In this document: piece after piece, positions 1-64,000 of the stretch
Layout of the letters: the number at the start of each line of letters is the position of its first letter
Position numbering within the stretch: position 1 is the stretch's first letter
Source of the DNA: an uncultured Pseudomonadota bacterium
Lineage (GTDB): Bacteria > Oederibacteriota > Muellerivitia > Muellerivitales > Muellerivitaceae
DNA length: 64,000 nucleotides
Direction: 5' to 3'
Assembly (NCBI GenBank): GCA_963843375.1
Contig: CAWJKT010000004.1
Span: forward strand, 96,001-160,000
The notes under the pieces: generated by a model
Told to the model about the DNA's origin: nothing
Seen by the model: only the letters and a program-made list of their open reading frames with translations
Databases searched by the model: none
Made by a program: the position numbers and the translations under genes

Positions 1-2330
1 CGGCCAGCGTGGTCGTGGAATAGTCCGCCGGTGCCGTCGTGTGGCAGACGGTGCAGGCCTGATTGCCGGGATTGGGCATGTGCCCCGCCGGCAGGGCCGT
101 GGAATTCCAGTTGGCGGTCGTATGGCAGATGCTGCAGTCATTCGGTGCCACCATCTGGCCCGCGTTGTGGTCGGCGGGTCGGCCCTGCAGTGCAGGACTC
201 GCTGCGCCCAGGTAGAAGCTCAGCCCGGCTTCATGGCAGGTATCGCAGGTGGTGGCCACGAAGGCATGCGTGGCTTGGGTCATGTTCATGGGCCCGAAAC
301 TGCCCACCGCATAACTCGTGGTGGTATGGCAGGAGCCACAGCTGGTGCCGCCCAGATACGGGATGTGCGCAGGCGTCAGTACCGCATCCTTGGGGGTGAA
401 GTTGTTGTACCAGGTCAGCGCCGTGGTGCCCCCGTGGCACTGCGCACACTCACTGCTGGTGATGCCGGTGTGCAGCACCGAGTTCGCGGCCAGCGTCGCC
501 GTCGAATAATCCGCCGGAGCCGTGGTGTGGCAGAGGGTGCAGGCTTGATTGGCCGGATTGGGCATGTGGCCGGCCGGCAATGCGGTGCTGTTCCAGTTGG
601 CGGTGGTGTGGCACAGGCTACAGTCGTTGGGCGCCACCATCTGCCCGGTGGTGTGATCGGCCGGCCGTCCCTGCAGGCCCGGGCTCGCCGCGCCCATGTA
701 GAAAGTCAGACCCGCTTCGTGACAGCCATTGCAGGTGCTGCCAAGTCCCGCATGCGTCGCCTGCGTCATGTTCATCGGGTCCGAAGGTGCCGGCCGCAAA
801 GGTGCTGGTCACATGGCAGTTGCTGCAGTCCGTGCCGGTGAATGCCGGAATGTGCGCCGGGGATCAGCACGGCCGATTTCGGATTGTCGTTGTTGTTGTA
901 GAAGGTCAACGCGGTGGACCCGCCGTGACATTGCGCGCAACCGGTGCTGATACCGGTGTGCAGCACGGCATTGCTGGCCAAGGTGGCGTAGCTGGCGGTC
1001 GTACCGTTGATGGCGATATGGCACACCGCGCAGGCCTGGTTGCCGGGGTTGGGCATGTGGCCGGCCGGCAGCGCCGTGGTGTTCCAGTCCGTGGTCTCAT
1101 GGCACCCGGAGCAGTCGCCGGTGGCCTGCTGCGGCGTACCGCCCGAGAGGTGATCGGCCGGGCGACCCTGCAAGGCCGGGGTCGAGGCGCCCAGGTAGAA
1201 GCTCAGGCCCGCCTCATGGCAGGTGTCGCAGGTGGTGGCAACGAAGGCATGCTTGGCCGCACTCATGCCGGTCGGACCGAAGCCGCCGACGAGATAGTTG
1301 GCCGCATGGCAGGCACTGCAGTCCGTCCCGGACAGGAACGGGATGTGTGAGGGTGTGAGGACGTCCGATAAGGGGTTGTCGTTGTTGTTGTAGAAGGTCA
1401 GTGGCGCGCCGGCGCCGTGGCACTGGGCACACCCGGCGCTGATCCCGGTGTGCAGCACCGCGACGCTGGCCAGCGTGGCGTAGCTGGCCGCGGTGCTGCC
1501 GATGGCAATGTGGCAGACGGCGCAGGACTGATTGCCAGGATTGGGCATGTGTCCGGCCGGCAGCAGGTTGGTATTCCAGTCGGTGGTCTCATGGCACAGC
1601 GAGCAGTCGCCGGTCGCCTGCTGCGGCGTACCGCCCGAGAGGTGATCGGCCGGCCGGCCCTGCAAGGCCGGGGTCGAGGCGCCCATATAGAAGCTCAGGC
1701 CCGCCTCGTGACAGGTATCGCAGGTGCCGGACACGAAAACGTGCTTGGCCGCACTCATGGCGGTGGGACCGAAGCCCCCGGTGGTGTAATTGGCGCTATG
1801 ACAGGCGGCGCAGTCGGTGCCGGACAGATACGGAATGTGCGACGGCGTGAGCACGCCATCGACGGGCGTGTAATTGTTGAACCAGGTGAGTGGCGTGGTG
1901 CTGCCATGGCACAGGCCGCAGTTGCTGCTGATGCCGGTGTGCAGCGTGGCAATGGCCGCCAGCGTCGCCGGCGTGTAGTCGCTGGGCGCCGAGGCGTGGC
2001 ATTGTGCGCAACTGAGATTGCTCGGATTGGGCATGTGACCGAGCGGCAACGCGGTGCTGGTCCAGTCCGTGGTCTCGTGGCACACCGAACAGTCACTGCT
2101 GGCCATGCGCGTATCGGTACTGGCCAGGTGGTCCGCGGGCCGCAGCTGCAGCGGCGTGCCACTGCCCACGTAGAAGCTCTTCCCGGTGTCATGGCAGGTG
2201 TCACAGGTGCCGGAGACAAAGGCGTGCTTCGCGGCACTCATGGCGGTTGACGGGCCGAAGCCCCCGGCTTGATAGGCAGCGCCATGACAGGCACTGCAGT
2301 CCGTGCCGGCCAGCACCGGAATGTGCGGCG
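1..2330 (-). repeat. Intragenic tandem repeat, ~480-495 bp unit, at least 4.7 copies
   Basis: Unit HIP..GT(D/S)CxxCH..GP..M...H...CxxCH..RPADH..DCSxCH..W...LP.GHMPNP.N..CxxCH..LHTGI..CxxCH recurs. 1111-1190 and 1603-1682 are nearly identical, 492 bp apart. Confidence 0.92.
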
Positions 2331-3443
2331 GCGCCAGCGGTGTGGCATGCGTCGGCGACACGCCCGAAACGGACATGGGGATATACGGGGCCGGTACCCC
2401 GGCGAAGGTCTGGCCGGCATGGCACATGAGGCAGTTGCTCACGGACAGGCCTGCATGCAGGGTCGGAATGCTGGCCACGAGCATCGTCCAGGTCTCAGCA
2501 CTGGGCACATTGCCGTGGCAGATGCCGCAGTCCACCAGCGAGGGAATCGGCGGCACGTGGTTGGTGGGCTGCCCCGACACAAAACCGCTGGAGATCTTCA
2601 CCGTGCCGCTGTGACAGGTCTGGCAGGTCTGCACCGTCATCTGGGTGTGATCGAAAGCCGAGGGCACCCAGCTGGGGGTCGCGGTGCCGATACCGGTCGT
2701 GTGGCAGTTCTCGCACAAGTTGCTGGTCGGCATGTGCGTACCCTGTTTGCCCACCGCCTTGGTGCCGTTGTGGCAGCTGTAGCAGCCGCTGGTAATGCCC
2801 GTATGGTCGAAGGTCGCGTTTGCCCAGGTGCTGGTCAGGTGGCAGTCGCCGCACTCCAGGCTGGTGGCGATGTGATTGGCGGGCTTGCCCGAAGCCTGCA
2901 CGCCGTTGTGGCAGATGATGCAGAACCCGGCCGCCGCCAGCGGAATCTGGCTGTGATCAACGATGGTGGGCGGATTCCAGCTGACGACACTGTGGCAGCT
3001 CGCACAGTTCTGGGTGGTGGCAGGATGGGTCGGGCCTTCGCCCTGGGCGGTGGTGCCGTTGTGGCAGCTGACGCAGCTGCCCAGCACCTCGACATGATCG
3101 AAGTGCACCTGCGGACGAAAGGAATTGGTGTCATGGCAGGCGACGCAGTTGTTGGAACTGGCGATGTGACTGCGGCTCTTCGGTGTGGCGTTGAACTGCG
3201 AGCCGCTCGTGTGGCAGGTGAGCGCAGTCCCGTGGCGTGCCCTTGAAAATGGCATTGAGGTGGCAGGATTCGCACGGCAGGTCGCGATGCACACCGTCGA
3301 GTTCGAAACCGGTCGTCAGATGATCGAAGGGCACCGTGATGGGTGGCGCGCCGCCCGCCGCCCGCAGCGGCGGTGCCGCCAGCAGCGCCACCACCAGCAG
3401 CACCGTCGCGATCCATCCGCTCCTGATGGTGCGATGTCATCAT
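1..3443 (-). CDS. Giant secreted multiheme cytochrome c (>=36 CxxCH) built from ~160-aa five-heme tandem repeats; 3' end outside window; split by indels
   Basis: ORF 772..3294 has 25 CxxCH. The frame-shifted N-terminus (3131..3403: signal-peptide-like LLVVALLAAPPLRA, then FDHLTTGFELDGVHRDLPCESCH and a second motif across the shift) adds 2. Manual translation of 1-850 on the minus strand adds 9 (CSNCH, CNGCH, CSLCH, CTLCH, CAQCH, CGSCH, CDTCH, CSICH, CTVCH) with no stop before position 1. Confidence 0.93.
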
Positions 3444-3449
3444 CTGGGC

Positions 3450-5030
3450 CTACTGGATCCGCGCGCCCTTCCAGGAATCGCGTCGAATGGCAGCGCTCGC
3501 AGTGCACACCGTACTGTCCGAGATGCCGGTCATCCTTCTGATGGCAGGCGTCGCACTGCTGCGACATCTTGACCGTGCCCGGCGGGTCGCGGTGGCAGTC
3601 CGCGCATTGCAGCTTGGCGTGCGCTCCGAGCAGCGGGAAATGTGCCTCCCTGGCGTGATCGAAGCTCCACAGCGCCCAGCCGTTCGCCGAATGGCAGCCT
3701 TCGCACTTGTTGCCCAGGCCGCCCTTGTGCACGTCATCGTGTGCGTGGCAGGCGACGCAGGCGGAGGCCGCGGCGCTGAAGGCCAGCGTGGCATGGCACT
3801 GCGCACAGCTGACGATGCGGTGCAGACCCAGCAACGGGAAGCTGGTCACATCGTGATCGAATACCACATCGGCTCGCCAGCCGTTCTGCCCGTGACAGTC
3901 ACCGCAGCCGCCCTTGAGCTTGGCGCCGTGCGGATCCTCGCTGCGATGGCAGTCGGCGCAGTCCTGGCCGAGCTTCTGGGTCGCGACGGCCGCGGTATGG
4001 CAGGCTGTCGCAGGCGAGGTGCGCGTGCGCGCCCAGCAACGCAAATTGGTGCCGCCCGGTGTGATCGTAGTTGTCCACCTGCCAGTGACTGTTGTCGTGG
4101 CAGGTCCTCGCACTGGCTGCCGAAGCGCAGCGCATGCGCATCGTCGGCGCGATGGCAGCCCGCGCAGTCCTTCGGGATCTTGTCCTTGTAGTTGCCGCTG
4201 CGGTGACAGGCCAGGCAGTCGATCTGCGCAGTGCGCACCCAGCAGCGCATAGCCGGTCTCCTTCAGGTGATCGAACTTCGCCGCTCTTCCACTGCTTGGT
4301 CACATGACAGCGTCCGCAATCCGAGCCGCGGCTGCCACGATGCACATCATCGGTGGCGTGGCAGCCGACGCAGCTCGCTCGGTGTCGGCTTGTAGCGTCC
4401 GCCGATATGGCAGGCATCGCACGTCAGGGCCGTGTGGGCGCCGGTCAGTGCGAAGCGGGTCTTGCCGTGATCAAATGTGCCGCCGCTCCAGTCATTGCTC
4501 GAATGGCACTCGCTGCAGGACTGGGTGAACTGTCCACGATGCGACATCGTCCGCCTTGTGGCAGCCGGCGCAGGTGTCGGCCACGGCGCGCCAGGCCGCC
4601 TGCGGCTTGTGGCAGCTCTCGCAGGGCAGCGCGGCATGCGCACCTTGCAGGCGAAAAGTCAGTCAGCTGGTGATCGAAGTGCGCACGATCCAGCTGCACG
4701 ATGTCGGCGGTGCGCCCCTTGTGCTCGGTGTGGCAGGCGCGGCATTCGCCGGCGCCGGCATTCGCCATGCGGCCATGGTAGCCGCGGTGCGTACGCAACA
4801 TCGGCGGCAATCTGCTTGTGGCAGTCCAGGCACAGGGAGGTCTGAGTGCGCGCGTTGGTGCGGTCATGGCAAGCTGGCGCAGGTGGTCTCCAGCTTTGCG
4901 TGAGCGCTTGCGCACCTTCCCCGGCATCAGCAAGGTCTCCACCGATGCCGCACCCGCAGCGCCCGCACCCAGGCACAACAGCAGTAATCCACCCGGCTCC
5001 CAGCATCTTGAGAATCGAGCCGCGCCGCAT
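3450..5030 (-). CDS. Periplasmic multiheme cytochrome c, 21 CxxCH (3 N-terminal + 6 triheme repeats); split by several indels
   Basis: Stitching ORFs 4659..5030, 4445..5653, 4347..4643, 3899..4417, 3846..4250, 3316..4113 and 3450..3806 gives a signal peptide then repeats of (F/Y)DHxxxxFxLxGxHxxxxCxxCH..CxxCHxxxDxH....CxxCH, ending KGARIQ*. Confidence 0.88.
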
Positions 5031-5039
5031 GTTTGGCCG

Positions 5040-5923
5040 TCAGTAGATGTTGACCGCGACCACATGCACGATTCCTGCAACCAGGAGCATGAAGAACAGC
5101 GGGATGTGAAGGACGTGCCAGAAGGAGAACAGGCGCGCATAGAGACGGTACTCGGCGGTGCGGCGCCCCGCCTCCAGGCGCCGGTCGGCATAGCGGCGCG
5201 CCAGGGCCGCCAGGCGGTCCGCATGGCGCACGACGATGCGCCCCTCCTGGGCTTTGCGCCACCCGCAACGCCCGGGCGATCTCCCGGTACACCAGCCAGC
5301 GGGCAATGAGGATCCGCAAGGCGCCGGTGAACAGGTGCGGCACGCGCGCCAGCGGCGCCCGCGGTGGCTCGATGTACCGCTTGCTCGACGCGCGCGATGA
5401 CATCCAGCACCCCGGGCAGGAAGGCGATGGAGGTGCTTTGCGCGCGCAGCCGTTCGCCCACCGATCTGAGCTGCTCCAGGGTGCTCTCATGGCCGTCCAT
5501 GTGGGCGTGCAGGCGGGTATAGATGTAGCGGCCCACCACGCCGCTGCCGGCGACCAGTAACATGCAAATCAGGGCGACATTGCTGTTGGTGGCGCCGAAA
5601 CTGAAGTTGGCGTGAAACAGCACCAGCAGCGGACCGGTCACGCCGAGCACCATGTGGATCTGGAACCAGCGCCGGAATGGTTCCGATCCAGCGCAGCCAG
5701 GCAGCCCGCTTGCGGGCCGAATAGATCAGCAGCGCCAGCATCATGCAGCCACCGGCGATGCCAAGCGCATAGCCCACACCGTGCTGCGGGGAGATGTAGC
5801 GCTCCAGGTGGGCATGCCACCCCAAGTAGACCAGCCCGGCGACCACCGCACACCAGATCAACGGCCAGTGCAGCCGCAGGCGCGACGGCTGAGGCCCGCC
5901 AGGCTGGCGGCTTCGACGCTCAC
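5040..5923 (-). CDS. Inner-membrane protein with His-bearing TM helices (putative heme-b/quinol-linked partner of the multiheme cytochromes); frameshifted
   Basis: Pieces 5487..5861, 4445..5653 (N part), 4927..5490 and 5040..5306 join into GYALGIAGGCMMLALLIYSARKR..WFQIHMVLGVTGPLLVLFHANF..GVVGRYIY..WHVLHIPLFFMLLVAGIVHVVAVNIY. GTG start overlaps the upstream stop. Confidence 0.75.
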
Positions 5924-6780
5924 GGGATCACCTTGTCGATCACGATCTTCACACGGCGGCGATCGTGCGGATTGATGACGGCACTCGTGCCCTGCAGGTC
6001 CCCTGCGGTGGCCAGCGGCTGGCCGCTCGGCGAGATGCGCGCCTCGATCGTGACCCGTCCGGCGTTCGAGAGCGTGCGTCCCGGCAGCATCGACTCGCTG
6101 TCGTCCAGAGCAAAGCTCAAAGGCCAGGTGCCGACACTGCCGCGGTACACGGCGACCGGTGCCCCCGGGCTGTCCACTGACTTCGCCACGATGAATATCG
6201 TCGTGCCGGCGGGGGCACGCGACGCCAGGGCCGGAGCCAGCGCCACCTCGCCCGTGACACCGGTTGCCGCAGGCGCACTCGAGTCACCCGGCGCGCCGGC
6301 CGGCGGCGCCTTCAGCGCGGGCAGCTGATGCGCCCGCGCCTGCGCGGCCTGCTGCGGCCGGCCCAGAAAATCATAGGACTTGGCGAGCAGCTCCCAGTCA
6401 TCGTCGCTGCCGCCGCTTTTGGCCAGCCGGGCTTGCAGCGCCGCAATCGCCGCGTCCATGGAACCAGCACGCCCCGCATCCTTGGCGCTGCCCGCGGCGG
6501 CAGGCGCCGCAACACCGCGGCCCATGGCATCAGCCAAGTCGGCCCAGGAGTCACCCGTCGCTGCGCTGCTGACCGCGGCCGCAGCGGACGGCGGCGGCGC
6601 GGGTGTGCCGCCGTAGTTGAGACCCAAGTCTATGGCCATGACGATGAGCGCCGCCGCCCCGGCGGGCCACGGCAGCGCCGGAAGGGTCGCCAGTCGCGGA
6701 ATCGTCCGTAGCCAGGGCAGCAGCAAAATGACGGCCGCCAGCGTGAATACCCCGCCGGATATGAAGGACAGTACCGACAC
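5920..6780 (-). CDS. ccmI: Cytochrome c biogenesis factor CcmI/CycH-like (TM, TPR, C-terminal Ig-like domain)
   Basis: N-terminal TM with LLLPW, TPR-like DWELLAKSYDFLGR, and C-terminal TIFIVAK..GAPVAV..WPLSFALDDSESMLPGRTLS..VTIEARISPSG..GDLQG typical of the CycH Ig domain. Confidence 0.8.
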   Translation of the reverse strand: MSVLSFISGGVFTLAAVILLLPWLRTIPRLATLPALPWPAGAAALIVMAIDLGLNYGGTPAPPPSAAAAVSSAATGDSWADLADAMGRGVAAPAAAGSAKDAGRAGSMDAAIAALQARLAKSGGSDDDWELLAKSYDFLGRPQQAAQARAHQLPALKAPPAGAPGDSSAPAATGVTGEVALAPALASRAPAGTTIFIVAKSVDSPGAPVAVYRGSVGTWPLSFALDDSESMLPGRTLSNAGRVTIEARISPSGQPLATAGDLQGTSAVINPHDRRRVKIVIDKVIP

Positions 6781-6948
6781 TCGATGCGCTCCTCAGCAGA
6801 CCGTGCGCCACGGTCCCGATTCCAGGATCCGGATGCAAACAACGCGCTCGTGCGCTTTGCTAAGTAAAGTTGATTCTAATGATCGCCCAACAATTTGACA
6901 CATGTATGTGAATCACGACACTGATCCTGGATGCAGCGGCCGGCGGTA

Positions 6949-6964
6949 TGTGATTTGATTCGCA
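6949..6964. promoter_or_regulatory. CRP/FNR-family-like operator in the divergent promoter region
   Basis: TGTGA-tttgat-TCGCA matches the CRP consensus TGTGA-N6-TCACA at 9/10. A TTGACA hexamer lies at 6895-6900 in the same AT-richer spacer. Confidence 0.45.
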
Positions 6965-7015
6965 GTATCCTGGCGACCCGGTTTTTACTCTAATAGGCCC
7001 GCCCTCACGGTCCGA

Positions 7016-8335
7016 ATGAGCCCGCACATGGACTTCTGGTCATTGGTCCTTTACGGACTACCCCTGGCGGCCATCCTGGCTGTCTACATTTGGCGACAGC
7101 AGCGCACGCATCACCAGAATCGGCGTGTGCACGAAGAAACGGTAGCGGCCGGCTTGACCGAGCCTGCCTCCTTGCATCCAAGCATTGATCCGAGCAAATG
7201 TCTGGGCTGCGGCGCCTGCGTGAAGGCGTGCCCCGAGCAGCCGCATCACACGGTGCTCGGGCTGATCGATGGCAAGGCGGTGTTGGTAGGCCCGACCGAT
7301 TGCATCGGTCACGGCGCCTGCAAGACCGTGTGCCCCTTCGATGCCATCACCCTGGTGCTGGGCACCGAGCGGCGCGGCGTGGATATTCCCGTTCTCAAGC
7401 CCAACTTTGAATCCAATGTGCCGGGGATTTATGTCGCCGGTGAACTCGGCGGCATGGGTCTGATCAAGAACGCGCTGACGCAGGGCCGTCAGGCGCTGGA
7501 GTCGATCGCCAAGGAGCTGAAGCCCCAGCCCGGGGTGCTGGACGTACTCATCGTGGGCGCCGGCCCCGCGGGCCTGGCTGCGTCCCTGGCTGCCAAGCAA
7601 CTGGGACTGAATTATCGGACCGTTGAGCAGGAAGCCCTGGGCGGCGCGGTCTTCCAGTATCCGCGCGGCAAGCTGGTGATGACCGCGCCGGTGGAGCTGC
7701 CGATCATCGGCAAGATTCAGTTCCGCAATACGACCAAGGAGGAACTGCTGAAGTTCTGGACCCAGGCCTGCCAGGGCAATGGCCTGAACATCCGCTACAA
7801 GGAGCGCGTGGAGACCGTCCAGCAGCGCGATGGGTGTTCCAGGTGAAGACCACGCGGCGAGCGTACCAGGCTTCACGCGTCCTGCTGGCCATCGGCCGGC
7901 GCGGCACACCGCGCAAGCTGGGCGTACCCGGCGAGGAGCTGCCCAAAGTGGTGTACCGGCTTGATTGACCCGGAGCAGTACCAGGGACGACGTGTCGTGG
8001 TGGTCGGTGGCGGTGACAGTGCGCTGGAGGCCGCGGCCAGCATCGCCGAGCTGGGCACCTGTGCGGTGATCCTGTCGTATCGTGGCGAAGCCTTCCAGCG
8101 CGCCAAGCAGCGCAATCGCCAGCGCGTGCAGGAGGCCAGCGCCCTGGGCCGACCTCAAGGTACTGATGGGTTCGGCCATCCAGGAGATCCAGCCGCAGGC
8201 CGTGGTACTCAAACAGGCCGAAAAGTCATGGCCGTCGCCAACGATGCCGTGATCGTGAGCGCCGGGGGAGTATTGCCGAACGACTTCCTGCGCGCCATCG
8301 GCATCGAAGTGGAAACCAAGTACGGCACGGCATGA
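7016..8335 (+). CDS. Membrane-anchored 2x[4Fe-4S] ferredoxin fused to a thioredoxin-reductase-like FAD/NAD(P)H oxidoreductase; frameshifts near 7835 and 8150
   Basis: N-terminal TM, CLGCGACVKACP, CIGHGACKTVCP, VPGIYVAGELGG, IVGAGPAG, then in the shifted frame LAIGRRGTPRKLGVPGE and VVGGGDSALEAA. Confidence 0.85.
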
Positions 8336-10331
8336 TGAACCCGCGCCTGCACCGGACCGTCCGTGATGCCCGCCTCGGCCTGCTGCTGGGCCTCATCATG
8401 GGGCTGGGAAACCCGGGCGCCCGCGCAGCGACACCGCGCGCGCGTGGATCCGCTGGAGCCGGCGCGCAGCGCCCTGCGCACCCTGCAGTTCAGCCGCGCC
8501 ATGCAGCTGCTGAGGCCGCCGGCACGGCGGGCAATCCCGAGGCGCAATACCTGCTCGGTCTCATGTATCTGAATGGCGTGGGCATCGCGGCCGATCCCGC
8601 GCGATCACGCGCGCTGCTGCAGTCCGCCGCCGAACACGGTCAGGGCGCGGCCGCCTACGTGCTGGCCAGTGAACTGGCGCGCGATCCCGCGCGCACCGCC
8701 CGAGGCGGCGCGGCGCTGGCTGGAACACTCGGCGCAGCTGGGCTACGGGCGTGCCGTAGAGGTGTTGAAGGCAGGCGGCGTACTGCTCGCCCGTGAAGAC
8801 CTGGGTGTCTCGGATCCGGCGCTGCGCCCGGCGTGGGTGATCGCCTGCATCCGCCGCAATGACACGGCGGAGCTCAAGCGCCTGGGCACCGACAGCCTCT
8901 CGGCGCGGGATGCGTTCGGACGCGGATCGCTCGATTACGCCGTCCAAGCCGACGCAGTGGCCGCGGCGACCATGCTGCTGCAGCTGGGTGCGGACGTTCA
9001 CGCAGCGGACAGCTTCGGCACGACGGCGCTGATGCTCGCCGCCGAACGCTCCGACACGCCCTGCTGGACCTGCTGCTGCAGCATGGTGCGGACCTGCAGG
9101 CCGTGGATGCCGAACATCGCACCGCGCTGTTCTATGCCGCGCGCGCCAATCAGCCCCAGGCGATCACGGCGCTGCATGCGGCCGGCGCGGCGCTGGACGC
9201 CCGCGACGAACGTGGCTACAACGCACTGGATGCCGCACTGGCGGTCGGGCGCCACGGGCGCCGCCCAGGCCCTGCGCGATGACGGCCTGCAGGCGCATGT
9301 GGCCGCGACGGCGCCCGCGCGCAGCGGCAAATTTGATCCTACCCGTCCGGGTGACATCTATCCGAATTGGCCCGTGCTGGCCCTCGCCGTTGCCCGCAAC
9401 GACACCAGCGCCATCCGGCAGCTGCTGGATACCGGCGCCCTGCCAACCTGCGACTGCCGGCAGGGCGAGTCGCTGCTGCAGATCGCCGTGGATGCACGCG
9501 CCTTGAACGCCCTGCCGTTGCTGGGCACACGGGGCTCCATCACGGCTACCGATCACGCCGGGCACACCGCGCTGTGGCTGGCGGCCGCCCGTGGCGATCT
9601 CGCCGTGATTCGGGCCCTGCTCGCCTCAGGCGTGGCCGCCGACACGCACGGTGCCGAGGAAACCACCCCGTTGCTCGCGGCGTTGCACAGCTCCCACGCC
9701 GAGGCGGCGCAGGCCTTGCTGGAGGCCGGTGCCAATCAGGAGGCCATCGATTCGCAAGGCCGCCGGCCGCTGATGATCGCCTGCGCAACCCGGCAGCTGG
9801 CGCTGGTGCAGTGGCTGCTGGCCCATCACGTCCAGGTGGATGCGCAGGATGCCCAGCGTCGCACCGCGCTGTGGCATTCCGTCATCTTCGGCTCCGCGGC
9901 CGAGGTGAATGCACTGCTGACGGCCGGTGCGCGGGAGGACGTCGGCGGACGCACAGGGCCTGACGGTGCTGCACGCTGCCGCCGCTCAAAGTGACGCCGC
10001 GGTCGTACAAGCGCTGCTGGCCCCCAACACCAGCCTGAATCAGCGCAGCGTCAGCGGCGATACGCCGCTGCTGATCGCCGCGGCCAGGGGCCACGCCGAA
10101 CTGGTGCAAGAACTGCTGAAAATGCGTCCGGACCTGGATGTCCAGAACCGCGCCGGTGATACCGCGCTGATCGCCGCTGCGCGCGGGGGCTATGCAGCCG
10201 TGTGCCAGCTGTTGCTCGCGGCGGGAACCAATACTGCCCTGCGAAACGCTGCTGGCGTCACCGCCGCCGAGGTGGCTCAGGGCCGAGGCTTCACGTCGCT
10301 GGCCCGCGATCTCACCAGCAAGACTCTCTAA
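8332..10331 (+). CDS. Exported Sel1-repeat + ankyrin-repeat protein; frameshifted
   Basis: Signal-peptide-like start, GNPEAQYLLGLMYLNGVG (Sel1), many ankyrin motifs (GTTALMLAA, GHTALWLAA, GDTPLLIAAARGH, GDTALIAAARGG). ATGA overlap with the upstream gene. Confidence 0.82.
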
Positions 10332-10346
10332 CGCTGCGCCCGCGAC

Positions 10347-11579
10347 TCAATAGGCCAAGAACGGTCCGGTATAAAGGCCGGCCGTGCGCTGTTCGAAGCC
10401 AACGTAGACAGGCCGGCCGTAGAAGAAGGGCATGCCCCAGGTGAAGTTGGTCGAACCACCTCCGCCGGCGAGGTCGATGAAGGCGGCGGCACCGGCGACA
10501 AAGGTATTCGGGTCGGCGATGGCAAAGTTCACGGTGCTGGAGGCATTGTTGACGCCAACTCCGGTGTTCACGGCAAAGACGCTCTGCGGCGCCACGGCCG
10601 GACAGTAGTAGCCCACGAACGGGCCAGTGCCGCACACGCCCAGCGTGGGATCATCAAACAGATAGGAGTCGGCCCCGGAATCAATCAGTGACGGAAGGGC
10701 CGTCGCGCCGCCATTATAGGTGGCGGTGAAGTCGCCATTGGCATTGGTGCCCAACACGGCCAGCCCGGTGGCGGGCAGCGCATTGTCGCTCTGGGTTCCC
10801 AGGCCGAAGATCACCTCGCCCGCCACGCTGGCATCGCCGTTGGCATTCTGCAGATTGGGCAGGTTCACGATCAACCCATTGTTATCCGCCGCGAACAGCG
10901 TCGCCGGATTGGTCACCTGGGTGCCAAGCGCAGCATTTTCTGCCGTGCAGACGCCGGCGGCGCTGCAGCCGTAGTAGACCGGAAGCGGTGACGCAGCGCC
11001 CGCACAGGCATTGCCGCAATCCTGTGCAAAGACACCGATGCCCAGTACACCGTTGGCACCGAAGCCGGAAATGCCATTGATCAGCGTCCCGTTGGCGCCG
11101 CACGTTGCTGGCGGCGGTGCGCTGCTGCCCGTATCATCCATGATCTGGATGGGAACCTTCGATGCGGCCTCCCCGGCCAAGGTGACGTCAGTGAGGGCCA
11201 CGGGCCCCCACGTCTGTCCGCCACCGAACGTGACGCACTCCTCCAGCGTCTGCCCCTGGGCATCGGTTTCGGGGCTGAGTTTGACACTCGCCGAGAGCAC
11301 CGAACCGACCAGTCGCAGGCCGGACGATCCGGTATCCAGCAGCACATGGTCGATATTCAGGCACTGAGTCTGGCTGCCCGGTACGCACACCGTCACAGTC
11401 ACGTAGGCATGGTTGATTTGACCGCTGGCGCCCGCTGGCCCGGAATCCACGATGACCGTCAGGCGGTTTTGCACCGGCGGCGGCGATTTCGCGCCGGCGC
11501 CCGTGCTGCTGTTGCCCACACAGGCGCCCAGCAATGTCGGAAGCATGACGCTTGCAATGAAGGCTACAGCACATCGCAT
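10347..11579 (-). CDS. DUF3443 family lipoprotein
   Basis: Lipobox LLGAC, then YVTVTVCVPGSQTQCLNIDHVLLDTGSSGLR and C-terminal WGMPFFYGRPVYVGFE. RBS GGAGG upstream of the ATG at 11579. Confidence 0.85.
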   Translation of the reverse strand: MRCAVAFIASVMLPTLLGACVGNSSTGAGAKSPPPVQNRLTVIVDSGPAGASGQINHAYVTVTVCVPGSQTQCLNIDHVLLDTGSSGLRLVGSVLSASVKLSPETDAQGQTLEECVTFGGGQTWGPVALTDVTLAGEAASKVPIQIMDDTGSSAPPPATCGANGTLINGISGFGANGVLGIGVFAQDCGNACAGAASPLPVYYGCSAAGVCTAENAALGTQVTNPATLFAADNNGLIVNLPNLQNANGDASVAGEVIFGLGTQSDNALPATGLAVLGTNANGDFTATYNGGATALPSLIDSGADSYLFDDPTLGVCGTGPFVGYYCPAVAPQSVFAVNTGVGVNNASSTVNFAIADPNTFVAGAAAFIDLAGGGGSTNFTWGMPFFYGRPVYVGFEQRTAGLYTGPFLAY

Positions 11580-11602
11580 GCGTTCCTCCTGCCTCCGCGC
11601 CG

Positions 11603-12073
11603 TCAGCGCAGGGTATCCAGTGCTACGCCGGCCGGGACGGCCGCGGGCAGATACGCCCGCCCAGAGTAGGCGCGCAGGTGCCCACCGGTATCCACCACCA
11701 GGTCTGCCGTCACAACATGAATGGCGCGCTGACGGCCCGCATTCTGCAGTAACCAAAGGGCACTGGCGTACTGCCCGAAGTACGCACCCAGCACGGCCGC
11801 CAGATCCGGTACTGCAGGTCCACTCCAGCTCACCGCAAACACGGTGCCGCCAGAATCCAGGAACTCGCGCACGGTCATGCCGTTGTCAGTCCGGATGCTC
11901 ACCGTATCGCCCGGCGCTGGCTGCACCGGTTGCACCTGGCCGTGCAGTTGCGTTGCATCCGCGAGAATACTGGCCGAATCCCCACCCAAGGTAGCCTGCG
12001 CACTGATCGACCAGGCGCACAGCGCGCTCGATATGACAATCCGCGGGACAACGCGAGCAACTGAACGATGCAT
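11603..12073 (-). CDS. DUF2844 family secreted protein
   Basis: AQATLGG..TVREFLDSGGTVFAVSWSGPAVPDLAAVLGAYF..GGHLRAYSGRAYLP. Sits in the usual position before DUF3443. Confidence 0.85.
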   Translation of the reverse strand: MHRSVARVVPRIVISSALCAWSISAQATLGGDSASILADATQLHGQVQPVQPAPGDTVSIRTDNGMTVREFLDSGGTVFAVSWSGPAVPDLAAVLGAYFGQYASALWLLQNAGRQRAIHVVTADLVVDTGGHLRAYSGRAYLPAAVPAGVALDTLR

Positions 12074-12225
12074 TCGAGTATTGTGCAGCATCAGCAGCGG
12101 CGCTGGCACCGTCTCAGAATGCCGACAGGTCCACGCGTCCGACCGCGCTGCGGCTGAACTGTGGCGAGACAAAAATCCCTTTGACAGTGAAGTGCGCCGA
12201 TTCGCAAATCGTATTGTCTCAAAAA

Positions 12226-12560
12226 TCATAGCGCAGCTGCCGGGTGGCGCCTCCGGGCACAGGAACGACAACAATGGAAGCCCGAGTCCACGCGCGCCCA
12301 GGTCGATGCCTTGCGGTCCCAGCCATCAATCTGGAAGATGGCCGCGGCCGCAGGCGGCCCCCAGAAACGCGGACTTTGCACCGCCTTGAGCGCTGAGGCA
12401 CCCACTCGCGACCAGCCCGGCGCAACTGTCACATCCTCGCCCCAAGGGCGGCCCTCCTGAACGGTCGCGCAGTCGCTTAACGCCAGGCCAAGCAACCCCA
12501 ACCACACCCTTCCAGGCACTGCCCGAAAGGCCAAAGTCCGCCGTCGTCTCGCTGCGTGCA
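12226..12560 (-). pseudogene. Truncated N-terminal remnant of a lipoprotein-like (possibly PAP2) gene
   Basis: LGLLGLALSDCAT..GRPWGEDVTVAPGWSRV..FWGP.AAAAIFQIDGWDRKASTWAR, after which the sequence loses protein-like character. Confidence 0.4.
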
Positions 12561-12802
12561 CTGTACTTTGCCACACGAACTCGGTACTTTGCAGCGTAAA
12601 GTGATTGCCGGCTCGGTGCAACTTCCGACGCGGCGCGGCGCTCAGCCGCATCAGCGCACCGGGGCGGTTGATTCTCACAGTCGAGTACGTCCAAGCATAG
12701 TTGCACCCCGAAAAGCGAACGCCACCCGGTAATCCCGTGATTTCCTTGCGCACACTCGAACGAAGTGTCAAACGTTGGCTGAACCTCCGGCTCTCGGCTT
12801 GC

Positions 12803-13435
12803 ATGACGCCGCGGCAGCAGCGGATGATGCCCCTCGCGCTGCTCGTGGCGCTCATCACGACTCCAGATATCGCCCGCGCTGGCGGCGGTCCGCTGGGAAT
12901 CGATTCGCGTCTGACGTACGACAACCGCGGCATCTGGGCCCGGGGCAATCAGGAGGCCTTGATCGACAGCATGATCGGTGTCGTGGCAGCGGGCGCGTTG
13001 TGGGAAGGCGGCGAAGACCGTTTGGGCAAGACCTTCTGGCAATCCGTGGACGCGGGGGCAATCAGCGGACTGGCCTCCACCGCGCTCAAATACGCGTTTT
13101 CGCGCGAGCGCCCGTCCCAGACCTCCAACCCAAATGAGTGGTTCACGGGGCACGGTCAGAGCTTTCCGAGCGGGGAGGTCACCACGACGAGCTCACTGGT
13201 CACGCCTTTCGTTCTTGAATACGGCAGGGACCACCCGGCCGTGTATGCGCTGGAGCTGCTACCGATCTATGATGCCATTGCCCGCATGAAGACTTGGGGG
13301 CATTGGCAAAGCGATGTGCTCGCCGGCTACGCATTAGGGACCGCGAGCGGCTACTTCCTGCACCGCAGCGGTTCCCCGCTCGTTTTCAGTGTCATGCCAC
13401 ACGGGGTTCAAGTCGGGTTCAAAATGCAATTCTGA
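12803..13435 (+). CDS. PAP2 family phosphatase
   Basis: KYAFSRERP, SFPSGE, ARMKTWGHWQSDVLAG motifs. Confidence 0.85.
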   Translation: MTPRQQRMMPLALLVALITTPDIARAGGGPLGIDSRLTYDNRGIWARGNQEALIDSMIGVVAAGALWEGGEDRLGKTFWQSVDAGAISGLASTALKYAFSRERPSQTSNPNEWFTGHGQSFPSGEVTTTSSLVTPFVLEYGRDHPAVYALELLPIYDAIARMKTWGHWQSDVLAGYALGTASGYFLHRSGSPLVFSVMPHGVQVGFKMQF

Positions 13436-13613
13436 CGCCTTACATTGGCTACAAGACAGGTCCGCCAGGCTCGGTTGCAGGCTGCCCACGTTCAATCATG
13501 GTTAGACTTCGGGCCGCCCGGCATTCTCGCATCGACAATGCTTTCGACGCTCGAGGGCCTCTCATGGGAGCATCAAGTGTTACACGCCCAACTGAACGCA
13601 ACATAGGTAAGCG

Positions 13614-14198
13614 ATGACCATCGATGCAGCAGACGCGGCGCTTGCGCAGAATCCCCCCGGGCGCTATGGACCGGGCGCGATCGGGTTTCACTGGGCCACG
13701 GTGCTGCTCGTGGTGTGGGTGGGGGTACTGGGCCTGCTGCATGATTCCTGGCCTCGAGCAACGCAAGCGTTCTGGATAAACGTTCACGCGCTTTGCGGAC
13801 TTTTCCTTTGGGCGGTGGTCATTGCGCGGTTGTGGTGGCGGACGCGCCATCCACCGCCGGGCTTGCCTGCCGGCGTCAGCGAACTTTCGCGTCGACTCTC
13901 CGGGCCTGTCCACCTGTTGCTTTATGCATTACTGCTGATCATTCCCATTATTGGCATAGTGACATTCATCTGGCACGGCCGCGTCTTCGACTTCGGCCTA
14001 TTCCGGATCAATCCGGGCGTTCGGTCGAACCGCGCAATATTTCATCCCACCGAAAATATTCATGGCTATCTGGCCTACGCCCTGTTCGCGCTCGCCGGCC
14101 TTCATGCCGCTGCGGCGCTCTACCACCATCTGATCAGAGGTGACGACATCTTGAGACGCATGTGGCCGCGCTCTGGCAGTAACCACTCAACTCGCTGA
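13614..14198 (+). CDS. Cytochrome b561 (YceJ-like di-heme b)
   Basis: Four TM helices with FHW, NVHALCG, VHLLLY, IHGYLAY and LHAAAALYHH..RDD-like C-terminus. Confidence 0.88.
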   Translation: MTIDAADAALAQNPPGRYGPGAIGFHWATVLLVVWVGVLGLLHDSWPRATQAFWINVHALCGLFLWAVVIARLWWRTRHPPPGLPAGVSELSRRLSGPVHLLLYALLLIIPIIGIVTFIWHGRVFDFGLFRINPGVRSNRAIFHPTENIHGYLAYALFALAGLHAAAALYHHLIRGDDILRRMWPRSGSNHSTR

Positions 14199-14311
14199 TC
14201 CTTAGTGCCAGACAGCGACCCTCGCAACGCGCAATATTGCCATGAGAACGATTAGCGGCGATGCGGCCCCGAGATCATGGAGCCGCGCGCGCCCGCCGCC
14301 TGGCACCAAGC

Positions 14312-15187
14312 TCATCGGACACACCAGGCCCGTACCTTCTCCTGGCGCAGGAAGTCTTCCGCGTCGGCGCCGCGCAGGAGCGCTAGCTTCGCCAGCAATC
14401 CCGCCTCGGTGCATGTGGGAGCGTGAACTGTCACGGACCGTGGTGCGTCGGGTATTGGCCAGCCGGTTCGAGGATCCAGAACATGACCATATCGCGTACC
14501 TCGGTCATTCACATAGCGGTACGTATCGCCGCTGGTGGCGAGGGCGCCGTGGGTGAGGTCCAGCAGGCCCGAAGTAACGCCCGCCTGATCCACGTCCTCT
14601 ATTGCCACATGCCAGTGGCCACCGTCCCGCCTTGGCCCAGAGACCCTAAGATCTCCTCCAAAATTGACCAGCACGGGCGCATCAGTGGCGTCTTGGGCCA
14701 GGAGCAGTGCCCGATCGACGGCATACTCCTTACCGATGCCACCTAAATCGATCTCCATTCCCGCAGGCAGCTGCAGCACCGGGCGACGCCAGGAGACGCG
14801 GTGCCAGCCTACAAAGGGGAGGATCTGCAACACTGCTGAGGCGTCCGGAACCGTGCCCGTACCATCAAAGCGCCATACCCGCCGCAACACCCCGGAAGTG
14901 ATGTCGAAGCGACCTTCACTCAATTGATAGCACGTTTCCGCATAGTCAATGAGATCGGCGGATTCGGCGTCCAATAAGACTTCATGGCCGGCGCTCTGAT
15001 TGATCGTTGTGACCACACTGGGACGGTAGCGCGAAAACTTCGCCTCGACGCGCAGCGCTTCCTGTTTGACTGCCTCTCCCACTCCAGCCCCGATCTCAGC
15101 GTCGGCGGTGTCAACCAGGACAATGCAGGGGCTGCCCATGGCCAGGAACTGAGTGACGTGGTGCTGATTTTGTGTGCCCTGCGCCAT
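14312..15187 (-). CDS. apbE: FAD:protein FMN transferase ApbE
   Basis: AMGS, EAKFSRYR, FDITSG, IDLGGIGKEYAVD, VNFGGD, ATSGD, YGHVLDPRTGWP. Confidence 0.93.
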   Translation of the reverse strand: MAQGTQNQHHVTQFLAMGSPCIVLVDTADAEIGAGVGEAVKQEALRVEAKFSRYRPSVVTTINQSAGHEVLLDAESADLIDYAETCYQLSEGRFDITSGVLRRVWRFDGTGTVPDASAVLQILPFVGWHRVSWRRPVLQLPAGMEIDLGGIGKEYAVDRALLLAQDATDAPVLVNFGGDLRVSGPRRDGGHWHVAIEDVDQAGVTSGLLDLTHGALATSGDTYRYVNDRGTRYGHVLDPRTGWPIPDAPRSVTVHAPTCTEAGLLAKLALLRGADAEDFLRQEKVRAWCVR

Positions 15188-15190
15188 GAC

Positions 15191-16568
15191 TTAGAAAGCA
15201 TAGCTGTATCCGAGGAGGACTGTTACGGCGGTGAGGGCCGGAAACAGATTCTGTTGTCGCAATTGACCGATGGCGAAGCCCGGGGAGCCGTCACCGCGCT
15301 GATCATAGTATTCGATCCGGACGCTGAACTCGGAACCTTCATCCACGGGCAAGCCGAATTTCAAGCCGTAAGTCGCAGCGTGGAACTTGGCCAAACGAGT
15401 GTCCGCCGAGGCGAATTCCGGCAATGGCTGGCCGCCCACCAGGTAGTAGTCGAAGAAATTGGCTGCACCTTGCTGGTAGTAGCGTGCATGCGGTTCAAGA
15501 TACGCGCTGCCGGGGAGCATGTATCGATAGCGCAGATCCGCAGTGACAGATTTGATACCCCAATCGTCCTTGTAGCCGCGCACGTCAAATTCGACGATAT
15601 CTTGGGATAAGTGGACCTTGTTTTCCAGGAACAGACTCTGCTTGTGCCGCGAATCCGGACGGCTCTCATACAGCTGCGAAACGGGCTGCCCACTCACAGG
15701 GTCGACCACTGAGATGATCTTGTAGGGATCGTTTTGGTAACCGTGGCTCGTTGAGTAGGAGTAGCTCAGGGATGAGAGCCACCGCCGGGTCATGACCTGA
15801 GTCAGTCCGAGGACGGCATCGACCTCACTGCGGCGGGCATCCGGACCCTTCCAGTCCCCACTCATGACACTCAGGGGCGTCGGGGTGCCTCCGATCGGAA
15901 ACGAGAGATCCGACTCGTAGTTCACCCCGGCGTTGAGCGTGGTGTTGTGCTGGTTGAGATCCTTGGAGACGCCGAAATTGACGCTCTCTGCACGATAGTC
16001 GTGTTCCTTCGAATAGGCCAGACCGCCATTGACAGTCACCCCCGCACCCAGGATCTGCTGCCAACCCGCGTTCGCAGCGTAGCGCAGATCCTTGAAGCTG
16101 GTGTCCAGAGGATAGGTATCCGCCGGTACAGTTCGGGTCGCCGAGAGCGTCTGTGTTGTCGCCCCGGTTGCCGGAGGCACCAGGGTCACGACGGAGCCAC
16201 CCGATGCCGTTGTGACCGTCACGGGCGTCCCAAGCGGAATGATCTTGTAGGGGCGCACATAGTTCTGGGGCAGCGTCGATGGCACCGCGCCAAGTGGCGT
16301 CGGCCCCGTCACCGAGTCCACGGTGAAGCCGAGCGTCAGTATGCTGTTTTCATCGATCTGTTGCGTCAGATTCAGGTCCGGCTCAATCGCGTGCACCCGA
16401 CCATTCTCATGGTAATAGAGAAGCCCGGTGTCAATCGTGGTTGTCGGCACGATCGGCCGGCGCTTCCTGCGCATTCGCATGAACTCCCGCAAGCAGGCCT
16501 GTTGCGGCCGTTGCGAGCATGCGCCGCAATGCGGACCTGGTCGGCGACACCTTCGGCTTCAATTGCAT
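15191..16568 (-). CDS. DUF3570 family outer-membrane beta-barrel protein (indel near 16445)
   Basis: Start MQLKPK..LATAATGLLAGVHANA overlaps the DUF4266 stop. Motifs DSVTGPTP, YSKEHDY, GYQNDPYK, RPDSR, DDWGI, ADTRLAKF, and C-terminal YSYAF. Confidence 0.85.
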
Positions 16569-16768
16569 CCGCAGCCACCACCCGCGTAACTGCGGCCGCC
16601 ACTGGATCCTTCCTTGCTGAAGTAGATGTGGTCATCAACTGCCGCCTGGAGCGGATCGGAATTCAGGCGCATCGCGGGCTCTGCCATCAGATCGTGCTGC
16701 CAGGGCTTTGGGCCCAGGGACGCACAGCCACTCAAGCATGTGAGCGCACACGAGAGCACCGCCAGCAT
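16559..16768 (-). CDS. DUF4266 family small lipoprotein
   Basis: Lipobox LSGC, PWQH..LMA.PAM, HIYFSKEGSSGG, terminal GGGCGCN. Confidence 0.88.
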   Translation of the reverse strand: MLAVLSCALTCLSGCASLGPKPWQHDLMAEPAMRLNSDPLQAAVDDHIYFSKEGSSGGRSYAGGGCGCN

Positions 16769-16775
16769 CAACAAC

Positions 16776-17231
16776 TCAGTGCGCTGTTTCCGCGAGCAGT
16801 TGGCGAACGTCATTTTCATATTCATCCTTTGTGATGTCGGAAAAACCGACATGTTGGAAGCGGACCTGCCCAGTGCGGTCGATGAGCACGGCGCTGGGCA
16901 TGCCGATGATCTTGTACGTTGTGGCAATGGTGCCTTGGGGGTCGTAGACGATTGGGAAATCAGCGGGCGTGTCGTCAAGGAACTTCCTGGCGAGCTCGTT
17001 GCTCTGGTCCACGTTGACACCGATGACCACCAGGTTGTACTTCCCGAACTGCCTTACAAGCTCGTCCAGCCACGGGAAGGAGCGTCTGCAGGGAGTACAC
17101 CAGGAGGCCCAGAAGTCCAGATAGACGACCTTGCCACGGTAGGCGCTCAAATCCAGCCCATCTGCGAGCGCCGGAGTGCCGCTCACGATGGCCACGGCAA
17201 TGCCAAGTACGCCCCACGAAGTCTTCTTCAT
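16776..17231 (-). CDS. TlpA family thiol-disulfide oxidoreductase
   Basis: Signal peptide, GKVVYLDFWASWCTPC, GMPSAVLIDRTG. Confidence 0.92.
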   Translation of the reverse strand: MKKTSWGVLGIAVAIVSGTPALADGLDLSAYRGKVVYLDFWASWCTPCRRSFPWLDELVRQFGKYNLVVIGVNVDQSNELARKFLDDTPADFPIVYDPQGTIATTYKIIGMPSAVLIDRTGQVRFQHVGFSDITKDEYENDVRQLLAETAH

Positions 17232-17770
17232 CGGTTGCTCCTGCGTTGGTTCTGTGTACCGCTCTTAGCGCGCGGTAGGTTTATAAGAGAACCCCATGCC
17301 TTGAGGTGCAAGGCTCCCAGCGAAATGATCAAGCGAACTTTCCCGCGCAAAGTAAACCATTACGACCGGAGGCTATTGAAGAAGTTCGATTGGACAAGCA
17401 ATTTATTGCCCTCAGCGATCGCGCCGATGATCCATACTTGTCGTAAGTTGATTCCATAGGCCGCGATTTGTTGTTCCGGAAAGCAAACGCCATGACGGCT
17501 GGAGTCTCGAGGCCTTCGTTGTAGCGCACCTTGCCGCCTGTACCATTCATGTCCCCACGGCAAATCCGGTCCGGTCCGCCACGACCTCGGACCTCTGGAC
17601 GACAATTGGCTTCCCTCGCGCCGTTACTACGGCGCACTGCTCCTGCATGGCCTTGAGACGTCAGGCAGGCGAGAAATCAATCGCACTGAGCCGTTAAGTC
17701 GGACTACTCATGATCCTGCGGTCATGGAGACGGTGACCGCGAGGGATGCCCGTATAGGGGAAAGGACTGC

Positions 17771-20098
17771 TTATTGACTGCTCTGTAGCCGCCAGGAGAA
17801 TCCAAGGGTGACGCTGCGTCTGGGCCAGGAATCTGTTGACCAGGAAGGCGTTGCGCCAACAATGGGGGAAAGCTCCGCGCAACAATTGTTACTGCGATTG
17901 GCAGCATTCGTGATCTCCAGCCACACTGAGACCTCTCCAAGGCGAGTGAAGAGGCTGCGCGAGAGATGCGCGTCGAGGCTGAGATATCCTCCCCAGCGCA
18001 AACTGTTCTCTGGGCCCAGCAGTAAATAGGGGGCACTGCCAGGTGTTGCGGCGACAAGGTCGATCGGCGTGCCTGGCCAGCCACTGTGCCAGCCGACCAG
18101 GAGCGATGCCATCGTACGCGGGGTCTTCCAGGCTACGCCTAGATTGAGCGCGTGGCGCTGATCCCAACTGCGCGGCACATCGCCACCCGGCAGTTCATCC
18201 AAGGCCTGCGACAGGGTATACGTGCCCCATAAGGTCAGGTGAGAGCCGATGGACTGCCTCGCGCTCAGCTCAATTCCGTCGCTTTCGGCGCCCAGTGGTG
18301 CGATCAGCATCCGATCAGGTTGCAACTCAGGCAGCAGCGTCACAACCCCGAGCGCGTTGTCATAGTAGGGACTGATACTCGACCAATGATCGCGGTAGAT
18401 CTCGACCCGCCATCGCAAGGCGTCGTCCGGTTCGTGCGCGAGCCCGACTACTGAGTGGACGGCCCGGTTGGCGGAATCCGGAGTGGACTGATTTTCTGCT
18501 GCGCGATATTCATCAACGCGCTGAGCTTGGCTGAACTCGCCCCAGGAACCATACACATGCCAATCCGGTGCCGGGTCATAGCGCACATTCAGCCGCGGCG
18601 TGAGCTGCGTGCGCTCACCGAAACCCCGGTAGTCCTGGCTGTCCACGCGAGCACCGATCTCCGCCTCGAAGTCTCGCCACTGTCGGCGCGCCGAGGCGAA
18701 CAGGCCGAAGCTCGATGCGTGCGGGGACTGGTCCGAGTTGACACTGACGAGCGGCTGCAGGCTAAAACCGGGCCCCAGCACGCTCGTGAAGGTTTCATTT
18801 TGGCGGTAGTGCGATGTGGCGCCCTCCGTCGCGAACTCCGCGCCCGCATTCCAGAGCAGCCCGGAGTTCGAAAGGTATGTCCATTCACTCTGGCCGGCAT
18901 AGGTGGCGAAGTCGTGCTGCTCATCGAGTGCTCCGTCCACGACACCGGTCAGATCGAGATTGCCAGAATGCCTGCTCTGGGACTGTGTATAGGAGAATGA
19001 TGTATGGGATTGCAACGCGGAGGTCGGTGCCCAGTCCCAGGCGAGCCAGACGTACTCGTCACGCGAATGTGCGTTCGCCAACTCATCGCGTGATCCTTCG
19101 CTCGCGCTCGCCTGGTCATCGAGCAGGAGCCATCCCACCGTAGCGCTCGAGCCCGGGCTGATGATCCAGCGGGCTCGTGTGAGCGCATCGAAGAACACAG
19201 GATTGATAGGGTTGGCGTCGATAGGTTGCAACGCGTTGGTTTCATCGGGACTGCGTCGGACCGAGGCCAGCCACTCAATGGGCCATCGATCCAGGCGTCC
19301 CGCGCCGGAAAAGTCGACACCCAGGCGGCTCGCATCGGCCTGCAAGTCGTAGCCCGAGGGAACGGTTTTGGGTGCGACATCGATCACGCCGGCTGTGCTG
19401 CCTCCAAATCGCACAGGGAAGCCGCCAGAATATATGTCGATACGCTCCACGTCGGCAGGGAGGAATGGGCTCAGCAAACTTTCAAATGCACGGAAATGAT
19501 ACGGATTGGTCAACGTCACATCATCGAAGCGAAACAACACTTCGTCTGCCTTGCCACCGCGGATGTACGGGCGGGTGGAATAGGTGCTCGCCACGCCTGG
19601 TGCCGCGCGCGCCGCGCGCAAGGCGTCATTCTGCGTGCCCGGCACCTGCTCAATAGCGCGCTGGTCCAGGGCATTTGGTTCGCCATCGCCGGCACTTTCA
19701 AAGGCGTAGTGGCTGGCGAATACGACTACCTCTTCGGTTGCGGATGGCCCAGCGGCCGTTGACGCAACACCGCTATTTGTGGTCGCTACCGGATTGTGAA
19801 CAGGCGCTGCGCGAGTTACCACAAAATGGTGATCGTCGGTCTTCTTCAGCTGCAAGTCATTGGCAGCAAGTGCCGCTTCAACCTGGGTAATCAGGGGCTC
19901 AGCTTGGGTTGCTGCCGGCGCGATCAATGTGGGTGGCACCAGGTCCGAGCTGAAGAGCACGCTCACACCGGTGGCACTCAGGGCGCGAAGCAATTCGGCG
20001 ACGGCGACGTGCGGCGTTGGCGCACCGGCCGCCACCGCCGCATAGGCGGCCAGCACGAGTACGAGCGGCCTAAGGCGCCGACCCGTCAGCGGCGGCAC
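17771..20098 (-). CDS. TonB-dependent receptor with N-terminal signalling-like extension
   Basis: 775 aa, signal peptide, EEVVVFAS TonB-box-like segment, plug motifs PGV..YIRGG..IDIYSGGFPVRFG..GVID, barrel-type C-terminus. Confidence 0.88.
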   Translation of the reverse strand: MPPLTGRRLRPLVLVLAAYAAVAAGAPTPHVAVAELLRALSATGVSVLFSSDLVPPTLIAPAATQAEPLITQVEAALAANDLQLKKTDDHHFVVTRAAPVHNPVATTNSGVASTAAGPSATEEVVVFASHYAFESAGDGEPNALDQRAIEQVPGTQNDALRAARAAPGVASTYSTRPYIRGGKADEVLFRFDDVTLTNPYHFRAFESLLSPFLPADVERIDIYSGGFPVRFGGSTAGVIDVAPKTVPSGYDLQADASRLGVDFSGAGRLDRWPIEWLASVRRSPDETNALQPIDANPINPVFFDALTRARWIISPGSSATVGWLLLDDQASASEGSRDELANAHSRDEYVWLAWDWAPTSALQSHTSFSYTQSQSRHSGNLDLTGVVDGALDEQHDFATYAGQSEWTYLSNSGLLWNAGAEFATEGATSHYRQNETFTSVLGPGFSLQPLVSVNSDQSPHASSFGLFASARRQWRDFEAEIGARVDSQDYRGFGERTQLTPRLNVRYDPAPDWHVYGSWGEFSQAQRVDEYRAAENQSTPDSANRAVHSVVGLAHEPDDALRWRVEIYRDHWSSISPYYDNALGVVTLLPELQPDRMLIAPLGAESDGIELSARQSIGSHLTLWGTYTLSQALDELPGGDVPRSWDQRHALNLGVAWKTPRTMASLLVGWHSGWPGTPIDLVAATPGSAPYLLLGPENSLRWGGYLSLDAHLSRSLFTRLGEVSVWLEITNAANRSNNCCAELSPIVGATPSWSTDSWPRRSVTLGFSWRLQSSQ

Positions 20099-20131
20099 TG
20101 CTCAGGTGCGCACTCGGAAAACCCCTCCGAT

Positions 20132-21154
20132 TCATTGGCTAGAGTGTACCCGAATGACCCCATCCGCCAACTCATAAGTCAGCGAGGTGCTGGAGAGGAT
20201 CTCTGCCAGCCCATCCAGTGTGGCGGCGCTGCGCATAGATCCGTGCAAGATCGTGCGCTGCGCACTCTCCCGGGCCCGCGCGTCGGCGAACACCACCTGT
20301 CGCCCCAATTCACGGCTGATCCACTGCAAGTATTCATCGAGTGAGCGACCTTCAACGGCAAATTCGGGCGCTAGCGCCATCGTCCATTGCCAGTCACTTC
20401 CATAGGTGGGTACCGACTGCCGCGTGACTTGGCCATCCGAGGTGGCCAGCAATTCCGTACCGGCGGCGGCGAACTGTACGCCGATGGGGCCAGAAAAGCG
20501 CACTTGGCCTTCCCGGACCCGAATGCGTACGACACGATCGTCGCTGAAGACCTCAAATTCGGTGCCGACGTGTTCGACAAGCCCCGCGCGGGTTGCCACG
20601 CGCAGCTTGCTGGAATTGGCCAAACCAGCGGGTTTGTCCACATAGATGGCACCACGCTCGAGCTGCAGTTGCGAAGCAGTTGCCACCTCAATCACACTGC
20701 CTTCAGCGATACGCAGCGTACCACCTTGTGCCAGTAGGATCAGGGCCGAACCGCGTGCCGTGAAGGCATCCCCCACACGCACAGCTTCGCCCATCGAGAG
20801 GGTATGGTGCCGAAGGAACCGTTCTCCAACCTCGATGCTCCCGTCGCGGGTGCGAGCCAGTGAACCGATCATTTCCCTATCATCTGACGGCTTCCCGACC
20901 ACAAACAGGCCGACCACTATCGCGAGCGCACACGCCGCGGTAGCGACCCCCGCCCACCACACCCCATGACGGACCAACCGTCGTGTCCGGGCCGCCCGCG
21001 CGGGCTTGGCTGTTTCCTCCCAAGCGTCCCGCACGGCAGCGCGCACCCGCCTGACTGCTTCGGCATCCAGAGGTTGGGTCGCAAGGCGTCTCACCAACAG
21101 TTGCTCCAGGGCGCCATCACCAGCGTCGGAGTTCGATTCTCGGGTATCGCTCAT
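20132..21154 (-). CDS. FecR family anti-sigma factor
   Basis: Single TM, LERGAIYVD, VEHVGTEFEV, VREGQV, and C-terminal LDEYLQWISRELG domain. ATGA overlap with the sigma gene. Confidence 0.88.
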   Translation of the reverse strand: MSDTRESNSDAGDGALEQLLVRRLATQPLDAEAVRRVRAAVRDAWEETAKPARAARTRRLVRHGVWWAGVATAACALAIVVGLFVVGKPSDDREMIGSLARTRDGSIEVGERFLRHHTLSMGEAVRVGDAFTARGSALILLAQGGTLRIAEGSVIEVATASQLQLERGAIYVDKPAGLANSSKLRVATRAGLVEHVGTEFEVFSDDRVVRIRVREGQVRFSGPIGVQFAAAGTELLATSDGQVTRQSVPTYGSDWQWTMALAPEFAVEGRSLDEYLQWISRELGRQVVFADARARESAQRTILHGSMRSAATLDGLAEILSSTSLTYELADGVIRVHSSQ

Positions 21155-21756
21155 AGCGGTATGACTCCGCTTGAGGCACCGACGTTGGCGGTTTCCTCGG
21201 TCCATCGCTCACGAAAGGCCTTGCGCGCGCGCGCCAACAATGACTGCGTAGCTATGATCGAAAGCCCGAGCAGGCGCGCAATCTCCTCAACCGAGAGACC
21301 GTCGGCGTACTTGGCTTCCAGTGCCTGTGCATAACTCTTTGGCAAGGCGTCCAGCAATCGGATTACCTCGGCACGGCGCTGCGTAGACTCCAGTTGCGCC
21401 AACGGTTCCAAGTGTCCGGGCGCGGGCAACTCCGCCACCGCCGCCCGCGCGCCGGCTTCGAACAGACTCACATGTGCCGGTCGGCGCGTCGACTTGCGAC
21501 TGACGTCGGCCAGCTCATGGCGGCAGATCTCGCATAGCCAGGTGAATAGGGCTGATTCGCCGCGGTAGCTGGCCAAATGGCGAACCGCTTTAATCAAGGA
21601 GTTCTGCACAACATCTTCCAGGCTTGCCCCGTCGAGTCCAGAGCGGCGCGAAGCGAACGCCGCCAGACGCTGCGCGCAAGCGTCAAAAAAGGCGTCGAAG
21701 GCACGCTGATCTCCGGCAAGCATACGAGATACCAAATCTAGATCCGCCTCGTACAC
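21151..21756 (-). CDS. ECF (sigma-70 family) sigma factor
   Basis: GDQRAF, EDVVQ, YRGESALFTWL, LDALP..GLSVEEIARLLG..SLLARAR. Confidence 0.92.
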   Translation of the reverse strand: MYEADLDLVSRMLAGDQRAFDAFFDACAQRLAAFASRRSGLDGASLEDVVQNSLIKAVRHLASYRGESALFTWLCEICRHELADVSRKSTRRPAHVSLFEAGARAAVAELPAPGHLEPLAQLESTQRRAEVIRLLDALPKSYAQALEAKYADGLSVEEIARLLGLSIIATQSLLARARKAFRERWTEETANVGASSGVIPL

Positions 21757-22053
21757 CCTGCCTTCTCCCGACCCAGCCGCGGCCTGACAAGGTCTGGAGG
21801 TTAGACGCCCGGCGGGCCGCAAATCAATTGCCAAAAGACCCAAGCACATCGGATTTCTCGTGCCGAGTGAGCGATTGATTCAACCGGCTGCCAACGTCTA
21901 ACGACGTTAAGACTGAGCAAAGACCGCTTGATCTACCGTCCTACATATGCGGGCAAGCCGATGAATCCACTTGTACTTATGGGCTGCAAGATGCTGGGGA
22001 TGTCCATGCCTCTCAAGCCCGTTTTTCAGTCTCCCCTTGATTGAGGATTGCGA

Positions 22054-22473
22054 ATGAGCATGCAAGCCGGCACTTTCAAACCAGCGTTCACGGTCTTCAT
22101 GCTGGTTAAAGCCGCTCCAGACTGGCTGATTTTCACGGTTGCCCATCGTCGCCAACTCACCCAGGCACAGCTCACACCAATCCTCGAGAAGCACCATCTC
22201 CATGCGTCACTCCACTTTCTCGATCTGGAACTTTACTCGACCCGCGTGACCGACATCTGGATATGGCGCACCCGAGATGTCCCTGGTTACCAGCACCTGA
22301 TGCAGGATCTTCGGAAATCTCCGTTCTGGAACCGTTTTTTCAACGTGGTCGAAATTTTGGCGGGCGTGGATGAGGCCCGTGGCCGACAATACTATCGCGA
22401 GCTCGTCCCCACGTGGGGTGATCCCAGCTGCGTTGGCGCCAAGCTGGCCCCGCTGATGCAGAATGTCGCCTGA
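22054..22473 (+). CDS. Darcynin family protein (chlorite-dismutase-like fold)
   Basis: FMLVKA.PDWL..LTPILEK..YSTRVTDIWIW..Y..LMQDLRKSPFW.RFFNVVEILAGV pattern recalled for darcynin. Confidence 0.7.
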   Translation: MSMQAGTFKPAFTVFMLVKAAPDWLIFTVAHRRQLTQAQLTPILEKHHLHASLHFLDLELYSTRVTDIWIWRTRDVPGYQHLMQDLRKSPFWNRFFNVVEILAGVDEARGRQYYRELVPTWGDPSCVGAKLAPLMQNVA

Positions 22474-22737
22474 GCTTAGGCACGGGACACGCCGCCAGTG
22501 TCCCGGGCGACTTGCGCCGCCGCGCGCTAGTTTTGACCCATGAACAAGATATTTAACCCGTGATCGCCTTCCGAAGTCGGCGATGCGTAGAATCGGCAGA
22601 GCATTAGTCGACCGGACTCTGAAGCTCGAGCCCCCGCCACGCCGGGACATTTCCTTAACGAGCAAAATGTCAATGCACTTCATCGTTGATCACTGTCCAG
22701 GAAGTCCATCTGAAGAAGACGCTACAAGCCCCAATAT

Positions 22738-22867
22738 ATGACGACTCACCAAGACTCACCTCTCTCCGATAATTGGTCCAGATGGCTCCTTCAGCTACGC
22801 AATGGCGGCGATCCAACGTTCGAGACGACGCTGCGCACCGAGGTAGAGGCCTATGCGGATCGGGTAC
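22738..22867 (+). pseudogene. 5' fragment of a gene (probably a class I SAM methyltransferase) cut at the segment junction
   Basis: DNWSRWLLQLRNGGDP..EVEAYADRV resembles methyltransferase N-termini as I recall them. GC-rich codon usage ends abruptly after 22867. Confidence 0.5.
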
Positions 22868-22900
22868 GAGTAACGACCCCCCACAGCCAGGAATCATTCC
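22860..22900. other. Junction between two compositionally different segments (chimera or concatenated contigs)
   Basis: Abrupt and lasting switch from GC-rich codons to sequence with frequent A/T runs, coinciding with a truncated ORF. No integrase, tRNA or flanking repeat seen. Confidence 0.75.
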
Positions 22901-22953
22901 AGTATGAGTCACGAGGGTTAGATAAAAATGCTTGAAAGGGTTATATTTCTTCC

Positions 22954-23361
22954 ATGAAAAAGCTAGCGAAGACGAAAGTCACGATTGAGATGGCAATTAT
23001 GTCCTTCGAGACGGACTTCCAGGGCATCGTGAACAATACGGAATTCATACGGTTCGTGGAACGAGTGCGCTACGCCCTTTCGAAAAAGCTGGGATTTTCC
23101 TTTAAGCAGGTCCGAAACGCCAAGCTTTGGACCGTGATGGCCCACGTGGAAATCAACTACCACACTCCAGGACGCTTTGAGGACATCATGTTGGGCACGG
23201 GGTGGGTCGAGAGGGTCGGTAATACCTCCCTGACGCTGGGCTATGAGTTCAGGCTCAAGGGCGTGAAGAGGTTGATCGCGGACGCAAAACAAGTGGTAGT
23301 TTTCGTCAACTCCGACTTAAAACCAACCCCTATTCCCGCTCACCTTCGCAAAAAATTATAA
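22954..23361 (+). CDS. Acyl-CoA thioesterase (4HBT/YbgC family)
   Basis: ETDFQGIVNN..F.E..R, VEINYHTPGRFED, VGNTS hot-dog motifs. Confidence 0.85.
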   Translation: MKKLAKTKVTIEMAIMSFETDFQGIVNNTEFIRFVERVRYALSKKLGFSFKQVRNAKLWTVMAHVEINYHTPGRFEDIMLGTGWVERVGNTSLTLGYEFRLKGVKRLIADAKQVVVFVNSDLKPTPIPAHLRKKL

Positions 23362-23465
23362 CGGGCCCCAAAAGAGGCCTGTAGAATGGGCTTATAGGCC
23401 CTTGTATTGAAACTGGTTCAAGGGTAATTTAACTATCTGCTTCAAAGTGTTTTTAAGGATCATTT

Positions 23466-24671
23466 ATGCCGACCCAAATGAACGCGCGCGGCCTTCAAGA
23501 ACAATTGCTAACCCTGAATAAAATCGGGATTGCCCTTTCCAAAGAACAAGATCTCAACCAGCTTTTGACCCTTATCCTCACCGAAAGCCGCCAATTCACC
23601 AATGCTGAAGCGGGAAGCCTATACGTGCGTGAAGGCCAGCAATTGCGTTTCTCCGTTTCCCAAAACAAAGTTCTGGAAGCCCGTAAAAAGGCGGAGCTGA
23701 AGGCCCACAAGAAGCTGTTGGAAGTTGTGCCTTCCACCTTCACTGGTTTTTACGTCTCCCTTGATAAAGCCTCTTTAGCCGGTTACGTGGGCGTGACCGG
23801 TAAGGTTCTCAATCTCCCCGACGCCTATAAAATTGCCCCGGGTAAGGAGTACAAGTTCAACCGTTCCTTCGACGAAAAGAACAACTACCGAACCAAGAGC
23901 ATGCTCATTGTTCCCATGAAGGACGCCTCGGGCAATGTGGTGGGAGTCATCCAGCTCATTAACGCCCATAGGGGAAAAAGCATCGTTCCCTTCGACAAAC
24001 ATTTCGAGAACCTGGTTTCGTCCCTGGCCAGCCAGGCGGCCATTGCCATCAAGAACACCATGCTCACCCAAGAACTGAAGGAAGCCTACCTCGATACGAT
24101 TTTCCGCCTATCGATCGCGGCGGAATATAAGGATGACGACACTGCAGTCCACATCCATCGCATGAGCCGTTACTCGGCTATCCTCGCGGAAGGATTGGGG
24201 CTTTCGGCGGAGGAAGTGGAAAGCATCCGTTACGCCTCGCCCATGCATGACATCGGCAAGTTGGGAGTGCCCGACTCCATTCTTATGAAACCCGGCAAGC
24301 TTACGCCAGCGGAATTCAAGGAGATGCAGAACCACACGGTCTTCGGTGCGAAAATTTTGGAAAACGCGAAGGCGGAACTTTTGAGGGTTTCCGAAATTAT
24401 CGCCCTGACCCACCATGAGAAATGGGACGGATCAGGTTACCCCCGCGGGCTCAAAGGCGAGAATATCCCCCTCTCTGGCCGCGTGGTAGCCTTGGCCGAT
24501 GTGTTCGATGCCCTTACCACCAAGCGCTGCTACAAACCGGCATTCTCCTTGGAAGAATCGATGAAAATTATTAAGGAAGGCACCGGCCGCCACTTTGATC
24601 CCAAAGTAGTTCAGGCTTTTGACAACAGCATCGAGAAGATCCTTGCCGTTAAGTCCCAATTCAGCGCTTAA
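23466..24671 (+). CDS. GAF + HD-GYP c-di-GMP phosphodiesterase
   Basis: GAF (NAEAGSLY, YRTKSMLIVPMK..GVIQLIN), HDIGK, HHEKWDGSGYP, ADVFDAL, GRHFDP. Confidence 0.92.
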   Translation: MPTQMNARGLQEQLLTLNKIGIALSKEQDLNQLLTLILTESRQFTNAEAGSLYVREGQQLRFSVSQNKVLEARKKAELKAHKKLLEVVPSTFTGFYVSLDKASLAGYVGVTGKVLNLPDAYKIAPGKEYKFNRSFDEKNNYRTKSMLIVPMKDASGNVVGVIQLINAHRGKSIVPFDKHFENLVSSLASQAAIAIKNTMLTQELKEAYLDTIFRLSIAAEYKDDDTAVHIHRMSRYSAILAEGLGLSAEEVESIRYASPMHDIGKLGVPDSILMKPGKLTPAEFKEMQNHTVFGAKILENAKAELLRVSEIIALTHHEKWDGSGYPRGLKGENIPLSGRVVALADVFDALTTKRCYKPAFSLEESMKIIKEGTGRHFDPKVVQAFDNSIEKILAVKSQFSA

Positions 24672-24875
24672 CCTTGCATTAAAATGTTTTGCGGCCCCAT
24701 CGATTACCGGGAATAAAGTGATTCGCGGGAATGAAAAGTCGACATAAGTCTTTCCAACAACCCGTAAATGAAGCTTTATTCTCTCCTTTTACGACCTTCG
24801 TCATGTTTCCAGTATTTTTACCCCTTAAAATGATGTAATTTCAATATCAGTTCTTTTTTGATGAGGACATGCCCG

Positions 24876-26491
24876 ATGTTCGTTCCTAAATCCATTGTTT
24901 GCTTGCGCGATTATTCCTGGAAACAACTTCCAAGCCGACTCCGTGGCCGGTCTGGTGGTGGGCTTGGTCGCCCTTCCCTTGGCGATGGCTTTTTCCATTG
25001 CGTGCGGATTGGGGCCGGAGAGAGGCCTTTATACGGCGGTAGTGGCGGGATTCCTCATTTCCGCGCTCGGAGGCAGCCGGGTTTCGATCGGGGGGCCCAC
25101 AGGGGCTTTCGTGGTGATCGTGGCTGGTATCGTGGCGAAGTTTGGTTACGACGGTCTGGCGGTAGCCACCGGCTTGGCGGGTCTGATCCTCATCGTTATG
25201 GGCCTCACCCGAATGGGGACTCTGGTGAAATATATCCCTTATCCCGTCACCACCGGGTTTACCAGTGGTATCGCGGTAATCATTTTCTCAGGCCAAGTGA
25301 AGGACTATTTGGGACTATCCATGAAGGCGGTTCCCTCGGATTTTCTCGAAAAATGGGGGGCTTATTTCCAGAATCTTTCCACTTGGAATCCCTATGCCCT
25401 GGGGATCGGTTTATTCACCATGGTGGTCATCGGCGCATGGCCAAAGAATTGGAAAGTACCCGGGACCATCGTCGCCCTCATTCTCGTTTCCTTCGCGGCC
25501 ACTTGGGGCAATTGGCCCGTGGAAACCATCGGAACCCGTTTCGGGGGTATCCCCACGTCTATTGCCCCACCCTCAATTCTTCCTCCAATCTTGGCCCCAA
25601 ATTAAACTTCTCCTGCCTTCGGCTCTGACCATCGCCATGCTGGCTTCCATCGAGTCTCTTCTTTGCGCGGTAGTGGCGGATGGGATGATCGGGGGAAGAC
25701 ACAAGTCCAACATGGAACTGGTAGCCCAGGGCGTGGCCAATTGTTTCTCGCCTATATTTGGTGGCATCCCCGCCACCGGGGCCATCGCCCGGACAGCGGT
25801 CAACGTAAAAAATGGCGGCCGGACTCCCGTGGCCGGTATGGTCCACGCCTTGGTGCTTTTCATCATTCTCATCGTGGCGGGTCCCTTGGCCGCCCATATT
25901 CCTTTAGCGGCGCTGTCAGGCGTTCTGGTGGTGGTGGCCTATCACATGTCCGAATGGCGTTCATTCCGATCCATTTTCGCGGGACCCCGCAGCGACATCG
26001 CCGTGCTGATGACCACGTTCCTCCTCACGGTTCTGGTGGACCTGACGATGGCCGTAGGCGTGGGTTTGGTGCTGGCTTCCTTCCTTTTTATGCGCAAGAT
26101 GGCGGACCTGACGCAAGTGCGCACCTTGACCCACGAACGCGACGGGGGGCTGTTGAACGGCTTGACGGTTCCCAAGGATGTGGAGGTTTACGCCATCAAC
26201 GGAAGTTTCTTTTTCGGTGCCGCCAACAAAGTAATGGAAGTAGAGAGGTCTTTCTTCAAAAAGCCCCGGGCGCTGGTATTGGAAATGAAAGGGGTTTTGC
26301 ACCTGGATTCATCGGGAATTAGGGTGCTTGAGCAAATTTACCACCAATGCCAAAACCGCGGAACCCGGCTGGTCCTTGTGGGAATCCACGCCCAGCCCAT
26401 GATGGCCATGCAGATGGCGAATAAATATGAAGAATTCGGCGAGGACAATTTTAAGGGCGACTTGGCCGAGGCTTTTAAAGAGTTTCAATAA
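24876..26491 (+). CDS. sulP: SulP/SLC26 anion permease with STAS domain; indels near 24930 and 25560
   Basis: AGLVVGLVALPLAMAF, IGGPTGAF, ESLLCAVVADGM, TGAIARTAVN, and STAS NGSFFFGAA..LDSSG. Confidence 0.9.
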
Positions 26492-26577
26492 GCTTTAGGG
26501 GGATCGATTTTTTGAACAAATCCCGTCTAAAGTTTCCCAATCCAAGGAAGTGGAGCGGACAAGCGGGGGAGTGTCGG

Positions 26578-27411
26578 ATGAAAGAGTTCTTTCCTGTGAT
26601 CATTGCGGTCTTGCTTTGGACGCCGGCTTGGGTCCAGGCGCAGGAAGGTTCGGTGGTACCCCTTTCCCAAATTGAAGGGGCTCTTTCGAAGGATTGGTGG
26701 CTGAAAGTTTACGCGGGCTATGATTATTCCATGATGGGTGACGTTATTAACGGGGTGAAAGCCTGGGAAGCATACCTCGAACCGGCTGTCACCCCCACGC
26801 TTTCCCTCGGCCACGGCGGTTTCGTGGATGGGACGGAAATTGGCTTTACCTTGGACCCGAACCATTCTATTTCGATTGAAGCTGAAAATATTGCCACTCA
26901 AAACGAAAATTTAAACTACACCAACGGAGGTACGACTACCTGGAAAACGATCGGGCCTAGTCTGGAGGACATCAACCTGAATTATTACCGGACCCTCTTC
27001 CGGTCGAAGGGGAACGGAACCTATTTGATGATCGGCGCCGGTTATTATCACACCAACGTGAATTACTATGATGGCTCCGGACCGTCCACGAGCCAGTCGG
27101 CCACCTTTACGGGGGATGTCATCGGGGGGGTATTGGGTGTAACGCAGAAATGGGAAATTGCCAAAAACTTCACTTGTGGTCTGTCGGTCAAGGGCCGTCT
27201 GGCTGCCTTCAGCGAAGTGAAATCCTCAAGCATCTTCGGGAATGGTACCACTCAAACGGTTAACGCTCCTTACGCTCTGATGATTTACAATCAGGGCCTG
27301 ACGGGAGCCATCACTGCGGATTCCCCCAATTATGCGGGGAGCAGCGCCCATTACGCAGTCGTGGATTATTCCGGGTTTCTAGGAGATTTCTTTTTAGCAT
27401 TTCACTTTTGA
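26578..27411 (+). CDS. Putative outer-membrane beta-barrel protein
   Basis: Signal peptide, alternating beta-strand pattern (GAGYY, DYSGF), C-terminal Phe (LAFHF). Confidence 0.6.
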   Translation: MKEFFPVIIAVLLWTPAWVQAQEGSVVPLSQIEGALSKDWWLKVYAGYDYSMMGDVINGVKAWEAYLEPAVTPTLSLGHGGFVDGTEIGFTLDPNHSISIEAENIATQNENLNYTNGGTTTWKTIGPSLEDINLNYYRTLFRSKGNGTYLMIGAGYYHTNVNYYDGSGPSTSQSATFTGDVIGGVLGVTQKWEIAKNFTCGLSVKGRLAAFSEVKSSSIFGNGTTQTVNAPYALMIYNQGLTGAITADSPNYAGSSAHYAVVDYSGFLGDFFLAFHF

Positions 27412-27427
27412 TTTTGACGAGGAAAAG

Positions 27428-27712
27428 ATGAAGATTAAGAACATCAACGGTTCTGGCGAAGTGCCCTGCAACTGTGATAGCTGGCTGGATCATTGGGACC
27501 GCTTTAGCGACCAATCGCCCACCTATTGCCCCGTCGAGGAATGTATGAATCGCATCGAAATAGGCGCCCGCGTCCAAAAGGACAATCCCGCAGACGGCGG
27601 CTGGTACATTGTTCCGCTTTGCCAAAAACACAACGCCCAGACGGGGAAAACCCTCCGGGTGAACGACCACGTGAATATGGTTTCGGCCGACGCGAGGGAA
27701 ACCTGCGGCTAA
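27428..27712 (+). CDS. Small Cys-rich protein with HNH-like zinc-finger pattern
   Basis: CNCDSWLDHW, CPVEEC, GARV, WYIVPLCQKHN. Good RBS (GAGG). Confidence 0.7.
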   Translation: MKIKNINGSGEVPCNCDSWLDHWDRFSDQSPTYCPVEECMNRIEIGARVQKDNPADGGWYIVPLCQKHNAQTGKTLRVNDHVNMVSADARETCG

Positions 27713-27892
27713 TGGCAGAGCTTGGGATCCTCCTCTGGCGCCGTCTTTTATCCCCTTAAAATAAGCCTTTTCTCCCTTTCCAAAAAAAAATTGGATTAAA
27801 CCAAACCTTTTCCGTCTAGAGGTTGGCGAATATGACGCTTGTCCTTTTTCCCTGAATGCCCATTGGAGATGATGTTTTCGACAGGAGAACGT

Positions 27893-28945
27893 ATGGAACG
27901 AAAATTTTATTTTGAGACGGTGGGATTTGGGATGATTTTGGCGGGGATGGTTCTCACCAGCTGTTCGAGCCACTCCATGTTTCCTACCGCTCCTCCCCCC
28001 CCTTCCATTACCACTCCCACGTTCAGCTCAACTTTCGTCGCATCATTGACACCCTCTGGAACCCCTTCGACAGCCACACCCGTGCCTTGCGTTACCAATA
28101 CGCCCACCGGCACGTCCACATTCACCGTGACGAACACACCCTTTAACACCCCGGCGGTTGACCCGACGCCAACCATTCCAACCGCTACACCGACGCCTTG
28201 TGTTACCAATACTCCGACCAGCACGGCCACATTCACCGTAACGAATACACCTATTAACACCCCCACGATTGACCCGACGCCAACCATTTCAACCGCTACG
28301 TCGACGCCCTGCGTCACCAACACGCCTTCCGAGACCAACACGTCAACTCCGACGAATACCATCTCTATTCAGACGTCCACCAACACACCCACCTGCACAA
28401 TCACGCCCTGCGTTACCGATACCCCTTCACGTACCAACACTGCCACCCCGACGAATACTATCTCTATTCAGACACCCACCAACACACCAACCTGTACAAT
28501 CACGCCCTGCGTCACTAACACGCCTTCCCGGACCAACACACTCACCCCGACAAATACCACTTCTATCCTGACCTTTACGCCTACCGTCACCTTCACGCCC
28601 ACGCTTCATTTCACTAACACTTTTACCGTGACACCAACTTTCAATCCACCCACCTCCACCGCCACCAACACCCCGACCAATAGCCCCTCACCCACTGGAA
28701 CCTGGTACACCTCTACCCCCACGAATTCTCCCACCCTGACCAGCACGGGGTCTCCCACCAACACTGCCACGGTCACCCCCACCCCCACCGTAACGAACAG
28801 CCCTTCCAACACGCCTACTTCCACCGCAACGGATACCGCTACCTCGACTCCGGTCGGGACTTGGTACACCAGCACCCCTACCAATACCCCCACTAACACG
28901 GCCACTCCAACGATCACTTATACGCCTACTCCAACACCCACTTGA
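27893..28945 (+). CDS. Thr/Pro-rich mucin-like lipoprotein with internal repeats
   Basis: RBS AGGAG, lipobox LTSC, then almost entirely TPT-type low complexity with five PCVT(N/D)TP units. Confidence 0.8.
28085..28560 (+). repeat. Intragenic tandem repeats (2 x 111 bp, then 2 x 99 bp plus partial)
   Basis: Cys codons of PCVT(N/D)TP recur at about 28088, 28199, 28310, 28409 and 28508. Confidence 0.8.
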
Positions 28946-29184
28946 TTCCGGGGTCACACCCTAAGGGTCAAGAATCGATTAAGCTTTAAGATTCGAGTTT
29001 CCCGCTTAGAATCATCTCGCAATCCCGCTAGAAGTCGTTTATCCAAAAACTTCATTTTATTTGTGAGCCGTTGATTCTAAATCACTTAATCGGCTTTATA
29101 CTTACCGGAGTAAAAAGAGAAAAAAATTTCTCCCCTCCGGGAAGTTTTTTGAAGGAGCCGAAATTGCCGGACGCCAACTTATTT

Positions 29185-29535
29185 ATGGAAAAACGCGTTT
29201 CCCCCCGAATCAAGGTCAATATTCCTGTCAAGTACCGCTTGGTCGAGGATACGAAGGAAATCGAAGCGGTCTTGCAGCAAAGAAAAGCGGACCGGAATGC
29301 CCATGCCATGGACCTCAGTCTGGGCGGCATGCATATCTTTGCGGACGAGGTTTTGAAAGAAGGGGATATTCTGAATTTCGAGATATCGCTTCCGGGACTC
29401 TCCGAGATTTTATCGGCCTTCGCCGAAGTGGTTTGGGTGAACAAAACCGAGGGAGGCCTCCACTTTTTGGAAATGAAAGAAGAAGATTTGATGGTCCTAA
29501 AGGCTTATTTAAGAAGAGCCTCTTCGACCCGGTAA
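29185..29535 (+). CDS. PilZ domain protein
   Basis: EKRVSPR (RxxxR) and DLSLGG (DxSxxG), AEVVW..GLHF. Confidence 0.88.
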   Translation: MEKRVSPRIKVNIPVKYRLVEDTKEIEAVLQQRKADRNAHAMDLSLGGMHIFADEVLKEGDILNFEISLPGLSEILSAFAEVVWVNKTEGGLHFLEMKEEDLMVLKAYLRRASSTR

Positions 29536-29697
29536 TGTTTCTTTGGAACAAAGAAGCAAATTCAAACGGCAGGCCGAAGGCCTTGGCTTCCCGCGTGCCT
29601 TAAAATACTTTAACCCCTATGGGATTCCATAGGGAATTCGGGAATGGGAGTGGAATCTAAGTTGCGGTTTTTTCCAATCGGGTTCTATTGAAGAAAA

Positions 29698-30177
29698 ATG
29701 AAAAACACTCTTAAAAGATTTCGACCATTCATGGTTTTGGTTTTCCTTTTTTGTGCTGCGCTAGTGCTAGGCTCGGGCGGTTGTGTGAGCCTTTATGATT
29801 CCCCAGCGGTGGCCAAAAAATGGGATGACCAGTTTTCCTATCCCGCCCTGCGATCCAATGAGGTCTATTTCTTCCTTTCCAAGGATGCTTTCCCCGCCGA
29901 CCTTCAATCGACCCCGGTGGGAACGCTCTTTACTCCACAGTACAGCCAATGGACCGCACAAAAACTCGTGGGGAAATTTCAAATGAAAGCCGCTGAAATC
30001 GGAGCCAATGCGGTCGTGTTTGAGAGCCTCCAAAAGAACAAATTGCTTTTTGGCTTCCTGTATTACACGGGCTACGCCACCGCTTACCGGATTTATAAAG
30101 ACAACCCGGCGGAGGGCGCTGATTTGAGTAACACCCAGTACGGAACCCAAAACCCCGACTTGCAAAAGGTAAAATAA
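29698..30177 (+). CDS. Hypothetical lipoprotein
   Basis: Hydrophobic leader ending GGC, and KAAEIGANAVV motif shared with 33085..33753. Confidence 0.65.
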   Translation: MKNTLKRFRPFMVLVFLFCAALVLGSGGCVSLYDSPAVAKKWDDQFSYPALRSNEVYFFLSKDAFPADLQSTPVGTLFTPQYSQWTAQKLVGKFQMKAAEIGANAVVFESLQKNKLLFGFLYYTGYATAYRIYKDNPAEGADLSNTQYGTQNPDLQKVK

Positions 30178-30312
30178 GCGGATTCTTCCAACCTCAAAAG
30201 TGGAAATAAAAGTGGTTCACAACAAGAACCCAACGGACGGGAAAAAGTGGATAATCAAACCAATTTCTTATATTCTCTGCGTCTTTATGAATAATGGATC
30301 GTTAGGGATCGG

Positions 30313-30732
30313 ATGGAGATCGTAAAAGCCAAGCTCCAGGACAGCGCTAAACTCGCCCAAATGAACTATTGGCTCATCCGAGATGAAGGCCACCGGAACC
30401 CGATGAACCAGGCCCAACTTAACCGCCGGATGAGGAATTGGTTGAAAAGTGATTACCACGCCTGTCTTTTCAAGGAACAAAGTAAGATTATCGGCTATTG
30501 CCTTTACCGGAAGGAAGAAGGCGCCACCTACATCCGGCAGTTTTACATTGACCGGGTTTTCCGGAGGCAGGGATGGGGCCGAATGGCTTTTGACCTTTTG
30601 CTACAGGGCGTCTGGAAGAAAACATTTAGACTTCGTCTGGACGTGCTGACGGGAAATAAAAACGGCATCGGATTTTGGAGAAACGCGGGCTTTAAGGACT
30701 ATTGCTTGACGATGGAACGGAAAACAAATTAG
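30313..30732 (+). CDS. GNAT family N-acetyltransferase
   Basis: YIRQFYIDRVFRRQGWGR, N..GIGFWRNAGF. Confidence 0.88.
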   Translation: MEIVKAKLQDSAKLAQMNYWLIRDEGHRNPMNQAQLNRRMRNWLKSDYHACLFKEQSKIIGYCLYRKEEGATYIRQFYIDRVFRRQGWGRMAFDLLLQGVWKKTFRLRLDVLTGNKNGIGFWRNAGFKDYCLTMERKTN

Positions 30733-30757
30733 GGCTTGTCCACAAAGGAAAGGGTTT

Positions 30758-32302
30758 ATGCGTCGGTGGAGAATAATGATTTTCGCGTTGGTGGCCATTG
30801 TGGTCGAGCCATTGGCGGCGTCAGAGAGGGTCCAGACGGACAAAGGCATCGTGGAGGGAACCATCAGCATGGATTCCAAGATTCTCATTTTCAAGGGCAT
30901 TCCCTATGCGGCGCCCCCAGTTGGGAATCTGCGGTGGAAGGCTCCCCAGCCTGTGCCAGCCTGGACTGGCCACCGGAAGGCGACAGAATTCGGGCCCCAT
31001 CCCATGCAAGGACGCATTTTCGACGACATCTACTTCCGCGATGAGGGCCCCAATGAGGACTGTTTGTACCTGAACGTATGGGCGCCCGCAGCTTCCGGTG
31101 CGAAGCTTCCGGTTATGGTATGGATCTATGGCGGCGGTTTCGAGGTCGGAGCCTCGTCCGAACCTCGCCAGGACGGGGAAAACTTGGCCCGGAGGGGCGT
31201 GGTGGTTGTCAGTTTCAACTACCGTCTGGGCATCTTCGGCTTTTTCGCTCATCCGGAACTCTCCAAGGAATCAGGCAGCGGCTCCTCGGGTAATTATGGC
31301 CTATTGGACCAGGTAGCGGCTTTGCGGTGGGTTCAAAAAAACATCGCCGCTTTTGGTGGCGACCCGGATAACGTGACTCTCTTCGGGGAGTCAGCTGGGT
31401 CACTCTCAGTGTCCGCGCTCATGGCGTCGCCGATGGCCCAAGGTCTGTTCCGGCGGGCTATAGGAGAAAGCGGATCCTTTTTCGGAAAATCGCTTGGTTT
31501 GAAGCCGCTCGCGATGGCGGAAGATGATGGCGCCAATTTCGCCGAATTCTTGGGCGCGCCCTCACTCGCTGAACTTCGATCCATGTCAGCGGACGATTTA
31601 CTGAAAGCCGCTTTGAAAACGGACGCGCCCCACTTCTGGCCGGTCATCGACGGGCGCTTCCTGCCTCAGGGAGTTGAAACGGTCTATGCGGAGGGAAAAC
31701 AAAGCCCTATTCCGCTCTTAGCCGGTTGGAACCGAGACGAAGGAAACTTCCAGAACTTTTTCAAGGACGACCCGCCAACTGCTGCGAATTTCACCAAGCG
31801 CGCACGAGAATTATTCGGGGACAAGGCTCAGATCTTTCTCAAACTCTATCCGGGGGGAACCGACGAGCAGGCCAAGCGCTCTGCCCAGGATCTGGCGGGG
31901 GATCAATTCATCGCCTACTCTACCTGGAAATGGATCGAGAGGCAGGCCACCAATTCCCCCGTCTATCGCTATCAGTTCGACCAAGCCCCGCCCGAACCGG
32001 CCCCAGCGGCCCAGCGGGGGGCTTATCACTCAGCTGAAATCGAGTACGTTTTCGGGACTCTGGCTTCGAAGGATCTTCCCTGGCGGCCGGAGGACGAAGA
32101 ACTATCGAACCTCATGTCTGCCTATTGGACTAATTTTGCGAAGACTGGCAATCCCAACGGCCCGGGCTTGCCCCCCTGGCCGGCCTATGATGCCAAGGAC
32201 CGGTACCAAGTCATGCACCTGGGTGCCGAGTCGCACGCCGAAGAGGATAAACACCGAGAACGGTATCAATTCCTAGATGGCTTGTTGCCGTCTTCACCTT
32301 AG
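30758..32302 (+). CDS. Type B carboxylesterase (para-nitrobenzyl esterase-like), secreted
   Basis: FKGIPYAAPPVG.LRW, EDCLYLNVW, GGGF, GESAG nucleophile elbow, AYHSAEI. Confidence 0.93.
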   Translation: MRRWRIMIFALVAIVVEPLAASERVQTDKGIVEGTISMDSKILIFKGIPYAAPPVGNLRWKAPQPVPAWTGHRKATEFGPHPMQGRIFDDIYFRDEGPNEDCLYLNVWAPAASGAKLPVMVWIYGGGFEVGASSEPRQDGENLARRGVVVVSFNYRLGIFGFFAHPELSKESGSGSSGNYGLLDQVAALRWVQKNIAAFGGDPDNVTLFGESAGSLSVSALMASPMAQGLFRRAIGESGSFFGKSLGLKPLAMAEDDGANFAEFLGAPSLAELRSMSADDLLKAALKTDAPHFWPVIDGRFLPQGVETVYAEGKQSPIPLLAGWNRDEGNFQNFFKDDPPTAANFTKRARELFGDKAQIFLKLYPGGTDEQAKRSAQDLAGDQFIAYSTWKWIERQATNSPVYRYQFDQAPPEPAPAAQRGAYHSAEIEYVFGTLASKDLPWRPEDEELSNLMSAYWTNFAKTGNPNGPGLPPWPAYDAKDRYQVMHLGAESHAEEDKHRERYQFLDGLLPSSP

Positions 32303-32512
32303 CTGGAAGCGCCCGAAACAAAAAATATGCACTTACCTTTAAAATTGAAACCCAACCCGAATTCCTTTTGATGAATTATGATGGCTTTTATGAATCTTCC
32401 TTGGCGGATGAGTTCACCGTTTAAATATTGGATTCCTGGCTTGAAGTGGAACCGCCGGGGAAATAAACAAAAAAACGGAGTGAAGGAGACTGGCTTTGAG
32501 AGGAGTTAAGAA

Positions 32513-32935
32513 ATGAAATTAACAGCTAAAGACAAAAAGCTAATCGAAGAAGCCAAAAAAATCATTGCCAAATCCCAGCCGGTTAAATTAAAGGATACGA
32601 GCGATGTCGGAGCCGCGCTTTTCACCTCAAAGGGAAATCTTTATCGCGGTGTATGTGTTGGCTTCCATTGCGGAATCGATTCTTGTGGGGAATACCAGGC
32701 CATCGGTTCGATGATTTCCAATGGCGAAAAAGAAATCCGAACTATTGTCGCCGTTAAGCTTGATGCAAAATCAAATAAACACCGGGTCATCCCTCCCTGC
32801 GGGAAATGCAGAGAAATGATTTGGCAGGCCTGCAAAAAAAATCACCATACCGAAGTCATAGTGTCCGAATCGAAAAAAGTTAAACTGAAGAAACTGCTTC
32901 CCCATGCTTGGGGCGGTTCTATCGAAAGAGAATAG
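32513..32935 (+). CDS. Cytidine deaminase family protein (three-Cys zinc type)
   Basis: VGAAL, CGE, PPCGKCRE, LLP. Confidence 0.8.
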   Translation: MKLTAKDKKLIEEAKKIIAKSQPVKLKDTSDVGAALFTSKGNLYRGVCVGFHCGIDSCGEYQAIGSMISNGEKEIRTIVAVKLDAKSNKHRVIPPCGKCREMIWQACKKNHHTEVIVSESKKVKLKKLLPHAWGGSIERE

Positions 32936-33084
32936 GCGGCCTAGCTTGTGGGTAGCCGAATTTGATCCACTTCTTAAAAGTTCGCAATGGACTTTGCCCA
33001 TGACGAGGAGGTGAATTGGACAATCGTAAAAAAAGTAATCTTGTTTTGAATTTTAACTGTAACCGTGCGATGGAGGAAGGTTTT

Positions 33085-33753
33085 ATGATCCGTATTTTTG
33101 TTACATTATCCCTCGTTACGTTTTTTGTTTTTGGTTGTGTTTCCGTCAACTACACCAAGTTAGGCAATAACGATTACAACCCCATAGAGCCTTCCACCGT
33201 CATCGTTTATATGGACCCTTCCGATGTTCCCGTTAAATTTGAAAAAATTGGTTTGTTGAATTCCACGGGAAGTTCCACCTTTACGAATGAGAAATCCCTA
33301 ATCGACGCCATGAAGGAAAAGGCCGGTCAAATGGGGGCGGATGCGATAATTTTGGGGACTATGGAGGACGCGGACTGGTTTCAAAAAGCCGTTGGGGCTT
33401 ACTTGAATGTTCCGACAAAAAGGCACGGCCAAGCGTTGGCAATCCGGTTCTTAAATCCTCTGGGCGCCTATGGAAGTGGTCCTTCGGGCAGTTCGCCGAG
33501 TTCCACTATTCCTATTTACATCAGCACGGATGGGACACGCGAAGTCAAAATATTTAATAGCCAGGCTTTCCTTTACGACATGGTTCCCGTTGACAACAAC
33601 CATCGAGCGACTTTTCTTTCCGATAACGTAAAACTAGTAAAGTTCTTACCCGATCTCAATGGTAATCCCCCCCAGGTGTGGACTTTGCTGAACGATGGAA
33701 ACACCCAGATTTTTGATTCGAAAGGCAACCCAATGAAGGGTTCAGGAAATTAA
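33085..33753 (+). CDS. Hypothetical lipoprotein
   Basis: Lipobox VFGC, KAGQMGADAII motif, Ser/Gly linker and a second domain. Confidence 0.65.
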   Translation: MIRIFVTLSLVTFFVFGCVSVNYTKLGNNDYNPIEPSTVIVYMDPSDVPVKFEKIGLLNSTGSSTFTNEKSLIDAMKEKAGQMGADAIILGTMEDADWFQKAVGAYLNVPTKRHGQALAIRFLNPLGAYGSGPSGSSPSSTIPIYISTDGTREVKIFNSQAFLYDMVPVDNNHRATFLSDNVKLVKFLPDLNGNPPQVWTLLNDGNTQIFDSKGNPMKGSGN

Positions 33754-33764
33754 AATAAATCGTT

Positions 33765-36371
33765 TTATCGAACCAACAAAATCCTTGTCTGGTGGACACC
33801 GGTCGGCTCGACTAGCCGAATGATATAGGTGCCGCTGGCTACCTCATCTTCGTACTTATTTTTTCCGTCCCAGGTGACCTGAAAGGATCCCGCTGGCTGG
33901 TTAGAATTGTTTAATAGGGTCCGGATATATTCCCCCGCAGTGTTGTAAATCATTACCGAACAGGCGCCCGGATAACAAAGGAAGGCGTTTAAAGTCAAGG
34001 CTTGGTTGGTTTGGGGGGTGAAGAGGTTCAGCGAAACGGAAAGAACGCTTTGGCAAATGGGTGTGGGGCTGGAAGAGGGTGTAAAGGTAACGGTTGGCGT
34101 GGCAGTGATGGTGGGAGTCGGCGTATTCACTGCGAACTTGGTGACGAAAGCGTCCTCGGCCCCGCCCTCGTAATTCATTTGGAAGGCCCCGGACGTGGTC
34201 GGAAAGTTTCCGGTGGAAAATCCGGTTAGATAAATGTTCCCAATAGAGTCCAAGGCAACTTTGAAACTGGAGTCGCCCCCCGAACCACCCAGGTAGGTCG
34301 AATAGACCAAGGCCGTTCCCTGCGGATTGAGAATGGCCATGAATCCGTCTGAGGCCCCGCCTCCGTAAACCGTCTGATAGGCTCCAGCAGTGGTCGGGAA
34401 GGCACCCGCAGTGTCACCGGTAGCATAGGCGTTTCCAGAACCGTCCACGGCGATGCCGCCGCCATGGGTATTGCCTATGCCTCCCAAATAGGTCGAATAA
34501 ATGAGGGCCGTCCCAGTGGGGTTCAATTTGGTTACGAAGGCATCCCCAATGTCACCGGGGTAGGCTGTCTCCAAGGATCCGGCGGTGGTGGGGAAATTTC
34601 CACCGGTGGAGCCGATGACATAAGCGTCTCCCGTGGCGTCTAAGGCAATGCCATAAGCTGCATCATTGTTGTTTTCCCCTACGTATGTCGCGTAGACCAG
34701 GGCGCTTCCGGCCGGATTCAACTCGGTGACAAAAACGTCCCAACTGCTCGTGGCTCCATAAACGGTTTGATAGGCTCCCGGTGTGACCGGGTAGTTCGGA
34801 CTGGTCGTGGCCCCTGTGATAAAGGCGTTTCCTGCGGCGTTTACGGCAATGGCTTCCGCCATATCGTTTCCGCTTCCGCCCACATAGGTTGAATAAAGCA
34901 GAGAGCTTCCAGTGGGGTTCAATTTGGTCACAAAGGAGTTCCCCGCTCCCGAGAGCAGGGTGGTTTGAAATGCCCCAGGAGTCACCGGAAAATTGGTGGA
35001 AGAGGTATGACCCGTGGCATAAGCGTTTCCCGCTCCATCCACCATGATACCGTTACCTTGATCCTCGCCGTTTCCTCCCAGGTACGTCGAATAAACCAGG
35101 GTGCTTCCGGAAGGATTCAATTTGGCCATAAAGGCGTTTGAGCCCCCTCCGCCATAAACCGTTTGATAGGCTCCGCCCGTGATGGGGAAGTTGAGGCTGT
35201 CCGTTTCGCCCGTCACATAGGCGTTCCCAGCGCCATCGATGGCGATGCCAAAACCCCCATCCTCTCCGTTTCCTCCGATATAGGTGGAGTAAACCGCGGC
35301 GCTTCCCGTGGGATTTATTTTCGTCACGAAGGTGTTGGAAATTCCGCCCCCGAAAGTGGTTTGAAAGGCACCGCCTGTGGCGGGAAAATTGGGGCTGTCG
35401 GTTGTCCCAGTGACATAAGCGTTGCCCAGAGCGTCGGCCACGATATCCATGCCGTTATCCTCCCCACTGCCTCCCAGGTAGGTGGAATAAGACAGGATTG
35501 GATCGATTACAAGGGGTTTGGCCTGGTCGTAATGGGGGACCTCAAAGCCCGCCTCGTTCGGGCCTAACCTCACGAATCTTCCTTCGACTTTCGTTTTTTC
35601 GTTTTCTTCACCCTGGTAAACCGCCGGAACTTCAAGGGTGAGCCTACCGGATTTGGTTTGGAGCGCCAAACCGCCCCCCGCGCCAGCCTTTACGATTACC
35701 CCGCCGGAGAATTTAAGCCGGATGGCGTTGGGATCCGCCCCCGGTTTCATTAAGAAGTCGTACTCCAGCTTTCCTTGGTCGCCGTAATAGACCATATCGA
35801 TGCCGGGATAAAGGCCCTCAATTTTGATCCGAGAATATTGGGGCAAGTCTCTTCGCCATTGGTCCGGGTTATTGCCGATAAAATAGTTTGATCGACTTTT
35901 CAGTTCCTCTAGCCCCTCCATGCGGCACAAGCGGTTTCCGCCTTGAAAGCGCATCCGAATGATATCGGGGGGGGAAGTTCTCAAACGGGGGCTGGTAGGC
36001 GGGTTCTGATTCGCAATTGAATCGAGAAGGGAAGCGGAGCGAAAAGAGAAAACGGCCTCCGCCGGAGTCAAGAACAGATGATAACTCTGGCCCTTGGCAA
36101 GGAACCGCACCGAGGGATCAGTTTGTCCCTCGTTTTTCTCAAAGCTCATCGGCAAGCTGTCATAGGCCCGGAAAATTTTCTGTCGGGTCTGGGTGTAGGG
36201 CTTGAATGTCCAAGTTTGGGGAATGGGGGACGAGGAACCCAGTGGGTGGTCCAGGGAAAAAGCAAGCAAACCGACGAGGTAGACCAGAAACAAGGACAGC
36301 AGGCAGCATCCTAAAAGTTGGAAAGGTTTGTGGGGAGTCCTTAGAAAAAAGGGGGTTACGTCCTGTGGCAT
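33765..36371 (-). CDS. Secreted SBBP beta-propeller repeat protein with TP linker and FlgD-Ig-like C-terminal domain
   Basis: FEKNEGQ, LYPGID..LEYDF N-domain, about 7 YSTYLGGSG.D.G.GIAVD..GNAYVTG.T repeats, TPTPT, IYNTAGEYIRTL..WDGKN..VASGTYI. Confidence 0.88.
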   Translation of the reverse strand: MPQDVTPFFLRTPHKPFQLLGCCLLSLFLVYLVGLLAFSLDHPLGSSSPIPQTWTFKPYTQTRQKIFRAYDSLPMSFEKNEGQTDPSVRFLAKGQSYHLFLTPAEAVFSFRSASLLDSIANQNPPTSPRLRTSPPDIIRMRFQGGNRLCRMEGLEELKSRSNYFIGNNPDQWRRDLPQYSRIKIEGLYPGIDMVYYGDQGKLEYDFLMKPGADPNAIRLKFSGGVIVKAGAGGGLALQTKSGRLTLEVPAVYQGEENEKTKVEGRFVRLGPNEAGFEVPHYDQAKPLVIDPILSYSTYLGGSGEDNGMDIVADALGNAYVTGTTDSPNFPATGGAFQTTFGGGISNTFVTKINPTGSAAVYSTYIGGNGEDGGFGIAIDGAGNAYVTGETDSLNFPITGGAYQTVYGGGGSNAFMAKLNPSGSTLVYSTYLGGNGEDQGNGIMVDGAGNAYATGHTSSTNFPVTPGAFQTTLLSGAGNSFVTKLNPTGSSLLYSTYVGGSGNDMAEAIAVNAAGNAFITGATTSPNYPVTPGAYQTVYGATSSWDVFVTELNPAGSALVYATYVGENNNDAAYGIALDATGDAYVIGSTGGNFPTTAGSLETAYPGDIGDAFVTKLNPTGTALIYSTYLGGIGNTHGGGIAVDGSGNAYATGDTAGAFPTTAGAYQTVYGGGASDGFMAILNPQGTALVYSTYLGGSGGDSSFKVALDSIGNIYLTGFSTGNFPTTSGAFQMNYEGGAEDAFVTKFAVNTPTPTITATPTVTFTPSSSPTPICQSVLSVSLNLFTPQTNQALTLNAFLCYPGACSVMIYNTAGEYIRTLLNNSNQPAGSFQVTWDGKNKYEDEVASGTYIIRLVEPTGVHQTRILLVR

Positions 36372-36444
36372 TCAAATATCCTTGCAGGGAATAAATGAAA
36401 AAAATAGCGCTTTCAAAAAATATAGAGCCCAGTATAGCATTCAC

Positions 36445-38346
36445 TTATTTGACCATGAATTTCAAATCCTTTACCAGCATCCGGCCCGAACCCTGACTTT
36501 GGGGAAGGTAAAACTCCACATCCTGTAATGCCTGTAGGTCCAAAATGTTATTTCCGTGTTGGTTACCCCAGACCGTGCGGCGCTCCAGTTCCGAAAGGTC
36601 CACCCGGTAATCCTCCCATTTGCCAGTGCCGGTGAAGGGGGGGAAAGAGTAGGATTCGCCGTCCGCTCCGTTCTTTCCATCGTATTGGGCTTGGCCAGGT
36701 GCAGCGCTTCCCGATTCGCTCATATAAATGGTGAAGCTGAGATTCTTGGGAACGAAAGCTTTAAACTGGAAAAAGTTATAGCCCCGCAAGTCAACGGTGC
36801 CGCCATCGCCCAACGGCAGGACATTGCAAGCCATCGAAGCCCCACAGCCCCAGCCGGTTCCGGTTTCGTAATCCAAAGCGATGACGCCGGTCGTCGTATT
36901 TGCGACCGCCTTTCCGCCCGTGGCGGCATCACCCCAGGTATCCACATGGGCGCTATTGTCGATTCTCAGGAAATTCCTTGTCGAAGGAACATTTACCCCC
37001 GCATCGGCTTTGCGGTAATCCGCCCCCAAGTTTTCCTTAAATTCCGTGGGCAAAGGAACCAGGGACTTCAGATGGAGGGGCGCCGCGACTAAATTCAATT
37101 TCGCGTGTTCCTGGGTAATAAGAGGATAGGCATGGTCGGTAATGTCCACCAAGCCGTAATCGCAGTCCTCGCCGTCGAAGCGTCCCTCGGGGGACTCGTC
37201 GGCCCACTCGTACCAATGCAGGCCCACGACATATGGGAGGCTCAGCAGCTGCCGGGCGAAGTTATCCAAATGAACAGCCCTTTCCTTTTGGGTGGGGACG
37301 ATTACATCGGCGCCGTGGGTGTTGGGGTCGCCGCTTTGGTTTTCCATTGCGCTGAAGGAATATTCCGAAATAAGGATGGGCTTTTTGGTCTGGGCGTAAA
37401 AATCATCCAGAAGTGCTTGGTTGATATTGCCCGACTTCTCATAGGTGTTCACCGAAACTACGTCGCAATAGTTGGCGCAGGCTTCCACCGCCTCCCAGGG
37501 GCTTTCTCCGGCGAAGCGGACGCCCAGGATCAAATGGTTCGGGTCCACCGCCTTGAGGGCTTGGGTGGTCACCGAGAAATAACGGTCGGCCACCACGCCC
37601 ACCCAGGCTTCGGCGTCGGCCTTTTGCCTTTTGGTTTTGGCTGACAGGGTCACGGGTGCGTCCAGACCCTCAAAAGATTGAAGCTGGAGGCCCCAAGCCT
37701 CATCGAACTTCTGAACGTCTTGGTCGTAACGTTCCTCAAAAAATTTTTCCAAGGCTTGCTTGTTGGCGTCGTCCAGGCCCTTGAGAGCGTATTTCTCAAG
37801 CAGGGTTTTTTGACCGTCAGCATGCCAGCCCACATCCCCCCACCATGGCAATTCGTTATCCAGGAAATAGCCGATCAGGAAAGGGTCGTTTTTATACTTG
37901 GCGGCTTTTTGCGCGTTCTCTTTCGCGCGGGCGACGAAATCATCCGTGAATACGGACAAGAGCACTTCATCCCAGGGATTCCCGCGCCCTAGGTAAAGCA
38001 TATAGGTGTATGGAAACTTCTGGCCCAGCAAGGCCTCGTCCGCCCAAGAGCCGATGGTGTTGAAATGCCACCTTCTCAATCGGGTGAAGACCCCTTTTAG
38101 CCATGTTTTCTTATTGCCGTCATATTGGTTTTTAACGGGATTGTAGTAATGGTCGTTAGGCGCCCGGTAGGACTGGTCTCCGATAGCGTTCACTCCCATG
38201 GAAAGGAAGGGCTTGCCTGATGGAGTCGTAAACCAGGCTTTGCCCTCTTTCCAATCCACCGTGAAAAATGGCTGGGTTTTCGCCTGCAGGGGGGGCAACG
38301 GAAGAGGTGAAAGGGCAAAAAGTAAAAAGAAAGTTAAAAACTTCAT
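36445..38346 (-). CDS. Secreted clan GH-A glycoside hydrolase (GH50/GH42-like) with C-terminal carbohydrate-binding-like domain
   Basis: GKPFLSMGVN, W.FNTIGSW, DPFLIGYFLDNEL, VDPNHLILGVRF, KPILISEY, VGLHWYEWAD. Confidence 0.8.
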   Translation of the reverse strand: MKFLTFFLLFALSPLPLPPLQAKTQPFFTVDWKEGKAWFTTPSGKPFLSMGVNAIGDQSYRAPNDHYYNPVKNQYDGNKKTWLKGVFTRLRRWHFNTIGSWADEALLGQKFPYTYMLYLGRGNPWDEVLLSVFTDDFVARAKENAQKAAKYKNDPFLIGYFLDNELPWWGDVGWHADGQKTLLEKYALKGLDDANKQALEKFFEERYDQDVQKFDEAWGLQLQSFEGLDAPVTLSAKTKRQKADAEAWVGVVADRYFSVTTQALKAVDPNHLILGVRFAGESPWEAVEACANYCDVVSVNTYEKSGNINQALLDDFYAQTKKPILISEYSFSAMENQSGDPNTHGADVIVPTQKERAVHLDNFARQLLSLPYVVGLHWYEWADESPEGRFDGEDCDYGLVDITDHAYPLITQEHAKLNLVAAPLHLKSLVPLPTEFKENLGADYRKADAGVNVPSTRNFLRIDNSAHVDTWGDAATGGKAVANTTTGVIALDYETGTGWGCGASMACNVLPLGDGGTVDLRGYNFFQFKAFVPKNLSFTIYMSESGSAAPGQAQYDGKNGADGESYSFPPFTGTGKWEDYRVDLSELERRTVWGNQHGNNILDLQALQDVEFYLPQSQGSGRMLVKDLKFMVK

Positions 38347-38627
38347 AATCCAAGGGCCTCCGAGATGTGTAAATCTTCCAAATAGTATAGTCCTCGAAGG
38401 TTTAAATAGAAAAACCCGGAAGATCGATTTTAGCAAGTTGACGATGTTGGAACCCCTGGAGATAATGTGCCGATTTTCCATCAATCGTTCTTGTATGGAA
38501 ATCGGCACTATACTGATCTCCTTGAAAAATATTCATTTGTTAGGTGGATCAGCAAGTGCCTTCTTCCGGACCGCCACATTATTTCAGGCTTGTTAAGACG
38601 CCGGAATCAAATTAAGGAGATGAAACG

Positions 38628-39293
38628 ATGAAGAAGTTATTTACCGCTGCTGTCAGCCTGTTGTTGCTGTTCGCTGCTCCTCTTTTCGCCGATGACCAAG
38701 CCGCTGCTCCAGCTCCAGCGGCTGCACCCGCAGCCGGAACCCCGATGAAAGCCAAAAAAGCGGGTGGGGACGAAGCCGGTGTCAAAACCGCTTTTAGTAA
38801 ATTCTCGGAGGCATGGACTAACGGGGACGCCAAAGCTCGCGCGGCCTGTTTCACCTCGGATGCCACCCTCATCAATCCTTTCGGTGTGGCGGCCAATGGC
38901 CGGGCGGAGATCGAGAAGCTTTTCGAGGATGAAAACCAAACGATCGCCAAAGGCACCACGCAAACATTCGACAACTTCAAAATTCATTTCGTGATGTCCA
39001 ATTTTGCCCTGGTGGATTGCGATGGAACTATTTCGGGAATCAAGACCCCGGCAGGCACCGACGCGCCGGACGTGAAAGTGCATGTGTACGGTGTCGTCGT
39101 CAACCGAGGCAAGAGCTGGCAGATGTTCGCAGCCCGTCCGTCGATTTACGCGGCAATGCCCGGTGCAGCTTCCGCCGATATGGCTTCCCCGGCCGCCGCG
39201 GCTCCTGATGCAGCCGCTCCAGCCGGCACTCCTAACGCGGCCCCGCCAGCCGCTCCCCCGGATTCAACGACTCCACCCTCGGCCGCTAAATAA
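38628..39293 (+). CDS. Secreted NTF2-like (SgcJ/EcaC, DUF4440) protein with Ala/Pro-rich tails
   Basis: EAWTNGDAKARAACFTSDATLINPFG..GRAEI. RBS AAGGAG. Confidence 0.8.
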   Translation: MKKLFTAAVSLLLLFAAPLFADDQAAAPAPAAAPAAGTPMKAKKAGGDEAGVKTAFSKFSEAWTNGDAKARAACFTSDATLINPFGVAANGRAEIEKLFEDENQTIAKGTTQTFDNFKIHFVMSNFALVDCDGTISGIKTPAGTDAPDVKVHVYGVVVNRGKSWQMFAARPSIYAAMPGAASADMASPAAAAPDAAAPAGTPNAAPPAAPPDSTTPPSAAK

Positions 39294-39342
39294 ATTAAAC
39301 AAAACGGACGAATAAAAGCCAACCAGTTGATGGGAATTTTTC

Positions 39343-39380
39343 AAAGCCTTCCTCCCCTTTGGGGGAAGGCTTTTTTATTT
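39343..39380 (+). terminator. Intrinsic terminator
   Basis: AAAGCCTTCCTCCCC-TTT-GGGGGAAGGCTTT followed by a T run. Confidence 0.8.
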
Positions 39381-39428
39381 TCCAAAAAAAGAAGATAATC
39401 GTTTTTCATTCCAGTTCGGGGGGGCTCG

Positions 39429-40553
39429 GTGGGAAGCAAGCGGATCATCATCGTGGGCGGTGGCCTTATTGGACTTTCCATCGCCGAGCATTGCCTTCGC
39501 AAAGGCCTTCAGCCGGTGGTTCTGGACAAGGGGCCTTTCGGGAAAGAGGCCTCCTGGGCGGGTGCGGGCTATTTGGACTTGAGGGACGCCTCCCGCCTTG
39601 GCGGGGACTTCCTGGAACTTTCTCGCTTTTCCTACAGCCTCTTTCCTGAATGGACGGATCGCTTGAAGAAGGAAAGCGGAATCGACCCCGAATTTCATCT
39701 TTGCGGCAGCCTGGGCTTGGTCTTCAACCCGGAAGAAGAAACGGCGATCCGCAAAATCGAATCCCAAACCACTTCAAACGGCCTCAAGAGTGAATGGCTT
39801 TCTCCCGCCGATGCGCGCCGGAAGGAATCCCATCTTTCGGACAAACTCCAATTAGCTTGGTACCTTCCCCAAACCTGCCAAGTGCGTCCTCCGCGACTGG
39901 TCCAAGCTTTACTTAAGGTGCTCGAAAAGGGAAAGGCCATTCTTCGGGAAGGGGAGGAGGTTCGGGGATTCATAAGGCAAGGTTCCCGGATTATCGGGGT
40001 GGAGACTACGGACGCGAAATATGAAGCCGAGCAGGTTTTGCTAGCTGGGGGCGCCTGGACGGGGGGGCTCCTGGACATTCTGGGGATTTCCATTCCTATG
40101 AGGCCCGTCCGGGGGCAGGTGGTCCTGTTTAAAGCTGAACCCGGTTTGTTAAGGCATGTGCTTTTCTCCTCCACTGCTTACTTGGTTCCCCGGCTGGACG
40201 GGCATGTGTATGTCGGAAGCACTTTAGAAGAAGCGGGATTCGATAAATCCGTCACGAAAGAGGCCATCTCGAACTTGACGCAAGGGGCCTACCGGGCCCT
40301 GCCGCCACTGGAAAAAGCTACGGTGGAAGCCACCTGGGCGGGTTTGAGGCCCAAAGCCGTGGATGACAAACCCACATTAGGGCTTGTTCCGGGCCTGGAA
40401 AACCTCTGGATCGCGTCGGGACACTATACTCACGGCATTCTTCTCTCGGCGGCTACCGGCTATTTGATGGCCCAAGCCCTGACGGGGGGAGGCACCAAAA
40501 TTCCCTTGGAGTCTTTCCGATTGGACCGTGCGCCTTATGCGCCGATGGGATGA
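39429..40553 (+). CDS. thiO: Glycine oxidase ThiO
   Basis: IVGGGLIG, EASWAGAG, QVRPPRL, PVRGQ, YLVPR.DG, WAGLRP, GHYTHGILL. Confidence 0.82.
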   Translation: MGSKRIIIVGGGLIGLSIAEHCLRKGLQPVVLDKGPFGKEASWAGAGYLDLRDASRLGGDFLELSRFSYSLFPEWTDRLKKESGIDPEFHLCGSLGLVFNPEEETAIRKIESQTTSNGLKSEWLSPADARRKESHLSDKLQLAWYLPQTCQVRPPRLVQALLKVLEKGKAILREGEEVRGFIRQGSRIIGVETTDAKYEAEQVLLAGGAWTGGLLDILGISIPMRPVRGQVVLFKAEPGLLRHVLFSSTAYLVPRLDGHVYVGSTLEEAGFDKSVTKEAISNLTQGAYRALPPLEKATVEATWAGLRPKAVDDKPTLGLVPGLENLWIASGHYTHGILLSAATGYLMAQALTGGGTKIPLESFRLDRAPYAPMG

Positions 40554-40630
40554 GATTGATTCGATGCCTTTTCAGGCCGGAATGCTTTTATAATATCGCC
40601 GTTCAATTTCAGCTCACGTGAAGGAAATTC

Positions 40631-41584
40631 ATGAGTCTTCTGCTTACAGGCGCCTACGGCTTCATTGGAGCCCGCTTAGCTCACACCCTCTTGGAAAAAG
40701 ACCAAGAGAGTCTTGTTCTCGCCGACAGGCCCGATTATCGGGCCAGCCGATCCTGCGTTAAGGGGTTGGAAAACCTTCCCGTCATCGACCGGGAAAAGCT
40801 ACTGGATGAACTGCCCAAGCTGAAGAAGATCAGTGCGGTGATTCACTTGGGGGCCTGCACCGACACGGGAAACCATGATCAGGCTTATATGTGGAAAATG
40901 AACACCGATTACACCAAAGCGCTGTGGCAATGGTGCTCCGAAAGCAAAATTCCATTTATCTACGCCTCAAGTGGAGCCACCTATGGCCGGGGAGACGAGG
41001 GTTACTCTGACGATCACCGGGATATTCCCAAATACAAGCCTTTGAATGTCTACGGCCGAAGCAAGCATGAATTTGATCTTTGGGCGCTGAAACAAAAGGC
41101 CGCCCCGCCCCGCTGGTACGGGCTCAAGTTTTTCAACGTTTATGGTATGGATGAAAGCCACAAGGGCCGCATGGCTTCGCCGATTTTCCATGGATACAAC
41201 GAAATCCAGAAAGCCGGAAAGCAAACTTTGTTTCGCTCCCATAAAGAAGGCGTGTTGGACGGGGAACAAAAGAGGGATTTTATTTTTGTCGACGATATCG
41301 TGAAGCTTTGTTTGTTCTTCCTGGAGAAAAACCCGCCAGCGGGAATTTATAATTGCGGGACAGGACAAGCCCGGACTTTTCTGGATATGTCTAAGGCGCT
41401 TTTTACTGCCTTAGGGATGGAACAGAAGATCGAGTGGATCGACACGCCTGAAAAATTTCGAGATGGATACCAGTACTTCACGCAAGCGGATATGGGGAAG
41501 ATAAAGAAGGCGGGTTTTAGTGAATCCTTTTTGCCCATCGAAGAAGGCGTGGCTCGTTATGTCCAATGGTTGCAAACTAAATGA
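40631..41584 (+). CDS. hldD: ADP-L-glycero-D-manno-heptose 6-epimerase
   Basis: [57 protein letters not shown]. Confidence 0.92.
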
Positions 41585-41603
41585 TAGGAGGCTTGAAAAG
41601 ACA

Positions 41604-42518
41604 ATGACCTTTTCTCCCGTTGTGCTTCAAACCAACATACCCGGAGTTCCCACTCCAAAACGCGGCAAGGTGCGGGATATTTACGACTTGGGAGACAAGC
41701 TCTTGATTGTCGTGACCGACCGCATTTCGGCTTTCGATGTCATCATGCCCAATGGCATTCCGGACAAAGGCGTCGTTTTAAACCAAATTTCTCATTTTTG
41801 GTTCAAACAAGTCGAAACGATCATCCCGAACCATGTCATTTCCACTGAACTTTCCGCCCTTTCCGAACCCTTCCAGAAGGCCAAGGACCAGTTTTTGAAC
41901 CGATCGATGATCGTTAAGAAGGCCAAGCCCCTTCCCGTTGAATGCATTGTGCGGGGTTACCTGACGGGTTCGGGCTTGAAGGAGTACCAAAAGACAGGCA
42001 GGGTTTGCGGCATCGAGCTACCCAAGGGTTTGGTGGAGTCCTCCCGCATAGCTGAGCCTATCTTTACCCCTTCCACCAAGGCGGAAGAAGGACATGACCT
42101 TAATATTTCATTTGAAGAAATGAAAAGGATTCTTCGAGATGATCGTCTAGCTGAAAAGGTGAAAGACACCAGTCTAGCCATCTATAAAAAGGGACGTGAT
42201 GTTGCGGATGGCAAGGGGATTATCATCGCCGATACCAAATTCGAGTTCGGACTATTGGATGGGGAATTAATCCTTATTGATGAGGTCATGACCCCTGATT
42301 CTTCCCGTTTCTGGCCAAAGGACGATTATAAAGAAGGTGTTTCCCAAAAGAGTTTCGATAAGCAATTCGTTCGGGATTATTTGGAGACTTTGAAGGGCTG
42401 GAATAAGACTCCCCCGGGGCCGGTCTTGCCCGAAGAAATAGTGATTAAAACCCGTGAAAAATACGTGGATGCTTATGAACGAATTACCGGCAAAAAATTC
42501 GGAGATTTCCGGATTTAA
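41604..42518 (+). CDS. purC: Phosphoribosylaminoimidazole-succinocarboxamide synthase
   Basis: [61 protein letters not shown]. Confidence 0.97.
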
Positions 42519-42604
42519 GGGGCTTCCGAAAAAAATAAAAGCCGGGCTTTACCCCATCCAAGTCCCCGGTACAATAGGGTGGCATTTTAACTAAGGAGGA
42601 TCCC

Positions 42605-43135
42605 TTGAACCAAAATGGGACGCCATTCGATTTTAAATTATTCTTTGCCCAAATAGTTCACTTACTCTTTTCCAATCTTTGGTCCTGGTGGGCGGCAGGC
42701 ATTGGAATCGGCCTGACAGCCTTGGGGTTGGCTTGGTTTACCGGAAAGCGTTTGGGCGTAACCGGAGGGTTTGTGGAAGCCACTTCCTTCCAAGATTCTT
42801 CGGCAAAATCTAACGGCTTCCCTTGGAAGCTATGGTTCATCATTGGAATTGTTTTTGGGGGGGCCCTTGCCAATTTAGGGCATTGGAGTTGGACTTGGCT
42901 TTATGGTCGCTTGGATGCGCTTACCTATGGAAGTCTTTTCTTCAAAATTATCTGGCTGCTGGTGGGGGGATTTCTGGTGGGACTTGGCGCCCGTTGGGCG
43001 GGAGGTTGTGTGAGCGGAAACAGCATCATGGGAATATCCACCGGCAATAAGATGTCCATACTGGTGACCGTCGGTTTTTTAGCGGCAGGCATTTTGGTGA
43101 CCAACCTTGTTTATTCATTGTTCAGGGTGATGTAA
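42605..43135 (+). CDS. YeeE/YedE family sulfur-compound transporter subunit
   Basis: GGFLVGLGARWAGGCVSG motif. Confidence 0.85.
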   Translation: MNQNGTPFDFKLFFAQIVHLLFSNLWSWWAAGIGIGLTALGLAWFTGKRLGVTGGFVEATSFQDSSAKSNGFPWKLWFIIGIVFGGALANLGHWSWTWLYGRLDALTYGSLFFKIIWLLVGGFLVGLGARWAGGCVSGNSIMGISTGNKMSILVTVGFLAAGILVTNLVYSLFRVM

Positions 43136-43702
43136 ATGGCCCTGAAAAAAAAACCGATAACGATACGGAAAACAGTTAGGAATTCGCCCATGAATCAAAA
43201 GATTTCCCCGAGTCAACCCGTGAATAAAAAGAATGGGATTTTTCCCTATCTGGGTTTCGGAGTTCTTTTCGGCTATTTTCTTTCCAAGGCCGGAGCTACG
43301 GATTATGACACCGTGATTAATATGTTCCGACCGACTGATGTACATATCGACAGGGTACCCAAAGGATTCGCCTTTCACCTGGACTCCTTACGTCTTTACG
43401 GTGTTATCGGCGTGGCGATCGCGGTGATCGCATTGGGTCTTTTTCTTTTGGAAAATAGTCAGAAGCCCACCTTGTCCGGAAAAAAGCTGGATTGGGAGCC
43501 TTTGAAATGGGATCCGGATCGACTCATTGGCGCTTTTATATTCGGCGCAGGATGGGCTTTGACGGGGACTTGTCCGGGAACTTCGTTGGCCCAAATCGGC
43601 GAAGGGAAACTGGTGGCGATTTTTACCGTCATCGGGATCGCGGCCGGAGTTTGGGTTTACCCGAAAATTAAAACCACTTCCTCCAAAGAAACGGTTTGTT
43701 AA
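43136..43702 (+). CDS. YeeE/YedE family transporter, second subunit
   Basis: GVLFGYFL, GAFIFGAGWALTGTCPG motif. Confidence 0.85.
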   Translation: MALKKKPITIRKTVRNSPMNQKISPSQPVNKKNGIFPYLGFGVLFGYFLSKAGATDYDTVINMFRPTDVHIDRVPKGFAFHLDSLRLYGVIGVAIAVIALGLFLLENSQKPTLSGKKLDWEPLKWDPDRLIGAFIFGAGWALTGTCPGTSLAQIGEGKLVAIFTVIGIAAGVWVYPKIKTTSSKETVC

Positions 43703-44484
43703 AACTTTCGGGGCTGCTTTTTTTCCTTACGCTTGGAATATTATTCACCCCGGCTGTTTCCCAAGCGGATGAGGCCTGGCAATCCCCCGATTCCGATACC
43801 TCCCTGGGGCATTTCGCCTCGAAATTTTTTGCCGATATACCCCATCTTTTTATTCCGGACAACGCCGTTCCTTTCTTCGCTGGAAGCTTATTAACCGCTT
43901 CCGATTGGGTTTTTTTTGACCGGCAAGATGATTTGGAGCCCAGTTTAAAAAGTTTGAATATCCAACCGGTATTTGATTTCGGGAATTTTTATGGGGGGGG
44001 ATGGTTGGAAGAGGGAGCCGCTTTGGGAAGTTGGTCCCTGGGTGCTCTTACCCAGAACCTTCAGTTTCAAGAATTCGGTCGGGACGCCTGCGAAACGTTG
44101 GCCGCATCCTTTATTGTTTTGGAAAGCCTGAAAATAGCAGTTAATCGGACCCGCCCGGATGGAAACCCTGATTCTTTTCCTTCGGGCCATTCCATCACGG
44201 CTTTTTGCTTGGCGCCCGTGGTAAACAGATATTTTGGCTGGCAGGTGGGTGTACCCGCCTATATTTTGGCTACGGTAACGGGTTTTGCCCGGGTGGAGGG
44301 CGGTTATCATTACCTGTCCGACGTCATTGCCGGAGCTACTCTGGGGATCGTCATCGGCAACGCGGTGGTTTACGCGCCTAAGGATGTTTCGGTTTCAGCG
44401 GGAATCGGACAAATGAACTTGAAAGTCTGGCTTTTAACTAACCTTTTCCAAGCGGTCCAGCTCCTTTTCGACTTCTTCCATTAG
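43696..44484 (+). CDS. PAP2 family phosphatase (true 3' end probably slightly earlier)
   Basis: KIAVNRTRP, SFPSGH, ARVEGGYHYLSDV. Confidence 0.85.
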   Translation: MLKLSGLLFFLTLGILFTPAVSQADEAWQSPDSDTSLGHFASKFFADIPHLFIPDNAVPFFAGSLLTASDWVFFDRQDDLEPSLKSLNIQPVFDFGNFYGGGWLEEGAALGSWSLGALTQNLQFQEFGRDACETLAASFIVLESLKIAVNRTRPDGNPDSFPSGHSITAFCLAPVVNRYFGWQVGVPAYILATVTGFARVEGGYHYLSDVIAGATLGIVIGNAVVYAPKDVSVSAGIGQMNLKVWLLTNLFQAVQLLFDFFH

Positions 44485-46158
44485 GGGTTCGATCATTTTT
44501 AGGCTGAAATCAAACCGGATGCCCGCGGATTTAAAAATCTCCGGTAAGGGTTGGCTTCCCCCGACGGATAGCCCTTGTTTGTAAAGGCGAACACCCTCGG
44601 CCTTATCTTTCCTAAAATTCTTCCATACTTGAAGAGCCCTAAGTTGGGCGATTCCATATTCGATGTAATAAAAGGGATACTCAAATATATGAAGCTGGCG
44701 GTGCCAAAGATAGGCTTGTACTTCCTCCAAACCATTCCAATCCTCAATACCTCCCAAGCGATGGCGTAAATTCAGCCAATAATCAGACCTTTCTTTTCGG
44801 CTATGGTCGGGATGGGTATAAATCCAATGTTGGAAGGCATCCACGGTGGCGATCCAAGGGAAGTAGGGTAATCACATCTTCCAGGTGGCGGATGGTGGAG
44901 CGGGCCGCTTCCGGGGATTGCATAAAACTCATCCAGGTAAGGATCCGCCATCAATTCCATGCTCATGGAAGCCACCTCACAGAATTCCATGGGTGCGTGG
45001 CGGTAAGGGGAAAAGGAAATATTCCTCCAGGCGAAACTATGCATGGCATGGCCACTCTCATGAAGCAAGGTGCGAACATCGTGATCGAGTCCCACCGAAT
45101 TGGCAAAAATAAAGGGGATTCGGGCCTCTTCCAAATCCACTTGGTAACCTCCAGGGGCTTTTCCTTTGCGGGATTCCAAGTCCAGCAGGCTTAATTCCTT
45201 CATCCGTTTAAAGTTATCCGCCAAAGTCGGGATCAATTTTCGATAATATTTGTTCACATCCATCGACTAGTTTTTCAGTATTTTCAAAAGGTTTTAAGGG
45301 GGCTAATCCAGCCGGATCGACCAAGAGGTCCCATGGCCGTAAAGCGGGTAATCCCATTTTCTTTTTCCGCTTTTCCTGGATTTTGACGACCAAGGGCCGG
45401 ATGGCTTTTTCGGCGCTTTCATGAAAAGCTTCACAATCTTTTGGACCGTAATCAAAACGTTCCTTGCGTCGAAAAATATAATTCCGGTAATCGGGAAACC
45501 CGCGTTTTTGGCGGCTTGGGCACGAATTTTAAGCATCTTGTCGAAGAGTTCTTCAAGGGAATTTTTTTCTTTCAAACGGCGTTCCGCTATCAACTTCCAG
45601 GCTTCTTCCCGTTGAGCCCGGTTGGTGGATTCCAAATAGCGCCCCATTTGTTGAAGGGTTTGCTCTTTGCCCTCGTATTTCACGGTTAAAGCGCCATTTC
45701 GTTTCTGGTATTCCTGGGATAGTTTTTCTAATTCCGTTTCCAACGGGATGTTTTCCTCCCGGTACAAATTTAAATCATTTCCAATAGAGCGGTTGTAAAG
45801 AAAGTAATCTTTCTCCGGAAGTGAAGGGACGGTAAGGGCATTCCCAGTATTTTTTGGAAAGGGCGAAGAATTTGGGTTTGCTTGGCTCCGAGATTTTTTC
45901 AAGGAAATCCAGATAGCTTTTCTCGATATCCGGATCGTCGGTTTTACAGGTCATGCGAACATAGCGGACCGAACCCTCCTCATTCAGGCAATCCTGGAAT
46001 TCTCCTAGGTCCTTCAACCATTTTTCCAAATCTGCGGGATGATAAAAGATTCCGGTTTTGAAGATCCTCAAAAATTTTTTCGACCGTTTCCCAATTTCCA
46101 AGATGGGCTTCCGGCGGAACAAACCGGCGGGGATAGGGATGAGGAAGCGTTTTGGCAT
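44434..46158 (-). CDS. pepF: Oligoendopeptidase F (peptidase M3); many indels
   Basis: Fragments give YVRMTC.TDD, RAQAAKNAGF, DLESRKGKAPGGY, LLHESGHAMH (HExxH), EFCEVASMSMEL, DAFQHWIY, QLHIFEYPFYYIEYGIAQL. Confidence 0.85.
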
Positions 46159-46268
46159 TCAAGAGGGTCATTTCATTTTCCTTTAAGTTATTTGGGAGCG
46201 GGGCACTTTATCAAAAGCTCGTGGGGAAAAAAAGCTGTATGATAAAACCATTATCGGAGGATGATTCC

Positions 46269-46739
46269 ATGCGTTGGGTAACGGTTTTATATATTTTGGC
46301 GTCACTGGTCGGTTGCAATCTTAAGCGACCGGGGCCTTTCCAAGCTCCAAGTCGCGGAAGATCTGGTGTTGGGCATTAATTTGGAAGACATCAAACAGCA
46401 ATGGTTTCTCTATTCCACCAAGGAACTCGTGGTAGACCAATCCATGAGTACCGACTCCGATATCGTCTATCGTGGCGTCAGTCGGGATCCTGCGGTTACG
46501 AGTTTTTATTTTTTTTTCAATTCCAAACAAAGATTCTCCATCAAGTTGAATGGCGGTACCAATCCAGCATGACCGAAGCGAAGGAAAAGGAACTTTTAGA
46601 CTATTGGACCCAAAAACTTTGGAGTCCCTCTTGTCACCAGCGGTGGGATGGCAAGGTTTACGTTTGGGATGATCGAAAAGCCCAATTACAACTTTACTTG
46701 GCGGATGGTATTTGCCATTTGATCCAAAAGTTAAATTGA
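46269..46739 (+). CDS. Hypothetical lipoprotein; frameshifted
   Basis: MRWVTVLYILASLVGC leader, continuing through ORF pieces 46366..46572 and 46401..46739. Confidence 0.5.
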
Positions 46740-46797
46740 ATTCTTTTTAGCTTCCACCTTATTCGACATTTGAGAAAGGGATCGTTATAATCGGCCC

Positions 46798-47831
46798 ATG
46801 ACGATTTACTCTTATTCCCGAATTAATACCTACTTTACTTGCCCCGCCCAATTCCAATTCCGATATATCGAAAAAAGACCCTCGCCCGTGGCGGAAGGGA
46901 TCGAGCTTTTCCTCGGCTCCCGTTTCCATGAGACCATGGAATTTCTTTACCACCAAGTCCCTCAACGAATCCCCACCGTCAATGAGATGGTTGATTACTT
47001 CAAGAACCATTGGGAAAAACATTGGCAACAGTCACTTCAAAAGCAAAGAGACAAAAATTTCAAAGAAACTCTCAGAATTGTTAATGAAGGCCAATCTGCG
47101 GAGGATTATTTCCAAAAAGGGCTGCTTTTCGTCGAAAACTATTACCACCAATACCACCCCTTTGACCAAGACAAGACCGAAGGAATTGAGATCAGGGTCG
47201 CCTTTGACTTGGATTCAAAAGGCCAATATAAGATGCAAGGCTTTATTGACCGATTGGGAAGGGATGACGAAGGAACTCTTTGGATCCACGACTATAAAAC
47301 CAGCTCCCGCAAGATGTCGGAAGAAGACGTCAAGACCGAAGATCAACTGGCCCTTTACCAGATAGGGTTAATTCAGAACCCCAATATGGCGCCAAGGAAA
47401 AGATCAAACTTATTTGGCATTTCGTGGCGTTTGAAAAAGACCAAGTGGTGAGTGAACGTAACCCCAAAGAGATCGGCTGGCTCTCGGAAAAATATATCTC
47501 TAAGATACAGACGATTGAAAAAGCTAAAACCTATCCAACCAAGCCAAGTGTTCTATGCTCCTGGTGTGAATACCTGTCCCTTTGCTTGGATGGCCAACAG
47601 GCGGTGGCCAATCGAAAAAAGAAGCAAGAAAACAAAGAAGTATTAAAGGGAACAACTCCCCCTTCATCGATCACCGAAACTCCAGTTAAGACTTCCTCCT
47701 TGGATGAGAAGACGAAAAACGATTTAATGCCTTTATCTAGTAATACAATTTCAGCCAATAATACGTTTAAATCTAGGGGAAGAAAAAATTCTCATTCAAT
47801 GGTATCTTCAGATCAGTTATCTCTATTTTAA
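46798..47831 (+). CDS. PD-(D/E)XK RecB-family nuclease with four-Cys Fe-S staple; indel near 47390
   Basis: YSYSRINTYFTCP, GSRFH, GFIDRL, IHDYKT, QLALY, CSWCEYLSLC. Confidence 0.85.
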
Positions 47832-48010
47832 ATTTCCTAGCAAATTAATAAGCCAAAATAAAAAATAAGCCAAAAAAACAACACTTTTTCCTAATATCTT
47901 TAAAAACCATATATAAATAAGTTTGAAAAACGGTATTTAAATGCACCCATAAAATATACTAAGAACCATTAGGTAAACGGTTTTCTTAAAATTGCAACAA
48001 AAGAGTCAAG
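47832..48010 (+). promoter_or_regulatory. Very AT-rich upstream region with a 12-bp direct repeat
   Basis: AATAAGCCAAAA at 47847 and 47864, directly upstream of the phcB-like operon. Confidence 0.45.
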
Positions 48011-49429
48011 ATGACGATTTCAGCCGGCAAAAATACTTTTATCACTTGCCGAAATAGCCAAGGAACTGAATTTCGGGCAACTCTCCTTCGCCTGACGCGA
48101 TACGCAGTGGTTTTTGAAGTCTATAATCCTTACAGCATCCTTCAATTATCAGAGGTTTTAACTGATTTTAAGATGATAATGAACGATCGGATCGTTTATT
48201 CCGGTCGGGCAGTCGTCAGCAACCTTTTGAATACCGGAATCCTTCTAGTTTGCGAAGCCACATTGGAAGATTCCTGGTTGGATATTGATGTTTTCTCTTC
48301 AACCCAGAAGGGGGACTGGTGGGAGGCGGAGTTCGCCGAATTTCTCAAAGAATGGGAGAAGGTTCGGCAGGTCCAGCCGGAATTCAAAGTGATCGTAGCC
48401 GACATTCAAACAATGTTAATGGACCTTCGACGCTGGCTGGAACAAGTGGAATTAAGTATTCGTGCAGAGCCGGGAAAGGACCGGCTGAAAATGGAGGTTG
48501 ATATTCTCGAGAATCTCAGGAAACCCGTAATTCCCACGGTGGCTTCCATTTTCCAGCAATTTGAAGAAGCGGCCTGTCAAATTGAAGAAGACCTGCAACC
48601 GGTACATCGTTCTTACGTTAAGCGACAGATCCATTGGTTGATTCTCTGCTCGCCTTTTATTTACCGGACTTTTCAAAAACCCATGGGTTATGCGGGAGAT
48701 TACGAAACGGTGGATATGATTTTCCGACCACCCCATGAGGGTGGGTCGCTTTTCGCCAAAGTATTGAATCTATATATTTTGAGCCGTGCACCAGCGGAAG
48801 CCCACCGAAACCGGGTGAAGTACATGACGGAACTTTTAATCCGGGAGACCCGAAGGGTTGTTCTTCAGGGACGAAAAGCCATCGTCTTGAATTTAGGATG
48901 CGGTCCGGCTCGCGAAGTCCAAGATTTCCTGAAAGAGGACGAATTATGCGAGAAAGCCCACCTAATTTTAGTTGATTTCAATGAAGAAACCCTGTTACAT
49001 GCCGGAAATAACCTAGAAAAAGCCAAAAAAGAAAATAACCGAAAAACTGAAATTGATTTGGTTAAAAAGTCGGTGCACCAAGTTTTAAAAGAATCGATAA
49101 AAGGTTTTGGATCAAATCCCGATGGAAAATTCGATCTCATTTATTGTGCCGGACTTTTTGACTATCTTTCCGATCGAATTTGTAAAAGGCTTATGAATAT
49201 TTTCTATCAGTCCCTCGCGCCGGGTGGGTTTGTTGTGGCTACTAATGTTGACCCTTCTAATCCCATACGATATTTGATGGATTACGTTTTGGAATGGCAC
49301 TTGGTTTATCGAAACGCTGCCCAATTAAAACTTTTGGCTCCGGATGACGCCCCTGCGGATGCTGTTTTTGTAAAATCAGAGGTCACGGGAGTTAATCTTT
49401 TCCTGGAAGTAAGGAAGCCCACCTCATGA
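48011..49429 (+). CDS. phcB: PhcB-like SAM-dependent methyltransferase (3-hydroxy fatty acid methyl ester signal synthase family)
   Basis: RNSQG, EVYNPYSI.Q.SEVL, KPMGYAGDY, AHRNR, NLGCGPA.E, SVHQ.LK, YCAGLFDYLSD, TNV...NP, LEW.L.YR, TGVN.F.E are colinear with Ralstonia PhcB as I recall it. Confidence 0.8.
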   Translation: MTISAGKNTFITCRNSQGTEFRATLLRLTRYAVVFEVYNPYSILQLSEVLTDFKMIMNDRIVYSGRAVVSNLLNTGILLVCEATLEDSWLDIDVFSSTQKGDWWEAEFAEFLKEWEKVRQVQPEFKVIVADIQTMLMDLRRWLEQVELSIRAEPGKDRLKMEVDILENLRKPVIPTVASIFQQFEEAACQIEEDLQPVHRSYVKRQIHWLILCSPFIYRTFQKPMGYAGDYETVDMIFRPPHEGGSLFAKVLNLYILSRAPAEAHRNRVKYMTELLIRETRRVVLQGRKAIVLNLGCGPAREVQDFLKEDELCEKAHLILVDFNEETLLHAGNNLEKAKKENNRKTEIDLVKKSVHQVLKESIKGFGSNPDGKFDLIYCAGLFDYLSDRICKRLMNIFYQSLAPGGFVVATNVDPSNPIRYLMDYVLEWHLVYRNAAQLKLLAPDDAPADAVFVKSEVTGVNLFLEVRKPTS

Positions 49430-52056
49430 AATTTTCAGAATTTTCAGCCCCGTTACGAATCGCATTTATTGAAGAAGAACGACGGGTCCGAATTGCCAAT
49501 TCCAAGGGAGGCTGCTGGCTGGCCATCGTACTCATGCCGGCCGGTTACAGTTTGGATGCGGGTCTTTATCCTGAAAAGGCCCTTCTATTTCTTAAGTTAC
49601 GGCTATTGTGCGCTCTATTAGTCGGCGGTGTCTTGGTAGTCCTTTATACGAAAATAGGACGCCGTTTTTACAAAGTGTTGAGTCAGATCTGGTACATCCT
49701 TCCCCTAATGACCCTTTGTTGGATTATTTACGCCTCCAATGGTTATGCCTGCCCGCATTATTTGGGACTTTATATTGTCCTTTTGGCGGTGGGGTTGATG
49801 CTTCCTTGGACCTACCAGGAAAATATTTTTGCAGGCGCACTTGTCACGACCATGTATGTGGTCGCTTGTTGGCTTCACGGTCCCCATCCTCTTCCAGAAG
49901 AATTTAAATCCCATCTTTACTTCCTGATTCTTACCGACATTATCGTGATCACAGGCAGCTTCTTCCAGGAACGCATCCGTTTAAGTGAGTTTGTTTTAAG
50001 GTTCGAGTTAAATGAAAACAAACAAATGCTGGAAGAATCCAATCGAAAACTCGTAGAAGTCGACCAGATCAAAAACCAGTTTTTCGCCAATATTAGCCAT
50101 GAATTACGAACACCTCTCACCCTGCTCATCGCGCCCTTAGAAATGCTTCGAAGCGAAAAGGCGCATCTTCTAGATCAGGAAGCCCAAGATGTTTTAAAGA
50201 CCATGCAAGAAAATGCTATGAGGCTTCTCAAACTTATCAATGACCTATTGGATATCGTCAGGTTGGAGTCCGGCCGAGTGGAAGTCCGCAAGGAGCCTTT
50301 GAAAATCGAGGAATTCATTAGGGGAGTTGTTCTCTCGGTGCAAGGTGCCGCAAGGGACAAAAGGGTAATGCTTTCCGCCAATATCCAGGAAGGCTTGGGA
50401 ACAGTATTGGCCGACCGGGACATGTTAGAAAAAATTCTTTTAAATCTGATTTTCAACTCGGTGAAGTTTACGCCTTCCCGGGGAAAAGTTGAGATTTCGG
50501 CAATCGTGAAAGAGGGCTTTCTCTTCCTCAAAGTTTTGGATACCGGGATGGGCATTTCGGAACAAGACCTACCGCATATCTTCGATCGCTTCTGGCAGGC
50601 GGACGCTTCTGCCCAACGAAAATACCAAGGCACCGGAATCGGGCTGTCCCTGGTTAAGGAATTAACGGAAGTCCAAGGGGGCACGGTCGCCGCCGAAAGT
50701 CAATTTGGGAAAGGGACGACCATAACCGTAAGAATCCCAGTTGAAAAGACCAGCGAAGTTATCGGTCCAGATGCGCAATTACTTGAACAAAAGGATTCTA
50801 CTCTCATCCAATCCGAGGAGTGGCTTACAAAACTTTACCATCGGGCAGAACTTTTCCCGGCTATTACATCTTTGGCCTCAACCCTGCGTCCGGATGAATT
50901 TGGAAAAGGAAGAGGGCCGAAAGTTCTCATCGCTGACGACGAGCCGGACATGTTGAGATTTTTAAAAACCCAGATGGAAAAATATTATGAGGTCTTAGAG
51001 GCCGTGGATGGTAAACAGGCTGTGGAGAAAGCCCGTCAATTCCTGCCCGACCTGATCATTCTTGACATGATGATGCCGGAAATGGACGGTATCGAGGCTT
51101 GTAAGAAAATCAGGGATTTTAGTACCACTCAGGCGATTCCCATTATTCTTTTAACGGCTAGGGCCGACGATGCCACCAAGCTGGAAGCTTTGAATGCGGG
51201 GGCGAGCGATTTTTTGACAAAACCTTTTTCCAACACCGAATTGCATGTGCGAGTTAAAAATCTTGTGGAATCCTATCAATATCAAAGGGATTTGAGCCGA
51301 CAAAAAAGTGCACTAGAATCGACACTCGAACAATTAAAAGAAACGGAAGGACAATTGGTCCAAAACGAAAAGATGGCTTCCCTTGGGCGTCTTAGCGCCG
51401 GTATCATTCATGAGATTAATAATCCTTTGAATTATGCTCATTCGGCTCTTCATGTGTTGAGAATGAAAAAGGATATTTTGCCTCAGGAGGATAGAGAAAA
51501 ATATGCCGAGGTGGTGGCTGATATCGAAGAGGGCATTGGAAGGGTCGAGCGGATTGTCTCTGACTTGAGGACCTTTACCCATCCCAAATTCGGTGGAGCG
51601 GTGGATTCCGTTGAATTGGAAAAATTAATTTCGACAGCTTTGCGCTTTTTAAGCCACGAATTGAAAGATAAGGTTAGAGTGGATTTAAAAATTCCAAAAG
51701 AACAAATGGTCATGGCGGACCAGAACAAGCTCATTCAAATTTTTGTAAATCTTTTCCAAAATGCTGTGGACGCCCTAAAAGAAAAAGAATTCGACGGCGA
51801 AGAACCTCTTTTATCCATTCAAAGCCGATTGGAAGACGACAAAGTCCTGGTAAACGTCCGGGACAACGGAGCTGGGATCGCCCAGGAAAACCTGGACAAG
51901 ATTTTCGATCCATTTTTTACCACTAAGGACGTTGGTCAGGGTATGGGGCTGGGATTGAGCCTTTGTTATAGATTGATCAATGACCAGGGAGGAAGCATCA
52001 CGGTGAAAAGCGAGCAAGGTAAATTCACCGAGTTTCAATTTGGAAATACCGACTAA
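49426..52056 (+). CDS. Membrane hybrid sensor kinase TM-HisKA-HATPase-REC-HisKA-HATPase (PhcS-like sensor)
   Basis: About 5-6 TM helices, SHELRTPL, N/G boxes (GTGIGL), receiver (ADDE, LDMMMP, LTKP), second H box IHEINNPL and DPFFTTK..GMGLGL. ATGA overlap with phcB. Confidence 0.88.
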   Translation: MKFSEFSAPLRIAFIEEERRVRIANSKGGCWLAIVLMPAGYSLDAGLYPEKALLFLKLRLLCALLVGGVLVVLYTKIGRRFYKVLSQIWYILPLMTLCWIIYASNGYACPHYLGLYIVLLAVGLMLPWTYQENIFAGALVTTMYVVACWLHGPHPLPEEFKSHLYFLILTDIIVITGSFFQERIRLSEFVLRFELNENKQMLEESNRKLVEVDQIKNQFFANISHELRTPLTLLIAPLEMLRSEKAHLLDQEAQDVLKTMQENAMRLLKLINDLLDIVRLESGRVEVRKEPLKIEEFIRGVVLSVQGAARDKRVMLSANIQEGLGTVLADRDMLEKILLNLIFNSVKFTPSRGKVEISAIVKEGFLFLKVLDTGMGISEQDLPHIFDRFWQADASAQRKYQGTGIGLSLVKELTEVQGGTVAAESQFGKGTTITVRIPVEKTSEVIGPDAQLLEQKDSTLIQSEEWLTKLYHRAELFPAITSLASTLRPDEFGKGRGPKVLIADDEPDMLRFLKTQMEKYYEVLEAVDGKQAVEKARQFLPDLIILDMMMPEMDGIEACKKIRDFSTTQAIPIILLTARADDATKLEALNAGASDFLTKPFSNTELHVRVKNLVESYQYQRDLSRQKSALESTLEQLKETEGQLVQNEKMASLGRLSAGIIHEINNPLNYAHSALHVLRMKKDILPQEDREKYAEVVADIEEGIGRVERIVSDLRTFTHPKFGGAVDSVELEKLISTALRFLSHELKDKVRVDLKIPKEQMVMADQNKLIQIFVNLFQNAVDALKEKEFDGEEPLLSIQSRLEDDKVLVNVRDNGAGIAQENLDKIFDPFFTTKDVGQGMGLGLSLCYRLINDQGGSITVKSEQGKFTEFQFGNTD

Positions 52057-52091
52057 AAAATAGAAGGCGAGAAACTTAAGGAGACAAGTTT

Positions 52092-53354
52092 ATGGAAGAT
52101 TTTTATGATTACAAAAAATTTTATGTCCTCTATGTGGATGATGAGGAAAAATCCCTTAAGTATTTCCGGGAAACCTTTGGGGATAAATTTGCCGTTTTGA
52201 CGGCTTCTAACGCCGAGGAAGGTTTCCGCATATTAAAAGAAAATCAGGACCGGATAGCGGTTCTTATGACGGACCAGCGTATGCCCGGGGAAAAGGGTAT
52301 CCAGCTTTTGGAGAAAACCAGGCTAATGAAGCCACGTATCATCCGCATCCTGGTTACCGCTTATTCCGATCTGGAAACGGCCATTGAGTCAGTCAATACA
52401 GGCGCCATTTATAAGTATGTCACGAAACCTTGGGATATACCCCAATTGGAAGTCACTTTAAAACGAGGAATCGAGTTTTTCATCGTACAAAACGAACGGG
52501 ACCAGCTCCTGCGAGAAAAAATATCCACTCTTTACAACGTAATGTTGACGGACCGGATTTTAAGCTTGGGAATTCTGGCAACAGGCTTAAGCCACCATAT
52601 CCGTAATTCTATGGTTGCTGTCAAAACTTTCCTCGACCTCACTCCCAAGAAACTGGAGGAAGAAAACCTCAATTTGGAACAATTGCGGAATCCTGATTTT
52701 TGGAGTGAATATTATAAAAAAGTTCAGAACCAAATGGATAAAGTCGCTCATCTCTTAAGCGATCTTTGGGAGTCATCCGAACTTCCCGTCAACGAGTTCC
52801 CCGATAGGATTAAGTTGAATCAATTATTACCCGAGATCTTTGCCCAGATGAAAAACGAATTGGATCAAAAAGGACTGACCGTGGAAAGCAAACTTTCCAA
52901 CGATCTACCCGAACTGAAAGTGGACGGTAAAAAATTCAAGCGCCTTTTTGAGATGCTGCTCAAGGAAGAAATCTCATCTTTAGTTCCGGGCGGGCGGATA
53001 AAATTTACGGCGCAAGTGACCGGCTCCAAAGAAGGTCCCTCCGAAATTCAATTGGAGATGGAGGACAATGGTCCTGAGTTGGCTTCAGACGCTCTACGAT
53101 CTATCTTTGACCCATTTTTTGTTCGATCCGGTAATCCACAAGAATATGGCATTTATCTTATGTCTTGTTTTTTTATTGTTTATCATCACGGAGGTAGGAT
53201 TTCATCCCGTCATGAAGCCCACAGGGGGAATATTTTTAATTTAACCTTTCCGATCAATCCAACCGTTAGGCGATCTTCCGTTGAGGAAAGGGACTTTGTC
53301 AGCAAGATATTAGTTAATGAAACCATGTGGGAAAAATTAATTTCCGGAAATTAA
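52092..53354 (+). CDS. Response regulator with kinase-like output (REC-HisKA-degenerate HATPase; PhcR/PhcQ-like)
   Basis: LYVDDE, TDQRMPG, ILVTAYSD, YVTKPW, SHHIRN, DNGP, IFDPFF. Lacks canonical N and G2 boxes. Confidence 0.85.
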   Translation: MEDFYDYKKFYVLYVDDEEKSLKYFRETFGDKFAVLTASNAEEGFRILKENQDRIAVLMTDQRMPGEKGIQLLEKTRLMKPRIIRILVTAYSDLETAIESVNTGAIYKYVTKPWDIPQLEVTLKRGIEFFIVQNERDQLLREKISTLYNVMLTDRILSLGILATGLSHHIRNSMVAVKTFLDLTPKKLEEENLNLEQLRNPDFWSEYYKKVQNQMDKVAHLLSDLWESSELPVNEFPDRIKLNQLLPEIFAQMKNELDQKGLTVESKLSNDLPELKVDGKKFKRLFEMLLKEEISSLVPGGRIKFTAQVTGSKEGPSEIQLEMEDNGPELASDALRSIFDPFFVRSGNPQEYGIYLMSCFFIVYHHGGRISSRHEAHRGNIFNLTFPINPTVRRSSVEERDFVSKILVNETMWEKLISGN

Positions 53355-53486
53355 TTAAGGCTTTTGCCCGGGCATAAAACTAAAAATGTTCTCCCCCTTC
53401 ATCGGGAGAAAAAGAGGGATAACCTGCCGTTAAAAGCACCGACAACATTTTTAATGATGAATCCTCTTCTTAATGGTTGCAAAGGC

Positions 53487-55649
53487 TTAAAGAGTTTGAA
53501 TTTTTTCGTGAATGATCTTGTCCAGCGTTTCCTGCAAAGTCGGATTCTTTTCTCCCATCAAGGATTCCAGAAAGCTCCAAACTTGCGGTTGGTTAATCTT
53601 GGTCAAGGCCCGGATAGCCTCCAACCTCACGGGAAGCGAAAAGTTTTTTCCCCGCAATAAGGGCTTTTTTCGCGCGATGTCCTGGAGGAAAGCTATTCCT
53701 TCCGGCATGGCCAAGTCTCCCAAAGATTGGCATACCGAGGTGAGGAAAATATCATTGTTTGAAAAACGCCCCTCGCGGATTTTGGATGCTTTTAAAAGCA
53801 CGGGAAGCCCTGCCGTAAAATGAATCTTGCCGATCACCCTTGCGGCCATGGCTGCAATTTCTTCCGAGTCGTCCAAAACCGCCAGCCTCAGGGCGGGACC
53901 ACCCGCCGGGTCGCCCACTTCCTCAATCAAACCTAGCAGATCCAATTTCAACTCTCGGCTTCCCCTGGAAAGCCAGGCGGAAAGCAGGAGCGAAAGCCCC
54001 GGATCCATGCCGCACACCCTAAGGATCGGCATCAATGGAAGAATATCTTTCTCGTTCTGGACATAGGCCAGCCATTCGGTTAAAGCGGAGCGGACCGACT
54101 CTTTCATCGCGGCGAAAAGTTTTAAATATCCGCTTTTATCGGAAGCGGATGAAACCAAGAAATCATCCAAAAGAAGCGGCGCTGCCATTTCTCCCAGAAG
54201 CGGGAAATGGTCCAGTTGCTCCGCCTTGCAGGCGCTAAGTACAAATCGGCGGATGAGGTCGGGAGTAGAGCGCTCAAAAAGCCAATGCCGGGCGATGTAA
54301 GCCCTCTCCGGGAAGGACGCCACATCCTCATCGGCGTGAAAGTGAAGGGTGGACAAGAGGGTCAGGGCGGATTGTTCATTACCGCCGACCAGCGCAGGCT
54401 CCATCAGGTCCCAAGCCAGCAGAAGGGCGGTTTGGTAAAGCCCGGGAGTCTTTTCCGTGGCTAATAACGCGTTCAAATGATTTAGTACTTCCCGCAGCAA
54501 TTCGGATTGTCGAACCCAGGGGCGGGCATCCATGAGATGGGTCAAAGCCAGTTGTCTTTCAAAAGAATCGCCACTCAAGTTTTGGGCCAAACAATGCACC
54601 GTTTTCTCCACCAACTCCTGTTTTCCGTTAGCTCCCCAATAAGCCAGGCACTCATTCACCAAGCCTTCCGTAGCGGGATCAAAAAGGACAGCCATCCAAT
54701 TGTTCCGAACGGCGACTTCCAACAGTGGATACATAGAGGAAGCTACATGGCCTTGCATCAATTCGCCATGGGGGGTCCGGAACCATTGGTAAATATTTGC
54801 GAATTCAGGAGAGGATTTTTCCATGCGGTCCAAAAGTCGGTCAAATAGTTTTTCAAAAGAAAGGGTCAAATCGGCCATTTCAGGCGAGACGTTCAAGTTT
54901 TTCTTTTGTAATTGAGAATGTTGCCATGCCTCCGCGACAAAGCTTAAAAGCGCCTCACTAGCGCGTGTCTCGGTCTCGGCGGAGGTGGGGACGAAAGCCA
55001 ATGAAATTTTTTCATCCTTCAGAATTTCCTTCAAGGTGAAAGAGGGAACATCCTTGGGTTCGCTAACTGTAGGTTTTGAAGGGGCCGAAAGATCCACGTG
55101 CGGTATAGGAAAAGGTTTTAAGAAGATATCGTTGTTAACCGATTTGTTTTGAGGAGATGAAAAGGTCAAAGGAAGGCCGGTTTTATTTTCCGAAGTTTCC
55201 GGTTCACTCACGACTTTAACCACGTCTTCCTGAGAAAGCATATGGATATGAGGCAGGGTATCTTTATTTTCCTTTTGATCGGAGATCGGTTGTGAAATTT
55301 GCTTCAACCAGATCGTCAGTTCTTCCACCGTCAATCCCTTTTCGATTTGAACTCCTCGGACATTCTTTTCCTGGAAAATTTTCAAGAGATCGTCCCAATC
55401 GGATAAATCGGAGCCGTTAAGGAGAAGCCCATCTGCTTCCCGGTAAAGAGCCAGGGAATCAAAAGCTTGGAGTAGTTTATGGATGTCTTTGTGGCATTTT
55501 TGGACAGCTTGAACTACGAAGGGACTGTCGGTTGAATAAAATGAAACGTAACTGAGGGCTGCCTTGAAATTCCTAGTTAGTTGGGGGAAAGATATTTGAT
55601 GGGCTTGGGACACAGGCTTCACTTGAAACAGGTTCATGTTCTCCTCCAT
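53487..55649 (-). CDS. HEAT-repeat protein, function unknown
   Basis: 720-aa ORF with C-terminal HEAT/PBS-like helices (AVLDDSEEIAAMAARVIGKI, VCQSLGDL, VRLEAIRAL). Confidence 0.72.
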   Translation of the reverse strand: MEENMNLFQVKPVSQAHQISFPQLTRNFKAALSYVSFYSTDSPFVVQAVQKCHKDIHKLLQAFDSLALYREADGLLLNGSDLSDWDDLLKIFQEKNVRGVQIEKGLTVEELTIWLKQISQPISDQKENKDTLPHIHMLSQEDVVKVVSEPETSENKTGLPLTFSSPQNKSVNNDIFLKPFPIPHVDLSAPSKPTVSEPKDVPSFTLKEILKDEKISLAFVPTSAETETRASEALLSFVAEAWQHSQLQKKNLNVSPEMADLTLSFEKLFDRLLDRMEKSSPEFANIYQWFRTPHGELMQGHVASSMYPLLEVAVRNNWMAVLFDPATEGLVNECLAYWGANGKQELVEKTVHCLAQNLSGDSFERQLALTHLMDARPWVRQSELLREVLNHLNALLATEKTPGLYQTALLLAWDLMEPALVGGNEQSALTLLSTLHFHADEDVASFPERAYIARHWLFERSTPDLIRRFVLSACKAEQLDHFPLLGEMAAPLLLDDFLVSSASDKSGYLKLFAAMKESVRSALTEWLAYVQNEKDILPLMPILRVCGMDPGLSLLLSAWLSRGSRELKLDLLGLIEEVGDPAGGPALRLAVLDDSEEIAAMAARVIGKIHFTAGLPVLLKASKIREGRFSNNDIFLTSVCQSLGDLAMPEGIAFLQDIARKKPLLRGKNFSLPVRLEAIRALTKINQPQVWSFLESLMGEKNPTLQETLDKIIHEKIQTL

Positions 55650-56047
55650 GGAGAGATAAAATCAGAACCGTATTTCAAGCGGCAAATCTATAGCATCGTT
55701 GTTCAATCTTCAACACGAAGCTATCACCAATGGAAGAGCTAAAAATAGTGAAAAAGCATTGAAAAAGGGAAGTTCGTTTTCCCGGGTTTTGCAGTTTTAG
55801 GTTTTTTAAAGAGCTTCCTGGAATAAGGTTAATCCTATGGGGCCGCAAGGATTGGTATCCCGATTTCGCTTTTTCCACCAGGAAAGGGGCCTTTTTCAAC
55901 AATTTAATGTAAATTTCCCAAATTATTTTTATCGCCATAGGTTTTTCATTGGTAAAATAAAAGGGCTCAAAAGGGTCTGACCTCTTGATTCATCCCGAAG
56001 CCCAAGGGCAAAATAGAAATAGGTCAGGCTTAACTTGAAGGAGAAAC

Positions 56048-56464
56048 ATGATGGAACGACACAAATTAGTTCTGGCTTTATCCCTTCTAGCTGCTACGAC
56101 ACTTGCAGTTGGTTGCGGAAATACCAAAAGGGTTGAAAGTACGGAAGTTCCCAAAGCGGCTCCTGCCGCTGAGCCGGTTAAAGCCGTAACTTCCGACCAC
56201 TATTTAGTTGCCGATCATGACACGCTTTGGGGCATTGCCGGCAAATCGGACATCTATAGCGATAATTTCCAGTGGCCTTTGATCTTCAAGGCCAACCGGG
56301 ACACCATCAAGGACCCTGATTTGATCTACCCCAAACAAGATTTCATGATTCAAAAGGGCCTAACCGATGAGGAGATCTCCCAGGCCAAGAGTTTGGCCAT
56401 GAAGACCCCTAAGTATGTTCCCCATAGCAAACCAAGGGAAACCTTACCGTTGAATTATTTTTGA
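56048..56464 (+). CDS. LysM domain lipoprotein
   Basis: Lipobox AVGC, YLVADHDTLWGIA..WPLIFKANRD.IKDPDLIYP. RBS AAGGAG. Confidence 0.88.
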   Translation: MMERHKLVLALSLLAATTLAVGCGNTKRVESTEVPKAAPAAEPVKAVTSDHYLVADHDTLWGIAGKSDIYSDNFQWPLIFKANRDTIKDPDLIYPKQDFMIQKGLTDEEISQAKSLAMKTPKYVPHSKPRETLPLNYF

Positions 56465-56478
56465 ACTTGGTTTTTAAC

Positions 56479-56512
56479 AGCCCGTTCCCGGAAGGGGACG
56501 GGCTTTTTTTTT
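56479..56512 (+). terminator. Intrinsic terminator
   Basis: AGCCCGTTCCC-GGAA-GGGGACGGGCT followed by a long T run. Confidence 0.85.
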
Positions 56513-56587
56513 ATGGGGGATTGTAAAAGAGTTTTGAGTAACAGGAAGATAGCTTGGTCCTAATCGTAATCGTTGGGGGAGAACATC

Positions 56588-57550
56588 ATGAAAGCCATTC
56601 TGGTTAAGGAATTCGGCGGACCAGAAGTCTTGAAATTGGAAGAAGTTCCCGATTTGAAACCCGGGAAAGGGCAAGTGCTGGTCCGATTAGAAGCCGCAGG
56701 CGTGAATCCCCTGGAAAATTATATTCGCTCGGGAACTTACGCCTTCAAACCGCCGTTGCCCTACATACCGGGGGCAGATGGAGCGGGTATTGTCACAGCG
56801 GTCGGACCGGGCGTGAGAAATATTAAAGTCAATGCCCGCGTTTATTTGGAGGAGGCTCTCACTGGGACTTACGCACAAGCCTGCCTGGCGAATTCCCGCA
56901 ACGTCCACCTTTTACCGTCATTCATCACTTTCCCCCAAGGGGCGGCTTTGGGCGTTCCTTACGTCACCGCCCATCAAGCCCTTTTTGAAAAGGCGAAAGC
57001 CAAAAAAGGCGAGGCTCTTTTGGTGCATGGCGCCTCCGGCGGCGTGGGGGTGGCTTGCATTCAATTGGCGAGAGCCGCGGGCCTCAAGATCATAGGGACG
57101 GCTGGAACCGAAGAAGGTTTGGCCTTAGTCAAGGAACAAGGAGCCAATCTCGTTTTAAACCACAGGTCGCCTGGTTACTTGGAAGAACTAAAATCTTTTA
57201 CTGATGGAAAAGGGGTGGATATTGTCCTGGAAATGGCGGCCCATGCCAATTTGGGCAAGGATCTTCCGCTCCTTGCCAAGTTTGGCCGGGTGGTGGTCAT
57301 TGGTGCCCGGGGGCCGGTGGAAATCAATCCCCGTGACCTGATGGGCCGGGACGCGGTTATCCTGGGCATGATCATTTTCAACGCGACCCCGGAGGATAAA
57401 ATTAAAATCCACGAAGACCTGGTAAAGGGATTGAAAGCTAAAAAGTTAAAACCAGTCATTGGAAAGGAAATTCCCCTTGCCGAAGCCGCCAAAGCTCACG
57501 AGTTGGTGATGCAACCCGGCGCCTTCGGAAAAATTGTCCTTATTCCTTGA
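56588..57550 (+). CDS. qor: NADPH:quinone reductase (zeta-crystallin/MDR family)
   Basis: GGPEVL, AAGVNP, PGADGAG, VHGASGGVG, GKIVL. Confidence 0.9.
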   Translation: MKAILVKEFGGPEVLKLEEVPDLKPGKGQVLVRLEAAGVNPLENYIRSGTYAFKPPLPYIPGADGAGIVTAVGPGVRNIKVNARVYLEEALTGTYAQACLANSRNVHLLPSFITFPQGAALGVPYVTAHQALFEKAKAKKGEALLVHGASGGVGVACIQLARAAGLKIIGTAGTEEGLALVKEQGANLVLNHRSPGYLEELKSFTDGKGVDIVLEMAAHANLGKDLPLLAKFGRVVVIGARGPVEINPRDLMGRDAVILGMIIFNATPEDKIKIHEDLVKGLKAKKLKPVIGKEIPLAEAAKAHELVMQPGAFGKIVLIP

Positions 57551-57561
57551 GAGAGAACCCC

Positions 57562-57777
57562 ATGGACGAAAATTTTAAGGAACAGCTTCAAAAACAGGCC
57601 CTGGAGGCGACCGTCAAGACGGTTCAACAAAAGATTGTCTCTTTAGTTTGCCCGGTCCACGAGCAAAGCCCCAAGCTTAAATTCTCCGAGGATTCGGGTC
57701 CTGGAGAACAAAAGATGTCCTTTGACTGCTGTTGCGATACTCTGGCCGGGATGCTTCAAGAAGTCTTGAAGACTTGA
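57562..57777 (+). CDS. Small hypothetical protein with CPVH and CCC motifs
   Basis: 71-aa ORF directly downstream of qor with purine-rich RBS. Confidence 0.6.
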   Translation: MDENFKEQLQKQALEATVKTVQQKIVSLVCPVHEQSPKLKFSEDSGPGEQKMSFDCCCDTLAGMLQEVLKT

Positions 57778-57812
57778 ACGAAACTTTTCTTCTTTTAGCT
57801 AAAGGTACTCAC

Positions 57813-59936
57813 TTATTTTCCAGGTAAGGCTTGTAGGCTGAAGGTTTGAAAATAGCGCAGACACTTGTTACTCCACTCCTCCGCGTCTTTTGCCTGTATA
57901 CGCAACTTATTCTCCACGGCTTCCCAACGTTCACTATCCACGCCGGCTTTAATGCTTTCCCATTGTTTTTCCATGGCCCCCGCTTTCTCAACTCCCCGAA
58001 AGTAACGGTCCGAAAGTTCCTCCCAAAATTTTTTTCCAGATTTCATGGGATGGTCCCAAGGCACATGATGGAACCAAAGCAGGTATTCCTCGGGACAGAG
58101 GTCAAGACTGTTCCACCGGTCGGGAAGGGGAGAATGATATTGATCCACGGCATCACTGCCCAAACGGGTGCGGTCGAATCCCAAGCCCTTTTTATCCGCC
58201 CGAACATAGTAGGCCGCCGACCAGTCCACCCGGCGTGGGTCCACCATTCCCGGGTCAGGGGCGTAATGAATATCCTTTTCGAAAACGCCGTTGAGGCCCA
58301 GAGGAGTAGCGTAATCCACGAAGGTTTGGCGGGAGCCCATCATGAGGTTGACTATGATGGAAGCCACTCGCGGGTCGTTGCTCCAGGTGAGACGGGTCCA
58401 TTCCTCTGCGATGGAATCGGCGCTCAAGGATGGGTTCCAAGCCAGGCGGCCGAAGGCGTACCAATTGGCAGCCGCAAAGGGATGGCCGCACCAGTCGCGG
58501 TCGTCGCCGGTGTTGGCCACGCCCGCGATGGCGCTGTCCGAGTGGTTTTCCAACGTACCATCTACGATTTTCTCCACTGTCGATCCCGGCCCCCGCTCGT
58601 AAGTGTCGGATTCCAAGAATTCCTTCCACATCGGCGCCAGATAGACCAGGTGGGTGGACTGGCCCAGATATTCCTGGGTCACTTCCAGTTCGGCCGTAAG
58701 GGAGGTCTTGGGGACGGCGCCGAAAAGCGGGTGGAAGGGTTCCCGCGGCTGAAAGTCCAGTGGGCCGTTTTTCACCTGCACGAAAACGTTCTGGGCGAAT
58801 TCGCCGTCTAGGGGTTTGAATTCCTTGTAGGCCCGCTTAATCCGGTCGGCATCCACTGTATCGTCATAAACGAAGGCCCGCCACATCACCACGCCCCCAT
58901 GGGGAGCGAGAATCTGGGCCAAGAGATTGGCGCCTTGGGCATGGGTACGGTGGTAATCCTTGGGCCCCGGTTGGCCCTCGCTGTTGGCTTTCACCAGGAA
59001 ACCGCCGAAGTCCGGAATTTTACCGTAGATTTCATTCACCTTGGCATTCCACCATTTTTTTACTTCGGGATCTAAGGGGTCGGCCGTGGAAAGACCACCG
59101 ATAGCCTTAGGCGAGCCGAAGTTGGCGGATAGATAAACCCGGATTCCATAAGGTCGGAAGGCTTTGGCCAGGGCGGCGGCCTTCTCCAAATAAGGGACCG
59201 TCAGCATACGGGGGTCGGCGTTCACGTTGTTAAGCACGGCTCCGTTCAGGCCGATAGAAGCGCAAGCCCTGGCGTAATCGATGACACGAGAATTTACCAG
59301 GCCCGGAAGTTCCTCCCACTTCCATAAGGATTTGCCCGCATAGCCCCGTTCGATAGTCTCGTCTAGGTTGTCCCAATGGTCCAGAATTCGTCGATGGATA
59401 TGGGGCTTCTCAGCGACGTCCAGATGATCGAGGGATTGATGGGTTCCAACGAGCCTCAACAAGTGAAAGGTTCCATAGAGACAACCGATAGAGGTTTGAG
59501 AAGCAATGACGGTAACTCGATGGCCTTGAAGGTTTATTGAGCGGATAAGATAGCCTTCCGTACCCAACCGGGATAGATCCTGGTTCCATTTCAACCCCCC
59601 CACCCAGGATGAGGTTTCGGGAGTGCCAACGACAAGTGAGCCGTCTTTTACAGTGTCCATTTCCGGGATTGAAGTATCCAACATCCTTTGGAAGCCCCGT
59701 TGCAATTCTTTTATCAGAATAGCCTTCGTTTCCATTCCCACTTGCACCACGATGGAAGAAACATCAGAACGGTAACTGTCGCGCAAAGGCTCCTCTAGCA
59801 CCTTTTCATATCTCAGCCAAAGGCGATAGCCATCATCAGCTCGAAGGGGGGGCACAATTGCAAGGGCTGAAAGAAGCAGAAATGACATGAATAAAACGGT
59901 TCGGGGTTTAAACGCATTAAGAAAAAGGTAATTCAT
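57813..59936 (-). CDS. aguA: Alpha-glucuronidase, GH67
   Basis: DGYRLWLRY, LDHWDNLD..IERGYAG, NNVNA, GGFLVKANSEGQPGP, WRAFVY, KNGPLDFQPREP, QEYLG, LLWFHH. Confidence 0.95.
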   Translation of the reverse strand: MNYLFLNAFKPRTVLFMSFLLLSALAIVPPLRADDGYRLWLRYEKVLEEPLRDSYRSDVSSIVVQVGMETKAILIKELQRGFQRMLDTSIPEMDTVKDGSLVVGTPETSSWVGGLKWNQDLSRLGTEGYLIRSINLQGHRVTVIASQTSIGCLYGTFHLLRLVGTHQSLDHLDVAEKPHIHRRILDHWDNLDETIERGYAGKSLWKWEELPGLVNSRVIDYARACASIGLNGAVLNNVNADPRMLTVPYLEKAAALAKAFRPYGIRVYLSANFGSPKAIGGLSTADPLDPEVKKWWNAKVNEIYGKIPDFGGFLVKANSEGQPGPKDYHRTHAQGANLLAQILAPHGGVVMWRAFVYDDTVDADRIKRAYKEFKPLDGEFAQNVFVQVKNGPLDFQPREPFHPLFGAVPKTSLTAELEVTQEYLGQSTHLVYLAPMWKEFLESDTYERGPGSTVEKIVDGTLENHSDSAIAGVANTGDDRDWCGHPFAAANWYAFGRLAWNPSLSADSIAEEWTRLTWSNDPRVASIIVNLMMGSRQTFVDYATPLGLNGVFEKDIHYAPDPGMVDPRRVDWSAAYYVRADKKGLGFDRTRLGSDAVDQYHSPLPDRWNSLDLCPEEYLLWFHHVPWDHPMKSGKKFWEELSDRYFRGVEKAGAMEKQWESIKAGVDSERWEAVENKLRIQAKDAEEWSNKCLRYFQTFSLQALPGK

Positions 59937-59944
59937 AGAGCCTT

Positions 59945-60454
59945 TTATTTTAAGCTTTTTTGGGTGAACCGGCCCAAAAGTTCCGCCAACGAACCGACTA
60001 AAATGGCAAAACCAAGACCAATGGAAGTTTCCAAAAAGCGGGCCCAGGCGTAAGCCCAGGGCTTATCCCCATGAAAAAGAATGACGATGCCTGTGATATA
60101 GCCTGTGATCTTGGCCGCATCTTTCAATCCAATAAGCTCACACAGGAGGATCGAAAAAAGGACTCCCCCCGCCATGACCAGGGGGGTATGGCCTAAAAGA
60201 GACCCCAATCCGCCGCCCAGACCGGCCCCGATCACGTTACCGATCAGCCTGAGCAGGCCCGTACGCCGAGTTACTTCCGGGGAAGGGTCTGTGACAACGA
60301 TGGCGGCGATGACAGCGTAAATAGGGTAATCCATCCCCAGCCGCAGAGCCATCCAGGCCGAGAGCAGGCTGGCCAGCGCGGCCCGCAAGCCGATCTGGAG
60401 GCCTTGTTCCAGGTTTTGGCTAATGTGGGAGGGTGGTTTTTTCTTTTTAACCAA
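59945..60454 (-). CDS. FUSC/aromatic acid exporter family membrane protein
   Basis: LRAALA, YAVIAAIVV, RLIGNVIGAGLG, RFLETSIG. Confidence 0.8.
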   Translation of the reverse strand: MVKKKKPPSHISQNLEQGLQIGLRAALASLLSAWMALRLGMDYPIYAVIAAIVVTDPSPEVTRRTGLLRLIGNVIGAGLGGGLGSLLGHTPLVMAGGVLFSILLCELIGLKDAAKITGYITGIVILFHGDKPWAYAWARFLETSIGLGFAILVGSLAELLGRFTQKSLK

Positions 60455-60460
60455 AGGAAT

Positions 60461-61906
60461 TCACTCCGATAAATTTTCCGGATAGATTGGGTTACGCGCG
60501 CACCACATCATCACCAGCGAGAAAACGGTCAAAGTAACCGTTGGGTAAAGAAGTCGAAAATCAAAAGCCGGTGCGTAAAAAAAATAACCGGCCGCGTATA
60601 AAAAAGCCGATAAAGCCGAAAAAAAGGAAGCCTCTTTACCGAGATTCCAGCGGACGGGTCCGAAAAGGTGAAAACCTATAATCGCCAAAAGAAGGAGCAA
60701 ATAAGGCCAACCCTTGAAAAAGACCGAATTCCCGAATTTCCAAAAATAATATTTTAAAACGACCCGCAGGCTGGGATTACCCGATTCCACCAGATTAAAA
60801 CGGCTTGGGGCCATGTTCAGCTGGAATGGAAAGTAAGAATCCTTTTCCCCGATTCTTAAAAGTTCACAAAAAACCTTCCAACGGTGTTGAAGATAGATCC
60901 AAGGATAAAGACGGATGGATTCCAACCATTTACCGTTCAGTTCGCTTAATTGAGGTAGGTCATGTGTGACCTCCACCGGTAATTTTCCCGTGGAAGAATA
61001 AAGGTCCTCGTTTTGATTATCTTTTCGCAGGGTTTCAGGGTCGATCTTGGGGTTGAGTATTTTCCAATAAGACGGGAGCAATTCCTCCCGGTCCGTTTGG
61101 ATAAAAACGGAAACAATATCCTGTATTTTGAGCGCTTGGGAAACATAGTATTTGTGGGCTTTTAAAACATCATAATTGAAGAAGTGAACAGCCCCAAAAT
61201 TAACAGCTAAAAACAATGGGACGCCAAAGAAAATCCTGATGGAACAGAACTTCCCATCCCCAATTTTAAACAGATACCAAGCCAACGGAACCAAAGCCGG
61301 AAGGGAATTGAGGCGAACGGCGCAGGAATAAAAAAAAAGAGCGACAGACGGGGCCAGGCAAAGATAAAAGAGAAATGATTTCCACTGCCAATTTGTTTTA
61401 TGAACCCATTTTGCCAGAATTAGGAATAAGTAGGCTCCCAAAAGACAGATCGAAAGCTCGGTATCCTTCCAAACCACGATCACCTGGCACCAAAGGGGCG
61501 GCAAGGCGCCGAGGCCCAGTACAAAAAGTTTGAGTTTCCAGTTTTTAAAGGAAATCATGGAAAGGAGGCACCAAAAAAACCAATAACAAATATTATGTAA
61601 GACGAAAAGAATTCCTGGATTTTTCGAGAACCAAAATAGAAAACGCCAAAAAGCCGCCATTATCGGAGGGTGCCCGTCCAGAAAGACCCCCACATTGGCC
61701 TGGATCAATTGGTCATAGGTATCGGCGGTCATTTCCCCCGGAAAAAAAGCGACGACGGTCAGGAGAAAGAAAAGGAAAGAGCCTAGCAAGACGAACCAGT
61801 TATCCCGTAAAACTCTTCCCGGCCAGGAATCATTTCCGGCCCGGATCAGTTGAAGGTTATTGATCAAAAGGGATCGAATTTTTTTTCCGAATCGAGATTG
61901 GCTCAA
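60461..61906 (-). CDS. Polytopic membrane protein, probable GT-C fold glycosyltransferase
   Basis: FFPGEMTADTYDQ, DGHPP, VWKD, AVRLN, YLQHR, DFRLLYP, with many TM helices. Confidence 0.65.
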   Translation of the reverse strand: MSQSRFGKKIRSLLINNLQLIRAGNDSWPGRVLRDNWFVLLGSFLFFLLTVVAFFPGEMTADTYDQLIQANVGVFLDGHPPIMAAFWRFLFWFSKNPGILFVLHNICYWFFWCLLSMISFKNWKLKLFVLGLGALPPLWCQVIVVWKDTELSICLLGAYLFLILAKWVHKTNWQWKSFLFYLCLAPSVALFFYSCAVRLNSLPALVPLAWYLFKIGDGKFCSIRIFFGVPLFLAVNFGAVHFFNYDVLKAHKYYVSQALKIQDIVSVFIQTDREELLPSYWKILNPKIDPETLRKDNQNEDLYSSTGKLPVEVTHDLPQLSELNGKWLESIRLYPWIYLQHRWKVFCELLRIGEKDSYFPFQLNMAPSRFNLVESGNPSLRVVLKYYFWKFGNSVFFKGWPYLLLLLAIIGFHLFGPVRWNLGKEASFFSALSAFLYAAGYFFYAPAFDFRLLYPTVTLTVFSLVMMWCARNPIYPENLSE

Positions 61907-62092
61907 CGTTTAAACGCTGACAGGAATGAAGTGATCAAAAAACGGGATCTTGACGGTAATTTTTTGGATCCAGTTATCCGGTTTTGGGGCAGGTTTATAC
62001 TACGGGTGTTGCTGGAATTGCCCGTTCCCGTGGAAATCGATAGAATCCGATTTTCTAATTTATTTATCAGAAGATATATGCTCAAGCCTTTA

Positions 62093-62320
62093 TCAAACTT
62101 GGGAAATCTCTCCATAGAAATCATATCCGCCTTCTTTGAATGAAGCCATAACATTATAATTGAAAAAAAACGACAAAGTGATCGGGGGGTATAGATATCT
62201 AAATTCATAAACGAGAGCGTAAAAAAAGTAACTCGTGGCGTTAAATAATGTGGACCAGGCGAAAAAAACCGAGACCGAAGAAAAGAATCCTCGGCCGCTT
62301 TTTAATATAAAATTTATCAT
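62093..62320 (-). pseudogene. Fragment resembling the C-terminus of the neighbouring 60461..61906 protein
   Basis: FFAWSTLFNATSYFFYALVYEFRYLYPPITL versus FFSALSAFLYAAGYFFYAPAFDFRLLYPTVTL. Confidence 0.55.
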
Positions 62321-62341
62321 TCTTCTGGGAAAGGTGATTTT

Positions 62342-63937
62342 TTGGACACCTTTTTAAAATCGTTAAAATCGTGTAAATTTTTTTTCACAAATTTCAATAA
62401 AAGAAAATGGCTTGGCAATATCGATTTTTTTATTTTTCTTTTATCGATAGTTTTGGCTTTTGAAATATTTTCCATCCGGGGTAATGTCGATTTGGGTTTA
62501 GGGGATGAAGGATACCTCTGGTATGGCGCAGACCGGGTCTTCCATGGGGAAGTGCCAATCCGCGATTTTGAGTCTTATGCCCCGGGAAGATATTACTGGT
62601 CGGCTTTCTTTTTTAAACTGTGGAAGCCTGGGCTCATTTGTCTCCGTCTTTCCGAATCAGTTTTTCAAGCGTTTGGCCTTTTCTTCGGGCTTCTGGCGGC
62701 TAAGAGATTCACACACAATCGTTGGGAATTAGCCGCGATCGGATTGGTATTAGCCCTTTGGATGTATCCGGAATACAAGGTTTTTGACTGCGCCATTCCC
62801 ATTATGGCGGTTTTTGCCGGGCTTAAAATCTCGGAAAGTCCTTCTTGGATCGTCTGTTGGTTCGCTGGCTTTCTTATGTCTTTAGGGCTTTTTGTCGGTC
62901 TAAACCATGGACTTTATCTTTTCGTATCCGTCCCCATCATTCTTTTGGTTAATTCAAAAAAAATTAAAATTTCAAGATGGGGGGCCGTTGGAATAGGAAT
63001 GGCCGTAGGTTTTATTCCTTACATTCGTCTTTTCTTGTTTTCAAAAGATTTTTTCCCCGCTTTTTTTAAAGAATTTCTGCGGGTCAAGGAACGGGGGGAT
63101 AATGTGCATGTTCCCGTTCCATGGCCATGGACCGTTCATTGGAGTACCGGCTGGGATTCCTATAGCTTTGCGGCTTATCTTTTCGGCGTTCTATTTCTTG
63201 TGGTTCCAATTTTTTATCTTTTTAACATTTATTCCAGGTTCTATCCTTTGGAAAAGATTAAAACCGTGAATCAATTCAACCTTATTTGTGCCACTATTGG
63301 TTTGGTTTATCTCCACTACGCCTTTTCAAGAGCCGACTACCAGCATTTAGCCGTAGCTTTGTCGCCTTTTTGGTTGAGTTTTTTCGGATATGAGCAAGCA
63401 AGCCCGTCTTGGCGAAAGGTGAGAATTTTTTTGGGCGTTGTCATTTCCATTCTATCCATCGGTGTTCAAGCCCAATGGATTCAATACTTCAACTCCCAAC
63501 AATATGGCTGGGTTGAGCGCCCAATAGGAGAAGATAAAATTTTAATGAATCCAAAGACAGCTATGGCTATTGACGGGGCACAAGAAATTGTGGGCCAATT
63601 GAAGTCGGGAGAGAATATTCTTTTCTTGCCACATCTACCGTCCCTTTATGCCGTTTTCGGATTGAAGTCCCCGATTTGGGCGACTTATGTTATTTTTCCG
63701 TTGTTGTCGTGGGAACAGGAACAAGCCATCCAAGAAATGGAAAGAAACAACGTGGTTTGGGCGGTGATCGACAACGAACCCTTGGACGGGCAAAATGATC
63801 TCAGCTTCCAAAATGAAAATCCCCAATTTTGGAAATATTTGATGGAACATTTTCAAATCGCCAGGAAGAATTACTTGTTTTGGGATTGCTATTTATTGCG
63901 CCGGAACGATACGGAGAGAAAATCGCCGAGCCCATAG
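62342..63937 (+). CDS. Polytopic membrane protein, probable GT-C (ArnT/PMT-like) glycosyltransferase
   Basis: DEGYLWYGA.RV..GEVPIRDF.SY.PGRYYW loop after the first TM, about 10 TMs, RADYQHL, C-terminal soluble domain. Confidence 0.7.
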   Translation: MDTFLKSLKSCKFFFTNFNKRKWLGNIDFFIFLLSIVLAFEIFSIRGNVDLGLGDEGYLWYGADRVFHGEVPIRDFESYAPGRYYWSAFFFKLWKPGLICLRLSESVFQAFGLFFGLLAAKRFTHNRWELAAIGLVLALWMYPEYKVFDCAIPIMAVFAGLKISESPSWIVCWFAGFLMSLGLFVGLNHGLYLFVSVPIILLVNSKKIKISRWGAVGIGMAVGFIPYIRLFLFSKDFFPAFFKEFLRVKERGDNVHVPVPWPWTVHWSTGWDSYSFAAYLFGVLFLVVPIFYLFNIYSRFYPLEKIKTVNQFNLICATIGLVYLHYAFSRADYQHLAVALSPFWLSFFGYEQASPSWRKVRIFLGVVISILSIGVQAQWIQYFNSQQYGWVERPIGEDKILMNPKTAMAIDGAQEIVGQLKSGENILFLPHLPSLYAVFGLKSPIWATYVIFPLLSWEQEQAIQEMERNNVVWAVIDNEPLDGQNDLSFQNENPQFWKYLMEHFQIARKNYLFWDCYLLRRNDTERKSPSP

Positions 63938-64000
63938 ATTGCAGAATCCCGGTGACTTCTTTTTTTTCCAATTAGAATTTTCGAGAAAAAGGCCATCTTT

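Follow-up and report, generated by a model that had tools for sequence, protein, structure and literature searches.

A PCC3-type multihaem cytochrome cluster accompanied by an Fe-S flavoprotein and a Sel1/ankyrin protein: a predicted route for outward electron transfer

The genomically predicted PCC3 type of multihaem cytochrome cluster was defined by He, Barco, Emerson and Roden (2017, Front Microbiol 8:1584; PMC5566968), whose model comprises four genes and sends electrons inward to the quinone pool. Its inner-membrane protein (IMP) is described as a protein of ~300 aa with five helices, an SGXXG motif on helix 4 and WX3HX13H motifs on helices 3 and 5 (PMC5566968). Examples are Slit_0867-0870 and Slit_1446-1449 of Sideroxydans lithotrophicus ES-1 (names from PMC8788666).

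The cluster described here, which lies at the start of a 64,000-nucleotide stretch of DNA (the window), is a copy of this type, as assigned by gene content, motifs, haem counts and a predicted barrel. Its four core genes are those of published PCC3 and follow each other in the same way, i.e., beta-barrel porin, extracellular-type cytochrome, 21-haem periplasmic-type cytochrome and ~300-aa IMP, and all PCC3 features of He et al. (2017) that were compared (barrel, giant cytochrome, 21-haem cytochrome, five-helix IMP) are present. The extracellular-type cytochrome has 46 haem motifs, compared to a published median of 34 (PMC5566968). Unlike published PCC3, the IMP is accompanied by a flavoprotein and a Sel1/ankyrin protein, both here and in nearly all sampled carriers, and in Steroidobacteraceae the cluster also includes a CcmI-like gene and one for a lipoprotein. 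The flavoprotein and Sel1/ankyrin genes go unmentioned in the main text and the available supplementary material of He et al. (PMC5566968), and a literature search found nothing that ties them, or the added Steroidobacteraceae genes, to PCC3.

Gene content and integrity of the cluster

The features are as follows, with coordinates counted from the window start, except for the barrel:

G000:C4:92556-~95000, minus strand: SPOR-TPR-beta-barrel, predicted porin, 781 aa (SPOR and TPR domains; AF2; Foldseek)
1..3440, minus strand: giant multihaem cytochrome of the extracellular type, N-terminal ~1145 codons (CXXCH scans, Pfam)
about 3466..5030, minus strand: periplasmic-type 21-haem cytochrome with signal peptide (CXXCH scan; tblastn to the L010 orthologue)
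about 5043..5890, minus strand: PCC3 inner-membrane protein (IMP), frame-broken here (motifs in three-frame translation)
5920..6780, minus strand: CcmI/CycH-like protein (Pfam Ig_CycH PF23892, E 4.7e-29)
6781..7015, no strand: divergent intergenic spacer, 235 bp (ORF ends)
7016..8335, plus strand: membrane-anchored Fe-S flavoprotein (Pfam, NCBIfam, alignment A4)
8332..10331, plus strand: exported Sel1 and ankyrin-repeat protein, ~666 aa (Pfam Sel1, Ank)

The giant cytochrome gene continues beyond the window start to G000:C4:95018, and its frame is broken near 3426, 3223, 859 and 776. A three-frame scan finds 45 in-frame CXXCH motifs and a DNA-level scan one more that is broken by an indel, giving 46; 35 intact motifs and the broken one lie inside the window. 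In the orthologues L010 and L047, 46 CXXCH motifs stand in one frame. Repeated units are visible in the translation, the CXXCH count is very high, as PCC3 demands, and Pfam matches Cytochrome_C7 (1.1e-38) and an MtrC/MtrF domain (6.5e-18). Directly downstream, before the window start, lies the SPOR-TPR protein, which ends in Phe: its AlphaFold2 model has a C-terminal barrel of about 22-23 strands (pLDDT about 90), for which Foldseek returned porins, AlgE and FimD/ushers (E 3.9e-11 to 1e-7). A lipoprotein gene is also found just before the window start. The 21-haem cytochrome, which has several frame breaks in the assembly, shows 18 intact CXXCH motifs and three that are broken by a 1-nt insertion in a DNA-level scan; its orthologues carry 21 or 24 motifs, and the intact ones 21.

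Three-frame translation of the IMP gene reveals two WX3HX13H motifs and SGXXG, all invariant in the family alignments A2 and A5, and the protein likely binds two b haems, judging from its sequence. The family comprises 990 cluster representatives at E<=0.001. The AF2 model of the L010 orthologue has five long membrane helices and a helical hairpin. The IMP matches no Pfam family, PF01794 included, and a PDB sequence search found no solved relative; for the model, Foldseek returned nothing at E<=0.001 and a VIA search only generic helical bundles, with cytochrome b561 at Z 7.5.

The flavoprotein starts with an N-terminal helix, followed by two [4Fe-4S] motifs (Pfam Fer4_10, 6e-12) and a FAD/NAD(P)H module of the thioredoxin-reductase fold with a GGGDSA dinucleotide fold (alignment A4). 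Motif 1, CxxCxxCxxxCP, is canonical, and motif 2, CxxHxxCxxxCP, contains an invariant His (H101). Identity as a thioredoxin reductase was rejected: the redox-active CxxC is lacking, the only invariant Cys residues in 22 aligned sequences are those of the Fe-S motifs, and all scores against the NCBIfam TrxR, YpdA and related models are far under the cut-off. The nearest solved relatives are YpdA/Bdr 7a7b (E 4.3e-40) and ferredoxin-NADP reductases of the TrxR type. The part behind the Fe-S domain corresponds to the C terminus of 7a7b in the alignment, which suggests that the module order is permuted relative to this structure. Positive charges follow the single helix, no twin-arginine signal is present, and we infer that the globular part is cytoplasmic. 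The gene contains a compensated indel pair at 7833-7958, and intact relatives of 435 aa exist at 79-94% identity.

The start of the Sel1/ankyrin gene overlaps the flavoprotein stop by 4 nt, and the same 4-nt overlap is found in L010. The protein, whose gene is frame-broken here, has a signal-peptide-like N terminus, and its architecture is unchanged in the distant orthologues L099 and L100. On the other side of the spacer, which holds one sigma-70-like match (minus strand, 6901-6873; a consensus match only), the CcmI-like protein has two N-terminal hydrophobic helices and a C-terminal Ig_CycH domain; Pfam finds no TPR in it and NCBIfam no match.

These results largely bear out the preliminary description of the window. 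A PCC3-like operon had been claimed, and the four core genes have the published order and motifs, barrel included; the large porin that it proposed to seek downstream of the giant cytochrome is there as a predicted barrel. Its tight minus-strand operon, with a His-rich inner-membrane protein, a 21-heme cytochrome and one of at least 36 hemes, is found in place across a spacer of the expected size (~235 bp), as are, by sequence, the membrane-anchored 2x[4Fe-4S]-FAD/NAD(P)H oxidoreductase and the exported Sel1/ankyrin protein beside it.

None of the cytochrome, IMP, flavoprotein and ankyrin genes is a single open frame in the assembly: frames switch at 1-nt indels, and at least a dozen such changes are spread over five genes, which speaks for a decaying pseudogene array with genuine frame breaks. 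However, soil-metagenome contigs of 95-99+% identity (runs X1-X3), which all come from one study and possibly from the source sample itself, differ by exactly 1 nt at 776, 859, 3223, 3426, 3480 and 4003, and likewise at 4106, 4229, 7833, 7859, 7862 and 7958; several of these differences recur in three short-read runs, where the extra or missing base is absent at the same places, and correcting exactly these indels makes the broken CXXCH motifs whole again. Since the indels are absent from the short-read contigs, the frame breaks are most likely assembly errors. Moreover, a gene from the 50%-GC portion of the contig shows no such break, so that low consensus quality of the high-GC segment fits better than decay, and a pseudogene array is very improbable. 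The high-GC segment that carries the cluster is Steroidobacteraceae-like; it probably derives from a Steroidobacteraceae-like bacterium rather than the main organism of the assembly and was joined chimerically to the host contig.

Linkage of the additional genes with the IMP

The flavoprotein is found in 69 of 80 related IMP loci, together with the ankyrin gene in 66 of these 69. Of the 11 remaining loci, 8 extend less than 1.3 kb upstream. One common arrangement is shared by 67 of the 69 loci, mostly from one family, which would agree with inherited synteny without functional coupling. However, the linkage is kept in at least three other arrangements and in a second class: besides divergent orders, the pair occurs downstream of the porin (L080, L089, L090, L102, L104) or co-directionally (L085, L100, L110, G433), and in each of the three IMP carriers among 301 alphaproteobacterial genomes the flavoprotein gene is no more than about 2 kb away. 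Over 400 sampled gammaproteobacterial genomes, the IMP and flavoprotein genes are also nearly always present or missing together (both in 44, IMP only in 4, flavoprotein only in 3, neither in 349; Fisher p = 3e-50, which overstates independence because the genomes are related). Among 43 same-contig pairs in 40 genomes, the gap is <=2.5 kb in 38, and all lie within 17.5 kb; G078, G287 and G342 each have two IMPs and two flavoproteins, in adjacent pairs. A distant paralogous trio, consisting of an 811-aa TrxR-like flavoprotein, an IMP-like protein and a 9-10-haem cytochrome, repeats the pairing. Synteny alone, already disfavoured, can hardly be the explanation; by gene distribution, the flavoprotein and Sel1/ankyrin gene are not chance neighbours of the PCC3 operon.

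The pairing is not without exceptions: G032 (a 4.4-Mb single chromosome) and G373 carry a full PCC3 without a flavoprotein orthologue. Therefore, the flavoprotein is not obligatory, and the IMP must be capable of using a different donor or acceptor, e.g., quinones, as He et al. proposed. The CcmI-like gene has a much narrower distribution. Steroidobacteraceae genomes have 2-3 Ig_CycH genes, one of them adjoining the IMP, and the CcmI-like gene occurs in 66 of 80 mostly Steroidobacteraceae IMP loci versus 1 of 20 loci of other gammaproteobacteria, which were picked by hand from genomes with matches. Judging from this distribution, it is an extra, lineage-restricted paralogue and not a general part of the system. 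The preliminary description had proposed a system fuller than core PCC3, in which the flavoprotein links pyridine nucleotides to the wire and CcmI and the ankyrin protein are dedicated maturation aids. Conserved linkage of the flavoprotein and ankyrin homologues with the IMP and cytochrome genes is indeed seen in two proteobacterial classes and several gene orders, and this near-constant pairing speaks for the proposal in part, the use of NAD(P)H and a maturation role of the ankyrin protein being predictions that go beyond linkage. The two exceptional genomes weaken the proposal, and the CcmI-like gene drops out of it. A search for IMP-flavoprotein fusions found none.

Possible direction and source of electron flow

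For this PCC3-type cluster, we give about an even chance to a reading in which the flavoprotein sends electrons from cytoplasmic NAD(P)H via the likely di-haem-b IMP outward along the haem chain. Electrons would pass from NAD(P)H to FAD and the two Fe-S clusters of the flavoprotein, the second of them His-ligated, then to the IMP, whose helices 3 and 5 would carry two b haems; the 21-haem cytochrome would relay them through the periplasm to the 46-haem cytochrome seated in the barrel, which would reduce an external acceptor, e.g., Fe(III), Mn(IV), humics or O2. The flow would be outward: judged by established redox potentials, the reverse transfer from Fe(II) to NAD(P)+ is steeply uphill, and it would also be opposed by the membrane potential. 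The exported Sel1/ankyrin protein may be a periplasmic scaffold or assembly factor, and the CcmI-like protein a lineage-specific helper for haem attachment. If the flavoprotein does feed the cluster from NAD(P)H, the function of the system would be electron export and not iron oxidation. Together, the 21 and 46 haems would form an electron path of 67 haems through the cell envelope.

Two other readings assign the flavoprotein a different place. In the classical PCC3 model, electrons would move inward from extracellular Fe(II) or another donor and the IMP would reduce quinones, leaving the flavoprotein as a side branch, for instance in redox sensing or repair, or as a pmf-assisted route to NAD(P)H. 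This is the model put forward when PCC3 was defined (PMC5566968), PCC3 is present in iron oxidisers (PMC5566968, PMC9900912), and the two genomes without the flavoprotein imply a different partner for the IMP, at least in these two. However, expression of the PCC3 genes of ES-1 falls rather than rises on Fe(II) (PMC8788666). Moreover, a side role poorly explains why the flavoprotein is present in 44 of 48 IMP-positive genomes, usually adjoining. The uphill step from Fe(II) to NAD(P)+ also argues against inward flow, which we consider rather unlikely.

Alternatively, the flavoprotein and the Sel1/ankyrin protein could be maturation or maintenance factors for the huge cytochromes and not the electron source of the conduit, either by using the IMP to maintain haem iron or the cysteines of CXXCH in reduced form or by providing a scaffold for folding or insertion. 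Sel1 and ankyrin repeat proteins are mostly scaffolds or chaperones, the two genes are translationally coupled, the Steroidobacteraceae cluster includes the CcmI-like paralogue, and in this genome a TlpA-like gene adjoins the cluster. Yet the flavoprotein is without the CxxC of disulfide reductases, the CcmI-like gene is missing from 19 of the 20 distant loci, and just 2 of 80 loci have a TlpA match of >50% identity. The flavoprotein pairs strictly with the IMP, which is predicted to carry electrons in the membrane. A maturation role is accordingly improbable.

Comparison with other electron-transfer systems

In MtrCAB and MtoAB, as proposed here, a multihaem cytochrome of the periplasm is inserted into an outer-membrane barrel, and an extracellular cytochrome may or may not be present; the giant cytochrome of the cluster has a Pfam match to MtrC/MtrF domain II/IV. 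The two complexes differ from the cluster in their 10-haem units and in their membrane link, a quinol dehydrogenase of the CymA type; the barrel here, unlike theirs, carries SPOR and TPR domains, and no NCBIfam decahaem model reaches its cut-off in this stretch.

The dehydrogenase module is closest to YpdA/Bdr and the ferredoxin-NADP+ reductases of the TrxR type (7a7b, 3ab1, 3lzw; E 4e-40 to 1e-16), with which the flavoprotein shares the FAD and NAD(P)H module of two dinucleotide folds; the TrxR CxxC is lacking. It differs from them in its membrane helix at the N terminus and in the fused 2x[4Fe-4S] domain, where one Cys is replaced by His.

The proposed logic would be analogous to that of NOX and FRE, in which a cytoplasmic NAD(P)H flavoprotein passes electrons over two b haems to an acceptor across the membrane; there, two helices bind the haems through His pairs with a spacing of 13 residues, as proposed for the IMP, a likeness of motif already remarked by He et al. 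(PMC5566968). MsrQ is described as a membrane haem protein from which periplasmic MsrP receives electrons (PMC12525009). The same logic as for the IMP with its separate flavoprotein would apply to the two-part MsrQ-Fre system. However, the IMP, without a PF01794 match, is not a detectable member of that family; the dehydrogenase here is a separate Fe-S flavoprotein of the TrxR fold, whereas that of NOX, FRE and MsrQ-Fre is an FNR-type domain; and the acceptor would be a cytochrome chain rather than O2 or MsrP.

Gene content and frame breaks of the PCC3 cluster

Gene placement in the window (G000:C4:96001-160000) by six-frame open reading frames, Pfam and NCBIfam recovered the complete gene set and layout claimed in the preliminary description.

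Genes at the start of the window (window coordinates, strand, description)
From about 3440, beyond the window start to C4:95018, minus: giant 46-haem cytochrome (CXXCH motifs)
About 3466-5030, minus: 21-haem multihaem cytochrome (CXXCH motifs)
About 5043-5890, minus: membrane protein (IMP; WX3HX13H/SGXXG motifs)
5920-6780, minus: CcmI/CycH-like gene (Ig_CycH, E 4.7e-29)
Between the CcmI-like and flavoprotein genes: 235-bp intergenic spacer
7016-8335, plus: flavoprotein; a single N-terminal helix, a pair of 4Fe-4S motifs and a pyridine-nucleotide-disulfide-oxidoreductase fold
8332-10331, plus: Sel1 + ankyrin protein that begins like a signal peptide, its ATG overlapping the stop of the flavoprotein gene

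The haem numbers depend on how frame breaks are read: in the source assembly, the genes for the cytochromes, the inner-membrane protein (IMP), the flavoprotein and the ankyrin protein do not form single open frames. Scanning three frames gives 45 in-frame CXXCH motifs for the giant cytochrome and 18 for its smaller neighbour, while a DNA-level scan allowing one extra base adds one and three, respectively (totals 46 and 21). Intact orthologues carry 46 motifs in the giant protein (loci L010 and L047) and 21, sometimes 24, in the smaller. When contigs of four soil-metagenome runs were aligned to window positions 1-10400, pieces from runs X1-X3, at 95-99+% identity, showed one-base differences at 776, 859, 3223, 3426, 3480, 4003, 4106 and 4229, and further ones at 7833, 7859, 7862 and 7958; coverage is shallow (2.5-6.6), and the source sample may itself be among the runs of study P1. 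Several of these differences recur in three runs, and their sites coincide with frame switches and broken CXXCH motifs. Since near-identical contigs differ by one base exactly at the switch sites, the simplest reading is that the breaks are consensus errors of this assembly, not pseudogenes.

PCC3, a predicted porin-cytochrome cluster type, is described as comprising a porin, an extracellular cytochrome (median 34 haems), a periplasmic cytochrome (median 21) and an IMP of ~300 aa with five helices, of which the third and fifth bear WX3HX13H and the fourth SGXXG (He et al., 2017; PMC5566968). The IMP in the window carries both WX3HX13H motifs and SGXXG (as W-FQI-H-x13-H, W-HVL-H-x13-H and SGVVG), and none of these residues varies in alignments of 38 and of 30 homologues from a family with 990 cluster representatives at E ≤ 0.001 (exhaustive search). 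Foldseek against the PDB, a VIA-wide structure comparison and a profile search of PDB sequences returned no specific relative of its fold, nor was a tie to NOX/ferric reductases obtained from them. Lone IMP homologues, 56-58% identical to P0129, occur at loci L021 and L059, where 10 kb on either side holds no cytochrome, porin or flavoprotein match.

The preliminary description had called for a beta-barrel porin gene downstream of the giant cytochrome, and a predicted barrel is encoded there: in the DNA preceding the window (locus L001, C4:78001-97000), past the cytochrome end at C4:95018, the next gene on the same strand specifies a 781-aa SPOR + TPR protein with a C-terminal Phe, followed by a gene for a 192-aa lipoprotein. 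The AlphaFold2 model of the SPOR/TPR protein (16 orthologues; mean pLDDT 78.8, about 90 over residues 342-780) contains about 22-23 long strands, and Foldseek matched it to outer-membrane barrels only (MOMP, Omp38, AlgE, FimD usher; E 3.9e-11 to 1e-7). Judged by sequence, the window and the DNA just before it hold a genuine PCC3 cluster, ordinary in kind, in a poor assembly.

Origin of the segment and neighbouring genes

The first ~118 kb of contig C4 have a GC content of 61-66%, the stretch from there to 460 kb about 50% and the remainder about 70%, with the first shift, from about 61-65% to about 50%, falling at about 22-23 kb of the window (21850-23465; C4 ~117.8-119.5 kb). Relatives on the two sides belong to different lineages: the gene at 15191-16492, unmatched in the same-genus genome G001 and in G002, has relatives at 42-47% identity in Steroidobacteraceae, and that at 23466-24671 has a 94% identical counterpart in G001 and no close one in Steroidobacteraceae. 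No flavoprotein orthologue was found in thirty taxonomic relatives of the source genome, where the best matches are about 30% identical. The GC change, the divided relationships and the indel load together make a chimeric join at the GC change the likelier reading of the contig, and a large acquired island the less likely one.

Several other genes lie in the high-GC part. A DUF3443 + DUF2844 pair (10347-12274, minus) directly past the ankyrin gene has the identical position in many Steroidobacteraceae loci. Genes for cytochrome b561 (PF01292), an ApbE flavin transferase and DUF3570 adjoin at 13614-16492 and could form a further extracytosolic redox module; about ten related loci likewise hold an ApbE match ~6 kb away from the flavoprotein. 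An iron-uptake-type regulatory set occupies the edge of the segment (17771-21849, minus) and consists of a TonB-dependent receptor, a FecR-like anti-sigma factor and an ECF sigma factor.

Conserved partners of the inner-membrane protein

A scan with a 12-sequence IMP alignment, one genome per species, confirmed at least 568 related loci, from which the best 80 were kept, nearly all from Steroidobacteraceae or unclassified gammaproteobacterial MAGs. Among these best 80, the flavoprotein is present in 69 (tblastn), accompanied in 66 by the ankyrin gene, and lies divergently upstream in 67, with other placements in L080 and L085. Eight of the 11 loci lacking it have less than 1.3 kb of upstream DNA; the 11 also include the IMP paralogues without cytochromes at L021 and L059, and L056, a full PCC3 cluster without flavoprotein. 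Twenty distant loci, hand-picked from genomes with matches in the gammaproteobacterial sample below (GC 37-69%), contain the flavoprotein in 18 cases and the ankyrin gene alongside in 17, in divergent, convergent-downstream or co-directional order.

Co-occurrence across genomes, which had been proposed as a check, was borne out. In an evenly drawn gammaproteobacterial sample (N = 400; G283 left out of scoring, the unpublished genome G074 counted in the co-occurrence tally only), the IMP profile matches 48 genomes (47 at E ≤ 1e-40 and one partial match at a contig end), a flavoprotein orthologue (51-64% identity) occurs in 47, and both are found in 44, kin among these not being independent. The IMP occurs alone in G373 and in G134, G273 and G301, in all three of which it is within 5 kb of a contig end, and the flavoprotein alone in G216 and G239 (contig ends) and in G286, where locus L102 holds flavoprotein, ankyrin gene, porin and a cytochrome reaching the contig end. 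Forty genomes contain 43 same-contig pairs, with a gap of at most 2.5 kb in 38 and a maximum of 17.5 kb; in the other four, the two genes are on separate contigs, which in G155 (L103, L104) both end within repetitive cytochrome. In alphaproteobacteria, the IMP was found in 3/301 sampled genomes, each time with the flavoprotein within ~2 kb. PCC3 without a flavoprotein orthologue anywhere in the genome occurs in G032 and G373. The suggested fusion of IMP and flavoprotein was not encountered: nine longer IMP homologues have no flavoprotein domains, and a search for longer proteins yielded none, which is weak evidence.

A paralogous three-gene set at L106 (G211:C4:134000-147999) and L107 (G373:C16:16000-25999) combines an ~811-aa TrxR-like flavoprotein (34% identical in the FAD/NAD part; frame split in G211) with an IMP-like protein of 276 aa (27-28%) and a cytochrome of 9-10 haems, and is a distant repeat of the flavoprotein/IMP/cytochrome theme.

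The flavoprotein has thousands of metagenomic relatives of about 435 aa, 79-94% identical to it. It is evidently not a disulfide reductase, since the cysteines invariant among 22 aligned proteins are confined to the Fe-S motifs and the closest solved structures are YpdA/Bdr (7a7b, E 4.3e-40) and TrxR-type ferredoxin-NADP reductases. The GxGxxG and GGGDSA folds are kept, and the second Fe-S motif (window ~7301-7336) reads CxxHxxCxxxCP in 22/22, with His replacing the second Cys. In some hydrogenases, electrons leave through His-ligated clusters. The protein looks like a membrane-tied ferredoxin fused to its own NAD(P)H reductase, whose cofactor domains would be cytoplasmic, given that a charged stretch follows the helix and that no twin-arginine signal is present.

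In terms of gene linkage, the expectation of a system fuller than core PCC3 held for the flavoprotein and the ankyrin gene, whose product retains its Sel1 + ankyrin architecture and signal peptide in distant orthologues, but not for the CcmI-like gene. The latter is present in 66 of the best 80 related loci but in only one of the 20 distant ones and, as Steroidobacteraceae genomes have two to three Ig_CycH genes, one adjoining the IMP, is best described as a lineage-specific extra copy. The lipoprotein is similarly distributed (45/80 versus 1/20). A TlpA/DsbE/ResA-like thiol:disulfide oxidoreductase gene (G000:C4:91502-92032, plus; L001 13502-14032), convergent with the lipoprotein gene, was rejected as a conserved partner, as just 2/80 related loci (L017, L050) hold a counterpart more than 50% identical to it.

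Proposed direction of electron flow and comparison with known PCC3 systems

Electrons may pass from NAD(P)H via FAD and the two Fe-S clusters to two b haems of the IMP, and from there through the 21-haem wire to the barrel-held 46-haem cytochrome. By positive-inside reasoning and an AlphaFold2 model of the L010 orthologue, the IMP would have a His pair close to each of the two membrane faces and an extended cytoplasmic helical hairpin, a possible docking site. Redox potentials and the membrane potential favour outward flow. The down-regulation of PCC3 genes on Fe(II) in ES-1 (PMC8788666) fits this direction.

The available text of previous studies handles PCC3 as four genes (PMC5566968; PMC9900912; PMC13386937; PMC8788666; 10.1101/2025.02.27.639646). 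The main text of He et al. (2017) connects no FAD, ferredoxin or pyridine-nucleotide term with PCC3, its supplements lack these terms and ankyrin altogether, and full-text searches of freely accessible papers found none that connects PCC3 with ankyrin, thioredoxin reductase or flavoprotein genes, or a multihaem cytochrome with ankyrin and porin. The six-gene core, i.e., the PCC3 four plus flavoprotein and ankyrin genes, is well supported and apparently unpublished, and it offers two additions for knock-out and reconstitution work.

PCC3 systems are among the largest predicted bacterial haem wires and are common in iron-cycling and soil proteobacteria. A conserved, predicted cytoplasmic NAD(P)H-type Fe-S flavoprotein beside the IMP provides a concrete, testable electron source, which argues that the system exports reducing power, e.g., to reduce metals or humics, to acquire iron or to keep redox balance, instead of drawing electrons from Fe(II). 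If so, PCC3 genes used as metagenomic markers of iron oxidation would be read differently. We tentatively suggest, with somewhat less than even confidence, that PCC3 is a six-part NAD(P)H-driven electron exporter, widespread in soil and sediment proteobacteria, in which a flavoprotein (FAD, two Fe-S clusters) would feed a di-haem-b membrane protein and, via the barrel, 21 + 46 c haems, with the periplasmic Sel1/ankyrin protein as an obligatory structural partner: a trans-envelope counterpart of NADPH oxidase, as opposed to an intake that oxidises iron and supplies the quinone pool.

Follow-up and report, generated by a model that had tools for sequence, protein, structure and literature searches.

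In MtrCAB of Shewanella oneidensis and in MtoAB/PioAB, a decaheme cytochrome of the MtrA/DmsE family is held within a porin, and MtrC lies outside. Surface cytochromes of the MtrC/OmcA type are lipoproteins, and solved multiheme wires extend by roughly 0.8-1 nm per heme. Among described systems, the closest to the locus considered here are the PCC3 clusters, which are predicted to connect the inner membrane electrically with the cell exterior and have in common with it a membrane protein, a 21-heme cytochrome, a large cytochrome and a putative outer-membrane protein (He, Barco, Emerson & Roden 2017, Front Microbiol 8:1584, PMC5566968; Hoover et al. 2023, PMC10734462). The passages of He et al. 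(2017, PMC5566968) that define the cluster describe a membrane protein of ~300 aa that crosses the membrane five times, its fourth helix bearing SGXXG and its third and fifth WX3HX13H; a "periplasmic" cytochrome with a median of 21 hemes (21, 24 or 27 in Gallionellaceae); and a large "extracellular" cytochrome in which the median number of hemes is 34 and the highest 85, with 22-39 aa per heme and an abundance of Thr, Ser, Ala and Gly. It should be noted that, in the same passages, the "extracellular" label is a software prediction, and that a later source (PMC12442390) likewise treats the outer location as predicted and the function of PCC3 as unverified as of 2025.

The 46-heme cytochrome and its gene cluster

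We analyzed a window of 64,000 nucleotides of contig C4; positions below are those of the window unless stated otherwise. The gene of a 46-heme cytochrome c begins with ATG at 3443 on the minus strand, occupies 1..3443 and continues past the window edge to contig position C4:95021; intact orthologues lie at L005:759-5192 and L006:5577-10013. The preliminary description had reported at least 36 CxxCH motifs in a frame still open at position 1 and had proposed leftward extension. We counted 36 motifs on the minus strand of 1-3443 and 10 more to the left of the window, which brings the whole gene to 46. Within the window the motifs are spread over several frames, i.e., 25 in frame 775-3315, 8 in frame 2-808, one (CSNCH) in a short frame between two frameshifts and one (CESCH) in the N-terminal frame, the remaining motif, CA/TCH, being split across a frameshift. 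As a chance control, ORFs of at least 100 aa in the other frames over 1-3443 held 2 CxxCH in total. Read through with X at the four breaks, the protein has 1,477 aa, with 92 Cys and 96 His. A count of 46 CxxCH in 1,478 aa corresponds to 32 aa per heme, and the composition includes A 12.6%, T 12.0%, S 9.1% and G 8.9%.

Along the chain, a Sec-type signal peptide and 12 hemes are followed by five 5-heme modules and a truncated one; a variable linker then leads to the last six hemes at the C-terminus. The first Cys of successive modules is at residues 384, 546, 710, 875, 1038 and 1200, so that the unit recurs every 162-165 aa (~163). The layout suggested earlier, 12 N-terminal hemes followed by tandem five-heme units of about 160 aa, is thus readable in the read-through protein, with the refinement that modules 1-5 have five CxxCH each and the sixth is truncated to three. 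All parts are on the minus strand. The signal peptide and the 12-heme N-terminal region (2341..3443) end in four hemes that are a degenerate module copy (residues 232-359); then come module 1 (1855..2340, 162 aa), module 2 (1363..1854, 164 aa, 85% identical to module 3), module 3 (871..1362, 164 aa), module 4 (383..870, containing single-base insertions at 859 and 776) and the first 127 residues of module 5 (1..382). The remainder of module 5, the truncated module 6, the variable Ala/Ser/Thr-rich linker and the six-heme C-terminal part lie to the left of the window. A lipobox Cys after the signal peptide is absent in the window protein, in L005 and in L006.

The gene belongs to a seven-gene neighborhood that was found again in 7 related loci, in five of them with all seven genes, and it sits between the gene of a 21-heme cytochrome and that of a large putative outer-membrane protein. 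The 21-heme gene (3452..5030, minus strand) carries about 12 single-base insertions. Its frameshift-aware read-through, in which the last shift was misplaced at 3531 (the site in independent contigs is 3480), yields 20 CxxCH, and a visible CERCH makes 21, the number present in 6/6 complete orthologues. Upstream are the genes of an inner-membrane protein (5043..5962, minus strand, with at least one frameshift) and, as the first gene of the same-strand run, of a protein bearing an Ig-like domain of the CycH type (cytochrome c biogenesis protein H; 5923..6792, minus strand). The motifs WFQIH-x13-H, SGVVG and WHVLH-x13-H are readable in the window copy of the membrane protein; its intact orthologue, L006:3079-3996, has five hydrophobic segments, near residues 35-53, 62-80, 100-120, 129-147 and 283-301, and its SGVVG, at residue 140, falls between the WX3HX13H motifs at 99 and 281. 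The set is completed by a downstream lipoprotein gene and by a divergent gene for a 4Fe-4S ferredoxin and pyridine-nucleotide-disulphide oxidoreductase (7019..8332, plus strand), which is present in 6/6 related loci extending far enough on that side. The frame of the Fe-S/flavoprotein is broken near 7844. We considered selenocysteine at the in-frame TGA (7844-7846) and rejected it, since the residues on either side do not line up with those of the orthologues, which marks the TGA as a local frameshift error. In an Rfam search of 1-24,000 nothing reached the gathering scores, and no riboswitch was seen.

The putative outer-membrane protein gene directly adjoins the large cytochrome gene in 8/8 loci, and in all eight its product ends in YR[LI]RF, an outer-membrane beta-signal. 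A hydrophobic N-terminal leader is readable in the translation, and the beta-moment count is 17, compared to 10.6 +/- 2.5 in shuffles. The Pfam model OMP_b-brl matched the C-terminal halves of the putative barrel weakly in one of four proteins (E 0.0027) and not in the other three; the Atlas returned only "hypothetical" SPOR/TPR clusters and a PelB-like lead at 0.83. Neither an AlphaFold2 model of the protein (3-row alignment, pLDDT 34.6, unusable) nor a complex prediction of the barrel half with the six-heme C-terminal part (score 0.13, mark 0.32) gave an answer.

Judged by gene set and motifs, with the reference clusters compared by description, this cluster fits the published PCC3 account: the membrane protein has the five hydrophobic segments and the three motifs, the smaller cytochrome has 21 hemes, and the large one is repeat-built (five modules plus remnants) and rich in Ala, Thr, Ser and Gly, its 46 hemes and 32 aa per heme both lying inside the ranges stated in the relevant passages (PMC5566968). 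The 46-heme protein is an ordinary member of this already described kind. Two differences should be mentioned. The host is a soil Steroidobacteraceae-like gammaproteobacterium and not a known iron oxidizer, and the neighborhood also keeps the CycH-Ig protein, the divergent Fe-S/flavoprotein and the lipoprotein; He et al. 2017 (PMC5566968) nowhere use the words "pyridine nucleotide", "ferredoxin" or "lipoprotein" in their main text.

With MtrCAB, MtoAB and PioAB the cluster would share the logic of a barrel-threaded cytochrome passing electrons to a surface cytochrome; however, 46 hemes are found here in a single chain, compared to 10, the putative barrel protein, which has SPOR-like and TPR parts, belongs to an unrelated family, and the large cytochrome, as opposed to that of MtrCAB, has no lipobox. 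The six C-terminal hemes, spaced by 23 aa, resemble DmsE/MtrA (TIGR03508, E 3.4e-27), the best stretch placing residues 1328-1454 on model positions 68-198; the resemblance is that of one segment, as the score of 95.6 bits falls below the cut-off of 192.2. For the OmcA/MtrC decaheme lipoproteins (TIGR03507) the score is 59.6 against a cut-off of 209.3 bits, with no lipoprotein signal, and Pfam MtrC/MtrF domain II/IV does match. Pfam Cytochrome_C7 (PF14522) matches 9-10 stretches (E 1.2e-38; 131.2 and 217.2 bits, cut-off 24.8), and TIGR04257 (nanowire_3heme) reaches 30.6, below its cut-off of 40. The only solved chain found by sequence is 3ouq_A ("Cytochrome c family protein", E 4e-5), which we take to be the hexaheme fragment of GSU1996 from Geobacter sulfurreducens. 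The GSU1996-type c7 polymers are likewise repeats of small multiheme domains on a single chain, but their unit has three hemes, compared to five in about 163 aa here, and they have 12 hemes, compared to 46 within a porin cluster.

Module number among related loci

The preliminary description had placed the heme number at or above that of porin-cytochrome systems. This is not supported: given the PCC3 median of 34 and maximum of 85 in the passages cited above (PMC5566968), 46 hemes are not exceptional, and in a profile search with at least 150 matches, 36 of the 150 matches listed had more than 46 CxxCH, the highest having 120. Its suggestion that the array is extendable fares better. Among the eight loci of the conserved cluster, four have five full modules and four have seven; CxxCH number 46 in three of the five-module loci and 45+1 in the window, and 55-56 in the seven-module loci. 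In the module tree, the loci share orthologous first and last modules (support 100/100 and 100/96), and the interior modules pair within lineages, which shows that the latter were duplicated independently. Extension of the array is supported by both the five- and seven-module relatives and these interior duplications. The 21-heme partner is constant across loci, and the large cytochrome is the component that varies in size.

Proposed electron path, location and role

Each module contains five CxxCH and five further His (in HIP, K/T-H, DH, GH and LH) that are invariant in 13 module copies from three genomes. The three full-length orthologues have 46 motif His and 48 non-motif His in common, with nearly one of the latter before each motif, and the roughly 1:1 ratio noticed in the window is therefore borne out. 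Because the protein is heme-dense, repeat-built and provided with a conserved second His per heme, an electron-transfer role is a sensible reading, in which the hemes would all be low-spin and electron-transferring. It should be noted that the continuous heme chain is assumed and not seen, since the module profile had no significant match to any solved structure (best E 0.22); an AlphaFold2 model of a two-module piece was unusable (10-row alignment, mean pLDDT 35.5, pTM 0.19).

We consider it fairly probable that the 1,477-residue, 46-motif protein is the large, variable PCC3 cytochrome and works as a likely long chain of bis-His hemes, along which electrons move between a barrel complex in the outer membrane and outside substrates. 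The protein would be exported and extend outward from the cell; at 0.8-1 nm per heme, the predicted reach is a few tens of nm, and the number of modules would set the reach or the capacity for storing electrons. What is seated in the barrel may be the six-heme, MtrA/DmsE-like C-terminus. Electrons could flow in either direction, i.e., in metal or humic reduction or in the oxidation of Fe(II) or minerals.

The main alternative, which we regard as unlikely but deserving of some weight, is that the large cytochrome is not exported: located in the periplasm or within the barrel, it would conduct electrons across the periplasm or store them like a capacitor, and the outer-membrane protein would have a different function. 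The Sec signal peptide is the only secretion signal recognized in the protein, and the missing lipobox points the same way; moreover, the published location is the software prediction mentioned above, and electron storage is raised as a possible role of many hemes in the corresponding passage of Hoover et al. 2023 (PMC10734462). However, a periplasmic role is already well suited to the separate, size-constant 21-heme cytochrome, whereas the large cytochrome varies in size, as expected of a part unconfined by two membranes, and the adjacency of its gene to the outer-membrane protein gene in all eight loci also argues for export.

The exported wire can be built into a more specific scheme, namely a quinone-independent, NAD(P)H-fed conduit with an evolvable wire length and a wire C-terminus that plugs the barrel; taken jointly, these claims seem doubtful to us. 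In this scheme, electrons would pass from the cytoplasmic Fe-S flavoprotein to a NOX/FRE-like two-heme membrane protein, from there to a fixed 21-heme periplasmic rod, and then to the outer wire. The length of the wire would have changed through independent duplications of interior five-heme modules, giving 46 or 55-56 hemes, and up to 120 among the distant relatives listed, and the plug of the barrel would be the MtrA-like C-terminus of the wire and not the 21-heme protein.

A further possibility, that the large cytochrome is not a conductor but a catalytic multiheme reductase or oxidase in the manner of octaheme or pentaheme enzymes, appears very improbable. Multiheme enzymes do exist, and there is a weak, sub-threshold likeness to HmcA-type models. 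Nevertheless, all 46 motifs have a conserved candidate for the distal His, and none is obviously open for a substrate; 92/92 Cys are used by the 46 CxxCH, which leaves no variant motif such as CxxCK; no catalytic domain was found in Pfam or NCBIfam; and a tandem repeat of variable copy number is unlike a tuned active site.

Frameshifts, tandem copies and host of the cluster

The preliminary description had suspected indels and had named, among the dangers to its reading, that the indels are real and the gene a pseudogene, and that the repeat copies are assembly duplications. The indels are present in the window sequence, as four single-base insertions, which we compared with independently assembled contigs from three public soil-metagenome runs (X1, X2 and X3; the best-matching runs may be the source sample). 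The insertion at 3426, just past the start codon, shifts the frame within the signal peptide, and its base is absent in the X1 contig. The one at 3223 falls within the second heme motif; the base is absent in the X1, X2 and X3 contigs, and the orthologues lack a residue at this site. The base inserted in a CCCC run at 859, at the beginning of module 4, is absent in the X1 and X2 contigs, and the base inserted further into the same module, in a CCC run at 776, is absent in those of X1, X2 and X3. In two related MAGs the orthologous gene, L005 (88.9% identity) and L006 (82.2%), is one uninterrupted ORF whose 46 CxxCH correspond in position, and the alignment has a gap at every break; rpoB of this assembly is itself fragmented into three frames. 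Given these independent contigs, open orthologue frames and the broken rpoB, the four frameshifts are insertion errors of this assembly, and the gene is intact in nature.

A true pseudogene, in which the four frameshifts exist in the organism, is accordingly extremely unlikely, even though the window sequence does carry the shifts and the public record lists the gene in pieces, 778 and 583 aa long: besides the absence of every inserted base from independent contigs, the shifts are all of the same +1 sense and at short C runs, an essential gene is broken likewise, the adjoining 21-heme gene has its own dozen or so, and the GC3 signal is still strong across the breaks. Nor, although repeats of ~490 bp are a classic assembler trap, is there any appreciable chance that one or two true copies were duplicated by the assembly, as the copies differ by 15-46% at the protein level, every junction is bridged by an independent contig (M6/M5, M5/M4 and M4/M3 by X2 record 9; M4/M3, M3/M2, M2/M1 and M1/N-terminus by X1 records 2, 3 and 4), and the same five-plus-one layout occurs in two other genomes, one of them titled an Illumina assembly.

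The assembly has another defect: contig C4 joins DNA of two different organisms. The chimeric junction is at 22867 (contig position 118,867), with high-GC DNA including the cluster on the left and DNA of about 50% GC on the right, the latter belonging to the organism that gives the genome its taxonomy. Because the contig is chimeric at this point, the cluster is assigned to a high-GC Steroidobacteraceae-like soil bacterium, and not to the name-giving organism. The cytochrome module was found in 0/30 genomes of the family to which the genome is assigned and in 0/31 of the order, among which was a genome of the same genus that is 99% complete. Such absence could be read as horizontal transfer of the cluster; we dropped this reading because the contig is chimeric.

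The chimera and the systematic single-base insertions are a practical result that may matter more than the cluster itself, since they mean that taxonomic, gene-transfer and pseudogene claims made on this genome need to be re-checked. As for the biology, PCC3 clusters are widespread and experimentally untried candidate systems of extracellular electron transfer, and a clean example from soil adds to the case that such conduits matter beyond the iron oxidizers. The combination of a constant 21-heme inner part with an outer part of five or seven modules is a natural length series for relating heme number to reach.

The 46-heme gene and its frame breaks

The window covers G000:C4:96001-160000. Dense CxxCH motifs occupy three reading-frame pieces on the minus strand at window positions 1-3443, and extension along the contig (C4) showed that the last frame piece reaches C4:95021, left of the window. 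The preliminary description had counted 36 CxxCH motifs in the window and we obtained the same number; the whole gene encodes 46, of which 45 are complete and one spans a frame break. Three-frame translation, together with the DNA at the joins, showed that the frame shifts by +1 four times, always where the coding strand has a short C run, and the coding signal in a third-position GC plot is strong and uninterrupted across all four sites. The read-through product, with an X at each break, has 1,477 aa, 92 Cys and 96 His.

The frame breaks could be real lesions of a pseudogene, and the repeat copies could be assembly duplications. We compared the contigs of four public soil-metagenome runs with window positions 1-5800. 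One base is absent in the run contigs at 776 and 3223 (runs X1, X2 and X3), at 859 (X1 and X2) and at 3426 (X1), as well as at no fewer than 8 places in the upstream genes. The rpoB gene of the source assembly (G000:C1:296,987-299,991) is likewise split into three frames by 2 insertions of the same +1 sense. In two related MAG loci, L005 and L006, the orthologue is one open frame (1,478 and 1,479 aa, respectively); both carry 46 CxxCH motifs in matching places, and the alignment has a gap opposite each X. Because of these three lines of evidence, we conclude that the four frameshifts are insertions made by the source assembly and that the gene is not a pseudogene. It should be noted that the best-matching runs may be the source sample itself, with an assembly independent of that of the window. 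The duplication reading is rejected as well, since every module junction is bridged by run contigs and protein-level divergence between the module copies is 15-46%. For example, X2 record 9 begins 240 bases left of the window and ends at 904, and X1 records 2-4 span 676-1153, 1217-1645 and 1656-2437. The single-base insertions in this assembly are systematic and all of the +1 sense, with an uneven density: the 1.6-kb gene of a 21-heme cytochrome has approximately 12, the 4.4-kb gene of the 46-heme cytochrome 4 and rpoB 2.

The protein starts with a signal peptide of the Sec type, which no Cys follows, and continues with an N-terminal region of 12 hemes, the last four of which form a degenerate module copy. 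Five full modules, M1-M5, come next (162-164 aa, five CxxCH each; identity is 85% for M2/M3, 74% for M4/M5 and 54-66% for the other full-module pairs), and then a truncated M6 with three hemes, a variable Ala/Ser/Thr-rich linker and a C-terminal part with six hemes at a spacing of 23 aa. Among 13 copies of the module, taken from three genomes, neither the five CxxCH motifs nor five further His residues vary, and 46 motif His and 48 non-motif His, approximately one ahead of each motif, are conserved over the whole protein in the three orthologues. The 1:1 ratio of non-motif His to CxxCH noted previously was thus upheld, and from this pattern, which it fits, we infer bis-His ligation throughout. 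Pfam searches matched Cytochrome_C7 in nine stretches (E 1.2e-38) and also MtrC/MtrF domain II/IV, and in NCBIfam the C-terminus is DmsE/MtrA-like, at E 3.4e-27, which is under the family cut-off. The sole solved chain matched by sequence was 3ouq_A (E 4e-5); the module profile alone found no relative among solved structures (best E 0.22), and two structure predictions and one complex prediction gave no usable model.

A chimeric contig and the host of the cluster

The module was not found in the other 30 species of the family of the source assembly or in the 31 of its order, a survey in which one genome of the same genus was 99% complete. The absence of the module at first suggested horizontal transfer of the cluster into this lineage, a reading that was dropped after a composition check. 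The GC content of C4 is 0.60-0.66 over 1-118 kb, approximately 0.50 over 120-460 kb, where it resembles the rest of the assembly, and approximately 0.70 over 460-564 kb. Left of the GC switch, genes share 69-77% identity with those of G033, the genome of L006, and in G011, a genome of the same genus as the source assembly, their counterparts are 35-42% identical or not found; a gene right of the switch is 94% identical to G011, and for the rpoB piece of the source assembly the identity is 97% with G011 and 62% with G033. DNA collinearity with G033 stops at window position 22,865 and that with G011 starts at 22,926. Contigs of X1 and X2 agree with the window to 22,867 and then continue with 195 and 131 letters, respectively, of different GC-rich sequence; run-contig cover is nil at 23,101-25,500 and 26,101-27,000, with a trace in X1 at 25,501-26,100. 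A short string is common to both sequences at the join.

Given the GC switch, the gene identities, the ends of collinearity and the divergence of the run contigs, C4 is a chimera joined at window position 22,867 (C4:118,867), and the host of the cluster is therefore a high-GC bacterium in the same family as G033 and G032, the genome of L005. The contig record carrying L005 is titled Steroidobacteraceae. Among 151 sampled genomes of this family, the module is matched at E <=1e-10 in 24, and 9 of those 24 have the close module type (best E <=1e-76). A by-product of this analysis is that C4 is proven chimeric and the assembly insertion-prone. Outside the window, near C4 position 460,000, GC content again jumps sharply, from ~0.52 to ~0.70, and stays high as far as position 564,527, where the contig ends; a second chimeric join may lie at this jump. 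Within the low-GC part of the window, positions 28,000-28,999 have a very strong local GC skew of -0.525, and ORFs within this segment match no Pfam family.

Neighboring genes and the PCC3 description

Upstream on the same strand are the gene of the 21-CxxCH cytochrome (3452-5030; ~12 assembly insertions), a membrane protein gene further upstream (WFQIH-x13-H, SGVVG and WHVLH-x13-H) and, at the upstream end of the run, a gene for a CycH Ig-like domain protein. A divergent plus-strand gene at 7019-8332 encodes a 4Fe-4S and pyridine-nucleotide oxidoreductase; this gene adjoins the cluster in all six related loci that reach that side, and few others in the set are as well conserved as its product (~75-77% identity to L006). 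Selenocysteine at its in-frame TGA (7844-7846) was considered and rejected as a local frameshift error. Downstream of the large cytochrome are the genes of an 821-aa putative outer-membrane protein (hydrophobic N-terminal leader, weak SPOR match, TPR stretch, and SASYRLRF at the end of its C-terminal half) and then of a lipoprotein of ~190 aa on the minus strand (L001:11973-12503, i.e., C4:91,973-92,503). The lipoprotein matches no Pfam or NCBIfam family; its orthologue in L006 (12434-13015), to which it is 69% identical, has an LAGC lipobox, and the gene is present in seven of eight loci and was not found in L019. The order from the Fe-S/flavoprotein to the outer-membrane protein is kept in L006 and L016-L020; L005 ends early at a contig end. 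Wherever the orthologous cluster is labeled in public annotation, the label is "hypothetical protein". Also beside the cluster are genes for an ankyrin-repeat protein (8573-9991, plus strand) and a DUF3443 protein (10350-11885, minus strand), the latter also adjoining the cluster in G033 (77% identity). Left of the cluster, L001 (C4:80,001-92,000) contains CydAB cytochrome bd oxidase, an AcrB-type efflux pump with an outer-membrane factor, and a redoxin, all part of the ordinary chromosomal complement of the high-GC organism.

The porin-cytochrome cluster class PCC3 is defined by four components, one of them a porin (He et al. 2017, PMC5566968). According to the same description, the "periplasmic" cytochrome has a median of 21 hemes, the "extracellular" cytochrome is repeat-rich and T/S/A/G-rich with 22-39 aa per heme, and the membrane protein has ~300 aa and five helices, with SGXXG in helix 4 and WX3HX13H in helices 3 and 5. 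The partner cytochrome here has 21 hemes, as in the published median, the large cytochrome is T/S/A/G-rich as described, with one heme per 32 aa, and the intact membrane-protein orthologue agrees on all three motif and topology points. For the porin component, sequence signs suggest a beta-barrel: YR[LI]RF ends the putative outer-membrane protein in all eight loci, the beta-moment count is 17 compared to 10.6 +/- 2.5 in shuffles, and one of four C-terminal halves scanned gave a weak OMP_b-brl match. Judging by this match to the published description, we assign the cluster to the PCC3 type, an already-known kind to which another member is added. For the large component in Gallionellaceae, Hoover et al. 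(2023, PMC10734462) report 10-35 hemes and AlphaFold models that are long and linear, and PCC3 was still called functionally unverified in 2025 (PMC12442390).

The large cytochrome would act as a bis-His heme chain that takes up or delivers electrons at an outer-membrane complex and extends the conduit outward. Because the Fe-S/flavoprotein is conserved and the two-heme membrane protein is NOX/FRE-like, it is plausible that together they form an NAD(P)H-fed, outward-directed path. We infer the direction of electron flow, the location of the large cytochrome and the continuity of the heme chain.

Heme count and module number

The heme count had been placed at or above those of porin-cytochrome clusters; this part of the preliminary interpretation was not supported. 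Published "extracellular" PCC3 cytochromes have a median of 34 hemes, with 63 in Amphritea and 85 in Agromonas oligotrophica S58 (PMC5566968), and a 2026 preprint dealing with peat reports up to 116 motifs (10.64898/2026.05.27.727921). A search of 1.84 billion representative proteins with the module profile gave 365 matches at E <=0.001 and 103 at E <=1e-30, and 36 of the 150 matches listed have more than 46 CxxCH. P0033 is the largest among those listed, a protein of 3,949 aa with 120 CxxCH and 21 weak matches to the module; in P0091, 2,703 aa contain 93 CxxCH. Thus, 46 hemes are not very unusual.

The claim that the protein is extendable was supported. Five full modules are present in four of eight loci (the window, 45+1 CxxCH; L005, L006 and L019, 46 each) and seven in the other four (L016, L018 and L020, 55 CxxCH; L017, 56), and the partner cytochrome is constant at 21 hemes. 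We built a maximum-likelihood tree of 48 full modules, excluding partial copies below 150 bits and including the window M4 with two X. All first modules form one clade (100/100), and in six of the eight loci the last module falls into another (100/96). Interior modules pair within lineages: in the window, L005 and L006, M2 nests within M3, and further pairs are m2/m3 in L018, m3/m5 in L016 and m2/m6 in L017. This pattern suggests repeated interior duplication or gene conversion with the ends fixed. Module number would set the reach or capacity of the large cytochrome, and a by-product of the analysis is module copy-number variation within one family.

Follow-up and report, generated by a model that had tools for sequence, protein, structure and literature searches.

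A predicted Phc-type quorum-sensing locus in candidate phylum FCPU426, with tree evidence for joint exchange of signal synthase and receptor input

In this study, we analysed a 64,000-nucleotide stretch of DNA (the window) from an uncultured soil bacterium of candidate phylum FCPU426 and found a three-gene operon that is probably a Phc-type quorum-sensing unit, in which a predicted methyl-ester maker is paired with a receptor, and in which the enzyme and the receptor's membrane domain appear to have been exchanged as one block. Judging from the sequences, such exchange likely gives related species distinct "dialects" of the predicted fatty-acid methyl-ester signal. The assignment to Phc signalling follows from all three genes matching Phc components, in Phc order. 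A preliminary description of this DNA had proposed a Phc cassette in an uncultured lineage; homology in all three genes upholds this, but it had overlooked how common the operon is across its order, the PhcQ-side pseudo-kinase nature of the third gene, and the joint movement of synthase and sensor input domain as an exchangeable unit. The claim of a distant, non-Ralstonia host was borne out, FCPU426 being far from Burkholderiales, as was that of three genes behind an A+T-rich spacer; all three open reading frames are on the plus strand, and the 472-aa methyltransferase overlaps the sensor by 4 bp. The features are:

46798..47831, + strand: left flank, PD-(D/E)XK nuclease-like gene, marking the common insertion site; outside the circuit
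47832..48010, no strand: A+T-rich intergenic spacer, probable promoter region (179 bp, 75% A+T)
48011..49429, + strand: gene 1, PhcB-family class I SAM methyltransferase, predicted signal synthase (472 aa)
48035..48265, + strand: N-terminal all-beta domain of gene 1, possibly PilZ-like (aa 9-85, six strands in the model)
49426..52056, + strand: gene 2, hybrid sensor kinase (876 aa)
49426..49980, + strand: PhcS-type membrane input domain, MASE8-like, predicted ligand-binding part, travelling with gene 1
49978..50025, + strand: inferred recombination boundary between input module and inherited cytoplasmic relay (sensor aa about 185-200, crossover near 190)
52092..53354, + strand: gene 3, PhcQ-side receiver and pseudo-histidine-kinase (420 aa)
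53487..55649, - strand: right flank, 720-aa HEAT-repeat protein, following the species tree; outside the circuit

The methyltransferase is 40% identical, end to end over 457 aa, to PhcB of Ralstonia sp. R-29 and 38-40% identical to PhcB of the Ralstonia, Cupriavidus and Paraburkholderia systems, and many of the 120 homologues listed carry the JGI name for a 3-OH PAME biosynthesis protein. Alignment and structure model (pLDDT 89) reveal the full-length PhcB build of N-terminal domain, helical region and class I SAM fold, with a Pfam methyltransferase match at aa 292-406, and 87 alignment columns are invariant across 26 FCPU426 and eight Burkholderiales enzymes. Arg22 is kept, with the same numbering as in Ralstonia PhcB according to the alignment; loss-of-function data reported for Ralstonia indicate that changing this residue lowers the signal (PMC6989110). 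The best structural match of the model was 3ocj (Z 20.8, rmsd 2.9, 251 aligned) and the best matches were mostly small-molecule methyltransferases, in searches that matched the methyltransferase region alone and barely probed the N-terminal domain. A sequence search of solved structures gave nothing significant (best E 0.04), and neither sequence nor structural searches returned a solved structure that identifies the substrate. The earlier equation of this enzyme with PhcB stands as far as the end-to-end match goes, but not as clade membership: in the family tree (168-row FastTree, midpoint root) gene 1 sits in a FCPU426/Verrucomicrobia-type clade outside that of the characterised Burkholderiales enzymes, and a branch of 0.94 separates it from the side holding these. 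For the N-terminal domain we offer PilZ-likeness as a lead only. An atlas comparison gave 0.84, below the tool's reliable range, with 10 of 10 named matches being PilZ; among 15 homologues scanned, Pfam PilZ fell on the equivalent stretch of one (P0477) and ahead of it in five others. Pfam PilZ did not match the window's own N-terminal domain, and no c-di-GMP arginine motif is visible before it.

Gene 2 encodes, in order, the membrane domain, a first kinase (His225), a receiver (Asp547) and a second kinase (His662), and its catalytic motifs look intact. The membrane domain has five clear hydrophobic peaks, possibly six helices, and is 31-37% identical to that of PhcS (E 1e-26 to 3e-34). Atlas comparison assigned it to MASE8 (0.95), while a weak Pfam MASE8 match appeared on two of six membrane domains scanned, the window's not among them. 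Against the PhcS kinase, identity reaches 41% for kinase 2 and just 23% for kinase 1; the best NCBIfam match to the cytoplasmic part was the LvrA model NF047465, at 294.7 bits against a cut-off of 1200. What had been described as a multi-TM sensor kinase does have a PhcS-type membrane domain, but with its extra kinase and receiver it is not a simple PhcS. Across 80 metagenome loci, the sensor was short in 53, long in 13, and cut or lacking in 14. One base at 52039 is missing from contigs of two runs, so that an assembly slip probably accounts for the final few residues of the sensor.

Gene 3 starts with a receiver (Asp61) and continues into a kinase fold with His168. The H-box His is kept in 16 of 17 FCPU426 gene 3 proteins, whereas all 17 lack the acidic neighbour of this His, the N-box Asn and the G2 glycine loop; the fold has lost its ATP-binding motifs. 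Receiver and linker together match PhcQ at 46-47% (E about 1e-43), as against 38% in the receiver for PhcR (E about 1e-26). Thus, the protein is a receiver joined to a kinase fold, as first described, but without ATP-binding motifs, and closer to PhcQ than to PhcR. The counterpart of PhcQ Arg154 in the alignment is Arg155, which does not vary across the 51 proteins aligned; loss-of-function data for Arg154 have been reported in Ralstonia, in a paper that calls the C-terminal half of PhcQ uncharacterized (PMC6989110). The linker matched a PhcQ profile with an HH probability of 92.8, over 46 columns only, and a longer link is indirect, running via six intermediate proteins (probabilities 98.5 and 89.7); the C-terminal part is longer than that of PhcQ. 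In the receiver tree, from which one fused ORF and duplicates were left out, gene 3 forms its own clade, split from PhcR with support 63, and orthology to PhcQ is not resolved. A search of the genome, which is 80% complete, for PhcR (receiver plus intact kinase) found nothing better than the gene 3 receiver. A model of Cupriavidus PhcQ (pLDDT 91), in which a small alpha/beta domain comes after long helices, is compatible with a shrunken kinase fold; two structural searches with this model were both filled by receiver matches. Complex prediction for genes 1 and 3 gave no answer (score 0.00).

Of 32 genomes of the order, 26 carry the operon, as against none of 67 others in the phylum. Half of the PhcB-positive genomes (13/26), and none of the six negative ones in the order, also carry a private fatty-acid synthase set, consisting of KAS, chain-length-factor-like protein, ACP, dehydratase, reductase and phosphopantetheinyl transferase. 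In 12 of these 13 genomes the set and phcB share a contig; in G030 the two are on different contigs, and the G029 contig is short. This tie between the synthase and PhcB-positive genomes points to an acyl substrate. In synthase-bearing relatives at the same insertion site, the private genes occupy the position of the spacer. A private set elsewhere in the window's own genome was considered and rejected, since at 80% completeness the matches are at housekeeping level only (27-43%) and the ACP and phosphopantetheinyl transferase have no match; a 99%-complete sister genome gave the same chain-length-factor outcome.

At the locus itself, operon G+C is 44%, the genome's contigs ranging from 43 to 58%, and the spacer is poorly conserved among seven relatives. 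The sigma-70 consensus had no match in 47832-48010, promoter and terminator scans stayed at chance level, the upstream regions compared had no clear shared motif, and an Rfam search of the window gave no match. The nuclease-like gene on the left is split near 47379 and intact in the sister genome (locus L022), a probable one-base assembly slip. Close strains were present in soil runs; none of the runs listed was an RNA run.

The evidence for exchange comes from conflict between trees. PhcB and the sensor membrane domain share one tree, which follows fatty-acid synthase content: the genomes with the synthase group as a single clade both in the PhcB tree (13 rows, support 100/99) and in that of the membrane domain (11 rows, 99/97). 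This clade is rejected by rpoB (p-AU 1e-61; three phcB-negative genomes left out, with no rpoB available from G004 and G028, and G001 standing in for G000, whose copy is broken), by gene 3 (1.6e-6; G011 gene 3, a 21% match and not an orthologue, left out) and by the sensor's cytoplasmic part (4e-7); PhcB and the membrane domain, in turn, reject sister pairs of the species tree. Pairwise identities in 14 of the 26 genomes (G031 and genomes without any one domain left out) agree between PhcB and the membrane domain (rho 0.76) and between the cytoplasmic part and rpoB (rho 0.63), and not between the membrane domain and rpoB (rho 0.02). A flanking gene also rejects the tree common to PhcB and the membrane domain; the left-flank tree, with three rows, does not reject the synthase-bearing clade (p 0.10), nor does the cytoplasmic part reject the window's own group (p 0.07).

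The boundary falls inside the receptor gene. The sister species G003 and G019, which share insertion site and right flank (support 100/100), show 39-50% identity ahead of it and 62-98% beyond, and G002 and G006 are 80-82% identical before it, dropping to 43-68% in kinase 1 and linker. Both flanks place G002 and G028 as sisters, a pairing that PhcB (1e-11) and the membrane domain (8e-5) reject. On sequence evidence, the trees show joint transfer of PhcB and the membrane domain between species, as a single block; with maker and receptor input co-varying off the species tree, as in pherotypes, the pattern is that expected of a matched pair diversifying into signal types.

Hidden paralogy, mis-binned contigs or convergence, in place of module exchange, could in principle produce such conflict within Phc-like signalling. 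The genomes are metagenome-assembled, synthase and phcB are separated in G030, the G029 contig is short, and G024 has two phcB copies, so that some tips can be put down to mis-binning or to duplication followed by loss. We nonetheless judge this account very unlikely, because the switch sits within one gene on one contig, because G003 and G019 reach 98% in cytoplasmic windows against 39-50% in the membrane domain at a common site and right flank, because G002 and G028 part company (1e-11 and 8e-5) between concordant flanks, and because the tree results hold without G024 and G031. Co-evolution alone cannot separate a common ligand from a common interface, and the methyltransferase might instead modify the sensor protein itself in a CheR-like manner, the two co-evolving through contact; weak CheR-family Pfam matches occur on four of 15 longer homologues and, precomputed, on a few close ones. 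We find this extremely improbable, as the private synthase tracks the same tree, the co-varying part is membrane-embedded, and small-molecule methyltransferases predominate among the best structural matches.

Exchange of a matched pair also bears on what the signal is for. The unit could be a metabolic monitor, in which the enzyme methylates a lipid from inside the cell or from the environment and the sensor reads the product in that same cell; the PilZ-like domain on the enzyme, together with the additional PilZ or receiver domains that some homologues carry, would suit control by internal state. Repeated exchange of enzyme with receptor better fits diversifying social signals, of which the ComQXP pherotypes offer a described parallel (PMC4408185), and the characterised homologue makes an extracellular signal; we consider a monitor quite unlikely. 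Use of the Ralstonia signals themselves (methyl 3-hydroxypalmitate or 3-hydroxymyristate), with possible cross-talk, would agree with the end-to-end homology and the 87 invariant columns, with housekeeping 3-hydroxy acyl chains as the natural substrate where a private synthase is lacking, and with the close strains in soil. Yet PhcB lies in a separate clade, and the membrane domain is just 31-37% identical. Even inside its own type, the lineage of the window sits on long branches (0.44 for PhcB, 0.72 for the membrane domain), and its membrane domain carries substitutions at positions that hardly vary in the family. Signal types are reported to fail to cross-react even within the R. solanacearum complex, some strains giving no response to the other type's signal (PMC13532016). 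Shared signals appear unlikely, and the cross-talk suggested earlier gains no support, nor does the volatility proposed for the signal.

That no PhcA-type LysR regulator lies near the operon proved correct, none of 16 proteins scanned from 42605-63937 giving a LysR-family match, and genome-wide searches gave no match on contig C4. LysR N-terminal matches numbered two in this genome and one in the 99%-complete sister; the full LysR protein here has 290 aa and is nearest to the GltC, AlsR and CynR models, below their cut-offs, PhcA being given as 347 aa (PMC8578825). P. phytofirmans has phcBSRQ without phcA (PMC3639386). An output of the circuit's own, as first suggested, is supported as probable. 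A degenerate NtrC-type regulator module lies on contig C6, unlinked to the operon in this genome; this candidate is also found in three of the six PhcB-negative genomes of the order.

For the preferred reading, a Phc-type pair of maker and receptor, we propose that the methyltransferase would turn an acyl chain, probably supplied here by housekeeping fatty-acid synthesis as the private synthase is missing, into a diffusible methyl ester that the receptor's membrane domain would bind. Binding would probably switch kinase 1 (His225), leading to phosphorylation of the internal receiver (Asp547) and control of kinase 2 (His662), the putative true counterpart of the PhcS kinase, which would phosphorylate Asp61 of gene 3. 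Presumably unable to bind ATP normally, gene 3 would probably act in a PhcQ-like way, by partner binding or by phosphate transfer via His168, with the NtrC-type module as best partner candidate.

Phc signalling has been called genus-specific (PMC8578825) and listed for Burkholderiaceae only (PMC3639386). A Phc system shared by an order from a different phylum, in which matched maker and receptor have been swapped naturally, would be a ready panel of cognate and non-cognate pairs that can show how receptors tell lipid esters apart and reveal new signal molecules, with work confined to harmless laboratory hosts, and gene 3 offers a testable identity, a decayed kinase fold, for the C-terminal half of PhcQ. 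A wider reading, which we advance tentatively, is that Phc-type lipid-ester signalling may be a widespread bacterial language and not a Ralstonia speciality, for which this order would use exchangeable dialect cassettes (PhcB, optional private fatty-acid synthase and tailoring enzymes, receptor input domain), the window's lineage speaking a new one; the long relay would be older and Ralstonia PhcS its shortened derivative, the C-terminal half of PhcQ would be a decayed kinase fold, and output would pass through a sigma-54-independent NtrC-type regulator instead of PhcA.

Among known systems, phcBSRQ of Ralstonia, Cupriavidus and Paraburkholderia (3-OH PAME or 3-OH MAME) is matched in gene order, PhcB (38-40%), membrane domain (31-37%), kinase (38-41%) and PhcQ-like receiver plus linker (46-47%). 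There, too, signal synthase and sensor are reported to group by type and not by species: in the R. solanacearum complex PhcB and PhcS split by signal type and PhcR and PhcQ by phylotype (PMC8578825). Unlike in PhcS, where the membrane domain is joined directly to a single kinase, an extra kinase and receiver intervene here before the PhcS-type kinase, a single receiver/pseudo-kinase replaces PhcR and PhcQ, and a private fatty-acid synthase is present in addition in half of the relatives; the host belongs to a different phylum, no PhcA is recognisable, and the product is a predicted one. ChpT and DivL are pseudo-histidine-kinases, with a kinase fold lacking working ATP binding, and ChpT keeps its His, as gene 3, compared by description, does; in contrast to both, gene 3 carries an N-terminal receiver. 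LvrA and LvrB of Leptospira likewise pair a kinase-receiver-kinase protein with a receiver-kinase protein, without a DNA-binding domain, but LvrA is soluble with PAS input (our sensor staying far below its model's cut-off), LvrB is described as an active kinase, and the published description consulted mentions no methyltransferase (PMC5863495). The ComQXPA pherotypes of Bacillus and the agr groups of Staphylococcus resemble our locus in setting a polymorphic block of maker and receptor on a conserved downstream relay. In these systems the variable part ends inside the receptor gene. The polymorphism of comQXP is documented (PMC4408185). Both use peptides and are without sequence homology to the system described here, in which, unlike in those, exchange is seen between species and genera.

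The locus is best described as a genuine and conserved circuit of Phc-like type, found in a distant phylum and built on a relay that differs from the known one. Three open reading frames lie behind an AT-rich spacer, at the positions given in the preliminary description:

Upstream of gene 1: spacer of 179 bp, 75% A+T
48011-49429, + strand: gene 1, PhcB homologue (predicted signal synthase), 472 aa
49426-52056, + strand: gene 2, hybrid sensor kinase, 876 aa, overlapping gene 1 by 4 bases
52092-53354, + strand: gene 3, receiver and predicted pseudo-kinase, 420 aa

For comparison, reference proteins came out of metagenome loci, with names assigned by exact look-up (PhcB and PhcS of Ralstonia sp. 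R-29, PhcQ of R. mannitolilytica and of Cupriavidus), while those for PhcR were assigned from operon position. Gene 1 and Ralstonia PhcB share 40% identity across 457 residues, and in a 168-row tree gene 1 falls in an FCPU426/Verrucomicrobia-type clade far from the Burkholderiales enzymes. We regard it as a PhcB homologue outside the characterised clade, so that its earlier identification as PhcB holds for homology and not for clade membership. Arg22, whose change in Ralstonia PhcB is reported to lower the amount of signal made (PMC6989110), is kept in gene 1 and nearly invariant among 148 sequences. In the structural model (pLDDT 89), an N-terminal domain of six strands is followed by a helical region and then by a class I SAM fold. 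The structure that it matches best is 3ocj (Z 20.8), an uncharacterised protein of Bordetella; a PilZ-like nature of the N-terminal domain is a lead only.

Gene 2 opens with a PhcS-type membrane domain (residues 1 to ~185, 31-37% identity to PhcS), MASE8-like according to the atlas, followed by kinase 1, a receiver and kinase 2. Since kinase 2 is 41% identical to the PhcS kinase and kinase 1 only 23%, Ralstonia PhcS corresponds to gene 2 minus kinase 1 and receiver. The multi-TM sensor kinase overlapping gene 1 was thus correctly recognised, but it exceeds PhcS by these two domains. Of 80 metagenome loci, the short sensor form occurs in 53 and the long one in 13; in a midpoint-rooted tree without outgroup, short-form rows make up one clade and long forms stand on either side of the root, and we suggest that the short form may be derived.

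The receiver of gene 3 with its next helix is 46-47% identical to PhcQ versus 38% to PhcR, and Arg155 aligns with PhcQ Arg154, a residue whose R154C mutant is described as behaving like a deletion (PMC6989110). In the tree of receivers gene 3 makes up a clade of its own, with support of 63 for its split from PhcR, so it is at most a possible PhcQ orthologue. C-terminally a kinase fold follows, with its His retained in 16 of 17 FCPU426 proteins. What we take to be the catalytic Asn and G2 loop are absent from 17/17; the supposed receiver-kinase keeps both folds, but by sequence its kinase part is a pseudo-kinase. Profile comparison linked the whole of this part with six intermediate proteins (probability 98.5), which in turn matched the PhcQ C-terminus (89.7 over 171 columns); the direct match of gene 3 to PhcQ reached 92.8 over 46 columns. 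It is suggested that the unexplained half of PhcQ is a kinase fold decayed further.

PhcB homologues occur in 26 of the 32 genomes of the host order, against 0 of 67 genomes from elsewhere in its phylum, candidate division FCPU426. The wider family is large: counting partial matches, 1440 clusters formed at 50% identity reach E 1e-30 or lower, with named members in Verrucomicrobiota, Chloroflexi, Tepidisphaeraceae and many Burkholderiales; many of these proteins already bear the label PhcB from automatic annotation. Strains close to the window come from soil runs of two studies and one lake-water run. In the titles and abstract openings covered, no Phc system was described beyond Burkholderiales; subscription papers on signal specificity may bear on range or substrate. 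No paper was found on phcB-based quorum sensing in Verrucomicrobia, and no FCPU426 title among the matches listed was a signalling study. The system can be plasmid-borne, since a conjugative plasmid of Paraburkholderia graminis (L002:7971-12346) bears phcB, phcS, a short receiver gene and phcQ.

Of the 26 genomes in the order that have PhcB, 13 also encode a dedicated set for fatty-acid synthesis, as does none of the six without PhcB; in 12/13 this synthase set lies upstream of phcB on the same contig. It was not found in the window's 80%-complete genome or its 99%-complete sister, and its bearers are spread out across the species tree. Optional tailoring genes (short-chain reductase, flavin oxidoreductase) vary among the synthase-bearing loci L038, L039, L044, L047, L049, L050, L133 and L134; in L049 the flavin oxidoreductase sits between phcB and sensor. 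Because the four reductase-bearing genomes cluster in both the PhcB and the membrane-domain tree, signal sub-types are suggested among these loci. At long-form loci outside FCPU426 (L126, L129, L131), a ketosynthase match lies ~5-6 kb upstream, in L129 and L131 inside a very large open reading frame; this would be a second route to coupling a dedicated acyl source.

Synthase-content labels were set on the genomes before tree building. Synthase-bearing genomes form a single clade for PhcB (100/99) and the membrane domain (99/97), whereas in the rpoB tree they interleave with synthase-less genomes (in pairs such as G003/G019, 100/100). That clade is rejected by rpoB (p-AU 1e-61; 5.5e-54 without G024 and G031), gene 3 (1.6e-6) and the cytoplasmic part of the sensor (4e-7), and species pairs are rejected by PhcB and membrane domain; the left flank gave no significance. 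The window's module groups with those of G002 and G006 (97/93 for PhcB, 100/98 for membrane domain), a grouping picked after seeing the trees that rpoB rejects (0.006) and the cytoplasmic part does not (0.07); gene 3 rejects window plus G002, likewise picked afterwards (0.001). Both flanking genes make G002 and G028 sisters, but PhcB and membrane domain do not. Sliding identity switches at sensor residues 185-200, and across 14 genomes PhcB correlates with the membrane domain at 0.76 (0.79 with rpoB removed), and the membrane domain with rpoB at 0.02. Together, tree conflict, switch and correlations argue that, in these metagenome-assembled genomes, the block from spacer to membrane-domain end was exchanged onto an inherited relay, and in evolutionary terms the case for signal types that are matched and exchangeable is strong.

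G024 holds two phcB copies (L027:8718-10200 and L023), one synthase-bearing and one a 5' fragment; the fragment, at the common site and without synthase, shares 98% identity with the G002 type across 66 conserved residues. This is either a module-exchange intermediate or a binning error. In runs X6 and X7 (window 44000-56000), among the matches listed and with no bridging contig, operon fragments match the window at 99-100% identity and flanking fragments at ~83-93%, which could reflect two strains in one sample or recent whole-operon transfer.

Parts of the operon are covered by independent run contigs at 99-100% identity. Run contigs show one-base differences from the window in the flank, at 44429, 44856, 45216, 45307, 46036 and 47379, and in the operon at 52039. 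The last touches only the final residues of the sensor and points to an assembly slip. Because of such differences, the broken M3 peptidase and split PD-(D/E)XK gene (44400-47400) look like assembly slips rather than pseudogenes. G+C is 58-72% across the window's first 22 kb and ~40-56% afterwards, and its contig ends in 100 kb at ~68%; this points either to an island or to chimerism of the contig. The part that holds the phc locus is syntenic with relatives. A 368-aa open reading frame at 27839-28945, lying over tandem repeats of 99-111 bp in which C strongly exceeds G, probably encodes Thr/Pro-rich linker repeats.

As to mechanism, the most likely reading is that the sensor membrane domain would bind a self-made acyl methyl ester; a relay would run from kinase 1 through the receiver to kinase 2 and pass to the gene 3 receiver, with output by protein contact, on the PhcQ-PhcA model. 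Every step past homology and exchange is one that we infer. Contact of PhcQ with PhcA has been shown (PMC13320629). No PhcA was recognised among LysR matches of the window's genome and a sister genome, in agreement with the preliminary description for the window, and P. phytofirmans is a precedent for a phc system without PhcA (PMC3639386). The best output candidate is a degenerate NtrC-type module that is restricted to the host order and unlinked to phc in the window's genome:

G000:C6:158577-161808 (L132:6578-9809), another contig of that genome: three genes, for an NtrC-type regulator, a small soluble kinase and a degenerate receiver protein

In 7/7 aligned AAA+ domains, what we take to be the sigma-54 contact loop is absent, and so are Walker motifs of normal form. 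The degenerate receiver protein occurs in 26/32 genomes of the order and 0/67 others. At least one module gene lies within ~10 kb of phc or synthase genes in 9/26 genomes, in two arrangements, on either the downstream or the upstream side; the module also occurs in three PhcB-negative genomes.

The sensor's kinase 1-receiver-kinase 2 layout is identical to that described for Leptospira LvrA (PMC5863495). The division between exchanged block and relay is the same as that reported in the R. solanacearum complex (PMC8578825), where phcB and phcS show signs of balancing selection (PMC6580516). The proposed Phc-type cassette in a non-Ralstonia host is thus upheld as a conserved circuit, but with a different relay: the FCPU426 system appears to resemble Phc quorum sensing in its working and is not phcBSRQ proper.
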